Shown: piece by piece, positions 1 through 64,000 of the stretch
Position numbering within the stretch: position 1 is the first letter of the stretch
How the letters are laid out: every line of letters begins with the position of its first letter
Source: Candidatus Marinacidobacterales bacterium
GTDB lineage: Bacteria; Acidobacteriota; Vicinamibacteria; Marinacidobacterales; DATDRI01
Direction of reading: 5' to 3'
DNA: 64,000 bases
NCBI GenBank assembly: GCA_965226495.1
Contig: OZ245365.1
Span: forward strand, 3,968,001-4,032,000
Made by a program: the position numbers and the translations under genes
Notes under the pieces: generated by a model
The model's input: the letters and a program-made list of their open reading frames with translations, nothing else
What the model was told of the DNA's origin: nothing
The model's database searches: none

Positions 1-996
1 TTCTTTCGAAAGCTCCGGGTTGGCCTCCGAATAAGCTCGGAAGCGCTCGTTCCATTCGTCCTGTGACTTTTGTCCCCGATCGACGGCTTCCCGGAAGTTC
101 GCGGCGGCTTCGTCGGGAATGTAGAAAAACCGCTCCGGATCCCACCCCAACTCTTTTTTGGTAAGCGCAACCTCTTCGTCTCCCAGCGGGCTCCCGTGTG
201 CTCCAGAAGTCCCGGCCTTGTGGGGAGAACCGAATCCGATCGTCGTGTGGACAATAATCAAAGAGGGACGCTCGGTATCCGCCTTGGCTTCCGAAATCGC
301 TGCGTCGATGGCGTCCAGGTCCTGATCGCCATCCTTTACGCGAATCACCTGCCAACCGTACGCCTCGTAACGCTTACCAACGTCCTCAGTGGAGAAAGTC
401 AGGGAAGCCGGGCCGTCGAGGGTGATGTCGTTCGAATCGTAAAGATAGATCACTTTGCCAAGCTTGAGATGACCGGCTAGGGAGGCGGCCTCCGCGGAGA
501 TCCCCTCCATGAGATCTCCGTCCGACACCAGCGCGTAGGTGTGATGGTCCACGATCGTCTTGCCCGGGCGGTTGAACCGATGGGCCAGGACACGCTCGGC
601 GATGGCCATCCCCACCGCGTTCGCGGTCCCCTGCCCGAGTGGTCCGGTGCTCGCCTCCACCCCGGGAGTCATGAACGACTCCGGATGACCCGGCGTATTA
701 CTCCCCCATTGCCGGAAGTTCTCGAGATCCGCAAGGCTCACGTCATAGCCGGTGAGATGCAGCAAGGAGTAAACCAGCATGGAACCGTGCCCGGCCGAGA
801 GGATGAATCGGTCCCGGTCCGGCCATTCGGGGTCGCGCGGGTTGTGACGGAGATGGCGCTGCCAAAGCACGTATGCCATCGGGGCCGCGCCCAAGGGCAG
901 CCCGGGGTGGCCGGAGTTCGCCTTCTGGACTGCGTCGATGGCCAACGTTCGGATGGTGTTGATGCACAGCTCGCCCAGCGAAACCGTTGCTTTCAT
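1..996 (-). CDS. tkt: Transketolase (N-terminal part, runs off the window start)
   Basis: Manual minus-strand translation from ATG 996: [68 protein letters not shown]; absent from the ORF track because there is no stop in the window. Confidence 0.95.
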
Positions 997-1208
997 TCCA
1001 CTCTCCCTTGATGGACGCCTCCCCGGCGTCCACGCTTCTTAGGAAATGGAGAATACCAAGTGAGCGAGGCTCCGACAAGACCCGTGGCTACGCTCGGAGA
1101 AACCACGATTTGCGCACCGGCTTCCCCTGCACTAAGTTCGAAGGAGGGACGCCTGGCTAGGTCCGCTATTGCACTGCTTATTTCGGCGTCTAGGGCGCTC
1201 CTTCGACC

Positions 1209-1895
1209 ATGGCCTCAAAGAGTAAGCTCTGGTACTTGAATCGTATGGATCTGTTTCGCCATATGAACATAGATGCCATGAAAATGGCGAACCAGATCAG
1301 CGTGATGACCGAGATCAAGAAGCGCACGTCGGTCTATCTCCCGGGAGATCCCGCCGACAAGATCTATCTCATCAAACGCGGTGTCGTGAAGATCGCGACG
1401 CTAACCGAGGAGGGGAAAGAGATCGCGCTCGCGTTCCTGCACCCGGGTGACGTGTTCGGGGAGCTCGCGGTGGTGGACGCCTCGCCGAGAGACCATTACG
1501 CGGAGATATACGAGGATGCCCTCATTTGCATCTTCTCGCGCAACGACTTTCTGAGGTTCATGAAGCAATATCCTGACCTCGCTTTCAAGGTGACCAAGCT
1601 CCTCGGGCTTCGCGTGCGCCGCCTATCCAATCGAGTCGAAAACCTCTTTTTCAAGAGCGCCCACGCGCGCCTGGCCCAGACGTTGCTCGACCTCTCCAAT
1701 GAATACGGTGTGCAGGACGCGGCAGGCGTTCTGCTTACGCTGAAGCTGAGCCAGCAGGAGCTCGGAAGCCTGGTCGGACTCAGCCGCGAATCGGTCAACC
1801 TATGCCTCAGCGATTTCAAACGCCAAGGGTTGGTGGAATCCTCCGGGCGCTCACTACGTCTCCTGGAGCCTGAGAAGTTGGCCGCGCTCCGATAG
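1209..1895 (+). CDS. CRP/FNR family transcriptional regulator
   Basis: cNMP-binding domain (PGDVFGELA) and HTH (LSQQELGSLVGLSRESVN). Confidence 0.93.
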   Translation: MASKSKLWYLNRMDLFRHMNIDAMKMANQISVMTEIKKRTSVYLPGDPADKIYLIKRGVVKIATLTEEGKEIALAFLHPGDVFGELAVVDASPRDHYAEIYEDALICIFSRNDFLRFMKQYPDLAFKVTKLLGLRVRRLSNRVENLFFKSAHARLAQTLLDLSNEYGVQDAAGVLLTLKLSQQELGSLVGLSRESVNLCLSDFKRQGLVESSGRSLRLLEPEKLAALR

Positions 1896-1907
1896 AACCC
1901 TGCTGAA

Positions 1908-1923
1908 AGTTAGGAACTTAACA
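1908..1923. promoter_or_regulatory. Candidate CRP-family operator
   Basis: AGTTA-GGAACT-TAACA, a near-palindrome with 5-N6-5 CRP geometry between two CRP genes. Confidence 0.4.
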
Positions 1924-2091
1924 GACCCTTCCCTCCTTTCGCTCTAATGTGCGGGATGAGGGGAGTCTGAGAGTAGCTTCCTTAGAGGAGGGAAGCGTCG
2001 CGTCTCGCCCGCGATTAGCGCCCGGCTCGGCAAGTCGTTCTTAATGGGAGGTTTGTTCTCCAGACTTGTTACGTCGGCGGGAGGTCACGTC

Positions 2092-2805
2092 ATGGCCACG
2101 CAGATCGCGTTCACGAGACAAGACATTGGTGTCCGACCACTGCCCCAGGCGGAGGCGGCCGGTCGCTTCCTGAGCGGCACACGGTTGTTCCGCAGCCTGA
2201 ACGAGAGCCAGGTCCAGAGTCTCGCCGCCCGAGGCAGCTCCTACCGAGCCGAACGGGGCCAGATCCTGTACAGCGAGGGGGAGCTTTTGAACCATCTTTA
2301 CGTGGTCCAGTCGGGCAGCGTGAAGCTCATTCGGAACTCCGAAGACGGGAAGGAGCTCATTGTGAACCTCGTCGGAGTCGGTGAATGTTTCGGCGCCATG
2401 GCTCAACCACTGCTGGCTCCGAGCCTCGCCCAAGCACTCGCGGACTCCGTCGTCCACGTGATTCCGCTTCTGCGCGTGCGCAACGTGGTTGCCGACAATC
2501 CTTCTTTTGCCCTCGACCTGCTGGAAGTTAGCGAAGAGCAATGGGTGGCCGCGCAAACGACCGCCGCTCGCTTGGCTTTCGAAAGCGTCCCGCGCCGCCT
2601 CGCGGCCTTGTTGCTCGGCATCTCCCACCTCCGGTACGGTACACTGAACTTCCCACTCAATCAGACGGAGATCGCGAACCTCATTGGCAGCAGCCGTGAG
2701 ACGGTCTGCTCCATCCTGAATCGCCTACGCCGCGATGGAATGCTGTCCATCGTCAAGGGAAGAATCCAGCTCGTCGATCGATATCGCCTCGCGGGAGTAA
2801 GATAA
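2092..2805 (+). CDS. CRP/FNR family transcriptional regulator
   Basis: GECFG cNMP domain, NQTEIANLIGSSRETV HTH; GGAGG before ATG 2092 (alternative start 2044). Confidence 0.9.
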   Translation: MATQIAFTRQDIGVRPLPQAEAAGRFLSGTRLFRSLNESQVQSLAARGSSYRAERGQILYSEGELLNHLYVVQSGSVKLIRNSEDGKELIVNLVGVGECFGAMAQPLLAPSLAQALADSVVHVIPLLRVRNVVADNPSFALDLLEVSEEQWVAAQTTAARLAFESVPRRLAALLLGISHLRYGTLNFPLNQTEIANLIGSSRETVCSILNRLRRDGMLSIVKGRIQLVDRYRLAGVR

Positions 2806-2868
2806 ACGCGCCGTTTCATCAGCTCACGGATTCCAAACCGACACCTCGTGGCATAGAATCGAGTTTCT

Positions 2869-3795
2869 ATGCCCGGTCAAGCCCTTCACTGGGTCGTCTT
2901 TACCTCCATCGTGCTGGTTATGTTGGCCCTCGATCTCGGAGTGTTCCACCGGCGGGCCCACATCATCCGACTGCGAGAGGCCGTCGTATGGAGTGTCGTC
3001 TGGATAGCACTCTCGCTTCTCTTTAATCTAGGCGTCTACCTCTATATCGGCCCACAGGCCGGATTAGATTTCCTCACCGCCTACCTCGTCGAGAAGTCGC
3101 TCAGCATCGACAACATCTTCGTGTTCCTGCTCATCTTTTCGTACTTTTCGGTGCCCGCCCAATTTCAGCACCGTGTTCTTTTTTGGGGCATCATCGCCGC
3201 CCTGTTCATGCGGGCGTTCTTCATTGCCGCCGGCCTGACTCTCATCCAGAGGTTCGAGTGGATCGTCTTCGTGTTCGGGGCTTTCTTGATCTTTACCGGA
3301 ATCCGGATGGCGGTACGCAAAGAAGGCGAGATCCACCCGGAGCGGAACCCGATCTTGAAGCTGTTTCGAAGACTCTTCGCCGTCTCCAACGAGTACGAAG
3401 GTGCACGTTTCTTTGTCAAGAAAGATAAGCACTGGATCGCGACGCCTCTGTTGATCGTGATGCTGGTGGTCGAGACTTCCGATCTCATCTTTGCGGTCGA
3501 TTCCATTCCCGCGGTTCTCGCGATCACCGTCGATCCATTTATCGTTTACACATCCAACGTTTTCGCCATACTAGGCCTGAGAGCACTTTACTTTGCCCTT
3601 GCGGGCATCATGGAGCTCTTTCATTACCTACATTACGGCCTTTCCGCTATTCTCATTTTCGTAGGAGTCAAGATGCTCCTCTCTCACATCTACGACGTCC
3701 CGACCGCCCTCGCCCTCGGTTTCATTGCCGCGACGATCTTGATTAGCGTGGTCGCTTCGATCCTGGATCCCCGAAAGAAAAGAGCCGAGGAGTGA
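2869..3795 (+). CDS. terC: TerC/Alx family membrane protein
   Basis: EKSLSIDNIFVF, DLIFAVDSIPAV and SNVFAILGLRALYF motifs. Confidence 0.93.
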   Translation: MPGQALHWVVFTSIVLVMLALDLGVFHRRAHIIRLREAVVWSVVWIALSLLFNLGVYLYIGPQAGLDFLTAYLVEKSLSIDNIFVFLLIFSYFSVPAQFQHRVLFWGIIAALFMRAFFIAAGLTLIQRFEWIVFVFGAFLIFTGIRMAVRKEGEIHPERNPILKLFRRLFAVSNEYEGARFFVKKDKHWIATPLLIVMLVVETSDLIFAVDSIPAVLAITVDPFIVYTSNVFAILGLRALYFALAGIMELFHYLHYGLSAILIFVGVKMLLSHIYDVPTALALGFIAATILISVVASILDPRKKRAEE

Positions 3796-3805
3796 GACCG
3801 GCATC

Positions 3806-4207
3806 ATGAGCGGCTTGCTTTTCGTCAAGATCGCCGTGGGCGGCGCGATCGGGGCCCTGGCGCGATATGGAATGTCCGGCGCGATCTACGCGGCGATGGG
3901 AGCTCGACTTCCATGGGGTACACTCTTCGTGAATCTTCTGGGTTGCTTCCTGCTCGGCGCTTTGATGGAGATGAGCCGGCTATCTGCCTGGGTCTCTCCG
4001 GATACGCGGCTCGCAATCGGAATCGGATTTCTTGGATCCTTCACGACCTTCTCTACGTTCGGCGTCGAGACGTTTCGTGCCATTGAAGCCGGTAGTTGGT
4101 CGGCGGCAGTGTGGAATGTTCTGCTAAACGTCGTCGGCGGGTTGTTTTTCGTTATCCTCGGGGTCGGCCTCGCTCGCGGGGTGATCCACTTGCGGAGCGG
4201 TTTATGA
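3806..4207 (+). CDS. crcB: Fluoride efflux channel CrcB/FluC
   Basis: GGAIGALARY, PWGTLFVN, GFLGSFTTFSTF. Confidence 0.95.
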   Translation: MSGLLFVKIAVGGAIGALARYGMSGAIYAAMGARLPWGTLFVNLLGCFLLGALMEMSRLSAWVSPDTRLAIGIGFLGSFTTFSTFGVETFRAIEAGSWSAAVWNVLLNVVGGLFFVILGVGLARGVIHLRSGL

Positions 4208-4566
4208 GAGAGCTCGAAGGTGAACAGGTCTTGATGCGCATTTTCATCGGAGAGAGAGACCGATGGAAAGGAAGAAGCCTCGTTGACTGCCTCGTCGAGC
4301 TCTTCAAGAAGGAGGGATTCGCAGGAGCGACGGTCTTGCATGGCACCCAGGGCTTCGGCGCCCACTCGCAGGGAATCCATCGCGATGCCATTCTGCGCCT
4401 ATCGCAGGACTTACCGGTCGTGGTGGAGGCCGTCGACACCGAGGAAAGAATCCAGAAATTGCTCCCCGCCCTCGACGAGATGATGGGAGGAGGCCTCGTC
4501 ACTCTCGAAAAGGTTCGCGTCATCCGCTACCGCCCGCACCGAGCGGAACCGCCCTCGCCTACCTAG
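4204..4566 (+). CDS. DUF190 family (PII-like) protein
   Basis: MRIFIGE..AGATVLHGTQGFG..LSQDLPVVVEAVD; usual crcB partner; ATGA overlap with crcB stop. Confidence 0.88.
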   Translation: MRELEGEQVLMRIFIGERDRWKGRSLVDCLVELFKKEGFAGATVLHGTQGFGAHSQGIHRDAILRLSQDLPVVVEAVDTEERIQKLLPALDEMMGGGLVTLEKVRVIRYRPHRAEPPSPT

Positions 4567-4727
4567 GTTTCGCGAGCCCTCGCCGTTGTCAGCACCCACC
4601 CTACATTTAGTTGTCTGTCTGGCAAGGCCCGCAATATCTTGACCTTTGGCCGCGGAAATGCTATTTTCGCGTGTTTACGAAATTCAGGAGACAGGCTCCA
4701 GAAACCTGAAGCGAGAGGTGATTCTTT

Positions 4728-5975
4728 ATGTCGAAGCGCTGGTTGATTAGCGGGCTGTTGCTCATTTTATCCACTGATGTCCCGAGCGCGATGGCGCAGG
4801 GCATCTTGTTTCCCAGCGTAGGGGCGGTCAACCGCGCAATGTCCGGCGCCTCCACCGCGGCTCCCCTCGACGCCGCCGGCGCCACTTACTGGAACCCCGC
4901 GACGATCAGCGCGTTTCCCAAGCAAGAGATCCTCGTCGGAGGCGACTTTGTCTACGGGAATACGTTTCTGGCCACGGGTGTCGTAGGCGGTACGGCGGGC
5001 GAGAATCGAAGCGACAGCGGTCTGGCCGCGGCCCCGGTGATCGGAGTCATCAGCCGACCCAAGGACTCCACGTTCACCTTTGGTCTCGGCATCTATTCCA
5101 TTCTGGGCCGGACCATCGATTTCCGCGGGAGCGAGACGAATCCGATCTTGAGCCCTTTCAATCCCCCTCGATCCTTCGGCGTCGGGCCGATTTCGGCAGA
5201 GCTCTCCGGACTTCAGGTCTCGATGTTGATGTCGAAACAGATCTCGGACACCATCTCGGTCGGTGGCGGCGTCAACGTGAACAGCGTTTCACTCGACTTG
5301 GATCCAGCATTCTTCGCGCCTAGGAACCCGAACGGCACCTTTCCCGCGGCGACGAATAGTCGACCTAACTGGGGTGCTGGATTCCAGGTCGGTGTCTTCT
5401 ACGACAGTCGCGACAAGTGGAAATTCGGAGCGGCATTCAAGAGCCAACAACGGTTCGAGACTTTCAAGTACAACTCCAAGGATGAGATCGGACGCGCTCG
5501 CGAGCTCAACCTAGAGTTCGGACTCCCCTCCATCTTTACCTTCGGTGTCGGCTACCAAGCGTCGCGGAGTACATTGATTGCGGCCGACGTTCGTCATTTC
5601 AATTACGCGAATACCCCGCTTTTCGGCCATGCTCCGGAAGTCGGTGGCCTCGGCTGGCGTAGCATCTGGGCCTTCGCGGTCGGAGCCCATCACCGATTCA
5701 ATCAGATGGTCTCCGCACAATTCGGATACGCGTACAGCCAAAGCCCGATCGAGGATGGCGAAACGATCTTCAACATGCAGCTCACGGCCGTCAACACCAA
5801 TTCCATCTCCGGAGGGGTCACGGTGGCCTTGACCACGTCCGTGGACATCGTAGGAAGCGCCGTCTACGCCTTCGAGGAGAAGAGCCAAGGCACCATCCTC
5901 CAGATCCCGGGCACCGCGATCCAGCTAAAACAAAGCCTTGGTACCTTCAGCCTTGGCCTGCGTTTCAAGCTGTAG
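4728..5975 (+). CDS. OmpP1/FadL/TodX family outer-membrane transporter
   Basis: Signal peptide, AMSGASTAAPLDAAGATYWNPA (NPA motif), beta-barrel pattern with C-terminal LRFKL. Confidence 0.85.
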   Translation: MSKRWLISGLLLILSTDVPSAMAQGILFPSVGAVNRAMSGASTAAPLDAAGATYWNPATISAFPKQEILVGGDFVYGNTFLATGVVGGTAGENRSDSGLAAAPVIGVISRPKDSTFTFGLGIYSILGRTIDFRGSETNPILSPFNPPRSFGVGPISAELSGLQVSMLMSKQISDTISVGGGVNVNSVSLDLDPAFFAPRNPNGTFPAATNSRPNWGAGFQVGVFYDSRDKWKFGAAFKSQQRFETFKYNSKDEIGRARELNLEFGLPSIFTFGVGYQASRSTLIAADVRHFNYANTPLFGHAPEVGGLGWRSIWAFAVGAHHRFNQMVSAQFGYAYSQSPIEDGETIFNMQLTAVNTNSISGGVTVALTTSVDIVGSAVYAFEEKSQGTILQIPGTAIQLKQSLGTFSLGLRFKL

Positions 5976-6037
5976 GCGGGCACTCCGTCCCCCCTGCCAA
6001 AACACGTGGATGCTGCTATCAAGGTAGCGGGGCGCCA

Positions 6038-7492
6038 CTACTGAAGGTAGCCGAGGGCGCGGAGTCGCTCGATCGCTTGCGAATCGACAGGGAGCGGTGC
6101 CCTCTCGCTACCCAAGGCCTCGATCAACTCCTCCAACGCGGTCCGCAGTTCGTCTTTCTCCCTCGAGGCCCGGTCGATGCGGTTGCGGGTCTCGTAGGGG
6201 TCGCGCGCCAGATCGTAGAACTCGTCATCGCCATCGGTATAAAGAAGGTACTTGGAGTCCAGCGTCTGAAGTGCGTAGTTCTGCCCCTTGGTCATGGACT
6301 CGAGCCGTAACTGGCGGCGCTGCGGATAGAGGCTCCTCTGCGCGAATGCATAGCGCTTCGTGTAACCCCCTATCGCCCCGCGCATCAAGGGCACAAGCGA
6401 TTGGCCCTGGATCGGCACTATCTGCTCATCTAGGGCATCCGCCGTCTCAACGAGATCCAAGAGGGTCGGAGCGAGGTCCACTTGCTCGACGACCTGATCC
6501 GCGACGACCCTACCGGCATAGAGATCGCCGTCGAAATGAAAAATCAGCGGCACGTGAAGCTGAGCGTTGTAGAGCTGTTTTGAGTGTCCAAACCACCCAT
6601 GGTTCTCTAAACCCTCTCCGTGGTCGGCGGTGACCACCCACAGGGCACCGTTGTCGAGCCCGCGCCGAGCCAGTTCGGAGTAGAGCCGTCGAAGCTCGGC
6701 GTCCACGAAGGCAATCTCGCCATCGTACAGGAGGATTTGTCTTCGGAGCGCGCCGTTTCTGGACGTATCTAGCCGGTGCTCGGTCTTCAAGAACTCTATT
6801 TGGGCGAGCCTTTCGGCAACGTTCTTGGGCCGCAGCTTCTGTAGGTACTCGGCCGGCGGGTCACGCGGACCGTGAGGATCGAAGAGGTGCACCCAGAGGA
6901 AAAACCGCTGGTCGGGTGACACCGCGTCCAGCCAGCGGATCGCAGAGTCGATCGTCTCGTTCGCCGGACGGTACAACTTGTCGTCGGGCTTCCTTTTCGT
7001 ATCGTGCTTTGTCGACCCGTCCTGTGCGAGCTCGTCGTAATGCTCGAACCCCTGCCGGAGGCCACCCCAGTCGAAATGAGCGTCGGTGCTCGTGAACGCG
7101 GCGGTCGCAAACCCTTGTCGAGCGAGGAGTTCAGCAAGCGTCACGTAAGACTCATCGAGGCGGAAGCCGTTGCGGTGGACGTTGTGCTGCAACGGGTACA
7201 GAGACGTGAAGAGAGACGCATGGGACGGCTGCGTCGTACTGGATTGAGCGTAGGCCCTGCTAAAGACAACCCCGCGCTCGGCAAGGGAGTCGAGAAACGG
7301 CGATACCGGCCGCCGGTAGCCGTAGCTTCCAAGATGGTCCGCGCGGAGGGTATCGATCACGACGAGAACGATCCGTTCCGGTGGCGGGGGCTCGGGTGCC
7401 ACGGGTTCAGAGGGTGCCGGCGATTGGCACCCCACCGAAAAAAAGACGGCGGCGGCGGCGAGCAGCGGACCAACGATGCCACGGTAAAGAAT
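6038..7492 (-). CDS. Sulfatase-like lipoprotein (alkaline phosphatase superfamily)
   Basis: VVIDTLRADH, TTQPSHASLFTS, TADHGE, LYNAQLHVPL, LRALGYL; lipobox SVGC; probable ATT start at 7492 after AAGGAGG. Confidence 0.88.
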   Translation of the reverse strand: MLYRGIVGPLLAAAAVFFSVGCQSPAPSEPVAPEPPPPERIVLVVIDTLRADHLGSYGYRRPVSPFLDSLAERGVVFSRAYAQSSTTQPSHASLFTSLYPLQHNVHRNGFRLDESYVTLAELLARQGFATAAFTSTDAHFDWGGLRQGFEHYDELAQDGSTKHDTKRKPDDKLYRPANETIDSAIRWLDAVSPDQRFFLWVHLFDPHGPRDPPAEYLQKLRPKNVAERLAQIEFLKTEHRLDTSRNGALRRQILLYDGEIAFVDAELRRLYSELARRGLDNGALWVVTADHGEGLENHGWFGHSKQLYNAQLHVPLIFHFDGDLYAGRVVADQVVEQVDLAPTLLDLVETADALDEQIVPIQGQSLVPLMRGAIGGYTKRYAFAQRSLYPQRRQLRLESMTKGQNYALQTLDSKYLLYTDGDDEFYDLARDPYETRNRIDRASREKDELRTALEELIEALGSERAPLPVDSQAIERLRALGYLQ

Positions 7493-7557
7493 GACGACGA
7501 CCTCCTTCGTGTATTGCCGAGGTATGATGTCAGAGAAATCTCGAACTCGCCAAACAC

Positions 7558-8507
7558 ATGCCCCTCAGATCGCTCTTACCTGTCGTTTCAGTCATCTTGA
7601 TATGTACGACTTCGTGGGCGGCGGCCAACCCAGCGGGAAGTCGCGGTGACCTTCGACGATCTGCCGGCCGCCCACTTGCCCGCCTCGGATGCTTGTAATC
7701 TGGAAAGCATCGAGAAGATGACCGAACGCCTTCTCGCGAAAGTGACCGAGACTCGGGTCCCCGCGGTAGGGTTGGTGGTCGAAAGCCGGCTCTGCGACGA
7801 GCTCCGAACACGACATCTGGCGCCGCTCCTCGAACGGTGGCTCGACGCCGGACTCGAGCTGGGAAACCACTCCTACTCCCACTTCGACTTGAACCAAACG
7901 CCCTCGAAGCAATACCGCGAGGACATCGTTCGGGGCGAAGCCACTACGTCACGGCTTCTAGCCGGTCGAGGCAAGAAGCTACGGTATTTTCGCTAACCCT
8001 TACCTTCATGCCGGCGACGAGTTGGAGAAGAAGCGAGCCATCGAGACATTTCTAACTGAACGAGGTTACACCAACGCGCCGGTGACCATCGACAACCAAG
8101 AATGGATCTTCGCCGCTCTCTACGCGCAAGCTCGAAACCGGAGAGACGCGGCGACCGCGAAGAGAGTCCTCGACGCGTACATCCCTTACATGGAGACGAT
8201 GTTCGAGTATTACGAGGACCTGTCGACGAGGGTTTAGGGTCGCGAGATCCCGCAGGTGCTCCTGCTTCACGCCAACCCGATCAACGCCGATAGTTTCGAC
8301 GCGCTGGTGGAGATGATGACCGGCCGAGGCTACTCTTACATCTCGCTCGAGCAGGCGCTGTCCGACGAGGCCTACCGCTCGCCGGACACATACGTGGGCT
8401 CACAAGGATTGTCCTGGCTTCTCCGTTGGGCGAAGGCAGCCGATGTCCAAGTCCCTAAGGAGCCACGGGAGACGCCGTGGCTTGCGGAGCTCTTCCGCAC
8501 TTACTGA
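7558..8507 (+). pseudogene. Polysaccharide deacetylase (NodB-like), disrupted
   Basis: Signal peptide from ATG 7558; TFDDLP, ELGNHSYSH, YFR-PYL, VLLLHAN motifs; +1 frameshifts near 7630 and 7995 and in-frame TAG at 8235-8237. Confidence 0.8.
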
Positions 8508-8540
8508 GCTCTGCCTCTTCAATGGCTCGATGGCAAAACT

Positions 8541-9461
8541 CTACTTGTTTGCGACGTCCCAGAGCTGTTGCAACTTGGTGAGGTAATCGTCTTTGCTCTC
8601 GACGCCGGGCGCGAACTGAACGTCGAGAACCAACTCGTGAGCTCCAATCTCTCGAGCCGCGGCGATGTCGGCTCCGATCTGCTCGATGGTGCCCGTGAAG
8701 TCGGGGCGGTCACCGCCAGGTGCTGAGTCGGAGAACTCACAGTTTCCACGGACGATAAGCTCCAAGTTCCCGGGATCTCGACCCGCTTCCTTTGCCATCG
8801 CTTGGATCCCGCCGAACATCTCCGGCACCGCCTTGAGCGGAATCCCGACTGGAAACCACCCGTTTGCCTCCCGCGCCACTCTTTGAAGAGCGCTGGGTGC
8901 ATAGGCAGCCATGTAGATAGGTGGATGAGGTTTTTGAACCGGCTTGAGACTAATGGTCGATTCCGCAATGTGAACGTACTCGCCCTTGAACTCGACCGGA
9001 TCGGTGGTCCAAATCGTCTTGAGGGCGCGGATGAGCTCATCGGCGCGTTTGCCCTTACCAGACCACGACATTCCCGCAGCCTCGTACTCATCGGGCGACC
9101 ATCCCATCCCGAGTCCAACCCGAAGTCGACCGCCCGAGAGAACGTCCAGACTGGTGAGCGTTCGCGCAAGCAGCGTGGGGTTGTACCAGGGGAGGTTCAG
9201 CACGCTGGAGCCGACGGTAACGCGCTTGGTTTGAGCCGCTGCGAACGCGAGCGTTTGCAACGGATCCAAGGTCGACTTGTATTGAACCGGGAGACTTCCG
9301 TCCCCCGCCGGGTAGGGCGCCCGGGGCTTCGTCGGCCATAGCAAACGGTCCAACACCCAGAGACTGTCGTAACCAAGTTCCTCCGCCCGGGTGGAAACCG
9401 CGGTGACCGCTTCCGGGCCGGCGGCCTTTCCTACTTGTGGAAGTGCAAATCCTAAACGCAT
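8541..9461 (-). CDS. LLM-class F420-dependent oxidoreductase
   Basis: GYDSLWVLD, LDVLSGGRLRVGLGMGW, KPVQKPHPPI. Confidence 0.9.
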   Translation of the reverse strand: MRLGFALPQVGKAAGPEAVTAVSTRAEELGYDSLWVLDRLLWPTKPRAPYPAGDGSLPVQYKSTLDPLQTLAFAAAQTKRVTVGSSVLNLPWYNPTLLARTLTSLDVLSGGRLRVGLGMGWSPDEYEAAGMSWSGKGKRADELIRALKTIWTTDPVEFKGEYVHIAESTISLKPVQKPHPPIYMAAYAPSALQRVAREANGWFPVGIPLKAVPEMFGGIQAMAKEAGRDPGNLELIVRGNCEFSDSAPGGDRPDFTGTIEQIGADIAAAREIGAHELVLDVQFAPGVESKDDYLTKLQQLWDVANK

Positions 9462-9476
9462 GAGAGAACCTCCTAG

Positions 9477-11416
9477 CTAGGAGCCCGCGGCTTCTAGCTG
9501 ATTTTTTGGCAAACGGATGGTAAACGTACTACCTCGTCCGACCTGGCTCTCGACTTCGATGTCGCCGCCGTGGTTCCGGACGATGTTTCGCGCGCTCACC
9601 AAACCGGCCCTCATCTTAATGCGCGAACCGGCGGTGAAGAAATCGAAATCGAACAGCCGACCCAACTTTTCTTCCGAAATCCCCTTGCCAGTATCGGAGA
9701 TTCGGATATGGATGGAATCTGTATCCTCGCTGGCTTTGACGCGGATAGTCCCCTCGCCTTCGATGGCCTCCATAGCGTTAGTCAATAGACTCAGGAAGAC
9801 TTGGTTTATCTCCCCGGGATAGCAGGGAATGTTGGAATCTCGTCGTACTCCTTGACGACGGTCACCCAACCCTTGAGCTGTCCGCCCAACAACTCGAGCG
9901 CGCTATCCAGGCCCTCGCGGATGTCGGCTCGCTGAAACTCGGCCTCATCCAACCGCGCGAAATTCTTGAGGCTTCGGACGAGTGCGGTGACCCGCTCAGC
10001 CGCGGTCGCTATCACTTTCGAATCGCTTTCGAGGAGACCGAACGTCTTCTTGAAGGACGGATCCTCCCGCAATTCCTCGAGGGTCTCGCTCTCTTCAAAG
10101 ATCTCCCGAAGCCTGCTAATACATCGGGCGGTCACTAGGTTGGCGCTGCCGAGCGCCCCGATGGGACTGTTGAGCTCATGAGTGATCCCTGCCACCAACT
10201 TGCCCAGCGAAGCCATTTTTTCGGCGTGAACGAGCTGCACTTGCGTCGCCCGCAACTCTTCCAATAGCCTCTCCAACTTCTCGTTCTTGTCCTTCAACTC
10301 TACGTTCCGCAAACGGGCGATCTCGGCTTCCTTCTCCGCCTTTTCCACCTCGTAACTCGTTTGAAGATTCTTCAGACGGGCATTGGCGTCGTTGCTGAAA
10401 ACCTCTTCTTTGATCCGTTGAAACTCCCGATGGTGCTTCAATGCGAGCGCCGGATCCCCACTGAGCTCGTAGGCCTCGGAAAGAGCTTGATGAGATTGAT
10501 AGATCCTTGGCTTCGATTTAGTTTCCAGGGCGATGGAAAGAGATTTCTCGAGTACTTCCAAAGACTCGTCCACTTCTTTTCGCTGGACGAAGAGCCTTCC
10601 CAAGTTGATGAGGCTCGTACATTCGGCCTGTCGTTGTCCTAGGTTCTCGCGAATGTGAAGTGCTTTGAGGTGGAACTCTAGGGCTTTTTCGTCTTCCCCG
10701 AGCTCTTGATAGATGGCTCCGAGATCGTTCAGCGACCGAGCCTCCCCCATCGGGTTCTCCTCCGCCCGGAAGATGGCGAGGCTGCGCTCAAAGTAAGGAA
10801 GTGCCCTATCGTGGGCCCCACCGGCCTGATAGGCCGCGCCGACGTGAACCAGACCTCGCGCCACCATCCAATCTATCCCGATGGCCTCCCCGACCTTCAC
10901 GGACTCGTCAGAATACTGGACCGACTTCTCGAAATCCCCGAGGTCGTAAAAGAGAGTTCCGAGCGCCATCAAGCTGAGCCCCTCCCAATATCCGTCCCCG
11001 GTTTCACGAAAAAACTTCAGACACTCGAGGTTATGGGATAAAGACTGATCGTAAGTACCTAGATTCTTCTGGATGCTGAGGAGAGGCAACAGAGCCCTCG
11101 TTGAGCCCTCCCGATCGCCGATCTGATCGAACAAGGAGCGAGCATCCTTTAGGTTCTCGAGAGCGGCCTCGTGCTCTGACAGGAACCAACGGGCAAAGCC
11201 CATGAACACGAGGCTGTACGCCTCGCCCTTCTTGTAGGATAAGCGGCGAGCCAGCTCGTTGGCGCTTTGGGCCAGCTCCAGCTGCTTCCTGGGATCCTCA
11301 CCCGAAATGAGACGTTCGGTCAGCTCGTTGAGCCGGTCCACGTTCTCCACAGTCGCATCTTGATACAACGATGCGAGGTCTTGCCCTGGTTTGCGCTCTT
11401 CGCTTCGGCGAGACAT
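9477..11416 (-). pseudogene. TPR-containing sensor histidine kinase with a 1-bp frameshift
   Basis: TPR array and HisKA ([15 protein letters not shown]) in 9806-11416; HATPase ([24 protein letters not shown]) in another frame; shift near 9835. Confidence 0.82.
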
Positions 11417-11481
11417 ATATCGTCAAGTTATAGACCAAGGGTTGGTCTGGACGCTAATCCACAAGGGCGGATTGTCGACAG

Positions 11482-12738
11482 CTATCGCAAAGCACGGAGG
11501 GCGAGGAGTCCGAGAATCGCCACCGCGAACCCGAGAGCGACCCAAAGCACGATCGGGTGCCGCTCACTCCAGGGCTCCGGGCTGAGGTAGCCGGAGTGCG
11601 TCGCCTCGGGCCCGAGCTCGCCCACTGCAGCCGCCTCGAGCTCTTCTCTTGAAGTGATCCGCGCCAGGTCGTACTCGGGTGCGGAAATGCGGCTATTCCC
11701 GTATAGAAGTTGATAGGTCGTTCCCGGTTTTTGGCGAAAGACGATGCGGCGCGGCGTGCCTTCTAGCGAAGGGCGCAAACCTTCGATCGGCGAGTCATCT
11801 CGATTGAGCACATCGACGCGCCAATAGCGGCCACGAGTCTCAGGAAATCGAACCTGCAGCAGAGTGCGTTGATCCTGCTCGTGATCATTCGATCCGGGTT
11901 TCGGGTAGCGATAAACATTACCCTGTCCGACCCGTCGCCAGTCTTCCCCGTCGATGCTCACATCTACGCGCACGGTTCGATGAAACTCCGCCTGCCCTGC
12001 TGGTCCCGTCTGAAAGCGTACCGACGACGCAGGTACATTCTCGATCCCGAGATCGACCAGCCATCGACTCTCCTCCGAACCCGTGCCGCGTGCCGGTCCG
12101 AGAACGGGGAGGTCGACGAGCTCGGGGGCTTCGACGATCTCGTAAGCGATGCGGCAGCCGTAAACCGCGAACCGCCTTTCCGGTTCGAGAATCTTCACAC
12201 GCAACCAACGGGCTCGAGAGTCCGTATAAGACACCACGGTCTTGCCTTCACGCGTATCATCGAACCGAAAGATGGGCGCCTTTTCCTGAAGGACATGCCA
12301 ACTCTCCCGATCGTCACTGGCAGCGACTTCGACCCACGCGAAGAACTCGTTGACCCCGGTTTGTATTTCGAGAGAGTTGTGGGCGTCGTGGTCCGAACCC
12401 ACGTCGACTATCAACTGAGTGTGCTCGCCAGGGATAAATCCGAGGTCGGCGATCTCACCTTGTCGCCATTGCCGCTCTTCCTTACCGATGCGAGCGTGCA
12501 GAACGTAGGGCACTTCGTTGCCATCTCGGTCGATGACGCGCAAGTCGGCGAGACTTTTCTGGGCATGGCCGAACGTTTCGAGCGGTAGGATTAGACGCAC
12601 CAGGCGAGGCTCCGCGGTCGACTCCAACGAAATCGGCCGGAAATACAGCCAGTTTTTCCACGCGTCGGGAATCTGGGCCCGCGCCGCAGGTGTCAGATAC
12701 CAAAAGACCAGGACGGCGAGCGGAAGCGCTTTTTTCAT
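11482..12738 (-). CDS. DUF3999-like secreted protein with C-terminal TM anchor
   Basis: Signal peptide, LADLRVIDRDGNEVPY, YGN..APEYDL, C-terminal TM; coupled to a DUF2339 gene. Confidence 0.72.
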   Translation of the reverse strand: MKKALPLAVLVFWYLTPAARAQIPDAWKNWLYFRPISLESTAEPRLVRLILPLETFGHAQKSLADLRVIDRDGNEVPYVLHARIGKEERQWRQGEIADLGFIPGEHTQLIVDVGSDHDAHNSLEIQTGVNEFFAWVEVAASDDRESWHVLQEKAPIFRFDDTREGKTVVSYTDSRARWLRVKILEPERRFAVYGCRIAYEIVEAPELVDLPVLGPARGTGSEESRWLVDLGIENVPASSVRFQTGPAGQAEFHRTVRVDVSIDGEDWRRVGQGNVYRYPKPGSNDHEQDQRTLLQVRFPETRGRYWRVDVLNRDDSPIEGLRPSLEGTPRRIVFRQKPGTTYQLLYGNSRISAPEYDLARITSREELEAAAVGELGPEATHSGYLSPEPWSERHPIVLWVALGFAVAILGLLALRALR

Positions 12739-14555
12739 CGCTCCTCACGCTCCGCAGTCACCTTCTGCTGATAGAAGAATGAGACGACGACCAGCAGCAC
12801 TCCCAGCACCGCGAAGGAGACGATCCGGTAGATACGCTCCAAGAAGGAGAGATCGTAGAGAAACACCTTCACGACGACGACCGAGAAGAGCGCCAGCCCC
12901 AACCAACGCACGGCGGCACTACCGCTGCGAACGCCCCACAACATTAGGCCGGTCGCGTAGAGGGTCCATAGCAGGGAAAGAGCCAGTTGCTGCGTGAGTC
13001 GTGTATCCGCGCCCAGATCCAGACGCATCCGGCCGAAGAGACCCCACACTTCCAGCGACAGCGAGGAGACCAACAAGACGTTTGCGGCGAGCCCCACAAT
13101 TTCGAACGCGCGACGCTCACCATCTGACAGCATCCCCCGATGACGTCGAGAGAAGGCGAAGGCCGCAGCAAACGAAGCCACAACGATGGCATAGGTCAGG
13201 AATCGAGGGTTCCACAGAAACTCCTGCGCGGACACTTTGAAGAGCAGCAGGCGGGCGCCGGCAATGATGAACAAAACGATGCCGGCCCATCGCAACAGCC
13301 TCAGGTTCACTTGAAAGCCGCTCCAGATCAGCACCGCTCCTTCGACCGCCCACGCGATCGTGATCCACTTTCCGTCCAATCGTATCGGTATCGCCAGAGT
13401 CACGAATGTGAGCGCCAAACCCGCGAACAGTAAACGAGAGACCGAGCGCTCACCTGTCTTCGAAATTGGAAGGAGTCGCGCCGCCCCAAGGTACGCGGCG
13501 GCAAGCGCCAGCACCGCAACGGTCAGGGCCCACCGGTGATCGCGATAGAGGAGATACTGCAACACACCAAGAAACGCCCCCGCGTTCGCCAGCGCCAGAA
13601 TGACGTGCGCCGACGCGATGTTTCCGAGCCGACGCGATTGAAGGATGGGGACGGCGCCGAATTGCACGAAGAAAAGCGTCGCGAAGAACGCGGTGCGGCC
13701 CAGTTTGGAAACTTTGTAGAACTCTTCGATCCAGGCCCAGAAGTAAATGGTCGTACCTGCGAAGGCTACCAATTCCAAACTGCGCCAACTACGCAGACGA
13801 GCGACGACGAGCATTCCTCCGTTCAACACCGCGAGGTAGATGAACAAAGGGATCTGCGCGTCTTTGCCTGTGCTGAGCAAGATCGGTGTGATTAGACCGC
13901 CGACTTGGGCAAGCAAAGCCAGCGGCTGCGAATCGCGTCCCAGCGCAATCGCGACCATCGTCCCCGTCACGACGATCATCCCGGCAAACGCTACCGGTTG
14001 CGGGAAGAGTTGATAGAAGCTCCAGGCGGCATACAACGAAAGGTAGAGAACACCGGCGGCCAAACCGGCGATGCCGCTCGAGAAATAGCCGTAGCCCCTT
14101 CGCAACAACCACTGGCTGAAAACCAGCAGGCCCGTGCCCGACAGGAGCCCAAAGGCAACGCGCCCACTGGGACCGATCCATTCGTTGTCGAAGGCATATT
14201 TGAGGAAGAAGCTCACCGCGAGCAACAGCGCAATGATGCCGACGCGGTTGAGCCAGCGACCGGCGATCAGCGTTTCGAGGTCGGGCCCCGCCTTCAAGGC
14301 AACCGGGACCGGCTTTAGCGCCGCGGTTGCCGGAGGCGAAGCATCGCGTGTGGCGGGCGCCGCAGCTTCGGAGACAGGAACGGCCGTCGTCTCAGGTTCA
14401 GAGAGGCTCGGAGCCCCGCTTGGCGCTTGGAGCCTTCGGTTGAGCTGACCGACGATCCGCTCCAGTGCAGAGACGCGCACTAACGCGACGATCGCCAGGA
14501 TCGGCCCACCCAGAAGAATGAGCCCTGCCACGATGACCAAGGAAGCGAATTCCAT
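12735..14555 (-). CDS. DUF2339 family membrane protein
   Basis: LETLIAGRWLNRVG, TPILLSTG, KVFLYDLS..RIVSF. Confidence 0.85.
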   Translation of the reverse strand: MEFASLVIVAGLILLGGPILAIVALVRVSALERIVGQLNRRLQAPSGAPSLSEPETTAVPVSEAAAPATRDASPPATAALKPVPVALKAGPDLETLIAGRWLNRVGIIALLLAVSFFLKYAFDNEWIGPSGRVAFGLLSGTGLLVFSQWLLRRGYGYFSSGIAGLAAGVLYLSLYAAWSFYQLFPQPVAFAGMIVVTGTMVAIALGRDSQPLALLAQVGGLITPILLSTGKDAQIPLFIYLAVLNGGMLVVARLRSWRSLELVAFAGTTIYFWAWIEEFYKVSKLGRTAFFATLFFVQFGAVPILQSRRLGNIASAHVILALANAGAFLGVLQYLLYRDHRWALTVAVLALAAAYLGAARLLPISKTGERSVSRLLFAGLALTFVTLAIPIRLDGKWITIAWAVEGAVLIWSGFQVNLRLLRWAGIVLFIIAGARLLLFKVSAQEFLWNPRFLTYAIVVASFAAAFAFSRRHRGMLSDGERRAFEIVGLAANVLLVSSLSLEVWGLFGRMRLDLGADTRLTQQLALSLLWTLYATGLMLWGVRSGSAAVRWLGLALFSVVVVKVFLYDLSFLERIYRIVSFAVLGVLLVVVSFFYQQKVTAEREER

Positions 14556-14615
14556 CGGACTTTACCTCCCCCGCTGGGAATGTCGGGATGTCAGATAACT
14601 ACCGAGGCACGTACT

Positions 14616-14632
14616 AGCATGACTCGTGCCAA
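14616..14632 (-). promoter_or_regulatory. Sigma-54 (-24/-12) promoter
   Basis: Minus strand TTGGCACGAGTCATGCT (GG-N10-GC), ~60 bp upstream of the DUF2339 start. Confidence 0.6.
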
Positions 14633-14875
14633 CAGGGATGCTTTCCAGGCATAACCAACGACATTTAAATCACTTAACTCGATTTCGGCTCGGGCTTGGC
14701 GACCCAAGAAGAACATTCTGCGCGGACAGTTCGTGCTATGAACTGTACAATTCTTGCACATCTGTTCTTCCGACCGATCACGGCCGCGTACGAGCTTTTC
14801 TTGTCTTGGATACTGGGAGCAGGCTTCGCCTACTGTGCATCACATTATAAAGCAGCCTGTCAGCGTGTCAGCCTG

Positions 14876-15190
14876 TCAGGCCTTCGGTTCGATGCCGCTA
14901 CGCTTGCTGACTTCTACGGCGAATTGTCGAAGGAGCTCGTCTAGAAACTCAATGTATTCTTCCGTTGAAAGAAGATAAGCCTTGTGCATCTTGTTTCTTA
15001 GAAACCCCTCGATGTCTTGGAAGAACGGATCTTCCTTCAACTCGGGAAACACTTCCAGCAAGCGCGAAATGGTATCGACCAGCCGTAGTGTTGCCGTGTA
15101 GACGCCCTCGTCGATTCCGCTGCGTGCCGCACTGGCAAGAAACGCGAAGACGGGAAACAGATCCTGATCTAGCTTCCTCTTGTCTCTCAT
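14876..15190 (-). CDS. Small helical protein, DUF6092-like
   Basis: FLASAARSGIDEG..LRLVDTISRL..FLDELL pattern; overlaps the nitroreductase stop. Confidence 0.55.
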   Translation of the reverse strand: MRDKRKLDQDLFPVFAFLASAARSGIDEGVYTATLRLVDTISRLLEVFPELKEDPFFQDIEGFLRNKMHKAYLLSTEEYIEFLDELLRQFAVEVSKRSGIEPKA

Positions 15191-15714
15191 AGCAGTGGCC
15201 CGTACCGATTGTGATAGACGGCGGTCCCTTGCTTGCTCGCCTTCACCGACTTCGGCGCTGCAATGGGATGGCCAATGGGGATGATCATGTCAACGCGACA
15301 GTGATCTGGGAGTCCCAGAACAATCCTAATGCCGGCCATTGCTGCGATCATCGTGAATTGCGATCCAAGCCCCAAAGCGGTGGCTCCCAGAAGGACGTTT
15401 TCGCCGGCCGCCCCGGCGTCTACCAAAGTACAGCGCGCTGCTACCGGCCCCACTGTTTCATACGCCACTTTTTCATCCGTAAAGATGATCAGCAACATCG
15501 GTATGTAGTTGCGATTCAGCGAAGGTGAAATCTGCTGTATCGCTCGGATCACGCCCGGATCGTCAACCACAACACAATGTCGATAGGGCCGGTTCGACGC
15601 TGTCGGAGCACGACCTACCGCGTAAATGAGCTTATCCAACTGTTCACGAGATACAGGCACGTCAGAAAAGGCGCGGCACGCCCTTTTCTTGGCCAAGGTC
15701 TCGAATAATTCCAT
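15187..15714 (-). CDS. Nitroreductase family protein
   Basis: RRxxR-like KRACRAFSD, APTASN, ENVLLGATALGLGS. Confidence 0.88.
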   Translation of the reverse strand: MELFETLAKKRACRAFSDVPVSREQLDKLIYAVGRAPTASNRPYRHCVVVDDPGVIRAIQQISPSLNRNYIPMLLIIFTDEKVAYETVGPVAARCTLVDAGAAGENVLLGATALGLGSQFTMIAAMAGIRIVLGLPDHCRVDMIIPIGHPIAAPKSVKASKQGTAVYHNRYGPLL

Positions 15715-15739
15715 CGTTTTTCTCCAATCGGCTCCAGCT

Positions 15740-16219
15740 CTAACGGGAGCTTCGGCTAAAACGGATTTGGTTATCGCTGGGGAAGAAGATCACCATCTCG
15801 TCGCCCTCGATCTCGAAACGGCAAGGCTCGATGGTGGGATCCGCGTGCTTGATCTCCATGCTTAACGGCGCGGCCGGGAGACTTCCCAACTCCTCGCCCG
15901 CCGACATATGGTACTGGTGGGAGAAGGTGAGATGCTCCCCCTCCAACACGTAGGTTCCCGCCTCGCCGGACCCACGCCGCGGCTTCTTGTCCGCATCTAG
16001 CGTGAAGAACAAGGTGGCCCAATCATTCTCCGTGAAGAAAATGAGCCCATCGAGTGAGTGCGAGGTCCCGGTCTTGAGATCGTAACTCTCTGCCTTCCAC
16101 GCACCCAAAATCGAAACTTCTTCGCCGATTGCGAGCGAGGAAGAGGAGGCGACCAGGGGGATCAGCACCAAAACGAGCATCCATCGAGACAACCACATGT
16201 TGAATCTCCTTTCGTACAT
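15740..16219 (-). CDS. Secreted lipocalin-like hypothetical protein
   Basis: Signal peptide, ILGAWK, GEAGTYVLEG; start may be 16198. Confidence 0.55.
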   Translation of the reverse strand: MYERRFNMWLSRWMLVLVLIPLVASSSSLAIGEEVSILGAWKAESYDLKTGTSHSLDGLIFFTENDWATLFFTLDADKKPRRGSGEAGTYVLEGEHLTFSHQYHMSAGEELGSLPAAPLSMEIKHADPTIEPCRFEIEGDEMVIFFPSDNQIRFSRSSR

Positions 16220-16333
16220 ATCTCAACTACCTGTCGCGAAGGAAATTTTCAAGTGCCATGGGGCCGAGTCAGGAGCCAGGCACGCCGTCGAACGCAAAAA
16301 TAACACGTTGTCATTGATCAACGTAGCCAGGCG

Positions 16334-18979
16334 TTATTCGGCCAAAAACTGCCAGGCTTCCGCACTATGCAGCGAGCCGGGCTCGGCTTGACTCCAAAGT
16401 GCGAGGAACCTTTCGTACTGTTGCCGGGCGGCAACGAGATTTCCCTGTTTCGCCAGAAGGCGGGCCAATTCCAGAACGTGGAGCGGTTCCAGGACTCCGG
16501 TCCATCTTTGCGTGATATCCGGAGTCAAGAGCTTGCGGTACATCCGTATGGCTCCCGACAGATCGCCTTGTTGTGCCTTGGTTCGCGCCGCCCCATCCCG
16601 GAGGTGCATGTTCGCGGCGACGCTCCCGAAGACGTCGGAACTCGAGAACCACATTTTCAATTCCGGCTCTCCATCCGAGAATGCAATCTCAGCGGCGCGC
16701 AAATCTCCATGCGCCAAAGCGATCTCACCCTGCAGCAAGTGGTACCACCAATTCTCTCGCGGATCTCTTACGTCGTAGAGTGCTCGCAGAGAATCGAGAT
16801 CCCGATTGGCGTCTTCGAGCCTTCCGTCACGGGCTTGAGCGAGCCCGGCGAACAAGCTTGCCAACATCAAAATCTCCCGTCTCCCGTTTCCGCTGAGGCT
16901 CGGCACGAGATCCATCGCGCGATCGGCGCGCAGGACCGCTTCGGTCAGCTCGCCCCTCTCGACAGCAAGCATGGAGCGAAGAATCTGCGTCCGAGCTTCG
17001 AACAAGGTGTGCTGCCTACTTCTCGCCAACTGGACTCCGTCGAGCAGACGCTGCTCGGATTCGCGATATCTGCCTACGCGAGAAAGGAGGAACGCCTGAA
17101 CGAGCAGCAACGAGGGAGCCGAATCGGCGGGAGGGTAGTGTGTCCCGTCGAGATGTGCGAGAGCCGCATCGTAGTGCCCCATCATCGCGCTCGCCCAACT
17201 GCGCCCGAAGCTCGACGAAACCAAGGAGCCATTCCCCCCTGGAGCGCGGGAATACTCCTCCAACGCCCGGTCCGGCATACCGGCAAAGAGATACGCCTCT
17301 CCCAAACGTTCATAAGGGTTGGCGTCGGCAGGATACATTCGGGCGTAAGTCTCGAACTGGCGAAAGGCCTCGGGATACCGGCCGTTTCGCAGCATCCCGT
17401 ATCCGTAGTAGGAGCGAAGGAGCCCCGAGTCCGGCACCGCCTTGACGCCGCTCGCGAGCACGGCGAGACCCTGCTCGGGTCGGTTCGATGTCAGATGAAC
17501 AATGGCCAAGAGCACGTACGCGTACTCGTCGTCCGGATAGCGAGCGAGGGCCTCCTCGAGCAGCTCCACCGCCTTGTCGTGTTCGTCTTCCTGGACAAGC
17601 TGCCCCGCTGCCGCCAAAAGCTTTTGCCGCTCCGGTAGCGTATCGCGGTGGGATAAGGCACGCTGAAGGTACTTCACGGCCGCGAACGTATCGTGCCGAA
17701 TCAGCGCCATCTTGTGTAGCTGCCAGTACGCCAAGCCGAATCCAGGATCCGCAGCCACCGCCTCCAGGAACAATCGGTGGGCGTCACTCAAACGAGCATG
17801 CCTAGCCGCCTCCATTCCCTGTCCGTAGAGCCGGTAAGCATCCAAAGATTTCGTGACCCCCGAAACCTTTGTCTTGGGTAAAGGCTCGTCCAGTTCCAGC
17901 GCCTCGCCCATACGCCAGGCCAGGTCGTCTACGATCTGGAAGAGGTCGGTCCCTCGAACCGTGTACGCCGAAATGATGCTTCCATCCGTGACGTCTTCGA
18001 GTTGGGCGTCGATCCGAATCTCCGCTCCGTGTTTGACGATGCTGCCGGCCAGAAACGTCTCGGCACCAACCCGCCGAGCGATCTCGGGAAAAAAACTCGC
18101 GTCGAGCTGGTCGGTCTCCTCCTCTTCACCGATTTCGCGAACCGCCTCTTCTATCTTCTGGTCGCTTACGACATTTAGCTCCGGAGCGCCGTCCAGCCCG
18201 CCCTGAAGCATGCGACACACTCCCTTGGAAAGCCACCCGTACTCTTCGGAGTCGATGTGGTTTTCGAAGTCCATAATGGCAATGGATGGATTTCCTTCCG
18301 CGGGGCCAAAAGGAGAAGGGCTCCAATTGGACAACAAAGACCAGCCAAGCAGGGTCGCGGCAGTCGCGCCGGCGGCTGCTCCCATTACGAGTAGACCACG
18401 CGACCTCCGCTTGGGTGCGGTCTCGTCATGATCATGACCGGTCCTCCAGAAGCTCACCGTGTTCCAGGCGTCGGTACTCGAAGCAGAACGTCTCGGATCG
18501 ATGAATCCGCTGGTGACCGGTAGTTGGGAGACCCCTGTCATCTCCGAGTCTGCTTCCAGATGAAGGGGAGCGATCAAGCGGTACCCTCTTCGTGGCACGG
18601 TTTGGATGTAGCTGGGGTTCCTCGCGTCGTCACCCAGCGCTTTTCTCAACTCCCAGATGGAGTTCGTCAGCACTTCCTCGGTGACGTAGCTGCCGCTCCA
18701 GACGTGCTGAACGATCTGGGTCTTGGGGACGACGCTGCCCGCGTTCTCTCTGAGATAGGTCAGAACCTCCATTGCCTTGGGCTCGACCCTGACCTCGTGA
18801 TCGTCCCGGACAATTCTGTTCAGATTGGGTTGAACCAGCCAGTCGCCGATTCGAAAATCACCATCCAACTGCCGGCCACTCCTTCCCGGGGTCGACGACT
18901 CGGCCCCCAGATGAAGGCTTCGACGAGCTTTCGAGGAACATTCTGGACATTCTGGAATGTGGTGCAAGCCGGATGCCAC
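16334..18979 (-). CDS. CadC-like winged-helix / TM / TPR membrane regulator
   Basis: VEPKAMEVL..LRKALGDDARNPSYIQTVPRRGYRL, TM helix, SIAIMDFEN domain, TPRs; start uncertain. Confidence 0.85.
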   Translation of the reverse strand: MASGLHHIPECPECSSKARRSLHLGAESSTPGRSGRQLDGDFRIGDWLVQPNLNRIVRDDHEVRVEPKAMEVLTYLRENAGSVVPKTQIVQHVWSGSYVTEEVLTNSIWELRKALGDDARNPSYIQTVPRRGYRLIAPLHLEADSEMTGVSQLPVTSGFIDPRRSASSTDAWNTVSFWRTGHDHDETAPKRRSRGLLVMGAAAGATAATLLGWSLLSNWSPSPFGPAEGNPSIAIMDFENHIDSEEYGWLSKGVCRMLQGGLDGAPELNVVSDQKIEEAVREIGEEEETDQLDASFFPEIARRVGAETFLAGSIVKHGAEIRIDAQLEDVTDGSIISAYTVRGTDLFQIVDDLAWRMGEALELDEPLPKTKVSGVTKSLDAYRLYGQGMEAARHARLSDAHRLFLEAVAADPGFGLAYWQLHKMALIRHDTFAAVKYLQRALSHRDTLPERQKLLAAAGQLVQEDEHDKAVELLEEALARYPDDEYAYVLLAIVHLTSNRPEQGLAVLASGVKAVPDSGLLRSYYGYGMLRNGRYPEAFRQFETYARMYPADANPYERLGEAYLFAGMPDRALEEYSRAPGGNGSLVSSSFGRSWASAMMGHYDAALAHLDGTHYPPADSAPSLLLVQAFLLSRVGRYRESEQRLLDGVQLARSRQHTLFEARTQILRSMLAVERGELTEAVLRADRAMDLVPSLSGNGRREILMLASLFAGLAQARDGRLEDANRDLDSLRALYDVRDPRENWWYHLLQGEIALAHGDLRAAEIAFSDGEPELKMWFSSSDVFGSVAANMHLRDGAARTKAQQGDLSGAIRMYRKLLTPDITQRWTGVLEPLHVLELARLLAKQGNLVAARQQYERFLALWSQAEPGSLHSAEAWQFLAE

Positions 18980-19150
18980 TAACCATCATCCTTATCGGGA
19001 CCCGCTCAACACTCCTAACCTGTTGACAAACGGGCACCCGAGCATAGGCTACCGGCGTTCGAGATTTCTTCTGGGTGAAGAAAGGGCTCTCTATATTTAC
19101 AGGATTGGCCTCGACTTTACAGTCTTGGGCCAAGTCGCGGAGCGCCGGAC

Positions 19151-19894
19151 CTACCTCTTTTCGCGCTCGAGCACGGAGACGGGCCTCGCAGTTTGGGGAG
19201 CTCGAACCGGAACACCTTCGGCGATCACGACCGGTGGCGCGAGGAGACCGAAGACACCCGAAACGAACGCCCCGATCAAATGCTCCTCGAGTGCCACGTT
19301 TTCCTTGACGAGAAAAGAGTACGAGAGTCCTTTTCGCATCAATCCGCCCGAGGCATGTTTTTCCGCAGGTGCGACGGCGTGAATCATTTCATGAGCCACG
19401 ACCCGGCCGAGTGCCCTGGAAAGACGCCTGAGCTCTCGGACATCGGGAAGTCGATTGGGACGCTCGGGAATCTTCACTGCCGCTACCAAGTTTCGATAGA
19501 AGACGTACAGGGAATGAGAACGACCACCTCCTGGGAGAAACGCGCCCATGACGTCTTCGTCCAAGCCCCAATCCGGACCGGATGGCTTGGATGGCATGAG
19601 GACGATTCGCAGGAGAATCGTGTTCTCGTCCAACGGAGGATCCTCGAGCTTTGCCTCCATCCACTCGATCTCGAGACCGACGGGGCCGAAAAGTGCTTCC
19701 ACTTCGCGAACCATACTGCGGAAGGTTCCGTTGGGAGCCAAACCATGAGCATCGTGCCAGACCATGAGCAGCCGGGGCCTACGGGTAAGTCGATCCTCGA
19801 TGCGGCCATTCGCTCCTACCGTCTCGGCGATTCCAAGGTAGAGCGTCCCGATCAAGACGACGAGTGCAACCACTCCTCTCTTTCCGTGAACCAT
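19151..19894 (-). CDS. Secreted hypothetical protein with HExxH motif
   Basis: Signal/TM segment, ALGRVVAHEMIHAV..H..GGLM. Confidence 0.65.
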   Translation of the reverse strand: MVHGKRGVVALVVLIGTLYLGIAETVGANGRIEDRLTRRPRLLMVWHDAHGLAPNGTFRSMVREVEALFGPVGLEIEWMEAKLEDPPLDENTILLRIVLMPSKPSGPDWGLDEDVMGAFLPGGGRSHSLYVFYRNLVAAVKIPERPNRLPDVRELRRLSRALGRVVAHEMIHAVAPAEKHASGGLMRKGLSYSFLVKENVALEEHLIGAFVSGVFGLLAPPVVIAEGVPVRAPQTARPVSVLEREKR

Positions 19895-20240
19895 TCCTTA
19901 CCCCCAATTGGTTCTCCCTCACGCGATCTTTCATAGCTATACGTTCAGCAACGAAGAATGGATGCGCTAGATTTCTCTGCTTTGGGTAAGGTTTTTCTCA
20001 GGCCTTGTTCTTAGGTCCGCTGTAGCATCGGAAGAAGAATTTCCTATCTTGATCAAAAATCAGAAAGTTGAAGCTCGAGGACCGCATCAATTCTCGCTTC
20101 GGGTTGCTCGACGCGCTTTTGCGGTTTGGTTTCTGTGCGAAACATCAGTTTATTGATTCCTAAAAGATTTTTGTTGAGTTTTCAGTCCAACTTCACTCTT
20201 GCCGGGACGTTCCTACTTTGACACTATTGGGAAACCGGAC

Positions 20241-21161
20241 ATGGCCGACAACGAACATCTCGATCTCGTTAAGCAGGGCGTCGCCGCCTGGAACGACTGG
20301 AGGAGAAGCAATCCCGATGTCGTCCCCGACCTGAGCGAAGCCAACTTGGTAAAGGCCGACCTTCGAGGCTCGGATCTGCGTCAAGTGAACCTCGAACGAG
20401 CGAACCTCACGCGAGCGGTCATGGAGGACGCAAATCTTCAAGGAGCGAAACTAGGGGCGGCGCGGCTTCTTGAAGCCAAGCTATCGCGGGCCAACTTGAG
20501 CGAGGCGGATCTCAGTCGAGCGGAGCTAATCGGCGCCAAGCTGATCGGCGCCAACCTGGTGAACGCGAATCTGCATCTCGCACAGGCGGCGGTGACGAAT
20601 CTAAAGGAAGCAAACTTGCGAAACGCAGACCTGAGCGAGGCCGATCTACGCGAGTCGGTCCTCCTCGCCGCCGACTTGAGAGGCGCCAACCTGCGGAAAA
20701 GCCTGCTCCTCGGTGCGCATCTTGAAGGAGCGAATCTGAAAGAGGCGCGTGGCCTCGAGCCGGCTCAGCTCGAAGGTGTCCACACCGACGAGAGCACCCA
20801 ACTGCCGGGGCCGAACGTCGGGCAACCCAACCAAGAAGAGATCGTAAGCGACGTTTATCGTTTTCTTCTGAGTCTCAAGAAGACGACCTCCGGCAAGAAC
20901 GCGGTTGAGGAACGATTCGTATTCGAGCTGCACGGAGCCCTGAAACGCCTCGAGGAGTTGGGGCGCGACGTCTCGGGTCTCGAGATTCCGGAGGGCGCCT
21001 TGTCACAAGGAATCGCTTCGTTTGATTACACCGCCGGTGGCGCCTTCGAAACCGATCCCTCCCGCCGAGTAGATGGCCCGCTTTTCCAAGAGAAACTCGA
21101 CCAGGTGCTCGGACTCTTCGAAACGGGTGGGGACGCGGACTCGGTTACTCTCAGGAAATGA
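20241..21161 (+). CDS. Pentapeptide repeat protein
   Basis: GVAAWNDWRR N-terminus followed by a long A(D/N)LxX array. Confidence 0.9.
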   Translation: MADNEHLDLVKQGVAAWNDWRRSNPDVVPDLSEANLVKADLRGSDLRQVNLERANLTRAVMEDANLQGAKLGAARLLEAKLSRANLSEADLSRAELIGAKLIGANLVNANLHLAQAAVTNLKEANLRNADLSEADLRESVLLAADLRGANLRKSLLLGAHLEGANLKEARGLEPAQLEGVHTDESTQLPGPNVGQPNQEEIVSDVYRFLLSLKKTTSGKNAVEERFVFELHGALKRLEELGRDVSGLEIPEGALSQGIASFDYTAGGAFETDPSRRVDGPLFQEKLDQVLGLFETGGDADSVTLRK

Positions 21162-21955
21162 ACCGCAGAAACACGAACGGCTCGCTTCGACGATGGGTAG
21201 AACCTAGCGAGATCCGCGCCGTCTTACTCGACGCGGGCAATACGCTGGTCTTCTTGGATTACGATGCCATCGCCGACGCAATCGAAGGTGGCGGGTTCTC
21301 GATCGACGGGGCGGCACTCGAAGTATCCGAGTATCGGGCGCGCCGGCGGGTGGACCAGAAGTACCTCCAGGGTGGTTTCAACGACGCCGACATGTGGCAG
21401 TGCTACTTCGATTGGCTAATGGAGGAAGCGGGTGTGCCATCCGGACCGCGCCCGGAGATCTTGGAGCGGCTTCGCCGACGCCACGCGGAATCCAACCTCT
21501 GGAGTCGCACCAAACCCGAAGTGCGCGAGGCGATGGCGAGGCTTGCGGACAGCGGTCGAATCGTCGCGGTCATCTCGAACTCCGACGGGTCCTGTCGGGA
21601 GTTGTTGCGTCGGCTGGATCTTCTTTCTTTTTGTCACGCGGTGTACGATTCGGCTGAGCTGGGGGTCGAAAAACCCGATGAACGTATCTTCGAGATCGCG
21701 CTGCGAGACCTCACGTTTGAACCGACTCAGGCTTTATACATGGGAGACTTAGAATCCGTCGACGTTCTCGGAGCGCGACGCGCAGGCATCCTGCCGGTGC
21801 TCGCGGATCCGCACCCCAGGGGAAACGAGGTGGACTTCCCCGTGCTCCACGGAGTTAGCGAGCTACCGGACGCCCTGGGAGTGGAGCCCTCAGCCCGCGC
21901 GCAGTTGCTCGCCAACGAAGCGCGACCGCCTGGGGGTGGGGCCCCAGGCGACTAA
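21158..21955 (+). CDS. HAD-superfamily hydrolase (IA)
   Basis: LLDAGNTL, ISNSD, EKPD, MGDLESVD. Confidence 0.88.
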   Translation: MNRRNTNGSLRRWVEPSEIRAVLLDAGNTLVFLDYDAIADAIEGGGFSIDGAALEVSEYRARRRVDQKYLQGGFNDADMWQCYFDWLMEEAGVPSGPRPEILERLRRRHAESNLWSRTKPEVREAMARLADSGRIVAVISNSDGSCRELLRRLDLLSFCHAVYDSAELGVEKPDERIFEIALRDLTFEPTQALYMGDLESVDVLGARRAGILPVLADPHPRGNEVDFPVLHGVSELPDALGVEPSARAQLLANEARPPGGGAPGD

Positions 21956-22185
21956 ACGATGCTGGACCCCACAGCGATAGACAGCCTTGAGCCCATGCGC
22001 AGTCGCGAAGTCGACGGAGCATGAGGTGTTGGGGGTGGGGCCCCAACACCACTAACGGGCCGCAGGCCCGTCGGCCGCGAGGAATTGCGAAAGTAAATTA
22101 CAGTGCGCAAGGGAATGCGGCCGGCTCTCAGGCGCGAGCGAGGAGCGAGCGCCAGGTGTTGGGGGTGGGGCCCCAACACCACTAA
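21927..22185. repeat. Cluster of GGGGGTGGGGCCCC palindromic extragenic repeats
   Basis: Identical 32-mers AGGTGTTGGGGGTGGGGCCCCAACACCACTAA at 22024-22055 and 22154-22185; variant at 21927-21955. Confidence 0.8.
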
Positions 22186-22199
22186 TGAAAGGAGCCTTC

Positions 22200-22790
22200 A
22201 TGCCACGAATCAAATGGATCACCGACGAGGAAGCCACCGGCGAGGCGGCCGAGGCCATCGAGGAGACCCGTCGCCGTTTCGGTGGACACCTCGGAGACGA
22301 GACCCGTTGCTTCAGCCTTCGTCCCGACTTGATGAAATTGACCACCGACCTGTTCGTCCAAGGGCATTTTCGCCCCGGTTTTCTGAACCGGCGACAGAAG
22401 GAGATGATTGCCACTTACGTGTCGGCGGTAAACCACTGTCAGTACTGACGGGACTCCCACGCACACTTCCTGCGGGCTCAGGGAGCAGATGAGAAAGTCG
22501 CCGCGGCCATCCAGAAAGGTGACCTCACGGCGGTTCGAGAATCGGGTCTCGATCCGAAAGAGGTCGCACTCGTCGAGTTGATCGACACCGTCACTCGTCA
22601 CGCGCACCAGGTCACCGATGACCAGGTGCAAGGCCTCCGCGATCACGGATGGAGTGACGAGCAAATCTTCGAGGGAGTGTGGGTAGCGGCGGCCTTCGCC
22701 TATATGACGCGCGTGGTCGACGCCTTCGGGATCAATTGGAAGCCCGAGATGCTCAACTCGAGCGCGATGGGGCCGAAACGCACGGACTGA
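22200..22790 (+). CDS. AhpD/CMD-like peroxidase-related selenoprotein (CxxU)
   Basis: KEMIATYVSAVNHCQY-TGA-RDSHAHFL continues in frame for 113 codons with AhpD C-terminal motifs (LRDHGWSDEQIFE); AAGGAG RBS; SECIS-like hairpin. Confidence 0.8.
22466..22485 (+). promoter_or_regulatory. Putative bacterial SECIS hairpin
   Basis: Stem CTTCCTG/CAGGGAG with loop CGGGCT starting 24 nt after the UGA. Confidence 0.55.
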
Positions 22791-22888
22791 TATCAGTAAT
22801 GCAAGAGGATTGGGGCGGCGGTGCCTACGCCGAGGTGCTCGACGACGGCGACATCGCTGTGGGTGACGAGGTCGGCTGGACGGAGTAA
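22790..22888 (+). pseudogene. C-terminal fragment resembling a MOSC domain
   Basis: WGGGAYAEVLDDGDIAVGDEV with no N-terminal part. Confidence 0.45.
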
Positions 22889-22900
22889 GCAAGTTCCAGC

Positions 22901-23371
22901 TTACTCATGAATCTGCTCCGCCAGGTATTTTTCCTTGCCGATCTCCTCGACGATGTGAAGCTGGCCCTCTAGCCAATCGACCGCTTCCTCTTCTCCCTTC
23001 AAGATCCCTTCAAGAATCTCTCGGGTACCGTTATCGGCCTTGTCGCGGCAAAGCGCAATCCCCCTGTTCAAGCGATCCACGGCGGCCTTTTCTAGAGCCA
23101 GATCGGCTCTATGCTGTTCGACGGGGTCCTCTCCCAGACTAATCGGGCCGAGACGCTGCATATTGGGCACACCGTCAAAGTAGAGGATCCGATCGATGAT
23201 GGCGTCGGCGTCTCTCATCTCTTCCATCGATTCTTCGCGTTTCTTCTTGGCCAACTTCTGGTATCCCCAGTTCTCGCACATCTTGGCGTGTGCGAAGTAC
23301 TGGTTGATCGCCGTGAGCTCTGCGGTCAGGACCTCGTTTAAAGCCTCGAGAACCTCTGGATCCCCCTGCAT
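22901..23371 (-). CDS. bfr: Bacterioferritin
   Basis: ELTAINQYF, EEMRDAD, ILYFDGVPNMQ, ferroxidase glutamates. Confidence 0.95.
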   Translation of the reverse strand: MQGDPEVLEALNEVLTAELTAINQYFAHAKMCENWGYQKLAKKKREESMEEMRDADAIIDRILYFDGVPNMQRLGPISLGEDPVEQHRADLALEKAAVDRLNRGIALCRDKADNGTREILEGILKGEEEAVDWLEGQLHIVEEIGKEKYLAEQIHE

Positions 23372-23525
23372 GTGCCTTCCTCCTCAGCTTTCTTCCCGCG
23401 CGCGGTGAGCTCGTGCGCGCATAGAGTCGCTATACTAGTCTCTACCCTGGGCGTAGAGCAAGAGAGCCTTCAGCGCGAGCGAAGCGAGTCGCGGAGCGAG
23501 AGCCGGAGCCGTCAGCCCAACGGTA

Positions 23526-23586
23526 GCTCGTGGGGGTGGGGTCCCCGCGAGCGTTGATGCAGTGATGTCGGTGGGGCCCCGCGGCC
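23526..23586. repeat. GGGGGTGGGG(T/C)CCC repeat copies between bfd and bfr
   Basis: GCTCGTGGGGGTGGGGTCCCCGCGAGC and GGTGGGGCCCCGCGG; same family as the 21.9-22.2 kb repeats. Confidence 0.6.
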
Positions 23587-23608
23587 GTGATGAAAATTCA
23601 GAGGCGGG

Positions 23609-23812
23609 CTAGCTCGCGTTGGCTAGTTTTCTCTGCGGTCGGCTTTCGATCTGTCGTTCCGACTCGAGTATCGAAACGAGATTCTCCTGGCACCCTCCAC
23701 AACAGGCACCCGCGGAGCAGCCTAGAGCTATTTCGTAGAGACTCGAGGCTCCCTCGCGCACCAAGTTCCTGACGGTGTGGTCGGTCACTCCCCGGCAGAC
23801 GCAGACGATCAC
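23609..23812 (-). CDS. bfd: Bacterioferritin-associated ferredoxin
   Basis: MIVCVCRGVTD..AGACCGGC; directly upstream of bfr. Confidence 0.88.
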   Translation of the reverse strand: MIVCVCRGVTDHTVRNLVREGASSLYEIALGCSAGACCGGCQENLVSILESERQIESRPQRKLANAS

Positions 23813-23867
23813 GAGCGTCGCGCCTCGGTCAATCTCCATGTCATGGGATAATTGTAGATCCACTGAA

Positions 23868-23886
23868 AGTGAAATTCAAGTTCATT
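23868..23886. promoter_or_regulatory. Fur-box-like palindrome upstream of bfd
   Basis: AGTGAAATT-C-AAGTTCATT 9-1-9 inverted repeat (7 of 9 positions match), AT-rich. Confidence 0.5.
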
Positions 23887-23952
23887 TTTATTTCAACACG
23901 AAAAATTTCGTAAGTCATTGATTATGTGAGACTTTTGATCTGGCCGTCGAGG

Positions 23953-24831
23953 CTAGGGGAGCCGTAAAGCGTCCAATTTCACTTGAAGGTGCTCGGCCGG
24001 GGAAAGGTCGTAGTTGAACCCGCTCAATGCCCCCTGCCAACCTCCATACTCGGGATTGGGTAGGACGAACCACTTGCTCCCCCAGTACTCGTCGTACTCT
24101 GCGACTACCGCGTCCCGCTCGGCGAGAGACCTTCTCGTACCGGAGACGAAATCGTTCAAGTCATCTCCGAATAGCAGTAAGACCCGGTAACGAGTAGCGA
24201 TATCCGTGCGCCGTGACGACTTGTCGGAGATGTCCCACTCTTCTTTCTCACCCCGGGTGTAAAGCGTGTCCTCGTCCACTTTCAGGGGAAAACCAAACTT
24301 CTCCAGGTTGTTTCGGGTCGCCTCCTCGACTTCGTGCCGGCGATTCGTGAGGTACATCACCGTCACCCCTCGTTGGGCGGCGTATTTCGTGAACTCGAGA
24401 GCGCCGGGGATAGGGGGAGCCTTCTCTTTACGACACCATTCCTGCCAGTGAGGCCTTCGGAACTTGATGTTGTCGATGATGAGTTGCGCCTGGAAGTCCG
24501 AGTTGTCCAGGACCGTCTCGTCAACGTCTAGGACGATGGCCGGGGGAAGCTCGGAGGCTCCCTCTCCCTGCTCGAGTGACGCGGTCCAGTCAGGATCTTC
24601 GAGCGCAGCGTCCAGCATCGGCTTGGCCTGCCGGTAGATCTGCGTCGACAAGGCTCGCCGCTCGGCAGCTGTCTGGGTCCAGAGAACGCTGTTGAGAAGG
24701 TCCCAAGAGTATGGCGCCTGGGATTCATTCCGAGGAGGTCGTACGGACAAGAAGTGACTCGCCAGAAAGAGTGCTACCCCGAGTATCAGGACGATGACCA
24801 GTGACCCCGTTGATGTTGTCGAATTCCTCAT
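23953..24831 (-). CDS. Class C acid phosphatase / 5'-nucleotidase e(P4) family
   Basis: VLDVDETVLDNS, YLTNR, FGDDLNDF, LPNPEYGGW. Confidence 0.92.
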   Translation of the reverse strand: MRNSTTSTGSLVIVLILGVALFLASHFLSVRPPRNESQAPYSWDLLNSVLWTQTAAERRALSTQIYRQAKPMLDAALEDPDWTASLEQGEGASELPPAIVLDVDETVLDNSDFQAQLIIDNIKFRRPHWQEWCRKEKAPPIPGALEFTKYAAQRGVTVMYLTNRRHEVEEATRNNLEKFGFPLKVDEDTLYTRGEKEEWDISDKSSRRTDIATRYRVLLLFGDDLNDFVSGTRRSLAERDAVVAEYDEYWGSKWFVLPNPEYGGWQGALSGFNYDLSPAEHLQVKLDALRLP

Positions 24832-25027
24832 ATTCCTACCTCGGCTCCTCGTAGGTTTTGGGCATTCAATATAAAAGTAAACATATCATAATATAAGTCT
24901 TTTTAATAGAACAGTTTACTGTTATAACTGTTGATTAACTGTTGTTTGTCTGTTATCATACCAGGTCAGGATAACATGAGGACCCGATCATGACGTTTCG
25001 AGCACCAAAGGAAGGGGAAGGCGAGTA

Positions 25028-26047
25028 TTGAGGCCCAGGCGTGCCCGCGGGACCGGTGGGCTGTTCCAACGTGGCCGCATTTGGTGGATCAGCTACTCGA
25101 TCGCCGGTAAGCAACATCAGGAATCTTCCCGATCTACGGTCAAGAAGGAAGCTAAGCGGCTCGTCCGCGATCGTCTCTGGGCTGTTGATCAAGGGAAGCT
25201 CGCGGGCGGGAAGCCGATCACGATCGCGCAACTTGAACCGATGATCGAGAACGACCGAGAAATGAACAACAAGATCAACCCTAAGCGGTTTGCTCCTGCC
25301 TTCAAACATGTGAAGCGCCTCCTAGGAGCCAAGACGAAGGCTAGAGATATTTCCCAGTCATCAATCGAGATGTATAAGAGCGTCCGCCTCGCGAAGGACG
25401 CCGCGAGGGCTACGATCAACGCGGAGTTAGCTTGGCTCCGTCGCGGCTTGAAACTCGCACACCGACACGGGCGGATCGCTACTGTTCCCGAGATCGTTCT
25501 GTTGTCGGGTACCATAACTCGAACAGGTTTTTTCACCGATGAGCAATTCGCGGAGGTACTCCGGAAGTTGCCGGCGAAGTACCGCGATCCCGTCGAGTTC
25601 CTCTTTCTAACCGGCTGGCGGCGAGGTGAAGCCCTCGCGCTCGAATGGCGCAACGTGGATCGGAAGGCAAAAGTTATCAGGATCGAGGAAACGAAAACTC
25701 GGGAACCCCGAACGATTCCCTATGGTACGTTCCCGGAGCTTGTCGATGTTGTCGAGCGCCGCTGGCAGGCAAGGCCGAGGGGGGCCATCGATCCGAAGGT
25801 TTTCGGATCGATCAAAGGGGATCCCCTCTTAGACGCTTTCAAAAAAGCGAGCCGTGAAGCTGGGTTTCCTGGGTGGATGATCCACGACTTGCGGCGGTCA
25901 GCGGCTCGGAGAATGTTACGAGCGGGTATCCCTCAGCCGGTCATTATGAAGATCTGCGGCTGGAAATCTGACGCTGTGTTCCGCCGCTACGCGATCGTTG
26001 ACGAGGCTTTGATCGCTGAGGGTTTAGCGAAGCTCAGCAAGTCTTGA
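25028..26047 (+). CDS. int: Tyrosine recombinase / integrase
   Basis: TGWRRGE (R), ETKT (K), HDLRRS (HxxR), CGWKS, RRYAI (Y); N-terminal arm-binding-like region. Confidence 0.93.
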   Translation: MRPRRARGTGGLFQRGRIWWISYSIAGKQHQESSRSTVKKEAKRLVRDRLWAVDQGKLAGGKPITIAQLEPMIENDREMNNKINPKRFAPAFKHVKRLLGAKTKARDISQSSIEMYKSVRLAKDAARATINAELAWLRRGLKLAHRHGRIATVPEIVLLSGTITRTGFFTDEQFAEVLRKLPAKYRDPVEFLFLTGWRRGEALALEWRNVDRKAKVIRIEETKTREPRTIPYGTFPELVDVVERRWQARPRGAIDPKVFGSIKGDPLLDAFKKASREAGFPGWMIHDLRRSAARRMLRAGIPQPVIMKICGWKSDAVFRRYAIVDEALIAEGLAKLSKS

Positions 26048-26108
26048 AAACTGGACTTCGGAGATCAAGCGGATCATCGAGGAGGAGCCGGCTAGGTCGT
26101 AGCGCTTC

Positions 26109-27782
26109 CTATTCAGGACTTGCTTGGTTGATCTTTTTGAAACGTAGATATGAAGGGGCATCCGATGATCGAAACAGGATGAAGCGAAGTTCAGGACCAT
26201 CCGGCGAGACGAAACCCAACCCGCTCCCTTTCTTGACCCATTCCTCGATCGTCTTCCCTTGCACAAAGTCCCATTTCGGTTCCAACTTCATGATGTCCAC
26301 CCTGACACCGCGGTTTTGTATCTCTCCTTCGAACTTCTCGACGTTGTCGGCACTGAGCGCGGAGACGAGCTTGCCGGTAAACTTCCACGTTGCAGTCATT
26401 CGACTACCAGACACGGTTACAGTGAGATGCCTTTTCTCATTGACTTTCCAATCTCCCGCAAATTGTGAGCCGCCCGCAGAAGCAACGAAATACGCCTGAG
26501 CAAACTCTGAGTTGAATCGTCGCTGTTCCCGTGCGCTCTCAAGAAACCCTTGCTCCTGACTCTTCTCGTCCTCTTGCTTCTTCGAAAGTGCCGCCAGGGC
26601 GCTACCCACGTTGGGATGAACGTCTTCCTTTGACATCGCCTTACTGAGGATGGCAGAAGCGTGGCCTAGAAAGCCGGCGTTCATATACTTGTAGGCCAAA
26701 TTCGCCATTGCCAGGGTCTCACCCAACTCAGCCGCCTTGTCATAGCTAGACACTGACAGGATATGCATATCCTGTTCTTGATACTGTACGCCAAGGTTGT
26801 TTAAGGATATAGCCGCATCGGGAGAAAAGTCGAGGAGTGTCTTGTAGTGCAACAAAGCCAGTCTACCTTGCTTTGCCTCGCCGAAGGAGTAGGCGGCGCT
26901 GAAGAGAATCCCTTTGTCATTGGGTTTTTGCTCCAGGGCTTTCTCCAGAGCCAGTGCCCTCAGTTCATGGTCACCATTCATCTGAAATAATTCCGCCAAT
27001 CCTTCGTACAGCTCACTCGACTCGTCCTTGGATAATTCATTCATAAGCAAGGAAAATGCCCTTTCCTTTTTTCCAGCTCGAAAAAGGGCCTTCGATGCAC
27101 TTGTGAGTCCTAAAATACGCCCTTTCTGGTCCGTAGCATGCTGAGCAGAAGTTTCGTATGCCTCGGCCGCTCTACTATAGTCACCCGAGAAGCTATAACA
27201 GGACCCCACTAGACTGTAGGCGTTCGACTTCGGGTTGTCGGCCGCCAACTTCTCAAGTTGGGCAAGAGACTCGGTATCCTGCTTGTGCTTGAAACGCAGA
27301 AAGAGATAGAAAGCCTCATCATTGATTCTCTCTTTGGTCTCGCGGTCCGAGTCCTTCATCCGCGCATATGCTTGCTCCGCCTTCTCGAAGTCCCGCGCTT
27401 CGAATGCAATGAACATGTTAAAAAGTAAGCGTGAAGGCTCATCCTCGGTAGTGGGCTTGGTGGTGGTAGGTGTGGGCTCCTCGGGTGGTGGGGGCGGCTC
27501 TCGCTCCTGTTCGGGACTCGCCGGAGGCTCCTCCGGTACGTCGCTCGGTGGCGGGCCTAACTCCACCTCATGTTCGCCGTGCTTGTACCGGAACTTCCGA
27601 CGAAGTAATTCTTTAAGTAGTGCTCGAATCTCCACCCGAAAATATATGAGGGCGCAACCAACGACGATTGTGAGTACAAGAAGCCAGAGTGAGCCAATCG
27701 CCTCAATGATCTCTTTGCCGCTCGCAGTGTCAGCGGTCGCGTCCTGGCTGAAAAGGAGCACGGCAATAGAGGGAAACATCAC
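26109..27782 (-). CDS. Membrane-anchored TPR protein (element cargo)
   Basis: N-terminal TM, Pro-rich linker, multiple TPR-like helices (SLNNLGVQY), beta-rich C-terminus. Confidence 0.75.
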   Translation of the reverse strand: MMFPSIAVLLFSQDATADTASGKEIIEAIGSLWLLVLTIVVGCALIYFRVEIRALLKELLRRKFRYKHGEHEVELGPPPSDVPEEPPASPEQEREPPPPPEEPTPTTTKPTTEDEPSRLLFNMFIAFEARDFEKAEQAYARMKDSDRETKERINDEAFYLFLRFKHKQDTESLAQLEKLAADNPKSNAYSLVGSCYSFSGDYSRAAEAYETSAQHATDQKGRILGLTSASKALFRAGKKERAFSLLMNELSKDESSELYEGLAELFQMNGDHELRALALEKALEQKPNDKGILFSAAYSFGEAKQGRLALLHYKTLLDFSPDAAISLNNLGVQYQEQDMHILSVSSYDKAAELGETLAMANLAYKYMNAGFLGHASAILSKAMSKEDVHPNVGSALAALSKKQEDEKSQEQGFLESAREQRRFNSEFAQAYFVASAGGSQFAGDWKVNEKRHLTVTVSGSRMTATWKFTGKLVSALSADNVEKFEGEIQNRGVRVDIMKLEPKWDFVQGKTIEEWVKKGSGLGFVSPDGPELRFILFRSSDAPSYLRFKKINQASPE

Positions 27783-28514
27783 TGCTCTTTTGGAAGGGCG
27801 GAAAGGGTCTCCGCGTCGCAGAGCGTCCTTGGTTTTGCCTTTCCCATCGTAAAGAGAAGTCCTTCGTTGCTTTGAAATGTAAAAGCTACCACGGAAAGCA
27901 GGAAAAGCGGGTCTGCCGGTGGCGGGCGAGCCCTCACTTGGCCCCCCCGCCCTGCCCGGCTTTGCAGCGTAAGACGCCCTCGGGAACTAGCCTTCGCGGA
28001 CCTTCAGGCTGTCCGGGCAGCTCCACGGCTAGGCATTCTCTAGATAGAGACGAAATTTCCACTGCTGAACCTCCCCTATAGCCGGATCGTGGCCTCGCGG
28101 CTCCCCGGCTTAACTCACTAGGATGAGGACGCTACGTCCCGGCTCAAACTACAGCCAGAAAGGCATCTAAAAGCCACTTGCTGTTCCAAGAGAACACCGT
28201 GAGCACCGCTGATCGGAGTGATCGAGAACACGCCAACCGATGTAAACGTGTAACGAGGGTTCGTCGGAGTAACAAGAGCGTTAACGGGTAATACCCCCAA
28301 GCGAAATTTTGTTTCGCTTGACCACTTGCTCCAGAAATCCGCATCGATCCCCGTTGCTGTTCCGACAAAATCTTGCCGAAGCGTTGCGGTGATCGGAGAC
28401 GAAATCAGACCAGGAAAAAACGTCTCGATGTTATCCGCTGTTAGCGAGTTCGGCTTTCGGAGACGAAATCAGTAACGTCTGTCAAAGCGTTAGTTCGGCT
28501 TTCGAGAGCGGGAG

Positions 28515-29765
28515 TTAAGCTGCTGATTCCTCCGACGTGCCTTGCGGGAGAAGCTCGTTGCGAAGCTCCTCGACTTTCCTAGCGGCGAAGACATCCATCC
28601 TCACGCCGCGCCATTTGTTTGCGACGGCCAAGAGCACAGCGAACGAGAGTTTCATCGCGGCCTCCTCGGTGAAGAAGTGAGGAATGACCTTTGTGCGACG
28701 TTTGTGCTCTCCGAACGTGCGCTCAAGTAGATTCGACGTGCGAAGCCTTTTGTGATGCGCCGCAGGAAGGCGTAGCGCCTGAAGACACGCTTCGAGGGTC
28801 TCTTCCATGCACTTCATCGCGCTCGGGAATCGTTGACGGTACCGAGCGATCACCTCCCGACCCTTCTTCAGCCCTTGCTCGTAGCTGTTCGCATGGAACG
28901 ACTCAAGGATGGCCGCCTTGAGTTCGTCGCGCACTTCCTTCGGAGCCTTGCCCAGGATGTTCTCGAGGCGGTGCTTCTGGCAACGTTGCTTGAGGCTTCG
29001 AGGGAAGACCTCTGCGATCGCTTTGAGCACTCCAGGATTCCCGTCCGTCACGATGAGCAACGGCTCCCTCATTCCTCGGGCCACCATCTCCTGCAAGAAC
29101 CCCTTCCAGTTCTCGTAGGATTCTCGGTTGCCGACACCGATATGAAGAAGAACTCGCGTCCCATCAGCGCGATAGCCGGTCGCAACGAGGATGGGCTCTT
29201 TCCTCTCCGCTCCTTGGTGGTAGCGCAGGTACGTGCCGTCGAGCTCGAGATACAACAGCTTCTCGTTCGAGAGATCCCGTTTTCGAAACGCCTCGAAATC
29301 CTCCGACAGACACCGTGTGACCCGGCTCACCACCGACTTCGAGACACCCGCGCCGCTCAGCACGTCCGCGAACGTCGCCTCAATGTCACGCGTCGACATC
29401 CCGTGGACGTACATCCGCGCGATCAGTTCATCGAGTTTCTCGGTCCGGCTCACGTAGGCGTCGAGAATCTTTGACTGAAACACCTTCTCTGTTTCTCGTA
29501 CCTGCGGCACTTGCACCGTTACCGCTCCCTCGCCCGTGAGGACCCGATGCGACTCATACCCGTTGCGTCGTCCCTTCTCCTTCGTCGTTGCCGGAGCGTT
29601 CTCATAGTAGTTTCGACCCAACGCCTCCGTCACCTCGCGCTCCAACGCATATTGAAGCATCATCTGAGCTCCCGACCGGACGATCTCCGAGAGATTCATC
29701 TCCCCAAATACCAGTTGTTCCTCGAACTGCTTGAGCAATCGCTGACTCGGTAGTACCTTTCCCAT
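28515..29765 (-). CDS. tnp: IS256 (Mutator) family transposase
   Basis: RRNGY, MYVHGMSTRDI, LELDGT, VTDGNPG, QRCQKH, RTSNLLER. Confidence 0.95.
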   Translation of the reverse strand: MGKVLPSQRLLKQFEEQLVFGEMNLSEIVRSGAQMMLQYALEREVTEALGRNYYENAPATTKEKGRRNGYESHRVLTGEGAVTVQVPQVRETEKVFQSKILDAYVSRTEKLDELIARMYVHGMSTRDIEATFADVLSGAGVSKSVVSRVTRCLSEDFEAFRKRDLSNEKLLYLELDGTYLRYHQGAERKEPILVATGYRADGTRVLLHIGVGNRESYENWKGFLQEMVARGMREPLLIVTDGNPGVLKAIAEVFPRSLKQRCQKHRLENILGKAPKEVRDELKAAILESFHANSYEQGLKKGREVIARYRQRFPSAMKCMEETLEACLQALRLPAAHHKRLRTSNLLERTFGEHKRRTKVIPHFFTEEAAMKLSFAVLLAVANKWRGVRMDVFAARKVEELRNELLPQGTSEESAA

Positions 29766-29810
29766 GATGTATGGTTCGCGTTTGAGCTTGGGGAACCATA
29801 CATCGTTTTT
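28515..29810 (-). mobile_element. IS256-family insertion sequence
   Basis: Transposase plus a 12-bp hairpin GATGTATGGTTC/GAACCATACATC next to its start; canonical terminal IRs not recognisable. Confidence 0.85.
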
Positions 29811-29925
29811 CTTTGAGAAGGTTGTTCCGGCGGTGCTCGATGAGACGTGCAACCCGCCATCTTTAAACAGAGTTGGTGCTGCTGCCATAATAATTTCCTT
29901 TACCGTGCCCCCCGCGAATTTTCTC

Positions 29926-31164
29926 TTAGCGCCCGGAAAAACCCGGCAAAAAAGTTATGAAGTGGTGACGCCGGTAAGAACGCTGCCGCTCGATGTCGTG
30001 TTCGATCACAGCGCGAAGAACCGTTTCGTCTCTGCTAACACCAGAAACAACGGTGCCGGTTGAATCGTTGTACGCTGCGCCGTCGAAAGCATCGATCGAG
30101 AGATCGGTGCTCATGGCGTTAACAAACTCTGACTTCAGCCAAAAGAAAATATCCTGGCGAGCATCTTCGTTACCTGTGGTAGCGAACCGATTCGACTGCA
30201 CAACTGGATACCCCAGAAGCGTTCCGCGTTCGAACATCTCCTTACCGAAAATGTTAGTGGAATCTTCCGTTGCGCCGACGATGAGTGCCAAGTCAAGAAA
30301 AACCGCCGGACTCATGGCCCACGTATAATCCGACTGGCGAGCCGAGGTAGCGTTGCTACCGAGCACGTCGTTCACAAGTGCCTTTAAATCGGTGATCCGA
30401 TTCGCTTGGCTCGTGCCGGTTTGCGCTTGCGTGTTATCAGCGTGGACAAGATTAGCCAAGCCGCGAGGTTTGTTGGGCTCGCCGTTGCTGAAAAAAGCGG
30501 TTTCGTCGAGCTTCTTCGACATAACGCGGCTCAAGTCGTCCCTAACCCAGGCGTCAGCCGAGGGGTTAGAAAAACGCAAGAGGGAGTTTGATGTCGGAGT
30601 GATCGCAACCAACTTTTTAAAGCTGAAGTCGAGCGAACCCGACACGCCTTGAGAAGCGTTAGTGACAGTGCTTTCCGAGGTGTACGCCGCCGTTGCACCC
30701 GAGGTGCTCCGCGGAATCGACAGTTGCCCGCTGGGCATGTCCAACCGGCGCGAGTTCTGCAAGAACACGTTTTCCTCGGTGAGATAATGAATAAAATCCG
30801 TGGAGACCGGAGTCGGCACGAGGGATCCGCCCGCGCTGGGACTGCCGGCGGTTAGAGCTTTGATAACCCTATCGTCCGAATCCCAACCTGCACGTTTCGC
30901 CTCGAAGACGCCACGGTTAATGTCGCCCTTGCCGAGCCCGATCACCCGGGCATACCGAGCAAACTCGCATCCCCTTTCATACTTGCGATCGGCTTTATAC
31001 TCCGAATCCTTGCGAGCGCCTTCGAGGATTGGTCCGGTATAGTCCTCACCGTATTTTTCTTTGTACGGTGCGAGAAAATCATCGACCGGATTGCCGGCTT
31101 CAATTGCCGCTTTGAGAATGGTTGTCAGATCGTCCTCGGAAATAAAATCTTTTCGTTTTCCCAT
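29926..31164 (-). CDS. HK97-fold phage major capsid protein
   Basis: Delta-like N-terminus, AGGSLVPT, GEPNKPRGL, WAMSP, TLLGYPVVQSN, RDETVLRAVIEHD; small C-terminal frameshift (natural end likely ..SGSVLTGVTTS, stop at 29955). Confidence 0.92.
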   Translation of the reverse strand: MGKRKDFISEDDLTTILKAAIEAGNPVDDFLAPYKEKYGEDYTGPILEGARKDSEYKADRKYERGCEFARYARVIGLGKGDINRGVFEAKRAGWDSDDRVIKALTAGSPSAGGSLVPTPVSTDFIHYLTEENVFLQNSRRLDMPSGQLSIPRSTSGATAAYTSESTVTNASQGVSGSLDFSFKKLVAITPTSNSLLRFSNPSADAWVRDDLSRVMSKKLDETAFFSNGEPNKPRGLANLVHADNTQAQTGTSQANRITDLKALVNDVLGSNATSARQSDYTWAMSPAVFLDLALIVGATEDSTNIFGKEMFERGTLLGYPVVQSNRFATTGNEDARQDIFFWLKSEFVNAMSTDLSIDAFDGAAYNDSTGTVVSGVSRDETVLRAVIEHDIERQRSYRRHHFITFLPGFSGR

Positions 31165-31404
31165 TGTGGGGTATTCCTTTCAAATTAAAATTGCTGATAA
31201 AGTGTTTTTTGTTTTAGTGCTCGCGTCGCTTCGAGTATTAAACCGGGTAATTGCTTTCGCGTTCCGCCGGGGTTTCCGTCGAGGGGGTGAGGACTGGGGA
31301 GCGTTTCGAGCTACCCGAAAATCTCCGGCATTATCGCCGTTGTTACTTCGTCCGCTCTCAAATAAACAGAATCGCGGATTGCTTGGATCTGAAGTCGAAA
31401 CTTT

Positions 31405-32196
31405 TTATCTTTCGTCATGCGGCGTCCGAGTTCCTTGTTGTCTAGGATTCCGGTTTCGTAGAAGATTCCCACGAGGGCCGCCTCCCAATATTGCTTTCGG
31501 ACAAATCTTTTTACTTCGTGCGCTTTCAGGACAAATCTTTTTACTTCGGCTTTCTTTCGGGGAGCGCGGGTCCTCCGGATCGAAAGCCGCCGCGAGGGCT
31601 GCCGGGACTGCCGGCACTCCAACAAGGGAAATCTCGTGTATTGAAACCTTCTCGAAATCGATCCCCCCTTCGTCGTTTGGTGTCGCCTCTCCAACGGATG
31701 TGAAGCCGATCGAAAGGGCTCGCACCGCACTTTTCGGGGAGCGCGGGTCCTCCGGATCGAAAGCCGCCGCGAGGGCTGCCGGGACTGCCGGCACTCCAAC
31801 AAGGGAAATCTCGTGTATTGAAACCTTCTCGAAATCGATCCCCCCTTCGTCGTTTGGTGTCGCCTCTCCAACGGATGTGAAGCCGATCGAAAGGGCTCGC
31901 ACCGCACCCGCTTGCAAAAGTTTTAGAGCCTCGTCCGCTTGCGACACGCCCTCGGTCAAAGTGAACCGGACGAGTAGCTCCCCGGTTTCTACGCGGAGAG
32001 AATCGATCTTGCCGATCGGCGCGGTCGGATCGTGACCCCATAGGAGCACCGGGTTGCGCTGTATCTCTTTTAGATCCCACCCGAGGACTCGATCACCCAC
32101 GCGATCGAGTTCGTGATTGCTGGCAACGGCTTCGAAACTGCCCGGTGTTATCTCTTTCGCCGGGGCGGCGGTTGCCATTTTGTTAAACTTTTCCAT
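31405..32196 (-). CDS. HK97-family prohead protease
   Basis: LDRVGDRV, NPVLLWGHD..PIGK, ALSIGF, EISLVGVPA; internal 59-aa duplication; real C-terminus may be in the frame ending at 31311. Confidence 0.9.
   Translation of the reverse strand: MEKFNKMATAAPAKEITPGSFEAVASNHELDRVGDRVLGWDLKEIQRNPVLLWGHDPTAPIGKIDSLRVETGELLVRFTLTEGVSQADEALKLLQAGAVRALSIGFTSVGEATPNDEGGIDFEKVSIHEISLVGVPAVPAALAAAFDPEDPRSPKSAVRALSIGFTSVGEATPNDEGGIDFEKVSIHEISLVGVPAVPAALAAAFDPEDPRSPKESRSKKICPESARSKKICPKAILGGGPRGNLLRNRNPRQQGTRTPHDER
31555..31907. repeat. 177-bp-period tandem duplication in the protease gene
   Basis: 31555-31730 matches 31732-31907; adjacent 30-bp-period duplication at 31493-31548. Confidence 0.9.
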
Positions 32197-32425
32197 TTTC
32201 TACATTCCTTTCGGGTGGGCTTTCGAGGGCATACAAATCTTCGAGATTGCACACTTCTATGATGTCCTTACAAATTAGTCTTAATAGTTCTTCTATAGCG
32301 ATCGTTCGCTCTTGTTTGGATAGTGTCGCAACCCAAGCGACGAATTTTTGACCGTCCGGTGTATCCAGAGCTTCTTCTATAACCGGGATGATGATTTCTT
32401 TCAGTTCTTGTTCTTGATTCGACAT
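32183..32425 (-). CDS. Hypothetical protein (element)
   Basis: 80-aa acidic helical ORF overlapping the protease start. Confidence 0.55.
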   Translation of the reverse strand: MSNQEQELKEIIIPVIEEALDTPDGQKFVAWVATLSKQERTIAIEELLRLICKDIIEVCNLEDLYALESPPERNVENGKV

Positions 32426-32511
32426 TTCAGATCACCGCCGCCCGCGCCGCGAGTTCTTTTTCTCTGGCTTCGATGTTATCGATGCGGGTTTCGAGATCCG
32501 CGAGACGCTCG

Positions 32512-32739
32512 TTAAAGATTGCTAATAGCTCCGCGGTTGCTTCGATCTGTTCTTTCAACGTCGCCCCCGTTGGTGATGCTTCCCGGTCCGGCGCTCACGG
32601 GACGGGCGGGTCTTACCCCCATCGGGGTATACGATCTCGTAACCTGGCGGAATCCCTCCGAGAACATCGACGCCGGCTTCGATTTGCCGCCCACGAGGGG
32701 CTGGGCGGGGCTCTGTGGCTGTTTCTCTTTCTTCTTCAA
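32512..32739 (-). CDS. Hypothetical protein (element)
   Basis: 75-aa ORF with GAGGTG RBS, co-oriented in the operon. Confidence 0.35.
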   Translation of the reverse strand: MKKKEKQPQSPAQPLVGGKSKPASMFSEGFRQVTRSYTPMGVRPARPVSAGPGSITNGGDVERTDRSNRGAISNL

Positions 32740-32745
32740 ATAAGA

Positions 32746-32970
32746 TCACCTCTTATCCCCCCATTTGTTCCCAGTGATCGCTACTTGGTGACATTCGTAA
32801 CAGACGCGGTAGGCTTTCCCCTCCGCGTCGGTAACGTCGTAATAGTTCCGGGCATCCCCGCATCGGAACATCGAGATCAGTTTGCGGTCCGGCGTGAAAC
32901 GCCCTTGGCTACACTTCCAGCAATCGAACCCCGCGGGGTGTTGACAGAGTTGTTCCGGGTCGAAAATCAA
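32746..32970 (-). CDS. Small Cys-rich (zinc-finger-like) protein
   Basis: CWKC..CYECH motifs; AAGGAG RBS. Confidence 0.55.
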   Translation of the reverse strand: MIFDPEQLCQHPAGFDCWKCSQGRFTPDRKLISMFRCGDARNYYDVTDAEGKAYRVCYECHQVAITGNKWGDKR

Positions 32971-33377
32971 ATTTTGCTCCTTTCCCTTGTTTTGCTTCTG
33001 TTTTTCTTCAGAACCGTTTCAGAACCCGAACGGTCGAGCATCTAACTTGTTGAATCGAAACCACATATAATTTTTGCCCGAGTTCTGTAGGGCAAATCGA
33101 AGGTAAAAGGGTGTATGGTGCCGGGCTCGCCAAGAGGGGCACCCCATCCGGGGTTTTTCGGCCCCTACCGCTGTTTATGCACCGATATCTAAGGTAATAC
33201 TTTAAATATATCTTATAAATCTACGTCACCAACGCCCAGCGGCCGGCGCGGCGGTGGGGCGGGGCGGGGGGCGGGACTTGGCGTCCGGACTTGGCTGGGT
33301 AGCTCTTACCCGCACCCACTTTCCCGCTTGGGGACTACCTCGCGGTGAGTCCGCGGGGTTAGCCCAGCCACCTACGC

Positions 33378-33610
33378 TGTCTACCCCTGGGGGCTATCTT
33401 GTAATGGGCTTGTCTACCGCGAGGGCTACCGTTTTTAGCGGTTGTCTACCTTGTCTACACTGTCACCGAGCACTTAGAGTAGTCTGATAATCATGTAGAT
33501 TTATAATTAGTCTCTACAACTCTTATCTATAGTAGACAGTGTAGACATCATAGACAGTCCTATAAATACTACCGATCCCTCGTAGACAGGGGGGCTACAA
33601 AGAGTAGACA
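33378..33610. other. Putative replication origin with oppositely oriented iterons
   Basis: 4x TGTCTAC then 4x GTAGACA around an AT-rich core, immediately downstream of the helicase. Confidence 0.7.
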
Positions 33611-33615
33611 GTGGT

Positions 33616-35160
33616 TCACTCGAACCGCCTCCACCCCGAAACCCGCTCCCCGCTGCCCGTTCGTATCTGTTTGACTCGGTGCCAACCGAGCCTGACCATA
33701 GCGTCTGAAATCCGCCTCGCGGCTTTCGGTTCCCGCTTCGAGATATCCGCGAGGCCAACGATCGTGTATAGCTCGTCGTTCGTAACTTTCCACCCCGGTT
33801 TATCAACCCGATGATTTCGGAACCCGTCCGTGAGCGCATACTGTTTCTCGGGTCGGCCGTCCCCATTCATAATCGCGGCGAGAATAGTTTCTTCCCAGGG
33901 GTCTACCTTGTGCCGTCGGTCTTGCTCGTCAGCCGATAGACCCCACAGTTTTTTGGGGAGCGCGATCGATTCCTCGCGTCGCGCATAAGCCTCCGCCCAC
34001 AGTTGATCTTTGTTCTTTTCTATCCAGTCGCGATCCATTTTCGTAACTCGAACGGGTGCCCATCTTCGGTTGCCGGTGGGGTCCGAGAGGTATGCCTCTT
34101 TGTTCGTGGTGCCCATGATCGTAAACATCCGAGGCCGGCGGGTAACTTCCCTGCCGTATGCTAACCGAGACGAGTCGACTTGACGCGAAAAGAAATTTTT
34201 AACGCGATCCGAGTCGCGATTGTTTCCGAATAGCTCCGCGCACTCCAACATGAGAACGCCAGCGGTTCTCTCGATGATAACTTTGCTGTCCGCTCCAAGG
34301 GGGAGATCATCCGAAAACCACGACGGCTTGGGGCAAAGTAACTTGAGCGCCGTTGACTTGAAACAACCCTGCGGGCCTTCGAGCACGACGAAGAGATCAA
34401 ACTTTTTTCCCGGCTCATAGACCCTTTGTACCGTCGCCATTAGTGGCAATCGCGAGTAAGCTTGATTTAGCTCAGTGTCGGAGGCCCCCCCGGCATCGAT
34501 CAACCAACGATCGATCCGTGATACCCCATCCCAGGTCGGCAACGCCTCGAACCACTCTTTGACAGGGTTAAACGTCTTATCCCTCGCGATCGAATCAACA
34601 AAGTCAAAAAAGTTTGATCGCTGCGGTAGGAACCCAAACTTATCGTCGACTGCAATGCGCAGCCCGGAGATCAAGCTATCGTCGAGAATCTTCGATCGCC
34701 CGTTTTGGTTTAGGATCTTTTCGGTTCGGAATTCATCATAGGAGAGTGAAACGCCCAACTTTTCGAGAGCCCTTCGGACGTTCTCTGGTTTGTTTGCTTC
34801 GATCTTGCCACTCGGACTTGTTATGAAACCTTTTATCGTGCCGCCGAAGAGTTCAAATAGTGCGATCGCGGTTTTCCGGTGTCCTCGTGTTGATTTTAGT
34901 TTCGAGAATCCTTCGATCGGTTCCCCTTCGGGGATCCTGTAAGTCGAGTCGAATTCCAAAACGCGATCCTTAACGTTAGGGTCGCCGGCGTCGTCTGCGG
35001 CAATCCGCATCGCGGCTTCCGCCATTTCGAAGGAGCATCCCAGTTCTCGAAGCGTCCCTGCGACCTTTAAAACCCATTCGTGACGCGAGCCGGGTTCCGG
35101 GTATGCAGACACAAGAATGGCTGCGATTTGGTTTTTATCTGGTTTTTTCTTCTCTTCCAT
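33616..35160 (-). CDS. VapE-domain (virulence-associated E) replication helicase/primase-like protein
   Basis: FNPVKEWF..WDGVSRID, Walker A GPQGCFKST, GTTNKEAYLSDPTGNRRW, DQLWAEA; RBS before ATG 35160 (track start 35226). Confidence 0.9.
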   Translation of the reverse strand: MEEKKKPDKNQIAAILVSAYPEPGSRHEWVLKVAGTLRELGCSFEMAEAAMRIAADDAGDPNVKDRVLEFDSTYRIPEGEPIEGFSKLKSTRGHRKTAIALFELFGGTIKGFITSPSGKIEANKPENVRRALEKLGVSLSYDEFRTEKILNQNGRSKILDDSLISGLRIAVDDKFGFLPQRSNFFDFVDSIARDKTFNPVKEWFEALPTWDGVSRIDRWLIDAGGASDTELNQAYSRLPLMATVQRVYEPGKKFDLFVVLEGPQGCFKSTALKLLCPKPSWFSDDLPLGADSKVIIERTAGVLMLECAELFGNNRDSDRVKNFFSRQVDSSRLAYGREVTRRPRMFTIMGTTNKEAYLSDPTGNRRWAPVRVTKMDRDWIEKNKDQLWAEAYARREESIALPKKLWGLSADEQDRRHKVDPWEETILAAIMNGDGRPEKQYALTDGFRNHRVDKPGWKVTNDELYTIVGLADISKREPKAARRISDAMVRLGWHRVKQIRTGSGERVSGWRRFE

Positions 35161-35329
35161 CAGTGTAGAACCTCTTTCGTTAAAAGTTAGTGCCGGAACG
35201 ACTTTCGGAAAAATCCGGGGGGGCATTGCAATGCCCCCACAGATCGAAAGAGGAACCGACGGATGTCACACGAGCGAAGAAAGGGATTTCTTGCCCTATA
35301 TACTAGTGATGTCTTTTGCCCAGAAGATT

Positions 35330-35596
35330 CTAGGCGGCGTTGGATTTTTTCTTCTGGTAGGCGCGGCGCTTCGAGGCTCTCATTTTCTCGGGGTTAGCTT
35401 GCCGCCACTCGCGGTTATGTTCCGGGTTAGCTTCCCGCCACGCGGCTTGGATAGCTTTCCGACGAGCTTTTTTTTTCGCTTCTTTTTCCCGCTCAGCCTT
35501 TTGTTCGGGGGTTTCGTTCGAGGCTCGCCCCTCCGCCTCACGAATGTTTGTATCCCACCAGGCATGGCGCTCCCCGAAGTGCCGCTGGCGGCTCAC
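35330..35596 (-). CDS. Small basic protein with WR(E/Q)ANPE repeats
   Basis: AAWREANPEHNREWRQANPEK; overlaps the alpA stop. Confidence 0.55.
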   Translation of the reverse strand: MSRQRHFGERHAWWDTNIREAEGRASNETPEQKAEREKEAKKKARRKAIQAAWREANPEHNREWRQANPEKMRASKRRAYQKKKSNAA

Positions 35597-35781
35597 GAAG
35601 CTACCGCCTGCGACGAAATCCAGGCGAGAATCTCAGATTCGAGCCAAGCTACGCGGGAAGTGCCGGCTATCTTTCGACGCTTCGGAGCGAGGCCCTTTTG
35701 TTCGAGAGTCCACCAGGTAGACCGGGAGACGGAGGTGAGGTATTTTCTCGCCGTCTCATCGATAAGCCGATCTTGTGGCAC
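35593..35781 (-). CDS. alpA: AlpA-family regulator / excisionase
   Basis: SVSRSTWWTLEQKGLAPKRRKI..RVAWLESEILAWI. Confidence 0.88.
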   Translation of the reverse strand: MPQDRLIDETARKYLTSVSRSTWWTLEQKGLAPKRRKIAGTSRVAWLESEILAWISSQAVAS

Positions 35782-36097
35782 TCTCCCCGCCTCCTTTCTT
35801 GGTGAATAGTTGGGCCGCGCATTTTCTTACCTTCTTTTTTATACTTTTAGCCGAGACCCGACGTCAAATTATTTATTCCAGATTTTTTGACAGGGTTCCC
35901 CGTTCGACTGTTGTTAAGATTGTTGTTTACGAGCGCGTCCGAGGCTGTCCGAGGCGGTTGGAGCGGCCGGCGGCCGCGACTGGCGGGGCTTTTCGCTGCA
36001 ATAGGTTAGGCGGATCAGTCGTAAACAATATAGAATGGAACCGGCCGGAAGCCAAAGAGGAGGCCGTCCTCCCGAATTTCCGTCCCGAGCACTGACC

Positions 36098-37030
36098 ATG
36101 AGGGATCTAATACCCGTTGGTGGGCCTACCGCGAGGTGGAGCCTTGCCCTGCTCGTCCTCGTCAGCACTGCTTGTTCCCTCAAGGCGAAAGCAGTCAACA
36201 CCCTATCCGAGGTGCTAGCCGAGTCAGAAGTGGTCTATCTCTCGGATGAGGATCCGGAGCTCGTCGCCGAGGCCCTGCCGTTCAATCTAAAGACGATTGA
36301 GACTCTTCTCCAGTCGAGCCCCGACCATCGAGGGCTGCTTCTTTCCGCAACCACCGGCTTCACTTTTTACGCCTACGGTTTCGTGGAGCCCGAGGCCGAT
36401 CGCGTCGAGGACGAGGACTTCAAGCGTGCGGAAGAGATCCGTCGTCGAGCCGCCAAACTCTACTGGCGCGCTTACCGTTACGGGATCCGTGGGTTAGAAG
36501 TGAACCACCCCGGCTTCGGGAACACCCTCTCGGTCGAGCCCGAAGAGACCGTCGCACCGCTCGAGGTGGACGATGTACCGCTGACGCTATGGACCGCCGC
36601 GGCACTCGGAGGCGTCATCGGGGTCTCCAAGGATGACCCAGAAGCCACAGCGGACATTGCAGTGGTCGGAGCGCTCCTCGAGCGATGCCTCGACCTGGAC
36701 CCGAGCTACGGTGAAGGGATTCTGTACGAATTGCTTGTGATTTATGAATCCCAGCGATTCGGGGGATCACCGGAGACGGCGCGCGAGTACTATCGCCGGG
36801 CGTTGGAGCTTTCCCATGAGACCCGTGCCTCCACGTGGTTGCTCTGGGCCGAGAACTTCTCGATCCCGGACCAGAATGTGGAGGAGTTCAAAGAGCTACT
36901 CGACAAAGTTGTCGCATTCGACGTCGACCAGTACCCCGAAGATCGACTCCTGAACATTCTCGCTCAGCGGCGCGCTCGATGGTTGATGGGACGCATCGAT
37001 GAGCTGTTTCTGGAAGGTGACACGCCGTGA
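36098..37030 (+). CDS. tatT: TRAP transporter TatT component (TPR lipoprotein)
   Basis: Lipobox STAC, DEDPELVAEALPFNLK, LNILAQRRARWL; precedes dctP. Confidence 0.85.
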   Translation: MRDLIPVGGPTARWSLALLVLVSTACSLKAKAVNTLSEVLAESEVVYLSDEDPELVAEALPFNLKTIETLLQSSPDHRGLLLSATTGFTFYAYGFVEPEADRVEDEDFKRAEEIRRRAAKLYWRAYRYGIRGLEVNHPGFGNTLSVEPEETVAPLEVDDVPLTLWTAAALGGVIGVSKDDPEATADIAVVGALLERCLDLDPSYGEGILYELLVIYESQRFGGSPETAREYYRRALELSHETRASTWLLWAENFSIPDQNVEEFKELLDKVVAFDVDQYPEDRLLNILAQRRARWLMGRIDELFLEGDTP

Positions 37031-38058
37031 CCAATCGATCGGTTTCGCGCCTGCTGTTCACGCTGCTGATCTTTCTCACCTTAGGCTTCCTATCGACCCT
37101 CGACGCGAAGGTCGTCATCCGCCTGGGAACCCTGGCGCCCAACGGCTCCGCCTGGCACAAGATCTTCAAACAAATGGGGGCCGATTGGCGGAACTCGACC
37201 GACGGGGAGCTCGTCCTTCGGATCTACGCCGGCGGCGTCGTAGGAGACGAAGGGGAAATGATTCGCAAGATGCGGATCGGCCAGCTCCAATGTGCCGCCA
37301 TCTCGAATTCTGGTGTCGCCGAAATCGATCCCGCCGCGTACGCCCTGATGCTTCCGATGATGTTCGATAGCTACGAGGAATGGGATTACGTGCGCCAAAA
37401 AGTGAATCCGGCCTTAGAGGCAAAACTCGAGGCAAAAGGATTCAAAGTGCTCGCCTGGTCCGATGTGGGTTGGGTCTACTTCTTTACAAAAGACCCCCTC
37501 CGGAGGCCCACCGACCTGCGAAAGATGAAGCTGGCCGCATCGGCAACCGAAGCCGCCACCGTCGAGATCATGAAGTGGGCCGGTTTCAATCCGGTACCGA
37601 TCTCCTCCGTGGATATGGCAAGCGGTCTGCAGACCGGTCTCATCAACGCGATCTATCTTCCCGTGATCTTGGCCGAAGGCTCGCAGTTCTACCGGCACGT
37701 TCGCAACATGACCGATATGAAGTGGGCTCCACTACAAGGAGCTCTCGTGATGCACGATCGCGGGTGGAAGAAACTGGATGCCGGTCAGCAAGCCACGATC
37801 ACCCGCATCGCGAGACAAGTGGGCACCGATCTTAGGAAAGACACGCGTCGCCAAGAACAATTATCTTTGGAAGCGATGAAGAAACGCGGGCTCGAGATGG
37901 TGTCGGTGAGCGATGAAGACGTCGCCGCTTGGCGACAAACAGTAGAGAAAGCCTATCCCAAAGTCCGCGAAAAGCTAGTCCCTCCGGAAATGTTCGATCG
38001 AGTCAAGAAGCTGCGCGATGAGTTCCGAGCGACGCAGGGGAAATCCAGCCAGCCCTAG
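37027..38058 (+). CDS. dctP: TRAP substrate-binding protein DctP (TatP type)
   Basis: LGTLAPNGSAW, YAGGVVGDEGEMIRKMRIGQL. Confidence 0.9.
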   Translation: MTNRSVSRLLFTLLIFLTLGFLSTLDAKVVIRLGTLAPNGSAWHKIFKQMGADWRNSTDGELVLRIYAGGVVGDEGEMIRKMRIGQLQCAAISNSGVAEIDPAAYALMLPMMFDSYEEWDYVRQKVNPALEAKLEAKGFKVLAWSDVGWVYFFTKDPLRRPTDLRKMKLAASATEAATVEIMKWAGFNPVPISSVDMASGLQTGLINAIYLPVILAEGSQFYRHVRNMTDMKWAPLQGALVMHDRGWKKLDAGQQATITRIARQVGTDLRKDTRRQEQLSLEAMKKRGLEMVSVSDEDVAAWRQTVEKAYPKVREKLVPPEMFDRVKKLRDEFRATQGKSSQP

Positions 38059-38076
38059 GATTCGAAACAACCCATT

Positions 38077-39876
38077 GTGAAAAAATTACATCTCATCGAG
38101 GACAGCCTCTCTGCCCTCGCTCTTCTCACGATGGCCGTTCTCCCTCTTCTGGAGATAGTGATCCGCAAATTCTACGCGAGTGGCATTCCTGGCTCCGCGA
38201 CTTGGGTACAGCACTTGGCGCTCTGGGTGGGTTTCCTGGGTGCGGCCATCGCGGCCCGCAAGGGAGAGCTGCTATCCCTCAGCACCGGCGGCACTTTCCT
38301 GAAAGGAAAGTGGAAGACCGCGGCCGAGGTCTTCACCGCGGGAGTCGGCGTTGCGGTGTGCGCCATCCTGGCCAGGGGAAGTCTCGAATTGGTTCTGGTG
38401 GAGCGGGAGGGTGGACGCGAGCTCGCGCTCGGCGTTCCGGTCTGGTTGGCCGAAGCCATCATGCCCATCGGCTTTACGGTCATCGGCCTCCGCATCCTCA
38501 AAAGAGTCCCGGGAGGTTGGCGGAACCGGCTCGTTGCCGCGAGCTTCATCCTCGTCCCGATTGTCTTAGGTTTGTTGGAGGATCTCCCCGGAAGCGGAAT
38601 TCTAGTCCCACTTCTTCTCGTTGTGATTCTGGCGACGGCGCTGGGCGCCCCCATCTTCGTGGGGCTAGGGGGCGTGGCAGCGGTACTCCTCTGGAACAAC
38701 TACGACCCCGTCTCAGCAATCGCCGTCGAGACCTACAATCTAGCGCTCAAACCTATCCTGCCCACCATCCCGCTTTTTACATTGGCCGGCTTCATCCTCG
38801 CGGAAGGAGGAACACCGCATCGGTTGGTGGAGCTCTTCCGAACTCTTTTCGGCTGGATGCCGGGTGGGGTCGCGGTGGTCGCGATCGTCGTGTGTGCGTT
38901 TTTCACCAGCTTCACCGGCGGGAGCGGGGTGACCATCCTGGCAATGGGCGGACTGCTGTACCCGATGCTGCTCGAAGACAAGTACCGCGAGAACTTCAGC
39001 GCCGGGCTTCTGACATCCGCTGGCTCCCTCGGACTCTTGTTTCCGCCGTCGCTGGCGGTCATTCTTTACGGGCTCGTTGCTCAGATCGAGATCCGGAAGC
39101 TATTCGTCAGCGGCTGGGTCCCGGCGACTCTGGAAATCGTCCTCGTCTCCGCCTTCGCACTCTTTTACAGCCGGCGCACCGGAATCACCAAAGTCTCATT
39201 TCACTGGCGCCAAGCTTGGGTCGCCATTTGGAAAGCGAAGTGGGAGATCGCGATTCCTATCCTCGTGCTGGGAAGCATCGCGGGAGGATTCGCCACGCTG
39301 GTAGAAGCATCGGCAATCACCGTGCTCTACGCCCTGTTGCTCGAGTTCTTCATCCACCGAGATCTGCAAATACGCCGCGACTTGGTGCGGGTGGTTGGAA
39401 ACGCCGCAACCCTCATCGGAGGAGTGCTCATCATCCTCGGGGTCGCCCTGGGCCTCACGAATTACCTGGTGATCGCCGAGATCCCGTTGCAAGCCGTCGA
39501 ATGGGTCCAGTCCTTCGTGGGCTCTCCCTTATTCTTTCTCCTTCTGTTGAACATCTTTCTCTTGATCGTCGGGTGCTTGATGGACATCTACTCGGCGATC
39601 GTCGTGGTGGTCCCCCTCATCACCCCGCTGGCCATTGTCTATGGAATCGATCCCTTTCACCTGGGAATCATCTTCCTCACCAACCTCGAGCTCGGCTACC
39701 TGACGCCGCCGGTTGGCATGAACCTCTTTCTCGCCTCCTACCGATTCAAACGACCACTGCCGGAGATCTATCGAGCCGCCCTTCCCTTCCTCGGAATTCG
39801 AGCCGTGGGGGTCCTTCTGGTGACCTACGTCCCGGCGCTGACCGCGTTTCTCCCCCGGCTCCTGGGGATGGATTAG
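38077..39876 (+). CDS. dctM: Fused TRAP DctQ-DctM permease
   Basis: N-terminal DctQ helices; TIPLFTLAG, SLGLLFPPS, LGYLTPPVGMNLF. Confidence 0.92.
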   Translation: MKKLHLIEDSLSALALLTMAVLPLLEIVIRKFYASGIPGSATWVQHLALWVGFLGAAIAARKGELLSLSTGGTFLKGKWKTAAEVFTAGVGVAVCAILARGSLELVLVEREGGRELALGVPVWLAEAIMPIGFTVIGLRILKRVPGGWRNRLVAASFILVPIVLGLLEDLPGSGILVPLLLVVILATALGAPIFVGLGGVAAVLLWNNYDPVSAIAVETYNLALKPILPTIPLFTLAGFILAEGGTPHRLVELFRTLFGWMPGGVAVVAIVVCAFFTSFTGGSGVTILAMGGLLYPMLLEDKYRENFSAGLLTSAGSLGLLFPPSLAVILYGLVAQIEIRKLFVSGWVPATLEIVLVSAFALFYSRRTGITKVSFHWRQAWVAIWKAKWEIAIPILVLGSIAGGFATLVEASAITVLYALLLEFFIHRDLQIRRDLVRVVGNAATLIGGVLIILGVALGLTNYLVIAEIPLQAVEWVQSFVGSPLFFLLLLNIFLLIVGCLMDIYSAIVVVVPLITPLAIVYGIDPFHLGIIFLTNLELGYLTPPVGMNLFLASYRFKRPLPEIYRAALPFLGIRAVGVLLVTYVPALTAFLPRLLGMD

Positions 39877-40024
39877 CCGCTAAGACACACTCCAGCAAGC
39901 ATTTACGCTCTCCCAGCCCGCCTCCGCCGTTGGAACGCGATCTATGGCAACGGCTACGGCGTGGTCTCGCCGAAGCTATTAGCGAAGGCGGAAGGGAGAG
40001 GGATGAAGGAAAGAAGCCACTTTG

Positions 40025-40056
40025 CCCTCACCCTACCCTCTCCCAGAGGGAGAGGG
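40025..40056. repeat. REP-like palindrome CCCTCACCCTACCCTCTCCC-N-GGGAGAGGG
   Basis: One of 4 intergenic copies in the window. Confidence 0.8.
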
Positions 40057-40172
40057 ATGAAGGAAGGAAACCCAAATTAATACGGAACAAAAGAGGCCGG
40101 AATTACTTATATACCCCTGAAGGGAAAGAAAACCCTTTACTGACCCAGTGATCTGAAACGGAGGGACGATTC

Positions 40173-40907
40173 ATGACGGCTTCGCCTAGCACCGAATCGG
40201 GAGTAGGAAATGGAGCTTTGATTAACCTCGAAGGGGTGTCCAAGATCTTCTACACCGACGAGGTGGAAACGCACGCATTGTCGAGCGTTGTTTTGGACAT
40301 CAATAAGGGAGACTACGTCTCCATCGCTGGACCTTCGGGTTGCGGCAAATCAACGCTTTTGTCCATCCTCGGCCTTCTGGACTCACCCTCCACGGGTGCC
40401 TACACGCTGAATGGGCAGGAGGTGGCCAACCTGAACTTATCCGACCGGGCACGCATACGGAATCGGGAGGTCGGTTTCATCTTCCAAGCCTTCAATCTGA
40501 TCGGCGACCTGACGGTGTACGAGAACGTCGAGCTGCCGTTGACCTACCGGGGCACGCCCTCCTCGGAGCGCAAGAAGAAAGTGCAAGCGGCCCTCGAAAG
40601 AGTCGGAATGGCGCATCGAATGAAGCACTACCCTTCTCAGCTCTCCGGCGGCCAGCAACAGCGGGTAGCGGTAGCCCGTGCGGTCGTAGGAGACCCTTCG
40701 ATCGTATTGGCGGACGAGCCCACCGGGAACCTCGATTCTGCGAACGGCGAAGCGGTCATGGACCTGATGGCCGAGCTTCATCGCGGAGGCGCGACGATCT
40801 GCATCGTGACCCACGATCCCCGCTACGCGACCTACGCCGACCGGTCCATTAGTCTCTTCGACGGCCAGGTGGTCGAAGAGGAAAAGCTCGCGACAGCGAC
40901 CGCCTAG
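40173..40907 (+). CDS. MacB/LolD-type ABC transporter ATP-binding protein
   Basis: [25 protein letters not shown]; no adjacent permease. Confidence 0.93.
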
Positions 40908-40935
40908 GGCCCTAACGTTTCCAAAACCGAGCGCG

Positions 40936-40965
40936 AAAAGGGGCTCCAAGGAGCCCCTTTTTTTT
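40936..40965 (+). terminator. Rho-independent terminator
   Basis: AAAAGGGGCTCC-AA-GGAGCCCC followed by T8. Confidence 0.85.
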
Positions 40966-41001
40966 GTCCTTTTTCGACTATGATATGGGTCCAGCCGATT
41001 A

Positions 41002-41033
41002 CCCTCACCCTACCCTCTCCCAGGGGGAGAGGG
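41002..41033. repeat. REP-like palindrome copy
   Basis: CCCTCACCCTACCCTCTCCCAGGGGGAGAGGG. Confidence 0.8.
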
Positions 41034-41070
41034 AATAAAGGATGGAGGCCAACATAGATTCGACGGAGGA

Positions 41071-41868
41071 ATGATGAAGAGCCTGGCCCTGGTCAAATCT
41101 GTGCCCGATACCAACTCCCCTTTCCGGATCAACAGCTCCGCAACCTGGGTGGACGACGCGAACCTGAGCTTGGTGCTCAACGAATACGACCGCTACGCGC
41201 TTGAAGCTCTGCTAAAGCTCAAGGACGACGGGAAAGTCACCGAAGTCGTCGCACTGACGGTGGGCCCTGCCGGAGCCGCCTCGGCGCTCCGGACTTGTCT
41301 CGCCACCGGGGCCGACCGCGCGATCCATGTCAAAGACGATGCGCTGAACGGAAGCGACCCGCTGTCGGTGGCGAGAGTTATCCAAGCGGCCATTAAAGAT
41401 GAAGGGTTTTCCCTGATTCTGGCCGGACTTCAGGCCGACGACGATAACCACACGCAAATCGGCTCCTTGGTAGCCCGTCTCTTGGATTGGCCGTGTGCAA
41501 CCACAGCTTTGGGATTGGCGCTCCAAGATGAAAACACGGTTCGGGTGGAACGAGAGCTCGAGAACAATCGCCTCCAAGTCGTCGACCTGATACTTCCCGC
41601 GGTCGTGACGGTACAGACCGGCATCAACACACCCCGGTATGCCAGTCTCAAAGGAATCATGGCGGCTAAGAAAAAAGAACTCCGTACTGTCAGTCTCGGC
41701 GATCTCGGTCTCGACGCCAACGAGGTAGGAGCAAACGCCGCACGGATGAAGACCGTCGGGTTCGTTCCTCCACCCAAAGGCCAAGGCGCGGAAATCTTGG
41801 ACGGCAGCCCCGATGAAGTGGCACAAGAGCTCTTGAAACGGATCCGGGAAAACACGGGAGTGATATAG
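41071..41868 (+). CDS. etfB: Electron transfer flavoprotein beta subunit
   Basis: VKSVPD, NEYDRYALE, GADRAIHV, INTPRYASLKGIMAAKKK. Confidence 0.95.
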   Translation: MMKSLALVKSVPDTNSPFRINSSATWVDDANLSLVLNEYDRYALEALLKLKDDGKVTEVVALTVGPAGAASALRTCLATGADRAIHVKDDALNGSDPLSVARVIQAAIKDEGFSLILAGLQADDDNHTQIGSLVARLLDWPCATTALGLALQDENTVRVERELENNRLQVVDLILPAVVTVQTGINTPRYASLKGIMAAKKKELRTVSLGDLGLDANEVGANAARMKTVGFVPPPKGQGAEILDGSPDEVAQELLKRIRENTGVI

Positions 41869-41870
41869 CC

Positions 41871-42863
41871 ATGGCTTGCAAAGCGTTGATTCTGGCGGAG
41901 CACGAGGACGGAGCGATCAAAGACATTTCTTACGAGCTTCTGGGCATGGCGCATCGGTTGGCCGGCGAGGCTGGCTGGAACGCGGAGACGGACGTCAAGG
42001 CTCTCCTCTTGGGACAGGGCGCGGATGGCTTGGCGAGCGAGCTCGCGGGACGCGGTGCCGCCGAAGTGATCTACGCGGACGGAGCCGCGGTCGCGAACTA
42101 TACCGGCGATGGTTATCGAAGAGTCGCAGAATCCGTCATAAAGGAAGAGTCACCGGAGATCGTTCTCATCGGACACACGCCCAACGGGTGGGACGTCGCG
42201 CCTCTGGTTGCAGCGGGTTTGGGAGTTCCCCTAGCCACCGGTTGTTCCAACATCAAGTTCGAAGGAGGCAAGACTCGGTTCGTGCGCAAGGCCTTCAACG
42301 GCAAGTTCGTGCACGAAGTCGAAATCGAAAACGCCTCACCGTGTATGGCGACGGTCGACAAGGGTGCGTCGGAGCCCGTTTCCGGAAGCGCCCAAGGCGC
42401 GGTGCGCAAAATCGACGCCGGCGTTCAGGAATCGGATCTCAAAGCAAGATTCGTGGAGATCAAGAAAGGTGAACCGGGAGGAGTCGACCTGACCCAGGCT
42501 CAGATCATTGTCTCGGGTGGGCGCGGCCTCGGTGGCGCCGACAAGCTCGACGTCGTCAAAGAGCTCGCCGAAGCCTTGGGTGGTCAGGTGGGCGCTTCTC
42601 GCGCTGTCACCGACGCCGGCTGGCTCCCCCACGAACATCAGATCGGAAGCAGCGGTGTGGTGGTCAACCCCAAGCTCTATGTCGCCGCCGGCATCTCGGG
42701 TGCGATCCAACACGTCGTGGGCATGAAAGGCTCGGGCTACATCGTCGCGATTAATAAAGACCCCGACGCTCCCATCTTCGGCGTGGCCGACGTCGGCGTC
42801 GTGGGAGATCTCTTCGAGTTCCTGCCCGCTCTCACCAAAGCGGTGAAAGAAGCTAAAAGCTAA
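41871..42863 (+). CDS. etfA: Electron transfer flavoprotein alpha subunit
   Basis: IVSGGRG, GASRAVTDAGW, GISGAIQH, AINKDPDAPIF. Confidence 0.95.
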   Translation: MACKALILAEHEDGAIKDISYELLGMAHRLAGEAGWNAETDVKALLLGQGADGLASELAGRGAAEVIYADGAAVANYTGDGYRRVAESVIKEESPEIVLIGHTPNGWDVAPLVAAGLGVPLATGCSNIKFEGGKTRFVRKAFNGKFVHEVEIENASPCMATVDKGASEPVSGSAQGAVRKIDAGVQESDLKARFVEIKKGEPGGVDLTQAQIIVSGGRGLGGADKLDVVKELAEALGGQVGASRAVTDAGWLPHEHQIGSSGVVVNPKLYVAAGISGAIQHVVGMKGSGYIVAINKDPDAPIFGVADVGVVGDLFEFLPALTKAVKEAKS

Positions 42864-42937
42864 GCCTCCAGACTGTTAGCACCCTCACAGTCGGCTGTAC
42901 CGGCCCATCCTACTCTTGGCGCGCAACCTTTGCGCGG

Positions 42938-42953
42938 CGGCAACCGGTTTGCT
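42938..42953 (+). promoter_or_regulatory. Sigma-54 promoter upstream of the Nit1C cluster
   Basis: CGGCAACCGGTTTGCT (GG-N10-GC). Confidence 0.5.
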
Positions 42954-43125
42954 AGGCTCTATCGGGCTGAGAGTAGGCGGCTCCGCCACCCTGTGAGCTC
43001 TGGCTGGGAATTGGCCTTCCCATCGAGAGTAATGCGTCTAAAATTCGCCTGCTTCGATATCGGTCATGTTCATTGGATCTCGGCTTGAAACAACCGTTTA
43101 AACCACAATAGAAAGGATCTCAAAG

Positions 43126-43608
43126 ATGCCAACTGTAGACAAAGAGCTGCACAAAGATGGTGACTTCCTGGTCGATTACGAGGAAAAGGTCTTCGAAGAT
43201 GTGAAGGCGGAACCCGGAGAAAAGGCCCTGGTCACGTTCCACACCATGGCCTTCGAGGGCTCTATTTCTATCGTTAATACTCTGTCTGCGACTCGCCTCC
43301 TTCGGAAGGGTTTCGAGACCTCCATCCTTCTGTACGGACCGGGCGTGACCATGGGTTTTCAGCGCGGCTTCCCGACCTTAGGCGATGAGGCGTTTCCCGG
43401 CCATCTCTTCGTGAACCAGCGCCTCAAGAAGTTCATGGATGAAGGTGGCAAGATCTACGGCTGCCGTTTCTCGACCCAGGCGCTCTACGGGCAGACGGAG
43501 AAGGCTTTCATAAAGGGGATCATCCCGATCAACCCGCTGGACGTGCTCGACATCATCCTCCTGCACAAGCGGGCCAATGCAGTGATCATCAACTCCTGGA
43601 CAGTTTAG
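43126..43608 (+). CDS. nitB: MSMEG_0572/Sll0783 family (DsrE-like) protein, Nit1C NitB
   Basis: [33 protein letters not shown]. Confidence 0.9.
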
Positions 43609-43612
43609 ATCG

Positions 43613-44629
43613 ATGTCCGAACAAAACCGCGTCAAGGCAGCGGCGATCCAGATCGCACCCGATCTCGAAAGTTGTGCCGGCACCGTGGAACGGGTTGTCT
43701 CCGCAGTCGCGGAGGCAGCCCGTCAAGGTGTCGAGATCGCGGTGTTCCCTGAGACGTTCGTCCCCTACTACCCGTACTTCTCTTTTGTCATGCCGCCGGT
43801 GCTCGCGGGCAAGGAGCACATGCGGCTCTATCAAGAGGCGGTCGAAGTACCGGGACCGGTGACCGAGACGTTCGCGGAAGCCGCCCGCCAGCACAACATG
43901 GTCCTGATCATCGGTGTCAACGAGAGAGATCACGGCACTCTGTACAATTGTCAGCTCATCTTTGATGCCGACGGCAGCCTCGTGCTCAAGCGAAGGAAGA
44001 TCACGCCCTCCTATCACGAGCGTATGATCTGGGGACAAGGAGACGGCAGCGGTTTCGAAGTCGCGCAAACTCGCGTAGGACGCGTGGGCGCCCTCGCCTG
44101 CTGGGAGCACTACAACCCGCTCGCTCGATTCTCACTCATGGCGGCGCACGAGGAAATCCACTGCGCGCAATTCCCCGGCTCCATGGTCGGCCCCATCTTC
44201 GCCGAGCAAATGGAAGTGACTATCCGGCATCACGCACTCGAGTCGGGCTGCTTTGTGTTGAACGCAACCGGATGGTTGACCGAGGACCAAGTCGCCAGCA
44301 TCACTCAGGATCCCAAGCTCCAAAAGACCCTACGGTCTGGATGCTGCACCGCGATCATCTCCCCCGAGGGGGCACATCTCTGCCCTCCGGTGAAGGAGGG
44401 CGAGGGGATGGCCATCGCCGAGCTCGATTTCTCGCTCATCACCAAGCGCAAGCGGATGCTCGATTCGGTTGGCCATTACGCACGCCCCGACCTGTTTCGA
44501 CTGGAAATAGACCGCACCAAGCGGCGGCATATCTCCTCTGAGGAGAAGGCCAACCTGGAAGGCACGCATGACGATCCCGAGCGACTTGCAGTCGCTGATG
44601 ATCACCCGGCGGCAGCAACTCGTCGCTGA
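43613..44629 (+). CDS. nitC: Nit6803/Sll0784-family nitrilase
   Basis: Glu-Lys-Cys triad: [19 protein letters not shown]; [10 protein letters not shown]. Confidence 0.93.
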
Positions 44630-45600
44630 GCTACAGTCGCAAGGCCTTCGGCTGCACGACCCGAAGGCGGGGGCGTCCAGCCGGCGGGGCGGCGCGGGCC
44701 CGTCCGATCACAAGGCCGTCACCGTAATGGGTACCACGGTGATGGTACCCGTCCATACCCACGGTGCCGGCGACTCCCCGTACTTCGCGAAACCTGTCCA
44801 ACCTGTTCACCATCTCGAAACAAGAAGGCGTGGCGCCCGTTCTCGACGTCCTGGCCACCACCGTTTTGCAGAACTGCGTCCGTTATCCCGATGAGACCAC
44901 CCGGTGTCAGTTTTGCGCCATTGGGGAGTCGCTCAGCGGCGGCCGGACCATCCCCAGAAAGTCGCCACCGCAGCTAGCCGAGGTCGCCGAAGCGGCCCAA
45001 CGATTGGACGGCATCCAACATGTGGTCTTGACGACGGGCACGCCGCCTACCCCCGATCGGGGAGCCGCTATCCTAGTGGAGTCCGCGGCCGCGATCACCG
45101 AGAGGACCCAACTGCCGATACAGGCTCAATGCGAACCGCCGGCGAGCTTCGATTGGTTCCCTCGGTTGCGCACGGCGGGAGTCGTCTCGCTGGGGATGCA
45201 CCTAGAAGCTTTCGACCCCGAGGTACGCGCGCGGATCATGCCTGGAAAAGCCGAAGTATCGATCGACTACTACATGGAGGCGTACCGGGAGGCGGTCGGT
45301 GTCTTCGGTCGTGGCCAGGTCAGCACGTATCTCCTCGCTGGACTAGGCGATTCGAAGGACACACTGCTCGAAGGTTGCCGCGAGTTGATCGCGCTCGGAG
45401 TCTATCCGTTCGTCGTCCCCTTCGTCCCCATCACCGGCACCCCACTGGAGAACCATAACCCTCCCACCGCTACCTTCATGCAATCGATTCTTCAGCCTCT
45501 TGGACAAATGTTGAAGAAAGCGGGGCTCACATCGGAGGAGGTCAAGGCAGGCTGCGGCAAGTGCGGCGCGTGTTCTCCCCTTTCAACCTTTGAGCACTAG
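44568..45600 (+). pseudogene. nitD: MSMEG_0568-family radical SAM protein, disrupted by a micro-inversion/deletion
   Basis: [14 protein letters not shown]-terminus and [30 protein letters not shown] lie in different frames; 44788-44850 reads as family-like sequence on the minus strand. Confidence 0.85.
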
Positions 45601-45613
45601 AAAGGCTGGAACC

Positions 45614-46213
45614 ATGAGCGACTTGGAATTTCCGATCTCAGTTGGCGAATTTCAACCGAAGGACTTCCTGTTCAAGATCGCCCAAACCCGGAGGGAGCTC
45701 GAGGGGTTTTGGGAGCTCCGCCGGTCGGTTTTCTGCGAAGAACAGAAGCTCTTCAAGGACTCCGATCGGGACGAGCACGATCGCAACATCATTCCCATCG
45801 TCTGCGTGACTTTGTTGATGGGCATGCCGGATCAAGTGGTGGGTGTCGTTCGCATCGATGAGCGCGAGCCCGGAGTTTGGTGGGGCAGCCGACTCGGCGT
45901 CCACCGCGACTTCCGCCATGTCCGACGTCTGAGCTCGAGCGTTCCCACTCGCAACCGTCAGCCGAGCTTCTATGCACGGAAATCCATCGGTGCAGGGCTC
46001 ATCTACAAAGCGGTTTCCACAGCCCATGCATTGGGATGCAAGAAGTTCCTTGCCACCGTGCAGCATCAAAATGCTCCATTCTTTCGGCGTTTGCACTGGA
46101 CACCTTTGGGAGAGATCGAGCTCCACGGTATGCCCCACGTGAAGATGGAGGCCGAGCTCGAGCACTACCCACCGGCGGAGCACGACACGGCCCGACCATC
46201 CTTTGCAGCGTAG
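45614..46213 (+). CDS. nitE: MSMEG_0567/Sll0786-family GNAT acetyltransferase
   Basis: LRRSVFCEEQ, VWWGSRLGV, AVSTAHALGC..QNAPFFRRLHW. Confidence 0.88.
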   Translation: MSDLEFPISVGEFQPKDFLFKIAQTRRELEGFWELRRSVFCEEQKLFKDSDRDEHDRNIIPIVCVTLLMGMPDQVVGVVRIDEREPGVWWGSRLGVHRDFRHVRRLSSSVPTRNRQPSFYARKSIGAGLIYKAVSTAHALGCKKFLATVQHQNAPFFRRLHWTPLGEIELHGMPHVKMEAELEHYPPAEHDTARPSFAA

Positions 46214-46218
46214 GACCC

Positions 46219-47217
46219 GTGTCACGATTGGATGAAGTCTTTGCTTTTCTACGGGGCTCCCTCGCCGTCCGCGACAAGATCGAGATCCGACGTGCCTACG
46301 CTCCGGCGTTGGACACCGGAGGATTTACCGCGCTTGGCGACGACTGCGCCGCCATTCCCGACGAGAACGGTGGCTATCTCCTATTGGCTGCGGAAGGTCT
46401 CCTTCAGAGCTTCGTCGATGATGACCCCTGGTTTGCGGGGTACAGCGCCGTCATGGTGAATATCAGTGACGTGTGTGCGATGGGCGGGCGGCCGACTGCG
46501 ATCGTCAACGTGCTTTGGTCTCCAGACTACGAGCCGACGCAGCCTGTATGGGAAGGGATGCAGGCGGCGGCGAAAGCATACCGGGTCCCTATCGTTGGCG
46601 GCCATACGACGCTCACCCATCAGGCGGATGATTCCGTATACCTGGCCGCTGCCATTCTCGGTCGGGCGAGCACCCTGATGACGAGCTTCGACGCGCAACC
46701 CGGTGATGAGCTCCTCATGGTCGTGGATCTGAACGGGGCCTACCGAAGAGACAAACCCTTCTGGAACGCAAGCCTCACCACACCGCCTTCCAAGCTCCGA
46801 GAAGACATCGAGCTCTTGCCCCAAATCGCCGAGCGTGGTTGGTCTCGGGCGGCGAAAGATATCAGCAACGGGGGGATCATCGGCACTCTCATCATGCTGC
46901 TGGAGTGCTCGGGGGTAGGGGCCGAGATCGATTTGGAAGCTTTGCCAATGCCAGAAGGCGCCGATCTCGAAAAGTGGCTGCTTAGCTTTCCGAGCTTCGG
47001 CTTCCTGCTGAGCGTCGCACCGCACAACCGGGCGGACGTGATTGAACATTTTTCGCGGCGCGACATCGCTTGCCGGTTCGTGGGCGAAGTCACTGAAGGA
47101 ACGACTCTCGAGCTTCGGCTCGGCAACGAATCTCGAGCCTTTTGGCGCGCCGAAGCGAGAACGGAGGGGGAATGCCTGAAGTCTATTTCCACATCCAGTG
47201 GCCGGACGGAGAAGTAA
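46219..47217 (+). CDS. nitF: Sll0787-family AIR-synthase/SelD-related protein
   Basis: GDDCAAIPD, VNISDVCAMGGRP, VGGHT, AAKDIS, FPSFGF. Confidence 0.88.
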   Translation: MSRLDEVFAFLRGSLAVRDKIEIRRAYAPALDTGGFTALGDDCAAIPDENGGYLLLAAEGLLQSFVDDDPWFAGYSAVMVNISDVCAMGGRPTAIVNVLWSPDYEPTQPVWEGMQAAAKAYRVPIVGGHTTLTHQADDSVYLAAAILGRASTLMTSFDAQPGDELLMVVDLNGAYRRDKPFWNASLTTPPSKLREDIELLPQIAERGWSRAAKDISNGGIIGTLIMLLECSGVGAEIDLEALPMPEGADLEKWLLSFPSFGFLLSVAPHNRADVIEHFSRRDIACRFVGEVTEGTTLELRLGNESRAFWRAEARTEGECLKSISTSSGRTEK

Positions 47218-47450
47218 CGAGATGCTACTCGCCCTCGACGATTATTCGCGAGTACTTTCAGACCGGGGCCACTTTGACCATTGAGGAGCTGGCCGCGCGA
47301 AGCTCAGAGGCTCTTGCCCAGGCTAGTGCCAGAGTGCGGGACAAGTTCGGTTTCGATTGTACGAGTGCCTCATCCCAGCTTCGAGACATCCTCTCCCGCG
47401 CTCGCAGCTTCCTTCCGGAAGACCAAGTCAAGATCGTGAGCGTGGATTGA
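47172..47450 (+). CDS. nitG: MSMEG_0570-family protein
   Basis: MPEVYFHIQWPDG..CYSPS..ASARVRDKFGFDC. Confidence 0.88.
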   Translation: MPEVYFHIQWPDGEVTRCYSPSTIIREYFQTGATLTIEELAARSSEALAQASARVRDKFGFDCTSASSQLRDILSRARSFLPEDQVKIVSVD

Positions 47451-47716
47451 GAATTAGGTATCCGACCAACCAATACGAATATCGCAAAGCAGGACCATAG
47501 AAATGCTATCTCTAAAACAATTTGTGACCCGCATTGGGGCGGGCGCATCGTTGATCATCCTGTTGGCGCTACCCGCGAACGCACGATGGACCACCGACGA
47601 AGCGGCTAAGCTGATCGAGGCAGCAGAGAGCAAGGGGACGGAATAAGGTGCCATTGGCGGTTTGGGCTGTGCCCTGCACGGGCACAGCCTGAACTGCCAG
47701 GCGAAAGGATTCGAGC

Positions 47717-48901
47717 GTGAACTACGATGTCATCACCGTTGGCGGAGGACTAGCCGGGTGTTCCCTCGCCTTCTCGCTGGCACAGAAGGGACTGCGTGTC
47801 CTCGTCCTCGAACGAGAGAAAGAGTTCAGGGACCGCGTCCGAGGCGAGGGCATGCTTCCCTGGGGTGTCAACGAAGCCCGGGACTTGGGAATCTACGATC
47901 TGCTAACCGAATCCTGCGGGCACGCGGTCCGCTATTGGACTTCCCATTCGCGGACCAGCAAGCCGCGTGACCTCGTCGCGACGACGCCGCGAGGATCGCA
48001 TTGTCTCAACTTCTATCATCCCGAAATGCAGGAAGTCATGCTCCAGGCGGCCGCAGATGCGGGCGCCGAGGTGCGCCGAGGGATCAAAGTACGAGGCGTG
48101 GAACCGGGGAGTCCGCCCAAGATTTCGCTCGAGAACGGGGAAACCATCGAAGCTCGCCTGGTTGTGGGAGCCGACGGTCGCACCTCGAAAGTGCGGGAGT
48201 GGATTGGCCTCGAACGCAATCGAGATCCCGAACGCCTGATCACCGCCGGGGTCCTCTTGGACGGCGTAAAAGTCCCGGACGAGTCGATCCACATCTTTCT
48301 CGCTTCGAGCCTGGGCCAAGGAGCTTTGTGTTTTCCGCTTGGAGGGAAACGCCTGAGAACTTACTTCATTTATCGAAAACGGGGCGAACGGCAAGGCCTG
48401 AGTGGCTCGACGCAGGTGCCCCGTCTCATCGAGGCGTGCCGGAAGGTGGGAGTTCCCGATGGTTGGCTCGACGAGGCGGAGGCGATCGGTCCGCTGGCGG
48501 AATTCGATGGCGCCGATACCTGGGTCGAGCACCCCTACCGGGAAGGCGTCGTACTAATTGGCGACGCGGCCTCCACCAACGATCCCGCCTGGGGAAATGG
48601 GCTTTCGCTGACCCTGCGGGACGTCCGAGTCTTGAGGGACAAACTCCTCGCCGACGACGATTGGGGCCGTGCCGCTAGCGCTTACGCGGCCGAACAAGAC
48701 AAGTACTTCGCCGCCCTTCGTAGGGTCACTCGCTGGCGTGCCGACCTCATGTACGAGGTGGGCCCCGAAGCCGAGGCACGAAGAGCTAAGGCCTTCCCTC
48801 TTTTCAAGGAAGACAGGACGCGCGTGCCCGACTATCTTGCCCTTGGCCCCGACTCTCCCAGCGATGAGACGGCCCGCCGAAGATATTTCTGCGAGGAATA
48901 A
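47717..48901 (+). CDS. FAD-dependent monooxygenase/oxidoreductase
   Basis: GGGLAG, RVRGE, GADGRTS, LIGDAA..PAWGNGL. Confidence 0.9.
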   Translation: MNYDVITVGGGLAGCSLAFSLAQKGLRVLVLEREKEFRDRVRGEGMLPWGVNEARDLGIYDLLTESCGHAVRYWTSHSRTSKPRDLVATTPRGSHCLNFYHPEMQEVMLQAAADAGAEVRRGIKVRGVEPGSPPKISLENGETIEARLVVGADGRTSKVREWIGLERNRDPERLITAGVLLDGVKVPDESIHIFLASSLGQGALCFPLGGKRLRTYFIYRKRGERQGLSGSTQVPRLIEACRKVGVPDGWLDEAEAIGPLAEFDGADTWVEHPYREGVVLIGDAASTNDPAWGNGLSLTLRDVRVLRDKLLADDDWGRAASAYAAEQDKYFAALRRVTRWRADLMYEVGPEAEARRAKAFPLFKEDRTRVPDYLALGPDSPSDETARRRYFCEE

Positions 48902-48935
48902 GGACTCTTTTTCCCATCGGCCCAAAACGACTCCC

Positions 48936-50309
48936 TCACAGTTCGGAGAGCATGAGTACCACCCGGAGACCGGGCTGGTTGTCCTCAAAAAGAAGCTCGG
49001 CATGGTGCAGCTCGGCGACCGCTGCGACCAAGCTCAAGCCCAGGCCCGCGCCGGGAGTGCTACGGCTGGCATCGACGCGATAGAACCGCTGAAGAACTTT
49101 TTCTCTCTCTTCTTGCGGTATGCCCGGTCCATCATCGGCAACGGCTAGCCGAGCTCGATCGTTCGATTCGGTCAAAGAGATCTCGATGTTGCCCCCGGCC
49201 GGCGTGTACTTGAGAGCGTTGTCGACGAGGTTGGCGAGCGCCTGAAACAACAGGTCCCGATCGCCGCGGACACTGATCCTTGGCTCCCGATGAACGTTCA
49301 ATCGTTTGTCCGCTTCTTCGATAAGCGGTTGATAGAGGTCCACTACGTCGTCCACCAACCCCGATAGGTCCAGCCTTGTAAGCGCAGCGCGATGCTGCCC
49401 CGACTCGATACGAGCGATCCGCATCAGTGCCTTGAACGTCGAGAGCAAACCATCGGCGTCAGCGATCGCTCGCTCCACATCGCCCCTGGCCTTCTCACTG
49501 CTCTGTTCTTCACGAAGGATTTCGAGGCGGTTCCTCAATCGCGCTAGTGGCGTGCGGAGGTCGTGGGCGATGTTGTCCGAGACGCGGCGCACACCCTCGA
49601 CGAGTTTTTCGAGCTCGTCGAGCATCCGGTTGAGCTTTGCGGTGAGCTCTCCGATGTCATCGTCCGTCGTGTCTGCGGGAACGCGGCGCGAAAGGTCACC
49701 CGCCATAACTTCGCCGATCGCTTCATGTAGGAGGCCGATGCGGCGTATGCGGCTCCGGCTCACGAGGATTCCGCCAAGAAGGGCCAGCAACACGGTCAGT
49801 CCGAGCCCCCATCCCATGGTCCGAATGATGGCCGCCCGGATCTGTTGGAGCTCGTGCATGTCGCGGCCGACTAAGAGATAGAAATCACCACGAAGACGGA
49901 AGCGCTTTGCTCGAGCCCAATGAGGTTCCCCGGTCTTGTAACTCCCTAGCTCGAAGTCGAGCCAACCCTCCTCGTCGGGCTCCACCTGAGGCCATCGCGT
50001 GAGGTTGCCGACGAGCGGTGTGAGCTGGCGGTCGGCGAGCAGGTAGATCGAAGAGCCGGAAGGCTGTCGACCGAGCCTCTCTTGAATCAGAGCGTTCAAG
50101 CCGGCGAGTCCAGTGAGTCGGTAGCGCTCCGCCAACCCGCTGATCTCGGCCTCGATCGTCTCGTCGGCCTGCCGCAGCATGTAGCTCGCAGTGGAGTAAT
50201 AAATGAAGGAGAGCAACAGGATCGCGGAGACTCCGACCAGCGCCATGTAAAGCAGCGCCAGGCGAAAAGCGGAGCTACGAAGTAGCTTCTTCGGATGCAC
50301 GAAGGACAT
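48936..50309 (-). CDS. HAMP-domain sensor histidine kinase
   Basis: Two TMs, HAMP, IAHDLRTPL, NLVDNALKY, GAGLGL. Confidence 0.93.
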   Translation of the reverse strand: MSFVHPKKLLRSSAFRLALLYMALVGVSAILLLSFIYYSTASYMLRQADETIEAEISGLAERYRLTGLAGLNALIQERLGRQPSGSSIYLLADRQLTPLVGNLTRWPQVEPDEEGWLDFELGSYKTGEPHWARAKRFRLRGDFYLLVGRDMHELQQIRAAIIRTMGWGLGLTVLLALLGGILVSRSRIRRIGLLHEAIGEVMAGDLSRRVPADTTDDDIGELTAKLNRMLDELEKLVEGVRRVSDNIAHDLRTPLARLRNRLEILREEQSSEKARGDVERAIADADGLLSTFKALMRIARIESGQHRAALTRLDLSGLVDDVVDLYQPLIEEADKRLNVHREPRISVRGDRDLLFQALANLVDNALKYTPAGGNIEISLTESNDRARLAVADDGPGIPQEEREKVLQRFYRVDASRSTPGAGLGLSLVAAVAELHHAELLFEDNQPGLRVVLMLSEL

Positions 50310-50964
50310 AGCCCGCACCGCGGACGGTGTGAATCAAGGGATAGTCGAATCCCCTATCGATCTTGCGCCGAAGACGGCTGACGTGAACGTCGATAACGTT
50401 GGTTTGTGGATCGAAGTGGTAGTCCCAGACTTTCTCTAGGAGCATGGTTCGCGTGACGACCTGGCCGGCATGGTGCATGAGGTGCTCGAGGAGCCGGAAC
50501 TCCCTCGGCTGCAGCTCGATGGTTTGACCGGCGCGCCGAACTTGTCGGGTCAAGAGATCCATCTCCAAGTCGGCCACCTGAAGCCGAGTCTCCACCGCCT
50601 CGGCGTCGCCGCGACGGACTAGGGCTTCGAGCCGTGCGAGGAGCTCGGAGAAGGCAAAGGGTTTGACGAGGTAGTCGTCGCTCCCCTTTCGAAGTCCCTC
50701 GACGCGATCGTCGATCTCACCCAGCGCGCTGAGGACAAGGATGGGGGTTTTCTTCCCCGACGAGCGCAGTGTCTGGATAACTGAGAGGCCGTCGAGGCCC
50801 GGTAGCATGCGATCCACAACCAAGACATCGAAGGATTGCTCGAGCGCTAGGAACAGGCCTTCTTTGCCATCGGGCGCACCCTCGGCGGTGTGGCCCGCCT
50901 CGTTCAGACCACGAACGATGTAGTCCCTCGTGTCTTGATCGTCTTCGATTATGAGCACGCGCAT
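50275..50964 (-). CDS. OmpR/CusR-like response regulator
   Basis: IIEDD, DRMLPGLDG, KPF, VWDYHFDPQTNVIDVHVSRLR. Confidence 0.95.
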   Translation of the reverse strand: MRVLIIEDDQDTRDYIVRGLNEAGHTAEGAPDGKEGLFLALEQSFDVLVVDRMLPGLDGLSVIQTLRSSGKKTPILVLSALGEIDDRVEGLRKGSDDYLVKPFAFSELLARLEALVRRGDAEAVETRLQVADLEMDLLTRQVRRAGQTIELQPREFRLLEHLMHHAGQVVTRTMLLEKVWDYHFDPQTNVIDVHVSRLRRKIDRGFDYPLIHTVRGAGYVLRASEEATS

Positions 50965-50985
50965 GCCTGATAAGTCCAAATCGGC

Positions 50986-51019
50986 CCCTCACCCTACCCT
51001 CTCCCCGAATGGGAGAGGG
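50986..51019. repeat. REP-like palindrome copy
   Basis: CCCTCACCCTACCCTCTCCCCGAATGGGAGAGGG. Confidence 0.75.
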
Positions 51020-51060
51020 TATAAAGGATGAGGAGCTTTGCTTAAGCTTATCTCGCCTGC

Positions 51061-52581
51061 TCAAGCAAATGGAACAGGCACGAACTGTCGAGCGTTGCCT
51101 CGAGCGACCTGAAGAAGGACGCTTGCGCGGTCATTGTCAGACGCTTTCTTGATCTCCTCGACCACATCGGCCGGACCGGACACTTCCTTCTGTCCCACCA
51201 TGGTCACCACGTCACCCCTGCGCAGACCCACCTTGGCGGCGGGGCTTCCCGGCTTGACGTCGACGACGAGGGCACCCTCGATGCTCTCGTCCACACGATA
51301 GCGCTGACGCGTGGGGGGCGCCAGCTCGGCGAACGACAAACCCAGAGCTGCCTGCGCATCCGGCTGGGCTTCACCTCGAGCCACCACCGCCGCCTCCTCG
51401 GGACTGCGGCCCAAGTCGACAACCAAGTTCTCGCGATCGCCGGAGCGCCACAGCTCGATGGTGGATTTTTCCTCGGTACTCGCTGCCGCGACCCGACGCG
51501 TGAGGTCCTTGATGCTCTCGATGTCTTCGCCGTTGAAGCCGAGGATGACGTCACCGGCCCGGAGGCCCGCCTTCTCGGCCGGGCTACCGTCAACGACGCT
51601 GGCTACCAGCGCGCCCTTTGACTCATCGAGTCCCAGACCTTCGGCGATCTCTTCGGTCACCGCCTGGATCTGAACTCCGAGCCAAGCTCGCTCCACACGA
51701 CCCGACGTCTTGAGCTGCTCGATGATGGGGGTCGCCTGCTGGGCCGGAATCGCAAAGCCGATGCCGACGTTGCCGCCGTTCGGCGAGTAGATGGCGGTGT
51801 TGACACCGATCACACGGCCGGAAAGGTCGAAGAGCGGTCCGCCGGAGTTGCCTTGGTTGATGGGCGCGTCCACCTGAAGAAAATCATCGAAGGGACCGGA
51901 CTGGATGTCTCGGCCGCGTGCGGAAACGATCCCCGTGGTAGCGGTACCGCCCAATCCAAACGGATTGCCGATGGCGATGACCCAATCACCGATGCGAGTC
52001 GAATCGGAATCACCGAAACGCGCAAATGGAAGCGGCTCGTCGGCCTCGATCTTGAGCAGCGCCAGATCGGTCTTGGCATCGCTGCCCACCAGTTCCGCAT
52101 CGTAACGCTCCCCATCGTTCAAGATGACCTGAATCTTCTCCGCCCGTTCGATGACGTGATGGTTGGTCACCACGTGTCCGTCCTCACTAACGATGAAACC
52201 GGAACCCATCCCTCGGACGGGAGCCGCACCGGCCTGGGATTTCTGGAAGGACTGCCGCTCGAAGAACCGTCGCAAGAACTCCTCGAAGGGCATGTCGCGT
52301 GGTGAAGGGTGCCCCGGCGTGGGCTCGGAATAAGAGTGAGCCATGGTGCCAGTAATGGAGATGTTGACCACGGCCGGCTTCACGGCGTCGATGACGTCCG
52401 CGAAAGTAGCGGGTGCGCCCGACGGCGGTAGGATCTTTTGATCGACCGGAGGGCCAGCGCTTGCCTCCGGGAGCTGTCCCCATTGCCAGATTCCAATGGC
52501 GGCCGACAGAGCCAGCGCGCCGAGTGCCATTCTCAGGAATCGCCCGGATCTCCCGTCGACCCTGTTTCCCGTAACCGTCAT
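51061..52581 (-). CDS. degP: DegP/DegQ (Do) serine protease with two PDZ domains
   Basis: TNHHV, DLALLK, NQGNSGGPL, PDZ domains. Confidence 0.95.
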   Translation of the reverse strand: MTVTGNRVDGRSGRFLRMALGALALSAAIGIWQWGQLPEASAGPPVDQKILPPSGAPATFADVIDAVKPAVVNISITGTMAHSYSEPTPGHPSPRDMPFEEFLRRFFERQSFQKSQAGAAPVRGMGSGFIVSEDGHVVTNHHVIERAEKIQVILNDGERYDAELVGSDAKTDLALLKIEADEPLPFARFGDSDSTRIGDWVIAIGNPFGLGGTATTGIVSARGRDIQSGPFDDFLQVDAPINQGNSGGPLFDLSGRVIGVNTAIYSPNGGNVGIGFAIPAQQATPIIEQLKTSGRVERAWLGVQIQAVTEEIAEGLGLDESKGALVASVVDGSPAEKAGLRAGDVILGFNGEDIESIKDLTRRVAAASTEEKSTIELWRSGDRENLVVDLGRSPEEAAVVARGEAQPDAQAALGLSFAELAPPTRQRYRVDESIEGALVVDVKPGSPAAKVGLRRGDVVTMVGQKEVSGPADVVEEIKKASDNDRASVLLQVARGNARQFVPVPFA

Positions 52582-52713
52582 TCTGACCTCCTGAGTTTGT
52601 GTGATGGGTGCGCCCCGAGGGGCGCACCCGCGGCCGACTGCTTATTGCCCGTCCTCTTGTTGTATCGACCTGAGGCCAGTGTAGAGAAAGCCGCATTACG
52701 AGCCTCTTTCCGC

Positions 52714-52735
52714 AACATGAACTTTTTGTCATGTT
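52714..52735. promoter_or_regulatory. CusR/CopR-box-like palindrome upstream of degP
   Basis: AACATGA-ACTTTTTG-TCATGTT; perfect 11-bp hairpin at 52606-52629 in the leader. Confidence 0.45.
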
Positions 52736-52790
52736 CGGTGAGGCGAGGAGGTCAGGAGGTCAGGGGATCCCCGACTGGCGCGAGAATCCG

Positions 52791-53273
52791 TTACTTCTGC
52801 TGGGCGCGTCTCTTGGGAGGCGGATTTTCGAGCAGGTCGACGACTGCGGAATGGCCTTTTTGACGGGCGAAGCTCTCTGCGGTGTCGCCGTCTTTGTCCT
52901 TGAGGTCCGCATCGGCTCCGTAGACGAGAAGCAGGCGGACCACTTCCAACTGGCCCTCGGCCGCGGCGGTCATCAACGCCGTGAAGCCTTCCAGCTCCCC
53001 CTGGACATTGACCTCGGCTCCCTTCTTCAAGAGGAGCTCTACCGTCCCCGAAAAGGGACCACTGGATGCATACATGAGCGCGGTCCGACCATGTTGGTCC
53101 TTCGCGTCGAGCTTAGCGCCCTTCTCCAAGAGGTATGCGATCACTGGGGTGTGCCCATTGAAAGCGGCCCACATCAGGGGTGTGTGTTTCTCGGCGTCGG
53201 CCGCATCCACGGCCGTGCCTTCCGAGACCAGACGTCTGACCTCTCCGAGGTTACCGGCGTAGGCAAATTCCAT
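52791..53273 (-). CDS. Ankyrin repeat protein (signal peptide put out of frame by a 16-bp duplication)
   Basis: TPLMWAAFNGH, TALMYAS, TALMTAAAEGQ; 16-bp-period repeat at 53288-53318 separates VLVLAALISIVAASIAAQA. Confidence 0.85.
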   Translation of the reverse strand: MEFAYAGNLGEVRRLVSEGTAVDAADAEKHTPLMWAAFNGHTPVIAYLLEKGAKLDAKDQHGRTALMYASSGPFSGTVELLLKKGAEVNVQGELEGFTALMTAAAEGQLEVVRLLLVYGADADLKDKDGDTAESFARQKGHSAVVDLLENPPPKRRAQQK

Positions 53274-53622
53274 GAGGGCTTGCTCCGCGTTCGTCAGGGG
53301 TGACGTTCGTCAGGGGTGGGGCCTGAGCTGCGATGGACGCGGCGACGATTGAGATTAGGGCTGCTAGCACCAAGACCTCATCGTGCCATGACCGTACCTA
53401 ATGCGCGTCGCATCTGCAAGCCGTCTCGAATCGCTCGCTCCCCACGGCGTGCAGACCTCCGCCTGATCTTGGGTTAGCCACGCACGGACCTGCGCCTCAC
53501 CTGCGAGGACTAGCTACCCATGATGTAGAAACCGTGGACCTTGCCTGTGGATTCGACCGAACTCATCTTGTACCGAGAAAGGTCCTCTCGGTACCACCGT
53601 GCTGGCTCCATTGTGAAGTCCC

Positions 53623-54048
53623 CTACTCAGAGAAAGGGTTTTCGATCGTCATCCCTTGAATGTGCTGCCCTGGAGAAAAGTCCTCGCTCATGAGGACCGC
53701 CGCTCCTGCTTGCAGCGCGGCATGAACAATCAATGAATCCCAGAAGGAATACTTATAGCGCTCGAGCAACTCGAAGGCTCCAAGGATGGAATTTCCGTCG
53801 TTGACGACAACTTCCCAGTTGAGAAGGTCAGCCACAACCTTCTGAGCAGTGGCCGTGTCCATCGGCTTTGGCAGCTTTCGCGTCACGGACACAAAAAATT
53901 CCTGTAGCACCTGGGTGCTGAGCACGCCACGGCGACCCGTCCACTGGTCAGCCACTATTCCGCGCGCCAAGTCGTGTTTGGTCCCAGCGGAGGTGTCGTG
54001 TGCGTAGACCAGGACATTGGTATCGAGGAAGACCTTACCTTCGGTCAT
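53623..54048 (-). CDS. vapC: PIN-domain toxin
   Basis: FLDTNVLVY, STQVLQEF, SFWDSLI, MSEDF. Confidence 0.92.
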   Translation of the reverse strand: MTEGKVFLDTNVLVYAHDTSAGTKHDLARGIVADQWTGRRGVLSTQVLQEFFVSVTRKLPKPMDTATAQKVVADLLNWEVVVNDGNSILGAFELLERYKYSFWDSLIVHAALQAGAAVLMSEDFSPGQHIQGMTIENPFSE

Positions 54049-54280
54049 GAAGCTCTTCCCGAGAAACGGCTAGCTCGCCGTTTGACCCCAGATCGAGGCC
54101 AAGCTCCAGAAGTTTGAGGTGGCGTCTTCTGGCCTTCTCGTAATCCGCGCTCTGGTTTATACGGCGTTCGAGGGCTTCCCGCATCAATTCGCTTAAGGAT
54201 TTGTCCTGCTGAGCTGCCACGACCTTGGCCTTTTTGAGCAAGGGTTTGGGCAGCGACAGCGTTACATTTTGACGTTCCAT
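54035..54280 (-). CDS. vapB: Ribbon-helix-helix antitoxin
   Basis: QNVTLSLPKPLLKKAK..SLSELMREAL..SREELHDR; overlaps the toxin gene. Confidence 0.85.
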   Translation of the reverse strand: MERQNVTLSLPKPLLKKAKVVAAQQDKSLSELMREALERRINQSADYEKARRRHLKLLELGLDLGSNGELAVSREELHDRR

Positions 54281-54292
54281 GACCTCCCCTTG

Positions 54293-54343
54293 ATCACGTG
54301 TTTAGGTGCATCACATGTTTATGTGTATCACATATTTACGTGC
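54293..54343. promoter_or_regulatory. Triple 17-bp operator repeat upstream of vapBC
   Basis: ATCACGTGTTTAGGTGC / ATCACATGTTTATGTGT / ATCACATATTTACGTGC. Confidence 0.65.
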
Positions 54344-54555
54344 TGGGCAAGCGCAGGAACGGGGAATCCGCTTCCGTCCGACACGGGACTGAGTCGGACT
54401 CGCGGCGCGCCGCTTATGCGGCGGGGAGGGAGCTACTGGGAATCAGAGAGCAACTTGCAGCCGAATCTGGAATATCCAGACCGGGTCCGCGCCCTCGAGA
54501 TCGGCGCGGATCACGTTGAAGTAGGTCCGTGTGTTATTCGTCCGGTGTGTGAAAC

Positions 54556-55176
54556 CTAGCGCTTGCGGATGCGAGTCAAACGAACCGGCTCGCTGCCGAA
54601 GTTCTCGATGACCAGCTGTTTCGTTTCGTTGTTGAGGTCGAGCCGCACGCCCATGGCGAGCTGTCCCTCGCCTTCACCCTTCGCATCCACATCCATGACG
54701 ATGAGGGTCAGGTCGTACTCGTTGAACCGAGGGCGGTGCATGGCCTCCGCAAAGCTGATCGGCCTGTCCAGCGCAAGGATGATCCGGCGTTTGCCTTCGC
54801 CCAAATCGACCTGACGCGAGTAGCGCAGACGCTCGCTCGGGAAAGTCGAACGGGATGCGGTGCCACGTCCGCGCGGACGAGCCCAACCGGTTTCTTCCTG
54901 CTTCTGCAAAGCCTTTACGAGTCCTTCTTGTCCATTCTCGACGAGTTGCGCGAAAAGGGCCTCTCGTTCTTCCTCGGTCGTCCACCGCGTGATGTTCATC
55001 TGGAGCGTCATGCTCGTACCGGGCGGAATGACCGGAGGGTTCGACGTCCCCATCGCGACCGCGAAGGCCTCATACGTTTCCTTGAACTCCTCCTCGCCAC
55101 CGGTGAAGGCAACATTGGACGATGTCAGCAGTAAGATAACAACAGCAGCGGTTCCAAGACCTAATCGTTTCAACAT
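54556..55176 (-). CDS. Secreted hypothetical protein
   Basis: Signal peptide, ITRWTTEEER, DRPISFAE, GEGEGQL; RBS AAGGAG. Confidence 0.75.
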   Translation of the reverse strand: MLKRLGLGTAAVVILLLTSSNVAFTGGEEEFKETYEAFAVAMGTSNPPVIPPGTSMTLQMNITRWTTEEEREALFAQLVENGQEGLVKALQKQEETGWARPRGRGTASRSTFPSERLRYSRQVDLGEGKRRIILALDRPISFAEAMHRPRFNEYDLTLIVMDVDAKGEGEGQLAMGVRLDLNNETKQLVIENFGSEPVRLTRIRKR

Positions 55177-55196
55177 GGTTGTCTCCTTGTCTTACT

Positions 55197-55655
55197 CTAG
55201 TCCTTGGCCGACGACCAGTGCTTCACGGACGTCACTTCGATGCGAATGATCAGGCGACTGTCGATCGCCATAGAGCGGTACTGGACGTACTTGCCACGCA
55301 AGAGATCGACCGCCTTCGAGTGCTCGTTTGCGTAGCGACCGCCTGGCTCGATGGCCTCGGCCGACCCACGCACGAGAACGTAGCCTAGCTGCGACCAGTC
55401 CTCCGAATAGTCGTCTATCAAGAGCGAGACTCTAGGGTTAGCCTCGATGTTTCGGAGACGCTTGAGACGCCCCCACGAAACGGTCTTGGGTTTTTCATCG
55501 ATGGCGGAATAGAAGCGCTTGGCCTCGAAAACGTAACAAATGGGGATGACCGTCGGCTGACCATCGGCGTCGACGGTGGCGAGTCGAGCTACGCGATGGG
55601 AGTGGATGAATTTTCGCGTGCGTTCGTCGATCTGCAGTGCTGCCTCTGTGGTCAA
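55197..55655 (-). CDS. PPOX-class F420-dependent oxidoreductase (Rv0121-like)
   Basis: VARLATVD, AIDEKPK, LKRLRNIEANPRV, DDYSEDWSQL. Confidence 0.88.
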   Translation of the reverse strand: MTTEAALQIDERTRKFIHSHRVARLATVDADGQPTVIPICYVFEAKRFYSAIDEKPKTVSWGRLKRLRNIEANPRVSLLIDDYSEDWSQLGYVLVRGSAEAIEPGGRYANEHSKAVDLLRGKYVQYRSMAIDSRLIIRIEVTSVKHWSSAKD

Positions 55656-55659
55656 AGGA

Positions 55660-55694
55660 CCCTCACCCTCCCCTCTCCCCAGAGGGGAGAGGGG
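55660..55694. repeat. REP-like palindrome copy
   Basis: CCCTCACCCTCCCCTCTCCCCAGAGGGGAGAGGGG. Confidence 0.75.
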
Positions 55695-55702
55695 AACATC
55701 GG

Positions 55703-57720
55703 TTAGAGTTTTCCCCTCGCTTCTTGCACACGGTCGCGGTCGAGATCGCCGTCTCCCCAGAATTCAACGAACCGACGGTAATATTTGCGCGCCTCTTCCA
55801 TCTCCCCGCGTTCTTCCTGAATCTTCCCGAGTAAGTAGAAGCTCCGGACATAGCGGATCGGCCAGCGAATATGCTCGGTCGTGCTTTCGGTGATCCGCCC
55901 GAGCCACTCTGCGGCCTTCTCTTCGTCTCCCGCCGCCAGATGCGCCGAAGCAAGACTGAACCAGATCGGAACATGTTGATCTAATCCCGAGGGCTCGGGG
56001 TAGCCTCGCAGGGCCAGCATCGACTGGGCTTCCTCTAGCTTTTCGATCGCGAGGCTCGTGTCGCCGCGGGCGAGGGCCATCTCGCCGGCTAGGTGCACAT
56101 GCCTCCTCTTCTCGTTGTGGCTCGGAATCATGTCTACCTTGATTCGAAGCTCCTCCGCCAGCCTTTCCGCTTCCTCCCAGCGCTCCAATTTGATATTTGC
56201 CCACGCGGATTGCCACAGCCCTCGCCAAGCCGCACGTCGGGCGCCACCCTCCCGCTCGGCTTTCCTTGCTAGTTCCAAAGCTTCTGCCGGACGCTCCGTC
56301 TGGGAGAGAACATTCGCGGTGACCCAGAGCGAACTCGCGCCGAGCGAACCCGACCCTTGAAAAATGTCAGACGCTGCCGCGAGGTTCTCGAGGGTTCGGC
56401 TCGAACGACCACGGAACAGTTGAGCGTTAGCCAGCTCCATGGCACCTAGCCACTTCCAGAACGGATCGGACCGATCCGCGATCCTCTGCGCCGCGGCCTC
56501 GGCTTCGTCGCGCCGAGCGAACCCGACCCTTGAAAAATGTCAGACGCTGCCGCGAGGTTCTCGAGGGTTCGGCTCGAACGACCACGGAACAGTTGAGCGT
56601 TAGCCAGCTCCATGGCACCTAGCCACTTCCAGAACGGATCGGACCGATCCGCGATCCTCTGCGCCGCGGCCTCGGCTTCGTCCCAATTCTCTTTGAGAAC
56701 GAACGCCTCCCAGCGACCCTCATCGACCCAAGCGTCTTCCGGATCGAGCGATTCCGCCATCTGAAAAGCCGAGAGCGCCTCGTCGAGACGTCCCCACCGG
56801 ACGAAGTGTTTTCCGAGGTCGGTGTGGCCGGCCGCGATCTCCGGGTTACGCTGGATGAACTCGTCTAACACCACATAACCCTTCTCGAACTCGCCCTTCG
56901 CGGAATAGCACTCGGCCAAATTGCTGTACGTGGCAGAAAATGGAAAGGCCCGCCGGACCAGGTCCTGGTAATGCGTGATGGCGTCATCGAATCGCTCGAG
57001 GTTCTGGTAAGAAAAAGCCAGATTGTGCCGGGCCGAACCGTGATCAGGATACAGCTCCACCCCCTTCTTGAAGGCGTCGATGGCCCGGCCGTACTCGCCA
57101 TAGTTCCTCCAGTGGTAGTGCCCTTCGATGTAGTAGCGCTCCCGGGCGGTGAGTCGATCGACATGCCGATAGGCTCTTTCCCGGTACTCATCGGCCTCTT
57201 TCAGGTGCCCGAGATTGGAATGAAGCGCCGCGAGCTTGCCAAGGGCCATCGCGAACTCGGGATCCAGCTCCACCGCCTTCTCGAAGAAGGGAATGGCTTC
57301 CTCTTGCTTCATCCGTTCGAACAGGTTGATGCCTTCCGCATACTGGCGATAGGCCTCGATGGAGGACGTGGTGACGTCTTTGAGGTCGCGATCCAGCGTC
57401 GCGTCGGCCGCCTCGGGGACCGCGAACCGATCCTTGATACGGCGGGTCAGGTCGTCGACCATGGGAAAGATGCTGGATTCACCGACCCCCTCGACTTTTT
57501 CCGTCGTCAGTACCTTGCCGCTCTCGACTTCCTGGAGTCTCACGCTAATGCGAATGTTCTCTCCCGCTTTGACGAAGCTTCCCAGAAGTACGCTGTCGAC
57601 ACCGCCCCGCTCCGCGACTTCGCGATCGAGCTTCACGTCGATCGCGCGGTAGACCACACCCATGCCCCCGCGGCTAAGTTCTTCCAAGATCTTGTAGTGG
57701 GAGAGTGTGCGGCCGATCAT
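55703..57720 (-). pseudogene. Ser/Thr kinase-TPR protein with kinase domain deleted and a 173-bp duplication
   Basis: MIGRTLSHYKILEELSRGGMGVVYRAIDVKLDREVA joined directly to ERGGVDSVLLGS; TPRs; duplication 56335-56682 shifts frame. Confidence 0.82.
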
Positions 57721-57939
57721 GGCGTGGCCCTCACCCGGCGTCTGGCCGCGTTGAAAGCAGCACGGCACCTTTTGACGCCGAACTCTTCCCATAGGGAAAT
57801 GGAGTAACGGAAGAAGAGACCATTTGTCGGGGCATTCTATGGTGCCGAGTCGGCCTGTTCAAGGCGACGCCCGGGTTAGGACCGTGACCCAGTTGAGCGG
57901 GCGGGCGAACCGAACTATTCTTTCGATCGGAAAAGCGCC

Positions 57940-58794
57940 ATGGGCCAGACAACCGTCACCGTCGTCATCCCCACCTACAACCGGAAGGGCCTGCTTCCCC
58001 GGGCGCTGGCGTCGGTAGCCCGCCAAATCCGCCTACCCGAAGAAGTCATCGTTGTCGATGACGGCTCGACCGACGATACCGAGGGACTCATCCGGCGACA
58101 GTTCCCCGACGTCCGATATCTCCAGCAGGAGAACCGAGGCGTCTCGGCGGCACGGAACCGAGGAATCCGAGAGGCAAAGGGAGAGTGGGTGGCTTTCTTG
58201 GACTCGGATGACGAGTGGCTCCCGGAGAAGCTGGAGCGTCAACTCGATGCGCTTCGCGAGGACTCCGAATTCTTGCTCTGCCACACGAACGAGATCTGGA
58301 TACGTCGCGGTAAGCGAGTAAACCCGATGAAAAAGCACACCAAGTTTGGCGGGTTCATCTTTAAGAACTGTCTGCCGCTCTGTGTCATCTCTCCCTCGTC
58401 GGTCCTTGTCCATCGCAGCCTGTTCGAGCGGGTCGGTCTCTTCGATGAATCCTTGCCGACCTGCGAGGACTATGACCTCTGGCTTCGCATCACGTCGATA
58501 TTACCGGTTCTGTACCTGGAGGAGCCCCTCATCATGAAATACGGAGGACACGCCGATCAGCTCTCCCATCGCCATTGGGGCATGGATCGATTTCGCATCC
58601 GCGCCCTGGAGAAAGTGATCGATTCCGAGGCGCTATCCGGCGAGGATCGACGGGCTGCGGCAAAGATGTTGATCGAAAAGATTGACATTTATCTAGCGGG
58701 CGCACGCAAGCGCGGCAAAGAGAATGACACCGACGGCTACACAAGCAAACGAGACCATTATGCAAGCCTTCTGGACGTGAGCGTGGCCTCATGA
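57940..58794 (+). CDS. Glycosyltransferase family 2
   Basis: VIPTYNR, VVDDGSTD, AFLDSDDEW, CEDYDLWLR. Confidence 0.93.
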   Translation: MGQTTVTVVIPTYNRKGLLPRALASVARQIRLPEEVIVVDDGSTDDTEGLIRRQFPDVRYLQQENRGVSAARNRGIREAKGEWVAFLDSDDEWLPEKLERQLDALREDSEFLLCHTNEIWIRRGKRVNPMKKHTKFGGFIFKNCLPLCVISPSSVLVHRSLFERVGLFDESLPTCEDYDLWLRITSILPVLYLEEPLIMKYGGHADQLSHRHWGMDRFRIRALEKVIDSEALSGEDRRAAAKMLIEKIDIYLAGARKRGKENDTDGYTSKRDHYASLLDVSVAS

Positions 58795-59606
58795 TTCGGC
58801 TCGTGATCGCTCTACCGTCAGAGGCGAAACCGCTCCTTTCTCACTACCAGCTCAAAGCCGTCGAAGACTCCCGCGGCTTCAAGATCTATCAGAAAAACGA
58901 TATGGCGCTCGTCGTCTCTGGTGTCGGCAAGTCCGCCGCAGCGGCGGCCACCGCCTACCTCCAGGCCATGACGGGCAACGAGCCCGATCGGGCGTGGATC
59001 AATATCGGCATGGGCGGACACCGAGAGCTCGCGTTGGGTGAAGGCATCTTGGCGGAACGAGTCATGGACCTAGCAAGCGGCCAGACCTGGTACCCCCCTC
59101 CGGTTTTGGATGTATCGTCGTCGCGAGCCTCGGTGCTGACGGTGGACAAAGTGGAAGAAGACTTCGAGGCCCATTGGGTCTTCGAAATGGAAGCAGCGGG
59201 ATTCTGTGAGTCGGCCAATCGCTTCGCCACTGCCGAGTTGGTGCAGTGCTTCAAGATCGTTTCCGACAATCGAAGCGTCCCGCCCCGCTGGATGTCGACA
59301 CGGCAGGTCGACGAGCTCATAGAGGCCCGCCTCCCCGAAATCGATGCCGTTGTGGAGGCCACTGCTGCCCTGGCACGCGAAATGGCCGCCCTGAGCGATG
59401 CGCCACCCGGGCTAGATGCGGTTCTCGAGCGGTGGCATTTCACGGTGTCGGAACGGCGCCGGCTTCTGAGGCTTCTAAGGCGCTGGCACATTCTCGCTCC
59501 GGAAACCCGTATCTTCGACCAAGAGCTCAAGCAGCGAAGGACGAGCAAGGAAGTCCTTGGCCACATCCAAGCTCGCATCGAAGCACTTCCAGTGAGCCTC
59601 ACCTAA
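58791..59606 (+). CDS. Nucleoside phosphorylase / MTA-SAH nucleosidase-like protein
   Basis: SGVGK, INIGMGG, FEMEAAGF, KIVSDN. Confidence 0.8.
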   Translation: MIRLVIALPSEAKPLLSHYQLKAVEDSRGFKIYQKNDMALVVSGVGKSAAAAATAYLQAMTGNEPDRAWINIGMGGHRELALGEGILAERVMDLASGQTWYPPPVLDVSSSRASVLTVDKVEEDFEAHWVFEMEAAGFCESANRFATAELVQCFKIVSDNRSVPPRWMSTRQVDELIEARLPEIDAVVEATAALAREMAALSDAPPGLDAVLERWHFTVSERRRLLRLLRRWHILAPETRIFDQELKQRRTSKEVLGHIQARIEALPVSLT

Positions 59607-59613
59607 AGGAATC

Positions 59614-60624
59614 GTGATCCAAACGCTTTACATCGAGGAAGAAGTCTCGGAGCATCCGCGAACCAAAGAGGTCTGCGCTCGATTTCCAGGCGCGGCACGC
59701 ATTCCCATCACGCGCTACGGTGAGGTGTTCAATCGCAAGGGACAAAACTTCCGCCTACAGAAGAAGCGGCCGGCTCTGATCTTGGCCAAGAAGTACGGCC
59801 ATTTTGTGCTTCCCGCTCCCGACGGCTACGGCGTAGGTGGTCGGCGGAATTTTTATTTCTCACACATGCTGAACTGCCTCTATGACTGCCGCTATTGTTT
59901 TCTGCAAGGTATGTACCGCTCGGCCCACTACGTACTGTTCGTGAACTACGAAGAATTCGAGCAGGCGATGGCGACCACGCTGAGGGAGGCTCCGAACACG
60001 GAGACATACTTCTTTTCCGGATACGATTGCGACAGCTTAGCGCTGGAGTCGGTCACTCGCTTCTTCGAAAGCTTCTATTCCTTTTTCGCAGAGAACGACC
60101 GAGCGTGGTTCGAGCTTCGCACGAAGAGCGCTCAAATGAAACCGCTTCTCGCCGCGAAACCGCTGCCAAATGTCATTGTGGCCTTCAGTTTCACGCCGGA
60201 ACCGACCGGCCGCATCCTAGAGCACGGTGTACCGCCCCTCGCGCAACGCCTGGACGCCATCAAGGCTCTCGAAGACAAGGGCTGGAACGTCGGCCTACGC
60301 TTCGACCCCATGATCTACACCGACGATTATCACGACCGGTACCGGCGTCTCTTCGCCGATGTGTTCGGTCGGGTGCGAACCGATCGCCTCCACTCCGTGA
60401 GCCTGGGGCCCTTTCGTTTGCCGCGACCTTACTTCGATCAAATGTCGCGACTCTACCCGGACGAACGCTTGTTTGCCGGGCCACTGGTAACGAGAGGCAG
60501 GATGGTATCGTACCGGAAGGACAAGGAAGAGGAGATGGTGAGTTTCTGCACGCGGGAGCTCATGCCTTACATCTCCGAAGAAATATTCTTCCCCACGGAG
60601 ATGATGGAGACGGCTACCGGGTGA
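59614..60624 (+). CDS. Spore photoproduct lyase (SplB)-like radical SAM protein
   Basis: NCLYDCRYCFLQG CxxxCxxC, FELRTKS, GLRFDPMI. Confidence 0.88.
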   Translation: MIQTLYIEEEVSEHPRTKEVCARFPGAARIPITRYGEVFNRKGQNFRLQKKRPALILAKKYGHFVLPAPDGYGVGGRRNFYFSHMLNCLYDCRYCFLQGMYRSAHYVLFVNYEEFEQAMATTLREAPNTETYFFSGYDCDSLALESVTRFFESFYSFFAENDRAWFELRTKSAQMKPLLAAKPLPNVIVAFSFTPEPTGRILEHGVPPLAQRLDAIKALEDKGWNVGLRFDPMIYTDDYHDRYRRLFADVFGRVRTDRLHSVSLGPFRLPRPYFDQMSRLYPDERLFAGPLVTRGRMVSYRKDKEEEMVSFCTRELMPYISEEIFFPTEMMETATG

Positions 60625-61343
60625 ACCAAGGACCAAGGAAGATTCTGGTGACCGGCGCGAGCGCCGGTATCGGCGCCGCGATATGCCGCCGCCTCTTAGC
60701 CGACGGTCATCAGGTCGTGGGCGTAGCACGAGATTTCAGCAAGTTCGGACCTGCGGACGACCGATTCCACTCTGCAGCTATCGATCTGTCGGAGCTGGAT
60801 TCCCTTCCCGGGCGGCTTAAAGACCTGGCGCGCCAACACGAGGATGTGGACGCCGTCGTTTGCAACGCCGGGCGCGGGCAGTTCGGCTCCTTGGAGGAAT
60901 TCTCCTATCCACAAATCCGCTCGCTGGTCGACCTCAACTTCACGAGTCAGGCTTATGTCGCGCGCACGTTCCTCCCCAAGATGAAAGAGCGGGTAGGGGG
61001 AGACATCCTATTCATCGGTTCGGAGGCCGCGCTCAGCGGAGGACGAAGGGGAGCCGTTTACTCCGCCAGCAAATGGGCTCTTCGCGGATTCGCGCAAACG
61101 CTACGGGACGAGTGTGCCCGAAAAGGCGTGCGAGTCGCGGTCATCAATCCAGGAATGGTGAGAACGACGTTTTTCGAAGACCTGCATTTTGCTCCGGGAG
61201 ACGAAGAGGCGAATGCCCTGCTGCCCGAGGAGATCGCCGAGACCGTCGCGTTCGTGCTCTCTTCGCGACGAGGGGCGGTCTTCGATGAAATCAATCTTTC
61301 CCCGCTCAAGAAAGTCCTGAAGTTCAAGGACGGAAAGGACTAG
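60621..61343 (+). CDS. Short-chain dehydrogenase/reductase
   Basis: VTGASAGIG, CNAG, YSASK, NPGMVRT; GTGA overlap with the upstream stop. Confidence 0.92.
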   Translation: MNQGPRKILVTGASAGIGAAICRRLLADGHQVVGVARDFSKFGPADDRFHSAAIDLSELDSLPGRLKDLARQHEDVDAVVCNAGRGQFGSLEEFSYPQIRSLVDLNFTSQAYVARTFLPKMKERVGGDILFIGSEAALSGGRRGAVYSASKWALRGFAQTLRDECARKGVRVAVINPGMVRTTFFEDLHFAPGDEEANALLPEEIAETVAFVLSSRRGAVFDEINLSPLKKVLKFKDGKD

Positions 61344-61352
61344 TTTCTCGCC

Positions 61353-61961
61353 ATGCGATATCAATTTTTGATCGACACTTATAGAACCGAGATCGCAAAG
61401 GTCCTGAGCGGCTGGGCGATGTTCGACGACGACGATCTGTACCAACGACCTCACCCTTCCGACAAACGCGGCCGCAACTTTTTAGAGCACATGGTTCACC
61501 AGAGCATGAGCGAGAACCTTTGGTTCAAGACCATGCTCGGGATCTCGGTCACCGAGAATCCCCTTCCCCCCGAGGAGACGCGCCTATCCTTTATGAAGCA
61601 CTACGCCGAGAACGCGTCCAAGAGGTTAGCCGCTCTCGAGCAAAAGGACGAGGCCTGGTGGGAAGAGATGGTGGACTTTTTCGAGGTGAAGCGATCACGA
61701 GCCTGGGTAATGACCAGGCGCATCGCTCACACCTCTCATCATCGCGGTCAGCAAACCACGCTACTACGCATGGTCAATCATGACCTCCACAGCACCTACG
61801 GCCCGAGCGCTGACACCGGTGGGCTGATGGCGAACAAGGCACCCGTTATCTATGCGTATCCCAACGTCGAGAGGCTTCTCGAGGAAGAGTCCGGGGGCCG
61901 TAAGAAGACCGCGCTTCCTGGGCCGGGAGACAAACCACCCACGGAGCGGCCCGCGAGCTGA
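61353..61961 (+). CDS. DinB family protein
   Basis: HMVHQ, RIAHTSHHRGQ. Confidence 0.85.
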   Translation: MRYQFLIDTYRTEIAKVLSGWAMFDDDDLYQRPHPSDKRGRNFLEHMVHQSMSENLWFKTMLGISVTENPLPPEETRLSFMKHYAENASKRLAALEQKDEAWWEEMVDFFEVKRSRAWVMTRRIAHTSHHRGQQTTLLRMVNHDLHSTYGPSADTGGLMANKAPVIYAYPNVERLLEEESGGRKKTALPGPGDKPPTERPAS

Positions 61962-61966
61962 CACCC

Positions 61967-63490
61967 TTGCAAGGTCGGCAGCGCCAGCAGATACAAGCTG
62001 CGGCGCTCGCATTGTTGACTCTGCTGTTTCACGTACTGACCGCCAAGGGATATGGATATTTTCGCGATGAGCTCTACTACGTGGCCTGCTCCGAGCACTT
62101 GGCGCTTGGCTATGTGGATCACCCGCCGCTCATCGCACTCGTAACCTGGCTCGGCCGGGCGGTTCTTGGCGACTCCATTTATGCGCTGCGATTCTTCCCC
62201 GCAGTGTGCGCCGCCGGTACGGTCTACCTGACGGCATGCATCGCCCGCGATCTCGATGGCGGTCGGTTCGCCCAATCGGTAGCGGCAATCGCGGTGGCAT
62301 TGGCGCCGGTTTATCTCAGCTTATTCACCATCTTGTCGATGAACGCCTTGGACGTCTTTCTATGGACCGTGGCTCTGTGGATCGTGACCCACATTCTGAA
62401 GACCGGGGATCTTCGTGGGTGGCTCGCGTTTGGCCTGGTTGCCGGATTCGGACTCCAAAACAAACTGAGTTTCCTCTTCCTTGGGTTCGGTGTCGTCGTT
62501 GGCCTTCTCATCTCCCGCGACTGGCGTCACTTTACTAGTCCGTGGTTATGGCTGGCTGGATTGCTAGCACTCGGTATTTTTTCACCACACATTGGGTGGC
62601 AGGCCGCCAACGGCTGGCCGACTCTCGAGTTCATGGAGAACGCGCGGCTTTATAAAAACCTGCCGCTGTCTCCATTAGCCTTCCTAACAGCGCAAGCGGA
62701 GATGATGAACGTCGTCGCTCTGCCACTGTGGCTGGCGGGTCTCGGCTTTTACTTCTTTGCGCGGGATGGGCGCTCGTACCGAGCGTTTGGCTGGATGTAT
62801 CTCGCCGTGCTTTTGGTCATGATGACCCAGCATGCCAAGGCCTACTATCTTGCTCCGATTTACCCCGTGTTTTTCGCCGCCGGAGCCATCGTCTTGGATC
62901 GCCTCGCATCACGTCACCGATTGGGTTGGCTCAGAATCGCCGCACCGGTGGTTCTGGTCCTCTCCGGACTCGTCTTCGCGCCGCTCTCAAAACCTCTTCT
63001 TCCCGTCGATTCCTACGTTGCCTATGCAACGGCGCTAGGCCAGGAGCCCGACACCGGAGAGCGCAAGGAACTAGCGCGACTCCCACAATTCTTCGCCGAC
63101 ATGCACGGTTGGCCCGAAATGGTCGCCACCGTCGCCGACGCCTACGGTAAGTTGCCACCAGCCGATCGGGAGCGAGCCTGTTTTTTCGGCATGAATTACG
63201 GCCAGGCCGGCGCAGTCGATTTCTTCGGTGCCGCGTATGGCCTTCCCAAGGCGATGTCAGGACACAACGCCTATTTTCTTTGGGGACCGGGTGAGTGTAG
63301 CGGAGAGGTCATCCTCGCCTTCGACGACGACAGCGACGCGCTCGACGCGCTATTTCATGAAGTGGAGCAAGTCGGCGTTTTCACTTGCGAGGACTGCATG
63401 CCTTACGAGAACAATCAAAAGCTGTGGGTGGGCCGTGGGCCCCGAGTCTCAATAGAAGATGCGTGGGAAAGAACCAAGAATTACGACTGA
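61967..63490 (+). CDS. GT-C (family 39/ArnT-like) glycosyltransferase
   Basis: RDELYY, GYVDHPPL, KAYYLAPIYP, NYGQAGA. Confidence 0.88.
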   Translation: MQGRQRQQIQAAALALLTLLFHVLTAKGYGYFRDELYYVACSEHLALGYVDHPPLIALVTWLGRAVLGDSIYALRFFPAVCAAGTVYLTACIARDLDGGRFAQSVAAIAVALAPVYLSLFTILSMNALDVFLWTVALWIVTHILKTGDLRGWLAFGLVAGFGLQNKLSFLFLGFGVVVGLLISRDWRHFTSPWLWLAGLLALGIFSPHIGWQAANGWPTLEFMENARLYKNLPLSPLAFLTAQAEMMNVVALPLWLAGLGFYFFARDGRSYRAFGWMYLAVLLVMMTQHAKAYYLAPIYPVFFAAGAIVLDRLASRHRLGWLRIAAPVVLVLSGLVFAPLSKPLLPVDSYVAYATALGQEPDTGERKELARLPQFFADMHGWPEMVATVADAYGKLPPADRERACFFGMNYGQAGAVDFFGAAYGLPKAMSGHNAYFLWGPGECSGEVILAFDDDSDALDALFHEVEQVGVFTCEDCMPYENNQKLWVGRGPRVSIEDAWERTKNYD

Positions 63491-63822
63491 ATCGGACCTG
63501 TTACCCAATGGGCAAATGTCAGGCGCTCGAATTTTCCCCACCGGATGGGGGTGTGCGGTCCGACTGAGTCCCGGTGAGGGCAGCAGAACTCGAGCAAGCG
63601 AGACAAAACGGTTGAGGGGTGTCTGCCGACGGGGGGCCTGGGTGTGAAGTGACACTCCGAGCGCCTCGTACCGGCGCATCGGACGACTTGTTGGCCGGTG
63701 ATGGATTGCAGGAGGTTTTTCCTTTTTCGATAGGCGGCGCTCTCGATCGGTAGACCTTCCTGGGAGGCAGCGATCCCTGAGGCAAGAAGCGAGACAGCGC
63801 AGGCGGCGAGCAATCGAGGCAT
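63481..63822 (-). CDS. Possible secreted hypothetical protein or fragment
   Basis: Signal-peptide-like N-terminus directly after the amidase stop. Confidence 0.3.
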   Translation of the reverse strand: MPRLLAACAVSLLASGIAASQEGLPIESAAYRKRKNLLQSITGQQVVRCAGTRRSECHFTPRPPVGRHPSTVLSRLLEFCCPHRDSVGPHTPIRWGKFERLTFAHWVTGPIQS

Positions 63823-64000
63823 CTACCCCAACGTCTCCAGGAGCCCTGGCTCTTTTCGATGGTGGGTTGCTTGCTCGTAGGCGTACGCGATGCCGATCAG
63901 AATTGGTTCGCTCCACCTCCTTCCGAAGAAAGAGACCCCGACCGGCAAGCTGGAAACAAAACCCATTGGGATCGTGATGTCGGGATAGCCGGCGATCGCG
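63823..64000 (-). CDS. Amidase signature family enzyme (C-terminal end, runs off the window)
   Basis: Manual translation AIAGYPDITIPMGF..LPVGVSFFG..SEPILIGIAYAYEQATHHRK. Confidence 0.88.
   Translation of the reverse strand, partial: AIAGYPDITIPMGFVSSLPVGVSFFGRRWSEPILIGIAYAYEQATHHRKEPGLLETLG

What the first reader, a model, noticed from the sequence alone, without database searches (positions are those of the whole stretch)
24867..36032. Satellite-like element with its own capsid, maturation protease and tail tube but no portal or terminase
Seen: ~9.8 kb excluding IS256, with gene order alpA - small ORF - VapE helicase - iteron ori - small ORFs - HK97 protease - major capsid - tail-tube-like gene - TPR cargo, and a convergent integrase. 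No portal, terminase, connector, tape-measure or lysis gene is recognisable. Protease, capsid and tube genes are close neighbours with no room for such genes. Known: PICIs have int/alpA/pri-rep; capsid-forming PICIs encode portal and terminases but no tails; P4 has no major capsid gene. Inference: a satellite type that supplies only the two high-copy virion subunits (capsid and tube) and borrows low-copy parts from a helper siphophage, or uses them to interfere with helper assembly.
Basis: partly seen in the sequence, partly recalled or inferred. Interest (0 to 1): 0.85.

Follow-up and report, generated by a model that had tools for sequence, protein, structure and literature searches.

The report
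Mini phage-like island with capsid and tube
A 9.7-kb mobile island carries its own integrase, replication genes and just three virus-particle genes (capsid, capsid protease, tail-tube-like protein), so it looks like a parasite of a tailed phage, but no second example was found.

Summary
Between two 7-bp CAATATA repeats (24867-24873, 36026-36032) lie a tyrosine integrase, a TPR protein, a tail-tube homolog, an HK97 major capsid protein (MCP), an S78 prohead protease, four small ORFs, an iteron origin, VapE, a small ORF and AlpA. No portal, terminase, neck, tape-measure or lysis gene was found.

Contigs of four public runs change the picture. All four support a form without the IS256 piece, the 177-bp protease duplication and the capsid frameshift; that form is about 9.7 kb with all three structural genes whole. 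Two runs also hold the precise empty site, so the island is present or absent within populations.

The MCP (33-40% identity) and tube (50-54%) come from a siphophage lineage in which the two genes lie 3.4-7.0 kb apart (19 of 19 loci) and which lacks VapE (5 of 5 records). The host genome has no other MCP, no portal and no TerL by the families searched.

Best reading (0.45): a PICI-like satellite with a minimal module for its own shell plus a tube paralog. Packaging, circular forms and a helper are unshown. New variant of a known kind; interest 0.5.

The parts
24867..24873 (.). Left att core, CAATATA
   Evidence: Read directly. It is the edge of the empty-site joint 24866->36026, which shares 7 nt on both sides.
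25028..26047 (+). Tyrosine integrase, 339 aa, convergent with the main operon
   Evidence: PF00589 E 4e-21; phrog_1 E 1.3e-44.
26109..27782 (-). 557-aa TPR protein of unknown function (cargo); the N-terminal hydrophobic stretch and proline-rich linker are my reading of the sequence
   Evidence: phrog_31809 E 9e-37. TPR Pfam hits fall below their cut-offs. No PADLOC hit. The nearest Atlas cluster is an unnamed TPR family, score 0.98.
28139..28459 (-). 3' part of the tail-tube-like gene (whole natural form is P0024, 153 aa)
   Evidence: window:28142-28435 is 100% identical to P0024. Contigs add 8 nt behind 28435, which restores the frame. phrog_4574; tube fold.
28460..29818 (-). Stretch specific to this assembly: an internal piece of an IS256-family element (28514-29816) plus 54 garbled bases
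   Evidence: PF00872 E 6e-77. The other genome copies are about 1400 bp with inverted repeats. This copy lacks 21 and 49 nt at its two ends and 25 nt inside. Contigs of X3, X5 and X6 have 42 nt here instead.
29819..29888 (-). 5' part of the tail-tube-like gene, with a ribosome-binding site upstream
   Evidence: Sequence. Its first 23 residues equal the start of P0024.
29926..31164 (-). HK97-family major capsid protein. The window ORF is 412 aa with a frameshifted tail; the natural form is P0001, 408 aa, with its stop at 29955-29957
   Evidence: PF05065; TIGR01554. P0001 is 100% identical over 95% of the query. All 4 runs have 17 extra nt behind 29991, which restore the P0001 C-terminus.
31311..32196 (-). 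S78/HK97 prohead protease. The natural form is about 227 aa and ends at 31311. The window copy carries an exact 177-bp duplication and a further repeat of about 26 nt (31529-31731)
   Evidence: PF04586; TIGR01543. Duplication. Joint 31528->31732 in 4 of 4 runs. Frame reading. H55 and S103 are invariant among 6 aligned proteases.
32183..32425 (-). 80-aa acidic ORF that overlaps the protease start by 14 nt; function unknown
   Evidence: No Pfam, PHROG (best E 0.099), NCBIfam or PADLOC family.
32427..32970 (-). Three small ORFs: 43 aa that reads as a coiled coil (my reading), 64 aa, and 74 aa with two CxxC pairs; functions unknown
   Evidence: ORFs. No significant family.
33378..33610 (.). Putative replication origin: GTAGACA iterons, 4 in each orientation, around an AT-rich centre, just downstream of VapE
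   Evidence: 8 of the window's 11 copies lie here; 2.6 expected in the whole window. Sequence.
33616..35226 (-). VapE-type helicase/replicase, 514-536 aa depending on the start codon; no Prim-Pol domain recognised
   Evidence: PF05272 E 1.5e-59; phrog_256 E 2e-72. The nearest database relatives are at most 43% identical, and many of them also carry PF09250.
35330..35596 (-). 88-aa highly charged ORF, doubtful as a gene
   Evidence: No family. A 1-nt deletion at 35468 in contigs of X3 and X5 would shift its frame.
35593..35781 (-). AlpA-type excisionase/regulator, 62 aa, first gene of the leftward operon
   Evidence: PF05930 E 4e-8, 33.4 bits against a cut-off of 21; phrog_2790 E 5.9e-14.
36026..36032 (.). 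Right att core, CAATATA
   Evidence: Read directly; edge of the empty-site joint.

Best explanation
The island is an integrative, PICI-like phage-satellite candidate of about 9.7 kb.

Shown:
- It sits between 7-bp direct repeats and is present or absent in natural populations.
- It carries an integrase, an AlpA regulator/excisionase, a VapE replicase next to an iteron origin, and one leftward operon. The operon ends in an HK97 prohead protease, an HK97 MCP and a tail-tube-fold protein, followed by a TPR cargo gene.
- Its three virion genes descend from a siphophage lineage in which MCP and tube are separated by adaptor, portal, neck and main-tail genes. Its replication module does not come from that lineage.

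Inferred:
- On infection or induction of a related helper siphophage, AlpA and Int excise the island, and VapE replicates it from the iterons.
- The protease and the MCP (which has its own N-terminal scaffold-like domain) build island-specific shells on the helper's portal.
- The helper's terminase fills those shells, and the helper's neck and tail complete them. Because the portal-neck-tail contacts would all be helper-to-helper, an MCP plus protease is the smallest set that gives a satellite its own capsid.
- The tube paralog either co-assembles into tails or competes with the helper's tube protein.
For: - Borders and polymorphism: empty-site joint 24866->36026 in 2 of 4 runs, and depth inside the island is about half that of the flanks in those two runs.
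- All lesions of the window copy are absent from contigs of 4 of 4 runs, and whole proteins exist in the database: P0001 and P0024.
- Backbone: int, AlpA and VapE and iterons. This matches three of the five PICI core components listed in PMC10085698 (passages read).
- Structural genes. Protease H55 and S103 are invariant among the six aligned proteases.
- The island's MCP keeps 25 of 28 columns that are invariant in 19 homologs. Its tube keeps 40 of 45.
- Mosaic origin: 19 of 19 loci with both genes have them 3.4-7.0 kb apart, and L152 has adaptor, portal, neck and a main tail protein between them. 0 of 5 such phage records hold VapE.
- No fragments of other phage genes lie in the island, and no related prophage lies in the genome. 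The genome has one PF05065 match, no PF04860 and no PF03354.
- Precedent: SaPIbov5 Ccm is an MCP homolog that reshapes helper capsids (abstract of PMC8569155). cf-PICIs build their own capsids (PMC10085698; PMC10690885 introduction).
Against: - No sibling element with this architecture was found.
- No circular or go-back junction was listed, and depth inside the island never exceeds the flanks. There is therefore no sign of excision-replication or packaging.
- No TerS, cos or pac site and no helper phage were identified.
- The island's MCP and tube lose more family-invariant residues (3 and 5) than control family members do (0-1 and 0-2). That fits relaxed constraint as well as a changed role.
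- A tail gene is a 'forbidden' component in the SatelliteFinder PICI and cfPICI models (PMC10085698).
- In L152 the homolog is the second of two tube-fold genes, so its role in the tail is itself unknown.
Confidence: 0.45

Rival explanations
1. Assembly-interference (defence) island. The integrative element moves by some other route or rarely. Its MCP, protease and tube paralogs act as poison or decoy subunits that spoil capsid and tail assembly of infecting siphophages of the related lineage. This would protect the host population, and the island itself would not be packaged.
For: - Satellites, prophages and PICIs are known to carry tail-assembly-blocking systems (abstract of PMC11364771).
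- The island's MCP changes three residues that are invariant in 19 homologs, including R135L and P142D. Its tube changes five. This is as expected for altered co-assembly.
- No packaging function (TerS, TerL, portal) is present.
- In L152 the tube homolog is a paralog of the main tail protein.
Against: - No PADLOC family matched any of the 8 proteins tested.
- A complete MCP-protease pair with an intact catalytic His and Ser is more than a poison subunit needs.
- Interference and satellite transfer are not exclusive in known satellites.
Confidence: 0.2
2. Passive remnant. An int-alpA-VapE integrative island picked up a piece of a prophage's structural region by recombination. Protease, MCP and tube are leftovers without a present function.
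For: - The architecture is unique among everything searched.
- The island's proteins lose slightly more invariant residues than family members do.
- The nearest relative of int and VapE in the phylum (L181) carries different cargo. That suggests the cargo of such islands is variable.
Against: - All three genes are full length in the natural form.
- The junctions are clean, with a ribosome-binding site before the tube gene and no fragments of portal, adaptor or tape-measure genes.
- The catalytic residues are kept.
- Three separate deletions would have had to spare exactly these three genes.
- The island shows no SNPs across its own genes in contigs of four studies. That argues it is young or constrained, though it cannot tell which.
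Confidence: 0.2
3. A complete but minimal virus whose portal, terminase and tail parts are among the unrecognised small ORFs or the TPR protein.
For: Six ORFs (43-88 aa) and the 557-aa TPR protein have no assigned function.
Against: - Portal and TerL proteins of tailed phages run to several hundred residues (general knowledge). The unassigned ORFs are 43-88 aa.
- The TPR protein matches TPR families and phrog_31809, not a portal or terminase.
- There is no tape-measure or lysis gene.
Confidence: 0.03
4. An artefact of this assembly, that is, a chimeric join of phage and chromosomal reads.
For: The window copy does hold assembly-specific errors or very recent lesions: the IS piece without ends, two tandem duplications and six small deletions.
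Against: Independent short-read contigs from four studies cover the whole island and both junctions with the chromosome without SNPs in its genes. One X5 contig of 14.6 kb spans 23524-38000.
Confidence: 0.02

Closest known systems
Phage-inducible chromosomal islands (PICIs) of the alpA type, as modelled in SatelliteFinder (PMC10085698)
   Same: - Size lies within the 7-20 kb that one abstract gives for phage satellites (PMC13376191, search listing).
- An integrase sits at one end.
- An AlpA-led operon holds a primase/replicase-type gene.
- A capsid-related gene lies downstream, with cargo next to the integrase.
   Different: - No TerS was found.
- The capsid-related genes are a full HK97 MCP with its protease, not a small capsid-morphogenesis gene.
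- It carries a tail-tube homolog, which the PICI model forbids.
- The host genome's phylum is not named by the tools. The paper found more than 99.9% of PICIs in Proteobacteria and Firmicutes.
Capsid-forming PICIs (cf-PICIs)
   Same: The satellite encodes its own HK97-type MCP and prohead protease beside int, alpA and a replicase.
   Different: cf-PICIs have 11 core components, including portal, head-tail adaptor, head-tail connector, TerS, TerL and HNH, and no tail genes (PMC10085698; PMC10690885 introduction). Here 5 of the 11 are present (int, alpA, replicase, MCP, protease), and a tail gene is added.
SaPIbov5 and its Ccm protein
   Same: A satellite without portal or terminase carries a homolog of the helper's HK97-fold capsid protein and uses it to change the helper's capsid (abstract of PMC8569155).
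   Different: Ccm works together with the helper's own capsid protein and protease. Here there is a whole MCP with a scaffold-like N-terminal region, its own protease and a tube gene. There is no experimental evidence for this island.
Satellite P4
   Same: Integrase, an AlpA-like regulator, a large primase-helicase with an origin, a size near 10 kb, and dependence on a helper for all or most virion parts.
   Different: P4 redirects P2's capsid protein with the external scaffold Sid and has no capsid or tail gene (as the introduction of PMC10690885 describes). No psu, delta or sid relative was recognised here.
Streptomyces satellites MulchRoom and MiniFlayer (PMC10690885)
   Same: These satellites carry part of a virion gene set, and MiniFlayer even has a tail component (a tail fibre).
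   Different: They encode terminases, portal, MCP, scaffold and adaptor but no replication genes. That is the opposite split from this island.
Siphophage lineage of viral contigs L152, L154 and L155
   Same: Source lineage of the structural genes: MCP 33-40% identical, tube 50-54%, protease about 28-32%.
   Different: These are full phages with adaptor, portal, neck, main tail protein, chaperone and tape measure, and no VapE. MCP and tube lie 5.0-7.0 kb apart.

Membership tests
PICI (five core components, PMC10085698) | Integrase | tested here: met
   PF00589 E 4e-21, phrog_1 E 1e-44.
PICI (five core components, PMC10085698) | Regulation module (alpA, merR or stl) | tested here: met
   PF05930 above its cut-off; phrog_2790 E 6e-14.
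PICI (five core components, PMC10085698) | Primase-replicase module | tested here: inconclusive
   The VapE domain PF05272 is present with iterons beside it, but no primase domain was recognised. SatelliteFinder's own pri-rep profiles were not available.
PICI (five core components, PMC10085698) | Capsid morphogenesis gene | tested here: inconclusive
   A full MCP and protease are present. Whether they match the PICI profile was not testable.
PICI (five core components, PMC10085698) | Small terminase (TerS) | tested here: not met
   No terminase family matched any tested ORF in Pfam, PHROGs or NCBIfam. A very divergent TerS among the 43-88-aa ORFs cannot be excluded.
PICI and cfPICI models | No tail or holin gene (forbidden components) | tested here: not met
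   A tail-tube homolog is present. Whether SatelliteFinder's tail profiles would hit it was not tested.
PICI and phage satellites in general | Induced, packaged and transferred by a helper phage | not testable with these tools
   Contigs list an empty site but no circular junction. No virome data were examined.
cf-PICI (11 core components) | Portal, head-tail adaptor, head-tail connector, TerL, TerS, HNH | tested here: not met
   None was found in the island. The genome has no PF04860 or PF03354 match. ORFs of four related phage loci hit only protease, MCP and tube in the island.
cf-PICI (11 core components) | Own MCP and prohead serine protease | tested here: met
   TIGR01554 and TIGR01543 are above their cut-offs.
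Intact tailed prophage | Terminase, portal, neck, tape measure, tail tip and lysis genes | tested here: not met
   Same calls as above. The island is about 9.7 kb, with about 7.9 kb taken by the listed ORFs.
HK97-family major capsid protein (PF05065 / TIGR01554) | Profile match over the full domain and conserved family residues | tested here: met
   101 bits against a cut-off of 27.5, covering profile positions 89-383 of 385. 25 of 28 homolog-invariant columns are kept.
Siphophage tail tube protein | Tube/Hcp fold, homology to annotated major tail proteins, position beside the chaperone and tape-measure genes in phages | tested here: met
   phrog_4574. Foldseek probability 1.0 to lambda gpV, the NF5 tube, 80alpha and Hcp, with TM scores about 0.4-0.56. 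BFVD hits to TP901-1-type major tail proteins. Rhodococcus phage major tail proteins. Synteny in L152. Ring or tube formation was not tested.
IS256-family insertion sequence | Transposase plus terminal inverted repeats and a target duplication | tested here: not met
   The transposase PF00872 is present. Both terminal repeats found in the 9 other copies are missing, and no target duplication flanks the piece. The piece is absent from natural contigs.

The most novel reading that the evidence does not exclude
This would be a new class of phage satellite, a 'minimal capsid-former'. It encodes only the shell-building pair (HK97 MCP with its own scaffold-like domain, plus prohead protease) and a tail-tube paralog. 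It borrows the portal, terminase, neck, tape measure, tail tip and lysis functions from a helper siphophage. Because every portal-neck-tail contact stays helper-to-helper, this is the smallest gene set that gives a satellite a capsid of its own size. The tube paralog would be the first satellite-encoded tail-tube subunit.
Probability: 0.3. Interest if true: 0.8.

Novelty: new variant of a known kind. Interest (0 to 1): 0.5.

Why it matters
Known satellites fall into two groups. Some reshape the helper's capsid with small proteins (P4, SaPIs, PICIs). Others carry a full head-and-packaging set (cf-PICIs and the Streptomyces satellites). An island that keeps only MCP, protease and a tube protein would sit between these two. 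It would show which virion parts a parasite must own to control capsid size.

It would also show that detection rules which forbid tail genes can miss real satellites.

Separately, the case is a warning about the assembly. The three 'lesions' that made the island look decayed (IS piece, duplication, frameshift) are not in the natural population.

Tried and rejected
- No tRNA gene lies in the window, so the island is not integrated at a tRNA.
- Rfam on 24000-37000 at E up to 0.1 gave no match.
- Promoter-like and terminator-like sites occur at chance level: 6 against 5.2 and 14 against 14.6. No operon map can be drawn from them.
- ACTGTTR: 4 of the window's 7 copies lie near the two island ends, but the total is not above chance, since 31 of 100 shuffles reach 7. 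I kept this only as a passing note.
- PADLOC gave no hit for 8 proteins.
- The TPR protein had no tblastn match in 50,697 phage records and no viral-contig relative. The Atlas gave only an unnamed TPR cluster.
- Genome-contig scans with the MCP and with the tube alignment found no relative. The tool notes that the window's own or very near genomes may be left out.
- Matching contig lengths of VapE homologs against those of the MCP and tube homologs (11,751 and 16,908 nt) found no shared contig. P0005 (MCP) and P0030 (tube) do share a contig length of 16,908 nt. That contig could not be read, and it could be an ordinary phage like L152.
- The protease had no relative of solved structure by sequence.
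- RNA runs X15-X20 hold 6-28% of the sampled words of 27800-32300. I therefore draw nothing from them on expression or habitat.
- The read laying joints 27544->36254 (one run, side 21) and 28977->24259 (38 letters between) were not followed. They look like repeat or IS effects.
- Complex prediction was not used. At most 4 copies are allowed, so a hexameric ring could not be posed, and a pass would not separate the rival readings.
- I considered an encapsulin-like compartment and a tailocin, and rejected both. The first does not account for the protease-MCP pair next to a tube gene inside a mobile island. The second needs tape-measure, baseplate and other tail genes that are absent.

Limits of the evidence:
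- Logan contigs come from a word graph, so an exact 177-bp tandem repeat could collapse in them. The contigs also lack a neighbouring repeat of about 26 nt whose repeated part is shorter than the word. The difference is therefore not only collapse.
- Supplementary files of the papers were not opened. The SatelliteFinder profiles and model files in them bear on the membership rows marked inconclusive.

Full report
**1. What is in the window**

All genes are on the minus strand except the integrase.
- AlpA, 35593-35781: PF05930 E 4e-8; phrog_2790 E 6e-14.
- An 88-aa ORF.
- VapE, 33616-35226: PF05272 E 1.5e-59.
- An iteron field (section 2).
- Four small ORFs of 74, 64, 43 and 80 aa.
- HK97 prohead protease, 31405-32196: PF04586; TIGR01543 at 62.1 bits against a cut-off of 59.
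- HK97 major capsid protein (MCP), 29926-31164: PF05065; TIGR01554 at 101 bits against a cut-off of 27.5.
- A gene split by an IS256-like piece (section 4).
- A 557-aa TPR protein, 26109-27782: phrog_31809 E 9e-37.
- A convergent tyrosine integrase, 25028-26047: PF00589.

No ORF matched a portal, terminase, connector, tape-measure or lysis family in Pfam, PHROGs or NCBIfam. The unassigned ORFs are 43-88 aa.

**2. Origin and borders**

GTAGACA occurs 11 times in the 64-kb window. Eight copies lie in 33378-33610, four in each orientation around an AT-rich centre, directly after the VapE stop. Only 2.6 copies are expected in the whole window, and 0 of 100 shuffles reach 11.

The island is flanked by CAATATA at 24867-24873 and 36026-36032. 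There is no tRNA gene in the window. The site lies between an acid-phosphatase gene and a gene that starts at 36035 or later.

**3. Independent reads change the picture**

I laid the Logan contigs of four runs from four studies (X1, X3, X5, X6) on 23000-38000. No SNP is listed inside the island's own genes. The window nonetheless differs from all four runs by indels.
- Eight nt are missing behind 28435.
- 11, 9, 11 and 6 nt are missing at 29903-29921.
- 17 nt are missing behind 29991.
- 6 extra nt are present at 27881.
- 203 nt (31529-31731) are replaced by one letter in the contigs.
- The stretch 28460-29818 is replaced by 42 nt in bridging contigs of X3, X5 and X6. In X1 two contigs stop at the same two places, with 26 and 46 unaligned letters. 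That is compatible with the same bridge but does not show it.

What these differences mean:
- The 17 nt restore the C-terminus of database protein P0001 (408 aa, 100% identical otherwise). That C-terminus matches those of the homologs.
- The 203-nt difference removes the exact 177-bp in-frame duplication found, plus a second repeat of about 26 nt. The protease then reads on in the frame of ORF 31311..31907, giving about 227 aa.
- The 'IS256' in the window is only an internal piece (28514-29816). The nine other genome copies are about 1400 bp with terminal inverted repeats. This copy lacks 21 and 49 nt at its ends and 25 nt inside, and it has no target duplication.

With no SNPs inside the island's genes but many indels, these lesions are most simply errors of this assembly or very recent events in one clone. 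The natural island is about 9.7 kb: 11,159 - 1,317 + 62 - 202 - 6, from the table. Its MCP, protease and downstream gene are whole.

A caution applies. Word-graph contigs can collapse an exact 177-bp tandem repeat. The accompanying 26-nt difference cannot be explained that way.

**4. The tail-tube-like gene**

The gene after the MCP starts at 29888 behind a ribosome-binding site and continues after the foreign piece. Its whole form is P0024, 153 aa, with nine relatives at 51-84% identity.

Evidence for a tube protein:
- phrog_4574 'major tail protein' matches at E 6e-4 (P0024), 2e-9 (P0030) and 1.7e-7 (P0032), nearly end to end for P0032.
- An AF2 model (pLDDT 79.6) matches Hcp proteins and siphophage tail tubes in the PDB: Sf11, NF5, 80alpha and lambda gpV. 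Probability is 1.0, E is 1e-4 to 6e-3, and TM scores are about 0.4-0.56.
- In BFVD the model matches 'major tail protein TP901-1' and 'tail tube protein' entries.
- tblastn hits annotated major tail proteins of Rhodococcus phages at about 30% identity, E 2e-7.

In the related phage contig L152 the homolog lies between a 258-aa major tail protein (phrog_9522) and the chaperone and tape-measure genes. Its N-terminus resembles that of the 258-aa protein. It is therefore a tube-fold paralog. Whether it is the principal tube subunit is not known.

**5. Where the parts come from**

*The MCP.* It has no relative in 60 related genomes or in one genome per species by close-match scan. Its nearest relatives are 38-42% identical.

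*MCP loci from metagenome and viral contigs*. Of the 140 loci fetched, 139 match P0001 by tblastn.
- None holds a relative of the island's int, VapE, TPR or small ORFs.
- 98 have at least 1 kb downstream of the MCP.
- 16 hold a tube-family gene, always 3.4-6.5 kb downstream.

*Viral contigs with close tube relatives (50-54% identity).* There are four. Three also hold the MCP (33-40% identity), 5.0-7.0 kb upstream of the tube gene. In all, 19 of 19 loci with both genes keep them far apart. The island has them about 75 nt apart.

*Gene order in L152.* Protease, MCP, two unknown genes, adaptor, portal, Neck1, connector, major tail protein, tube paralog, chaperone, tape measure.

*No VapE in these phages.* None of five such phage records holds a VapE domain; one of the five is rated 100% complete.

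*The VapE side.* Its nearest relatives are at most 43% identical, and many carry an extra Prim-Pol domain. Nine of 400 other genomes of the phylum have a relative at E up to 1e-20. I fetched 8 of those 9 loci; the ninth lay on a 2.1-kb contig. None holds MCP, protease or tube, and 2 hold an integrase relative. None of 11 viral VapE loci holds them either.

The island is therefore a mosaic. A satellite-like backbone is joined to three genes from a siphophage structural region, with clean junctions.

**6. The host genome offers no helper**

The host genome holds one PF05065 match (this gene), no PF04860 portal, no PF03354 TerL and one VapE. ORFs of at least 100 aa from four related phage loci hit only protease, MCP and tube within the island. 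Two further ORFs hit unrelated places elsewhere in the genome.

**7. Is the island alive?**

*For.*
- A contig that joins 24866 directly to 36026, sharing the 7-nt core, is present in X6 (depth 16.5) and X3 (depth 2). Depth inside the island is about half that of the flanks in these two runs: 13-20 against 26-42, and 5-6 against 8-15. It equals the flanks in X1 and X5. The island is thus gained or lost precisely in nature.
- All genes are whole.
- Protease H55 and S103 (the SxGF serine) are invariant among six aligned proteases. That these are the catalytic pair of the S78 family is recalled, not tested.
- The MCP keeps 25 of 28 columns invariant in 19 homologs. The tube keeps 40 of 45.

*Against.*
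- Control family members lose only 0-1 (MCP) and 0-2 (tube) such columns, so the island's copies are somewhat more deviant. The MCP changes are E123D, R135L and P142D.
- No go-back (circular) joint is listed, and depth never exceeds the flanks.

**8. Mechanism**

The layout matches the PICI plan described in PMC10085698 (passages read): int at one end, an AlpA-led operon with a replicase and origin, morphogenesis genes, and cargo next to int.

It fails cf-PICI membership, with 5 of 11 core components. It lacks a recognisable TerS. It holds a tail gene, which both models forbid.

My best reading (0.45) is a helper-dependent satellite whose MCP and protease build shells of their own size on the helper's portal.
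- I recall, without having tested it here, that HK97 MCP plus protease suffice for prohead assembly.
- The helper's terminase, neck and tail would do the rest.
- SaPIbov5 Ccm, an MCP homolog that reshapes helper capsids, is the nearest precedent (abstract of PMC8569155).
- The tube paralog may join or disturb tail assembly. Tail-assembly interference is common in satellites (abstract of PMC11364771).

Rivals:
- A pure interference island (0.2).
- A passive remnant (0.2).
- A complete minimal virus (0.03).
- An assembly artefact (0.02, refuted).

**9. Novelty**

[quoted passage not shown] The Streptomyces satellites carry full head and packaging sets, and one carries a tail fibre (PMC10690885, passages). 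Archaeal SRCEs pair plasmid replicons with incomplete morphogenetic modules (bioRxiv 10.1101/2025.02.15.638363, passages).

My searches of the held literature listed no title or abstract describing a satellite with only MCP, protease and a tail-tube gene. I read abstracts and passages of only a few of the listed papers, so this is not proof that none is in print.

I recall that small mycobacterial prophage-like elements with int, primase, protease and capsid genes exist and may be what the NAR paper counts as mycobacterial PICIs. This was not tested here.

Verdict: a real, well-bounded, probably active island and a new variant of the PICI-like kind.

Supplementary files of the papers were not opened.

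Noticed in passing
window 28435-29991 and 31528-31732: This assembly differs from short-read contigs of four studies by a cluster of indels (8, 11, 9, 11, 6 and 17 nt missing; 203 nt extra; a 1359-nt IS-containing stretch in place of 42 nt), with no SNPs inside the island's genes. This suggests local misassembly or poor polishing around a repeat.
   Followed up: yes
window 28514-29816; L002-L010: The IS256-family element has at least 9 near-full copies (94-98% identical, about 1400 bp with inverted repeats) plus fragments in the 6.3-Mb genome. In the four metagenome runs its summed word depth is 164-2351 against 5-42 for the flanking chromosome, so it or its relatives are very abundant there.
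   Followed up: partly
L181 (G225:C43:138000-155234), about 5500-13000: The closest int (32% identity) and VapE (37-40%) relatives in the phylum lie together in another island. There the 701-aa primase-VapE gene is followed by small ORFs and a 261-aa protein that matches phrog_206 'head scaffolding protein' (E 6e-15). This may be a second satellite-like island with a different capsid-related gene.
   Followed up: partly
L152 9206-10450: The related siphophage has two adjacent tube-fold genes (258 aa, phrog_9522; 150 aa, phrog_4574) with similar N-termini. Its portal gene lies downstream of the MCP rather than upstream of the protease.
   Followed up: partly
window 35468: A 1-nt deletion in a T run inside the 88-aa ORF appears in contigs of X3 and X5 but not of X1 and X6. 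Either the ORF is not a gene or it varies by frameshift.
   Followed up: no
window 24918-24944 and 35907-35913: ACTGTTR repeats lie just inside both island ends, three at the left and one at the right. They could be integrase arm sites, but the motif is not enriched in the window as a whole.
   Followed up: partly
window 33616-35226: The island's VapE protein lacks the Prim-Pol domain (PF09250) that many of its nearest database relatives (645-706 aa) carry. Its first 200 or so residues match no family.
   Followed up: no
window 36026-36037: The right att core ends 2 nt before the ATG at 36035 of the neighbouring 331-aa ORF. Integration therefore replaces the sequence directly upstream of that possible start codon.
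   Followed up: no
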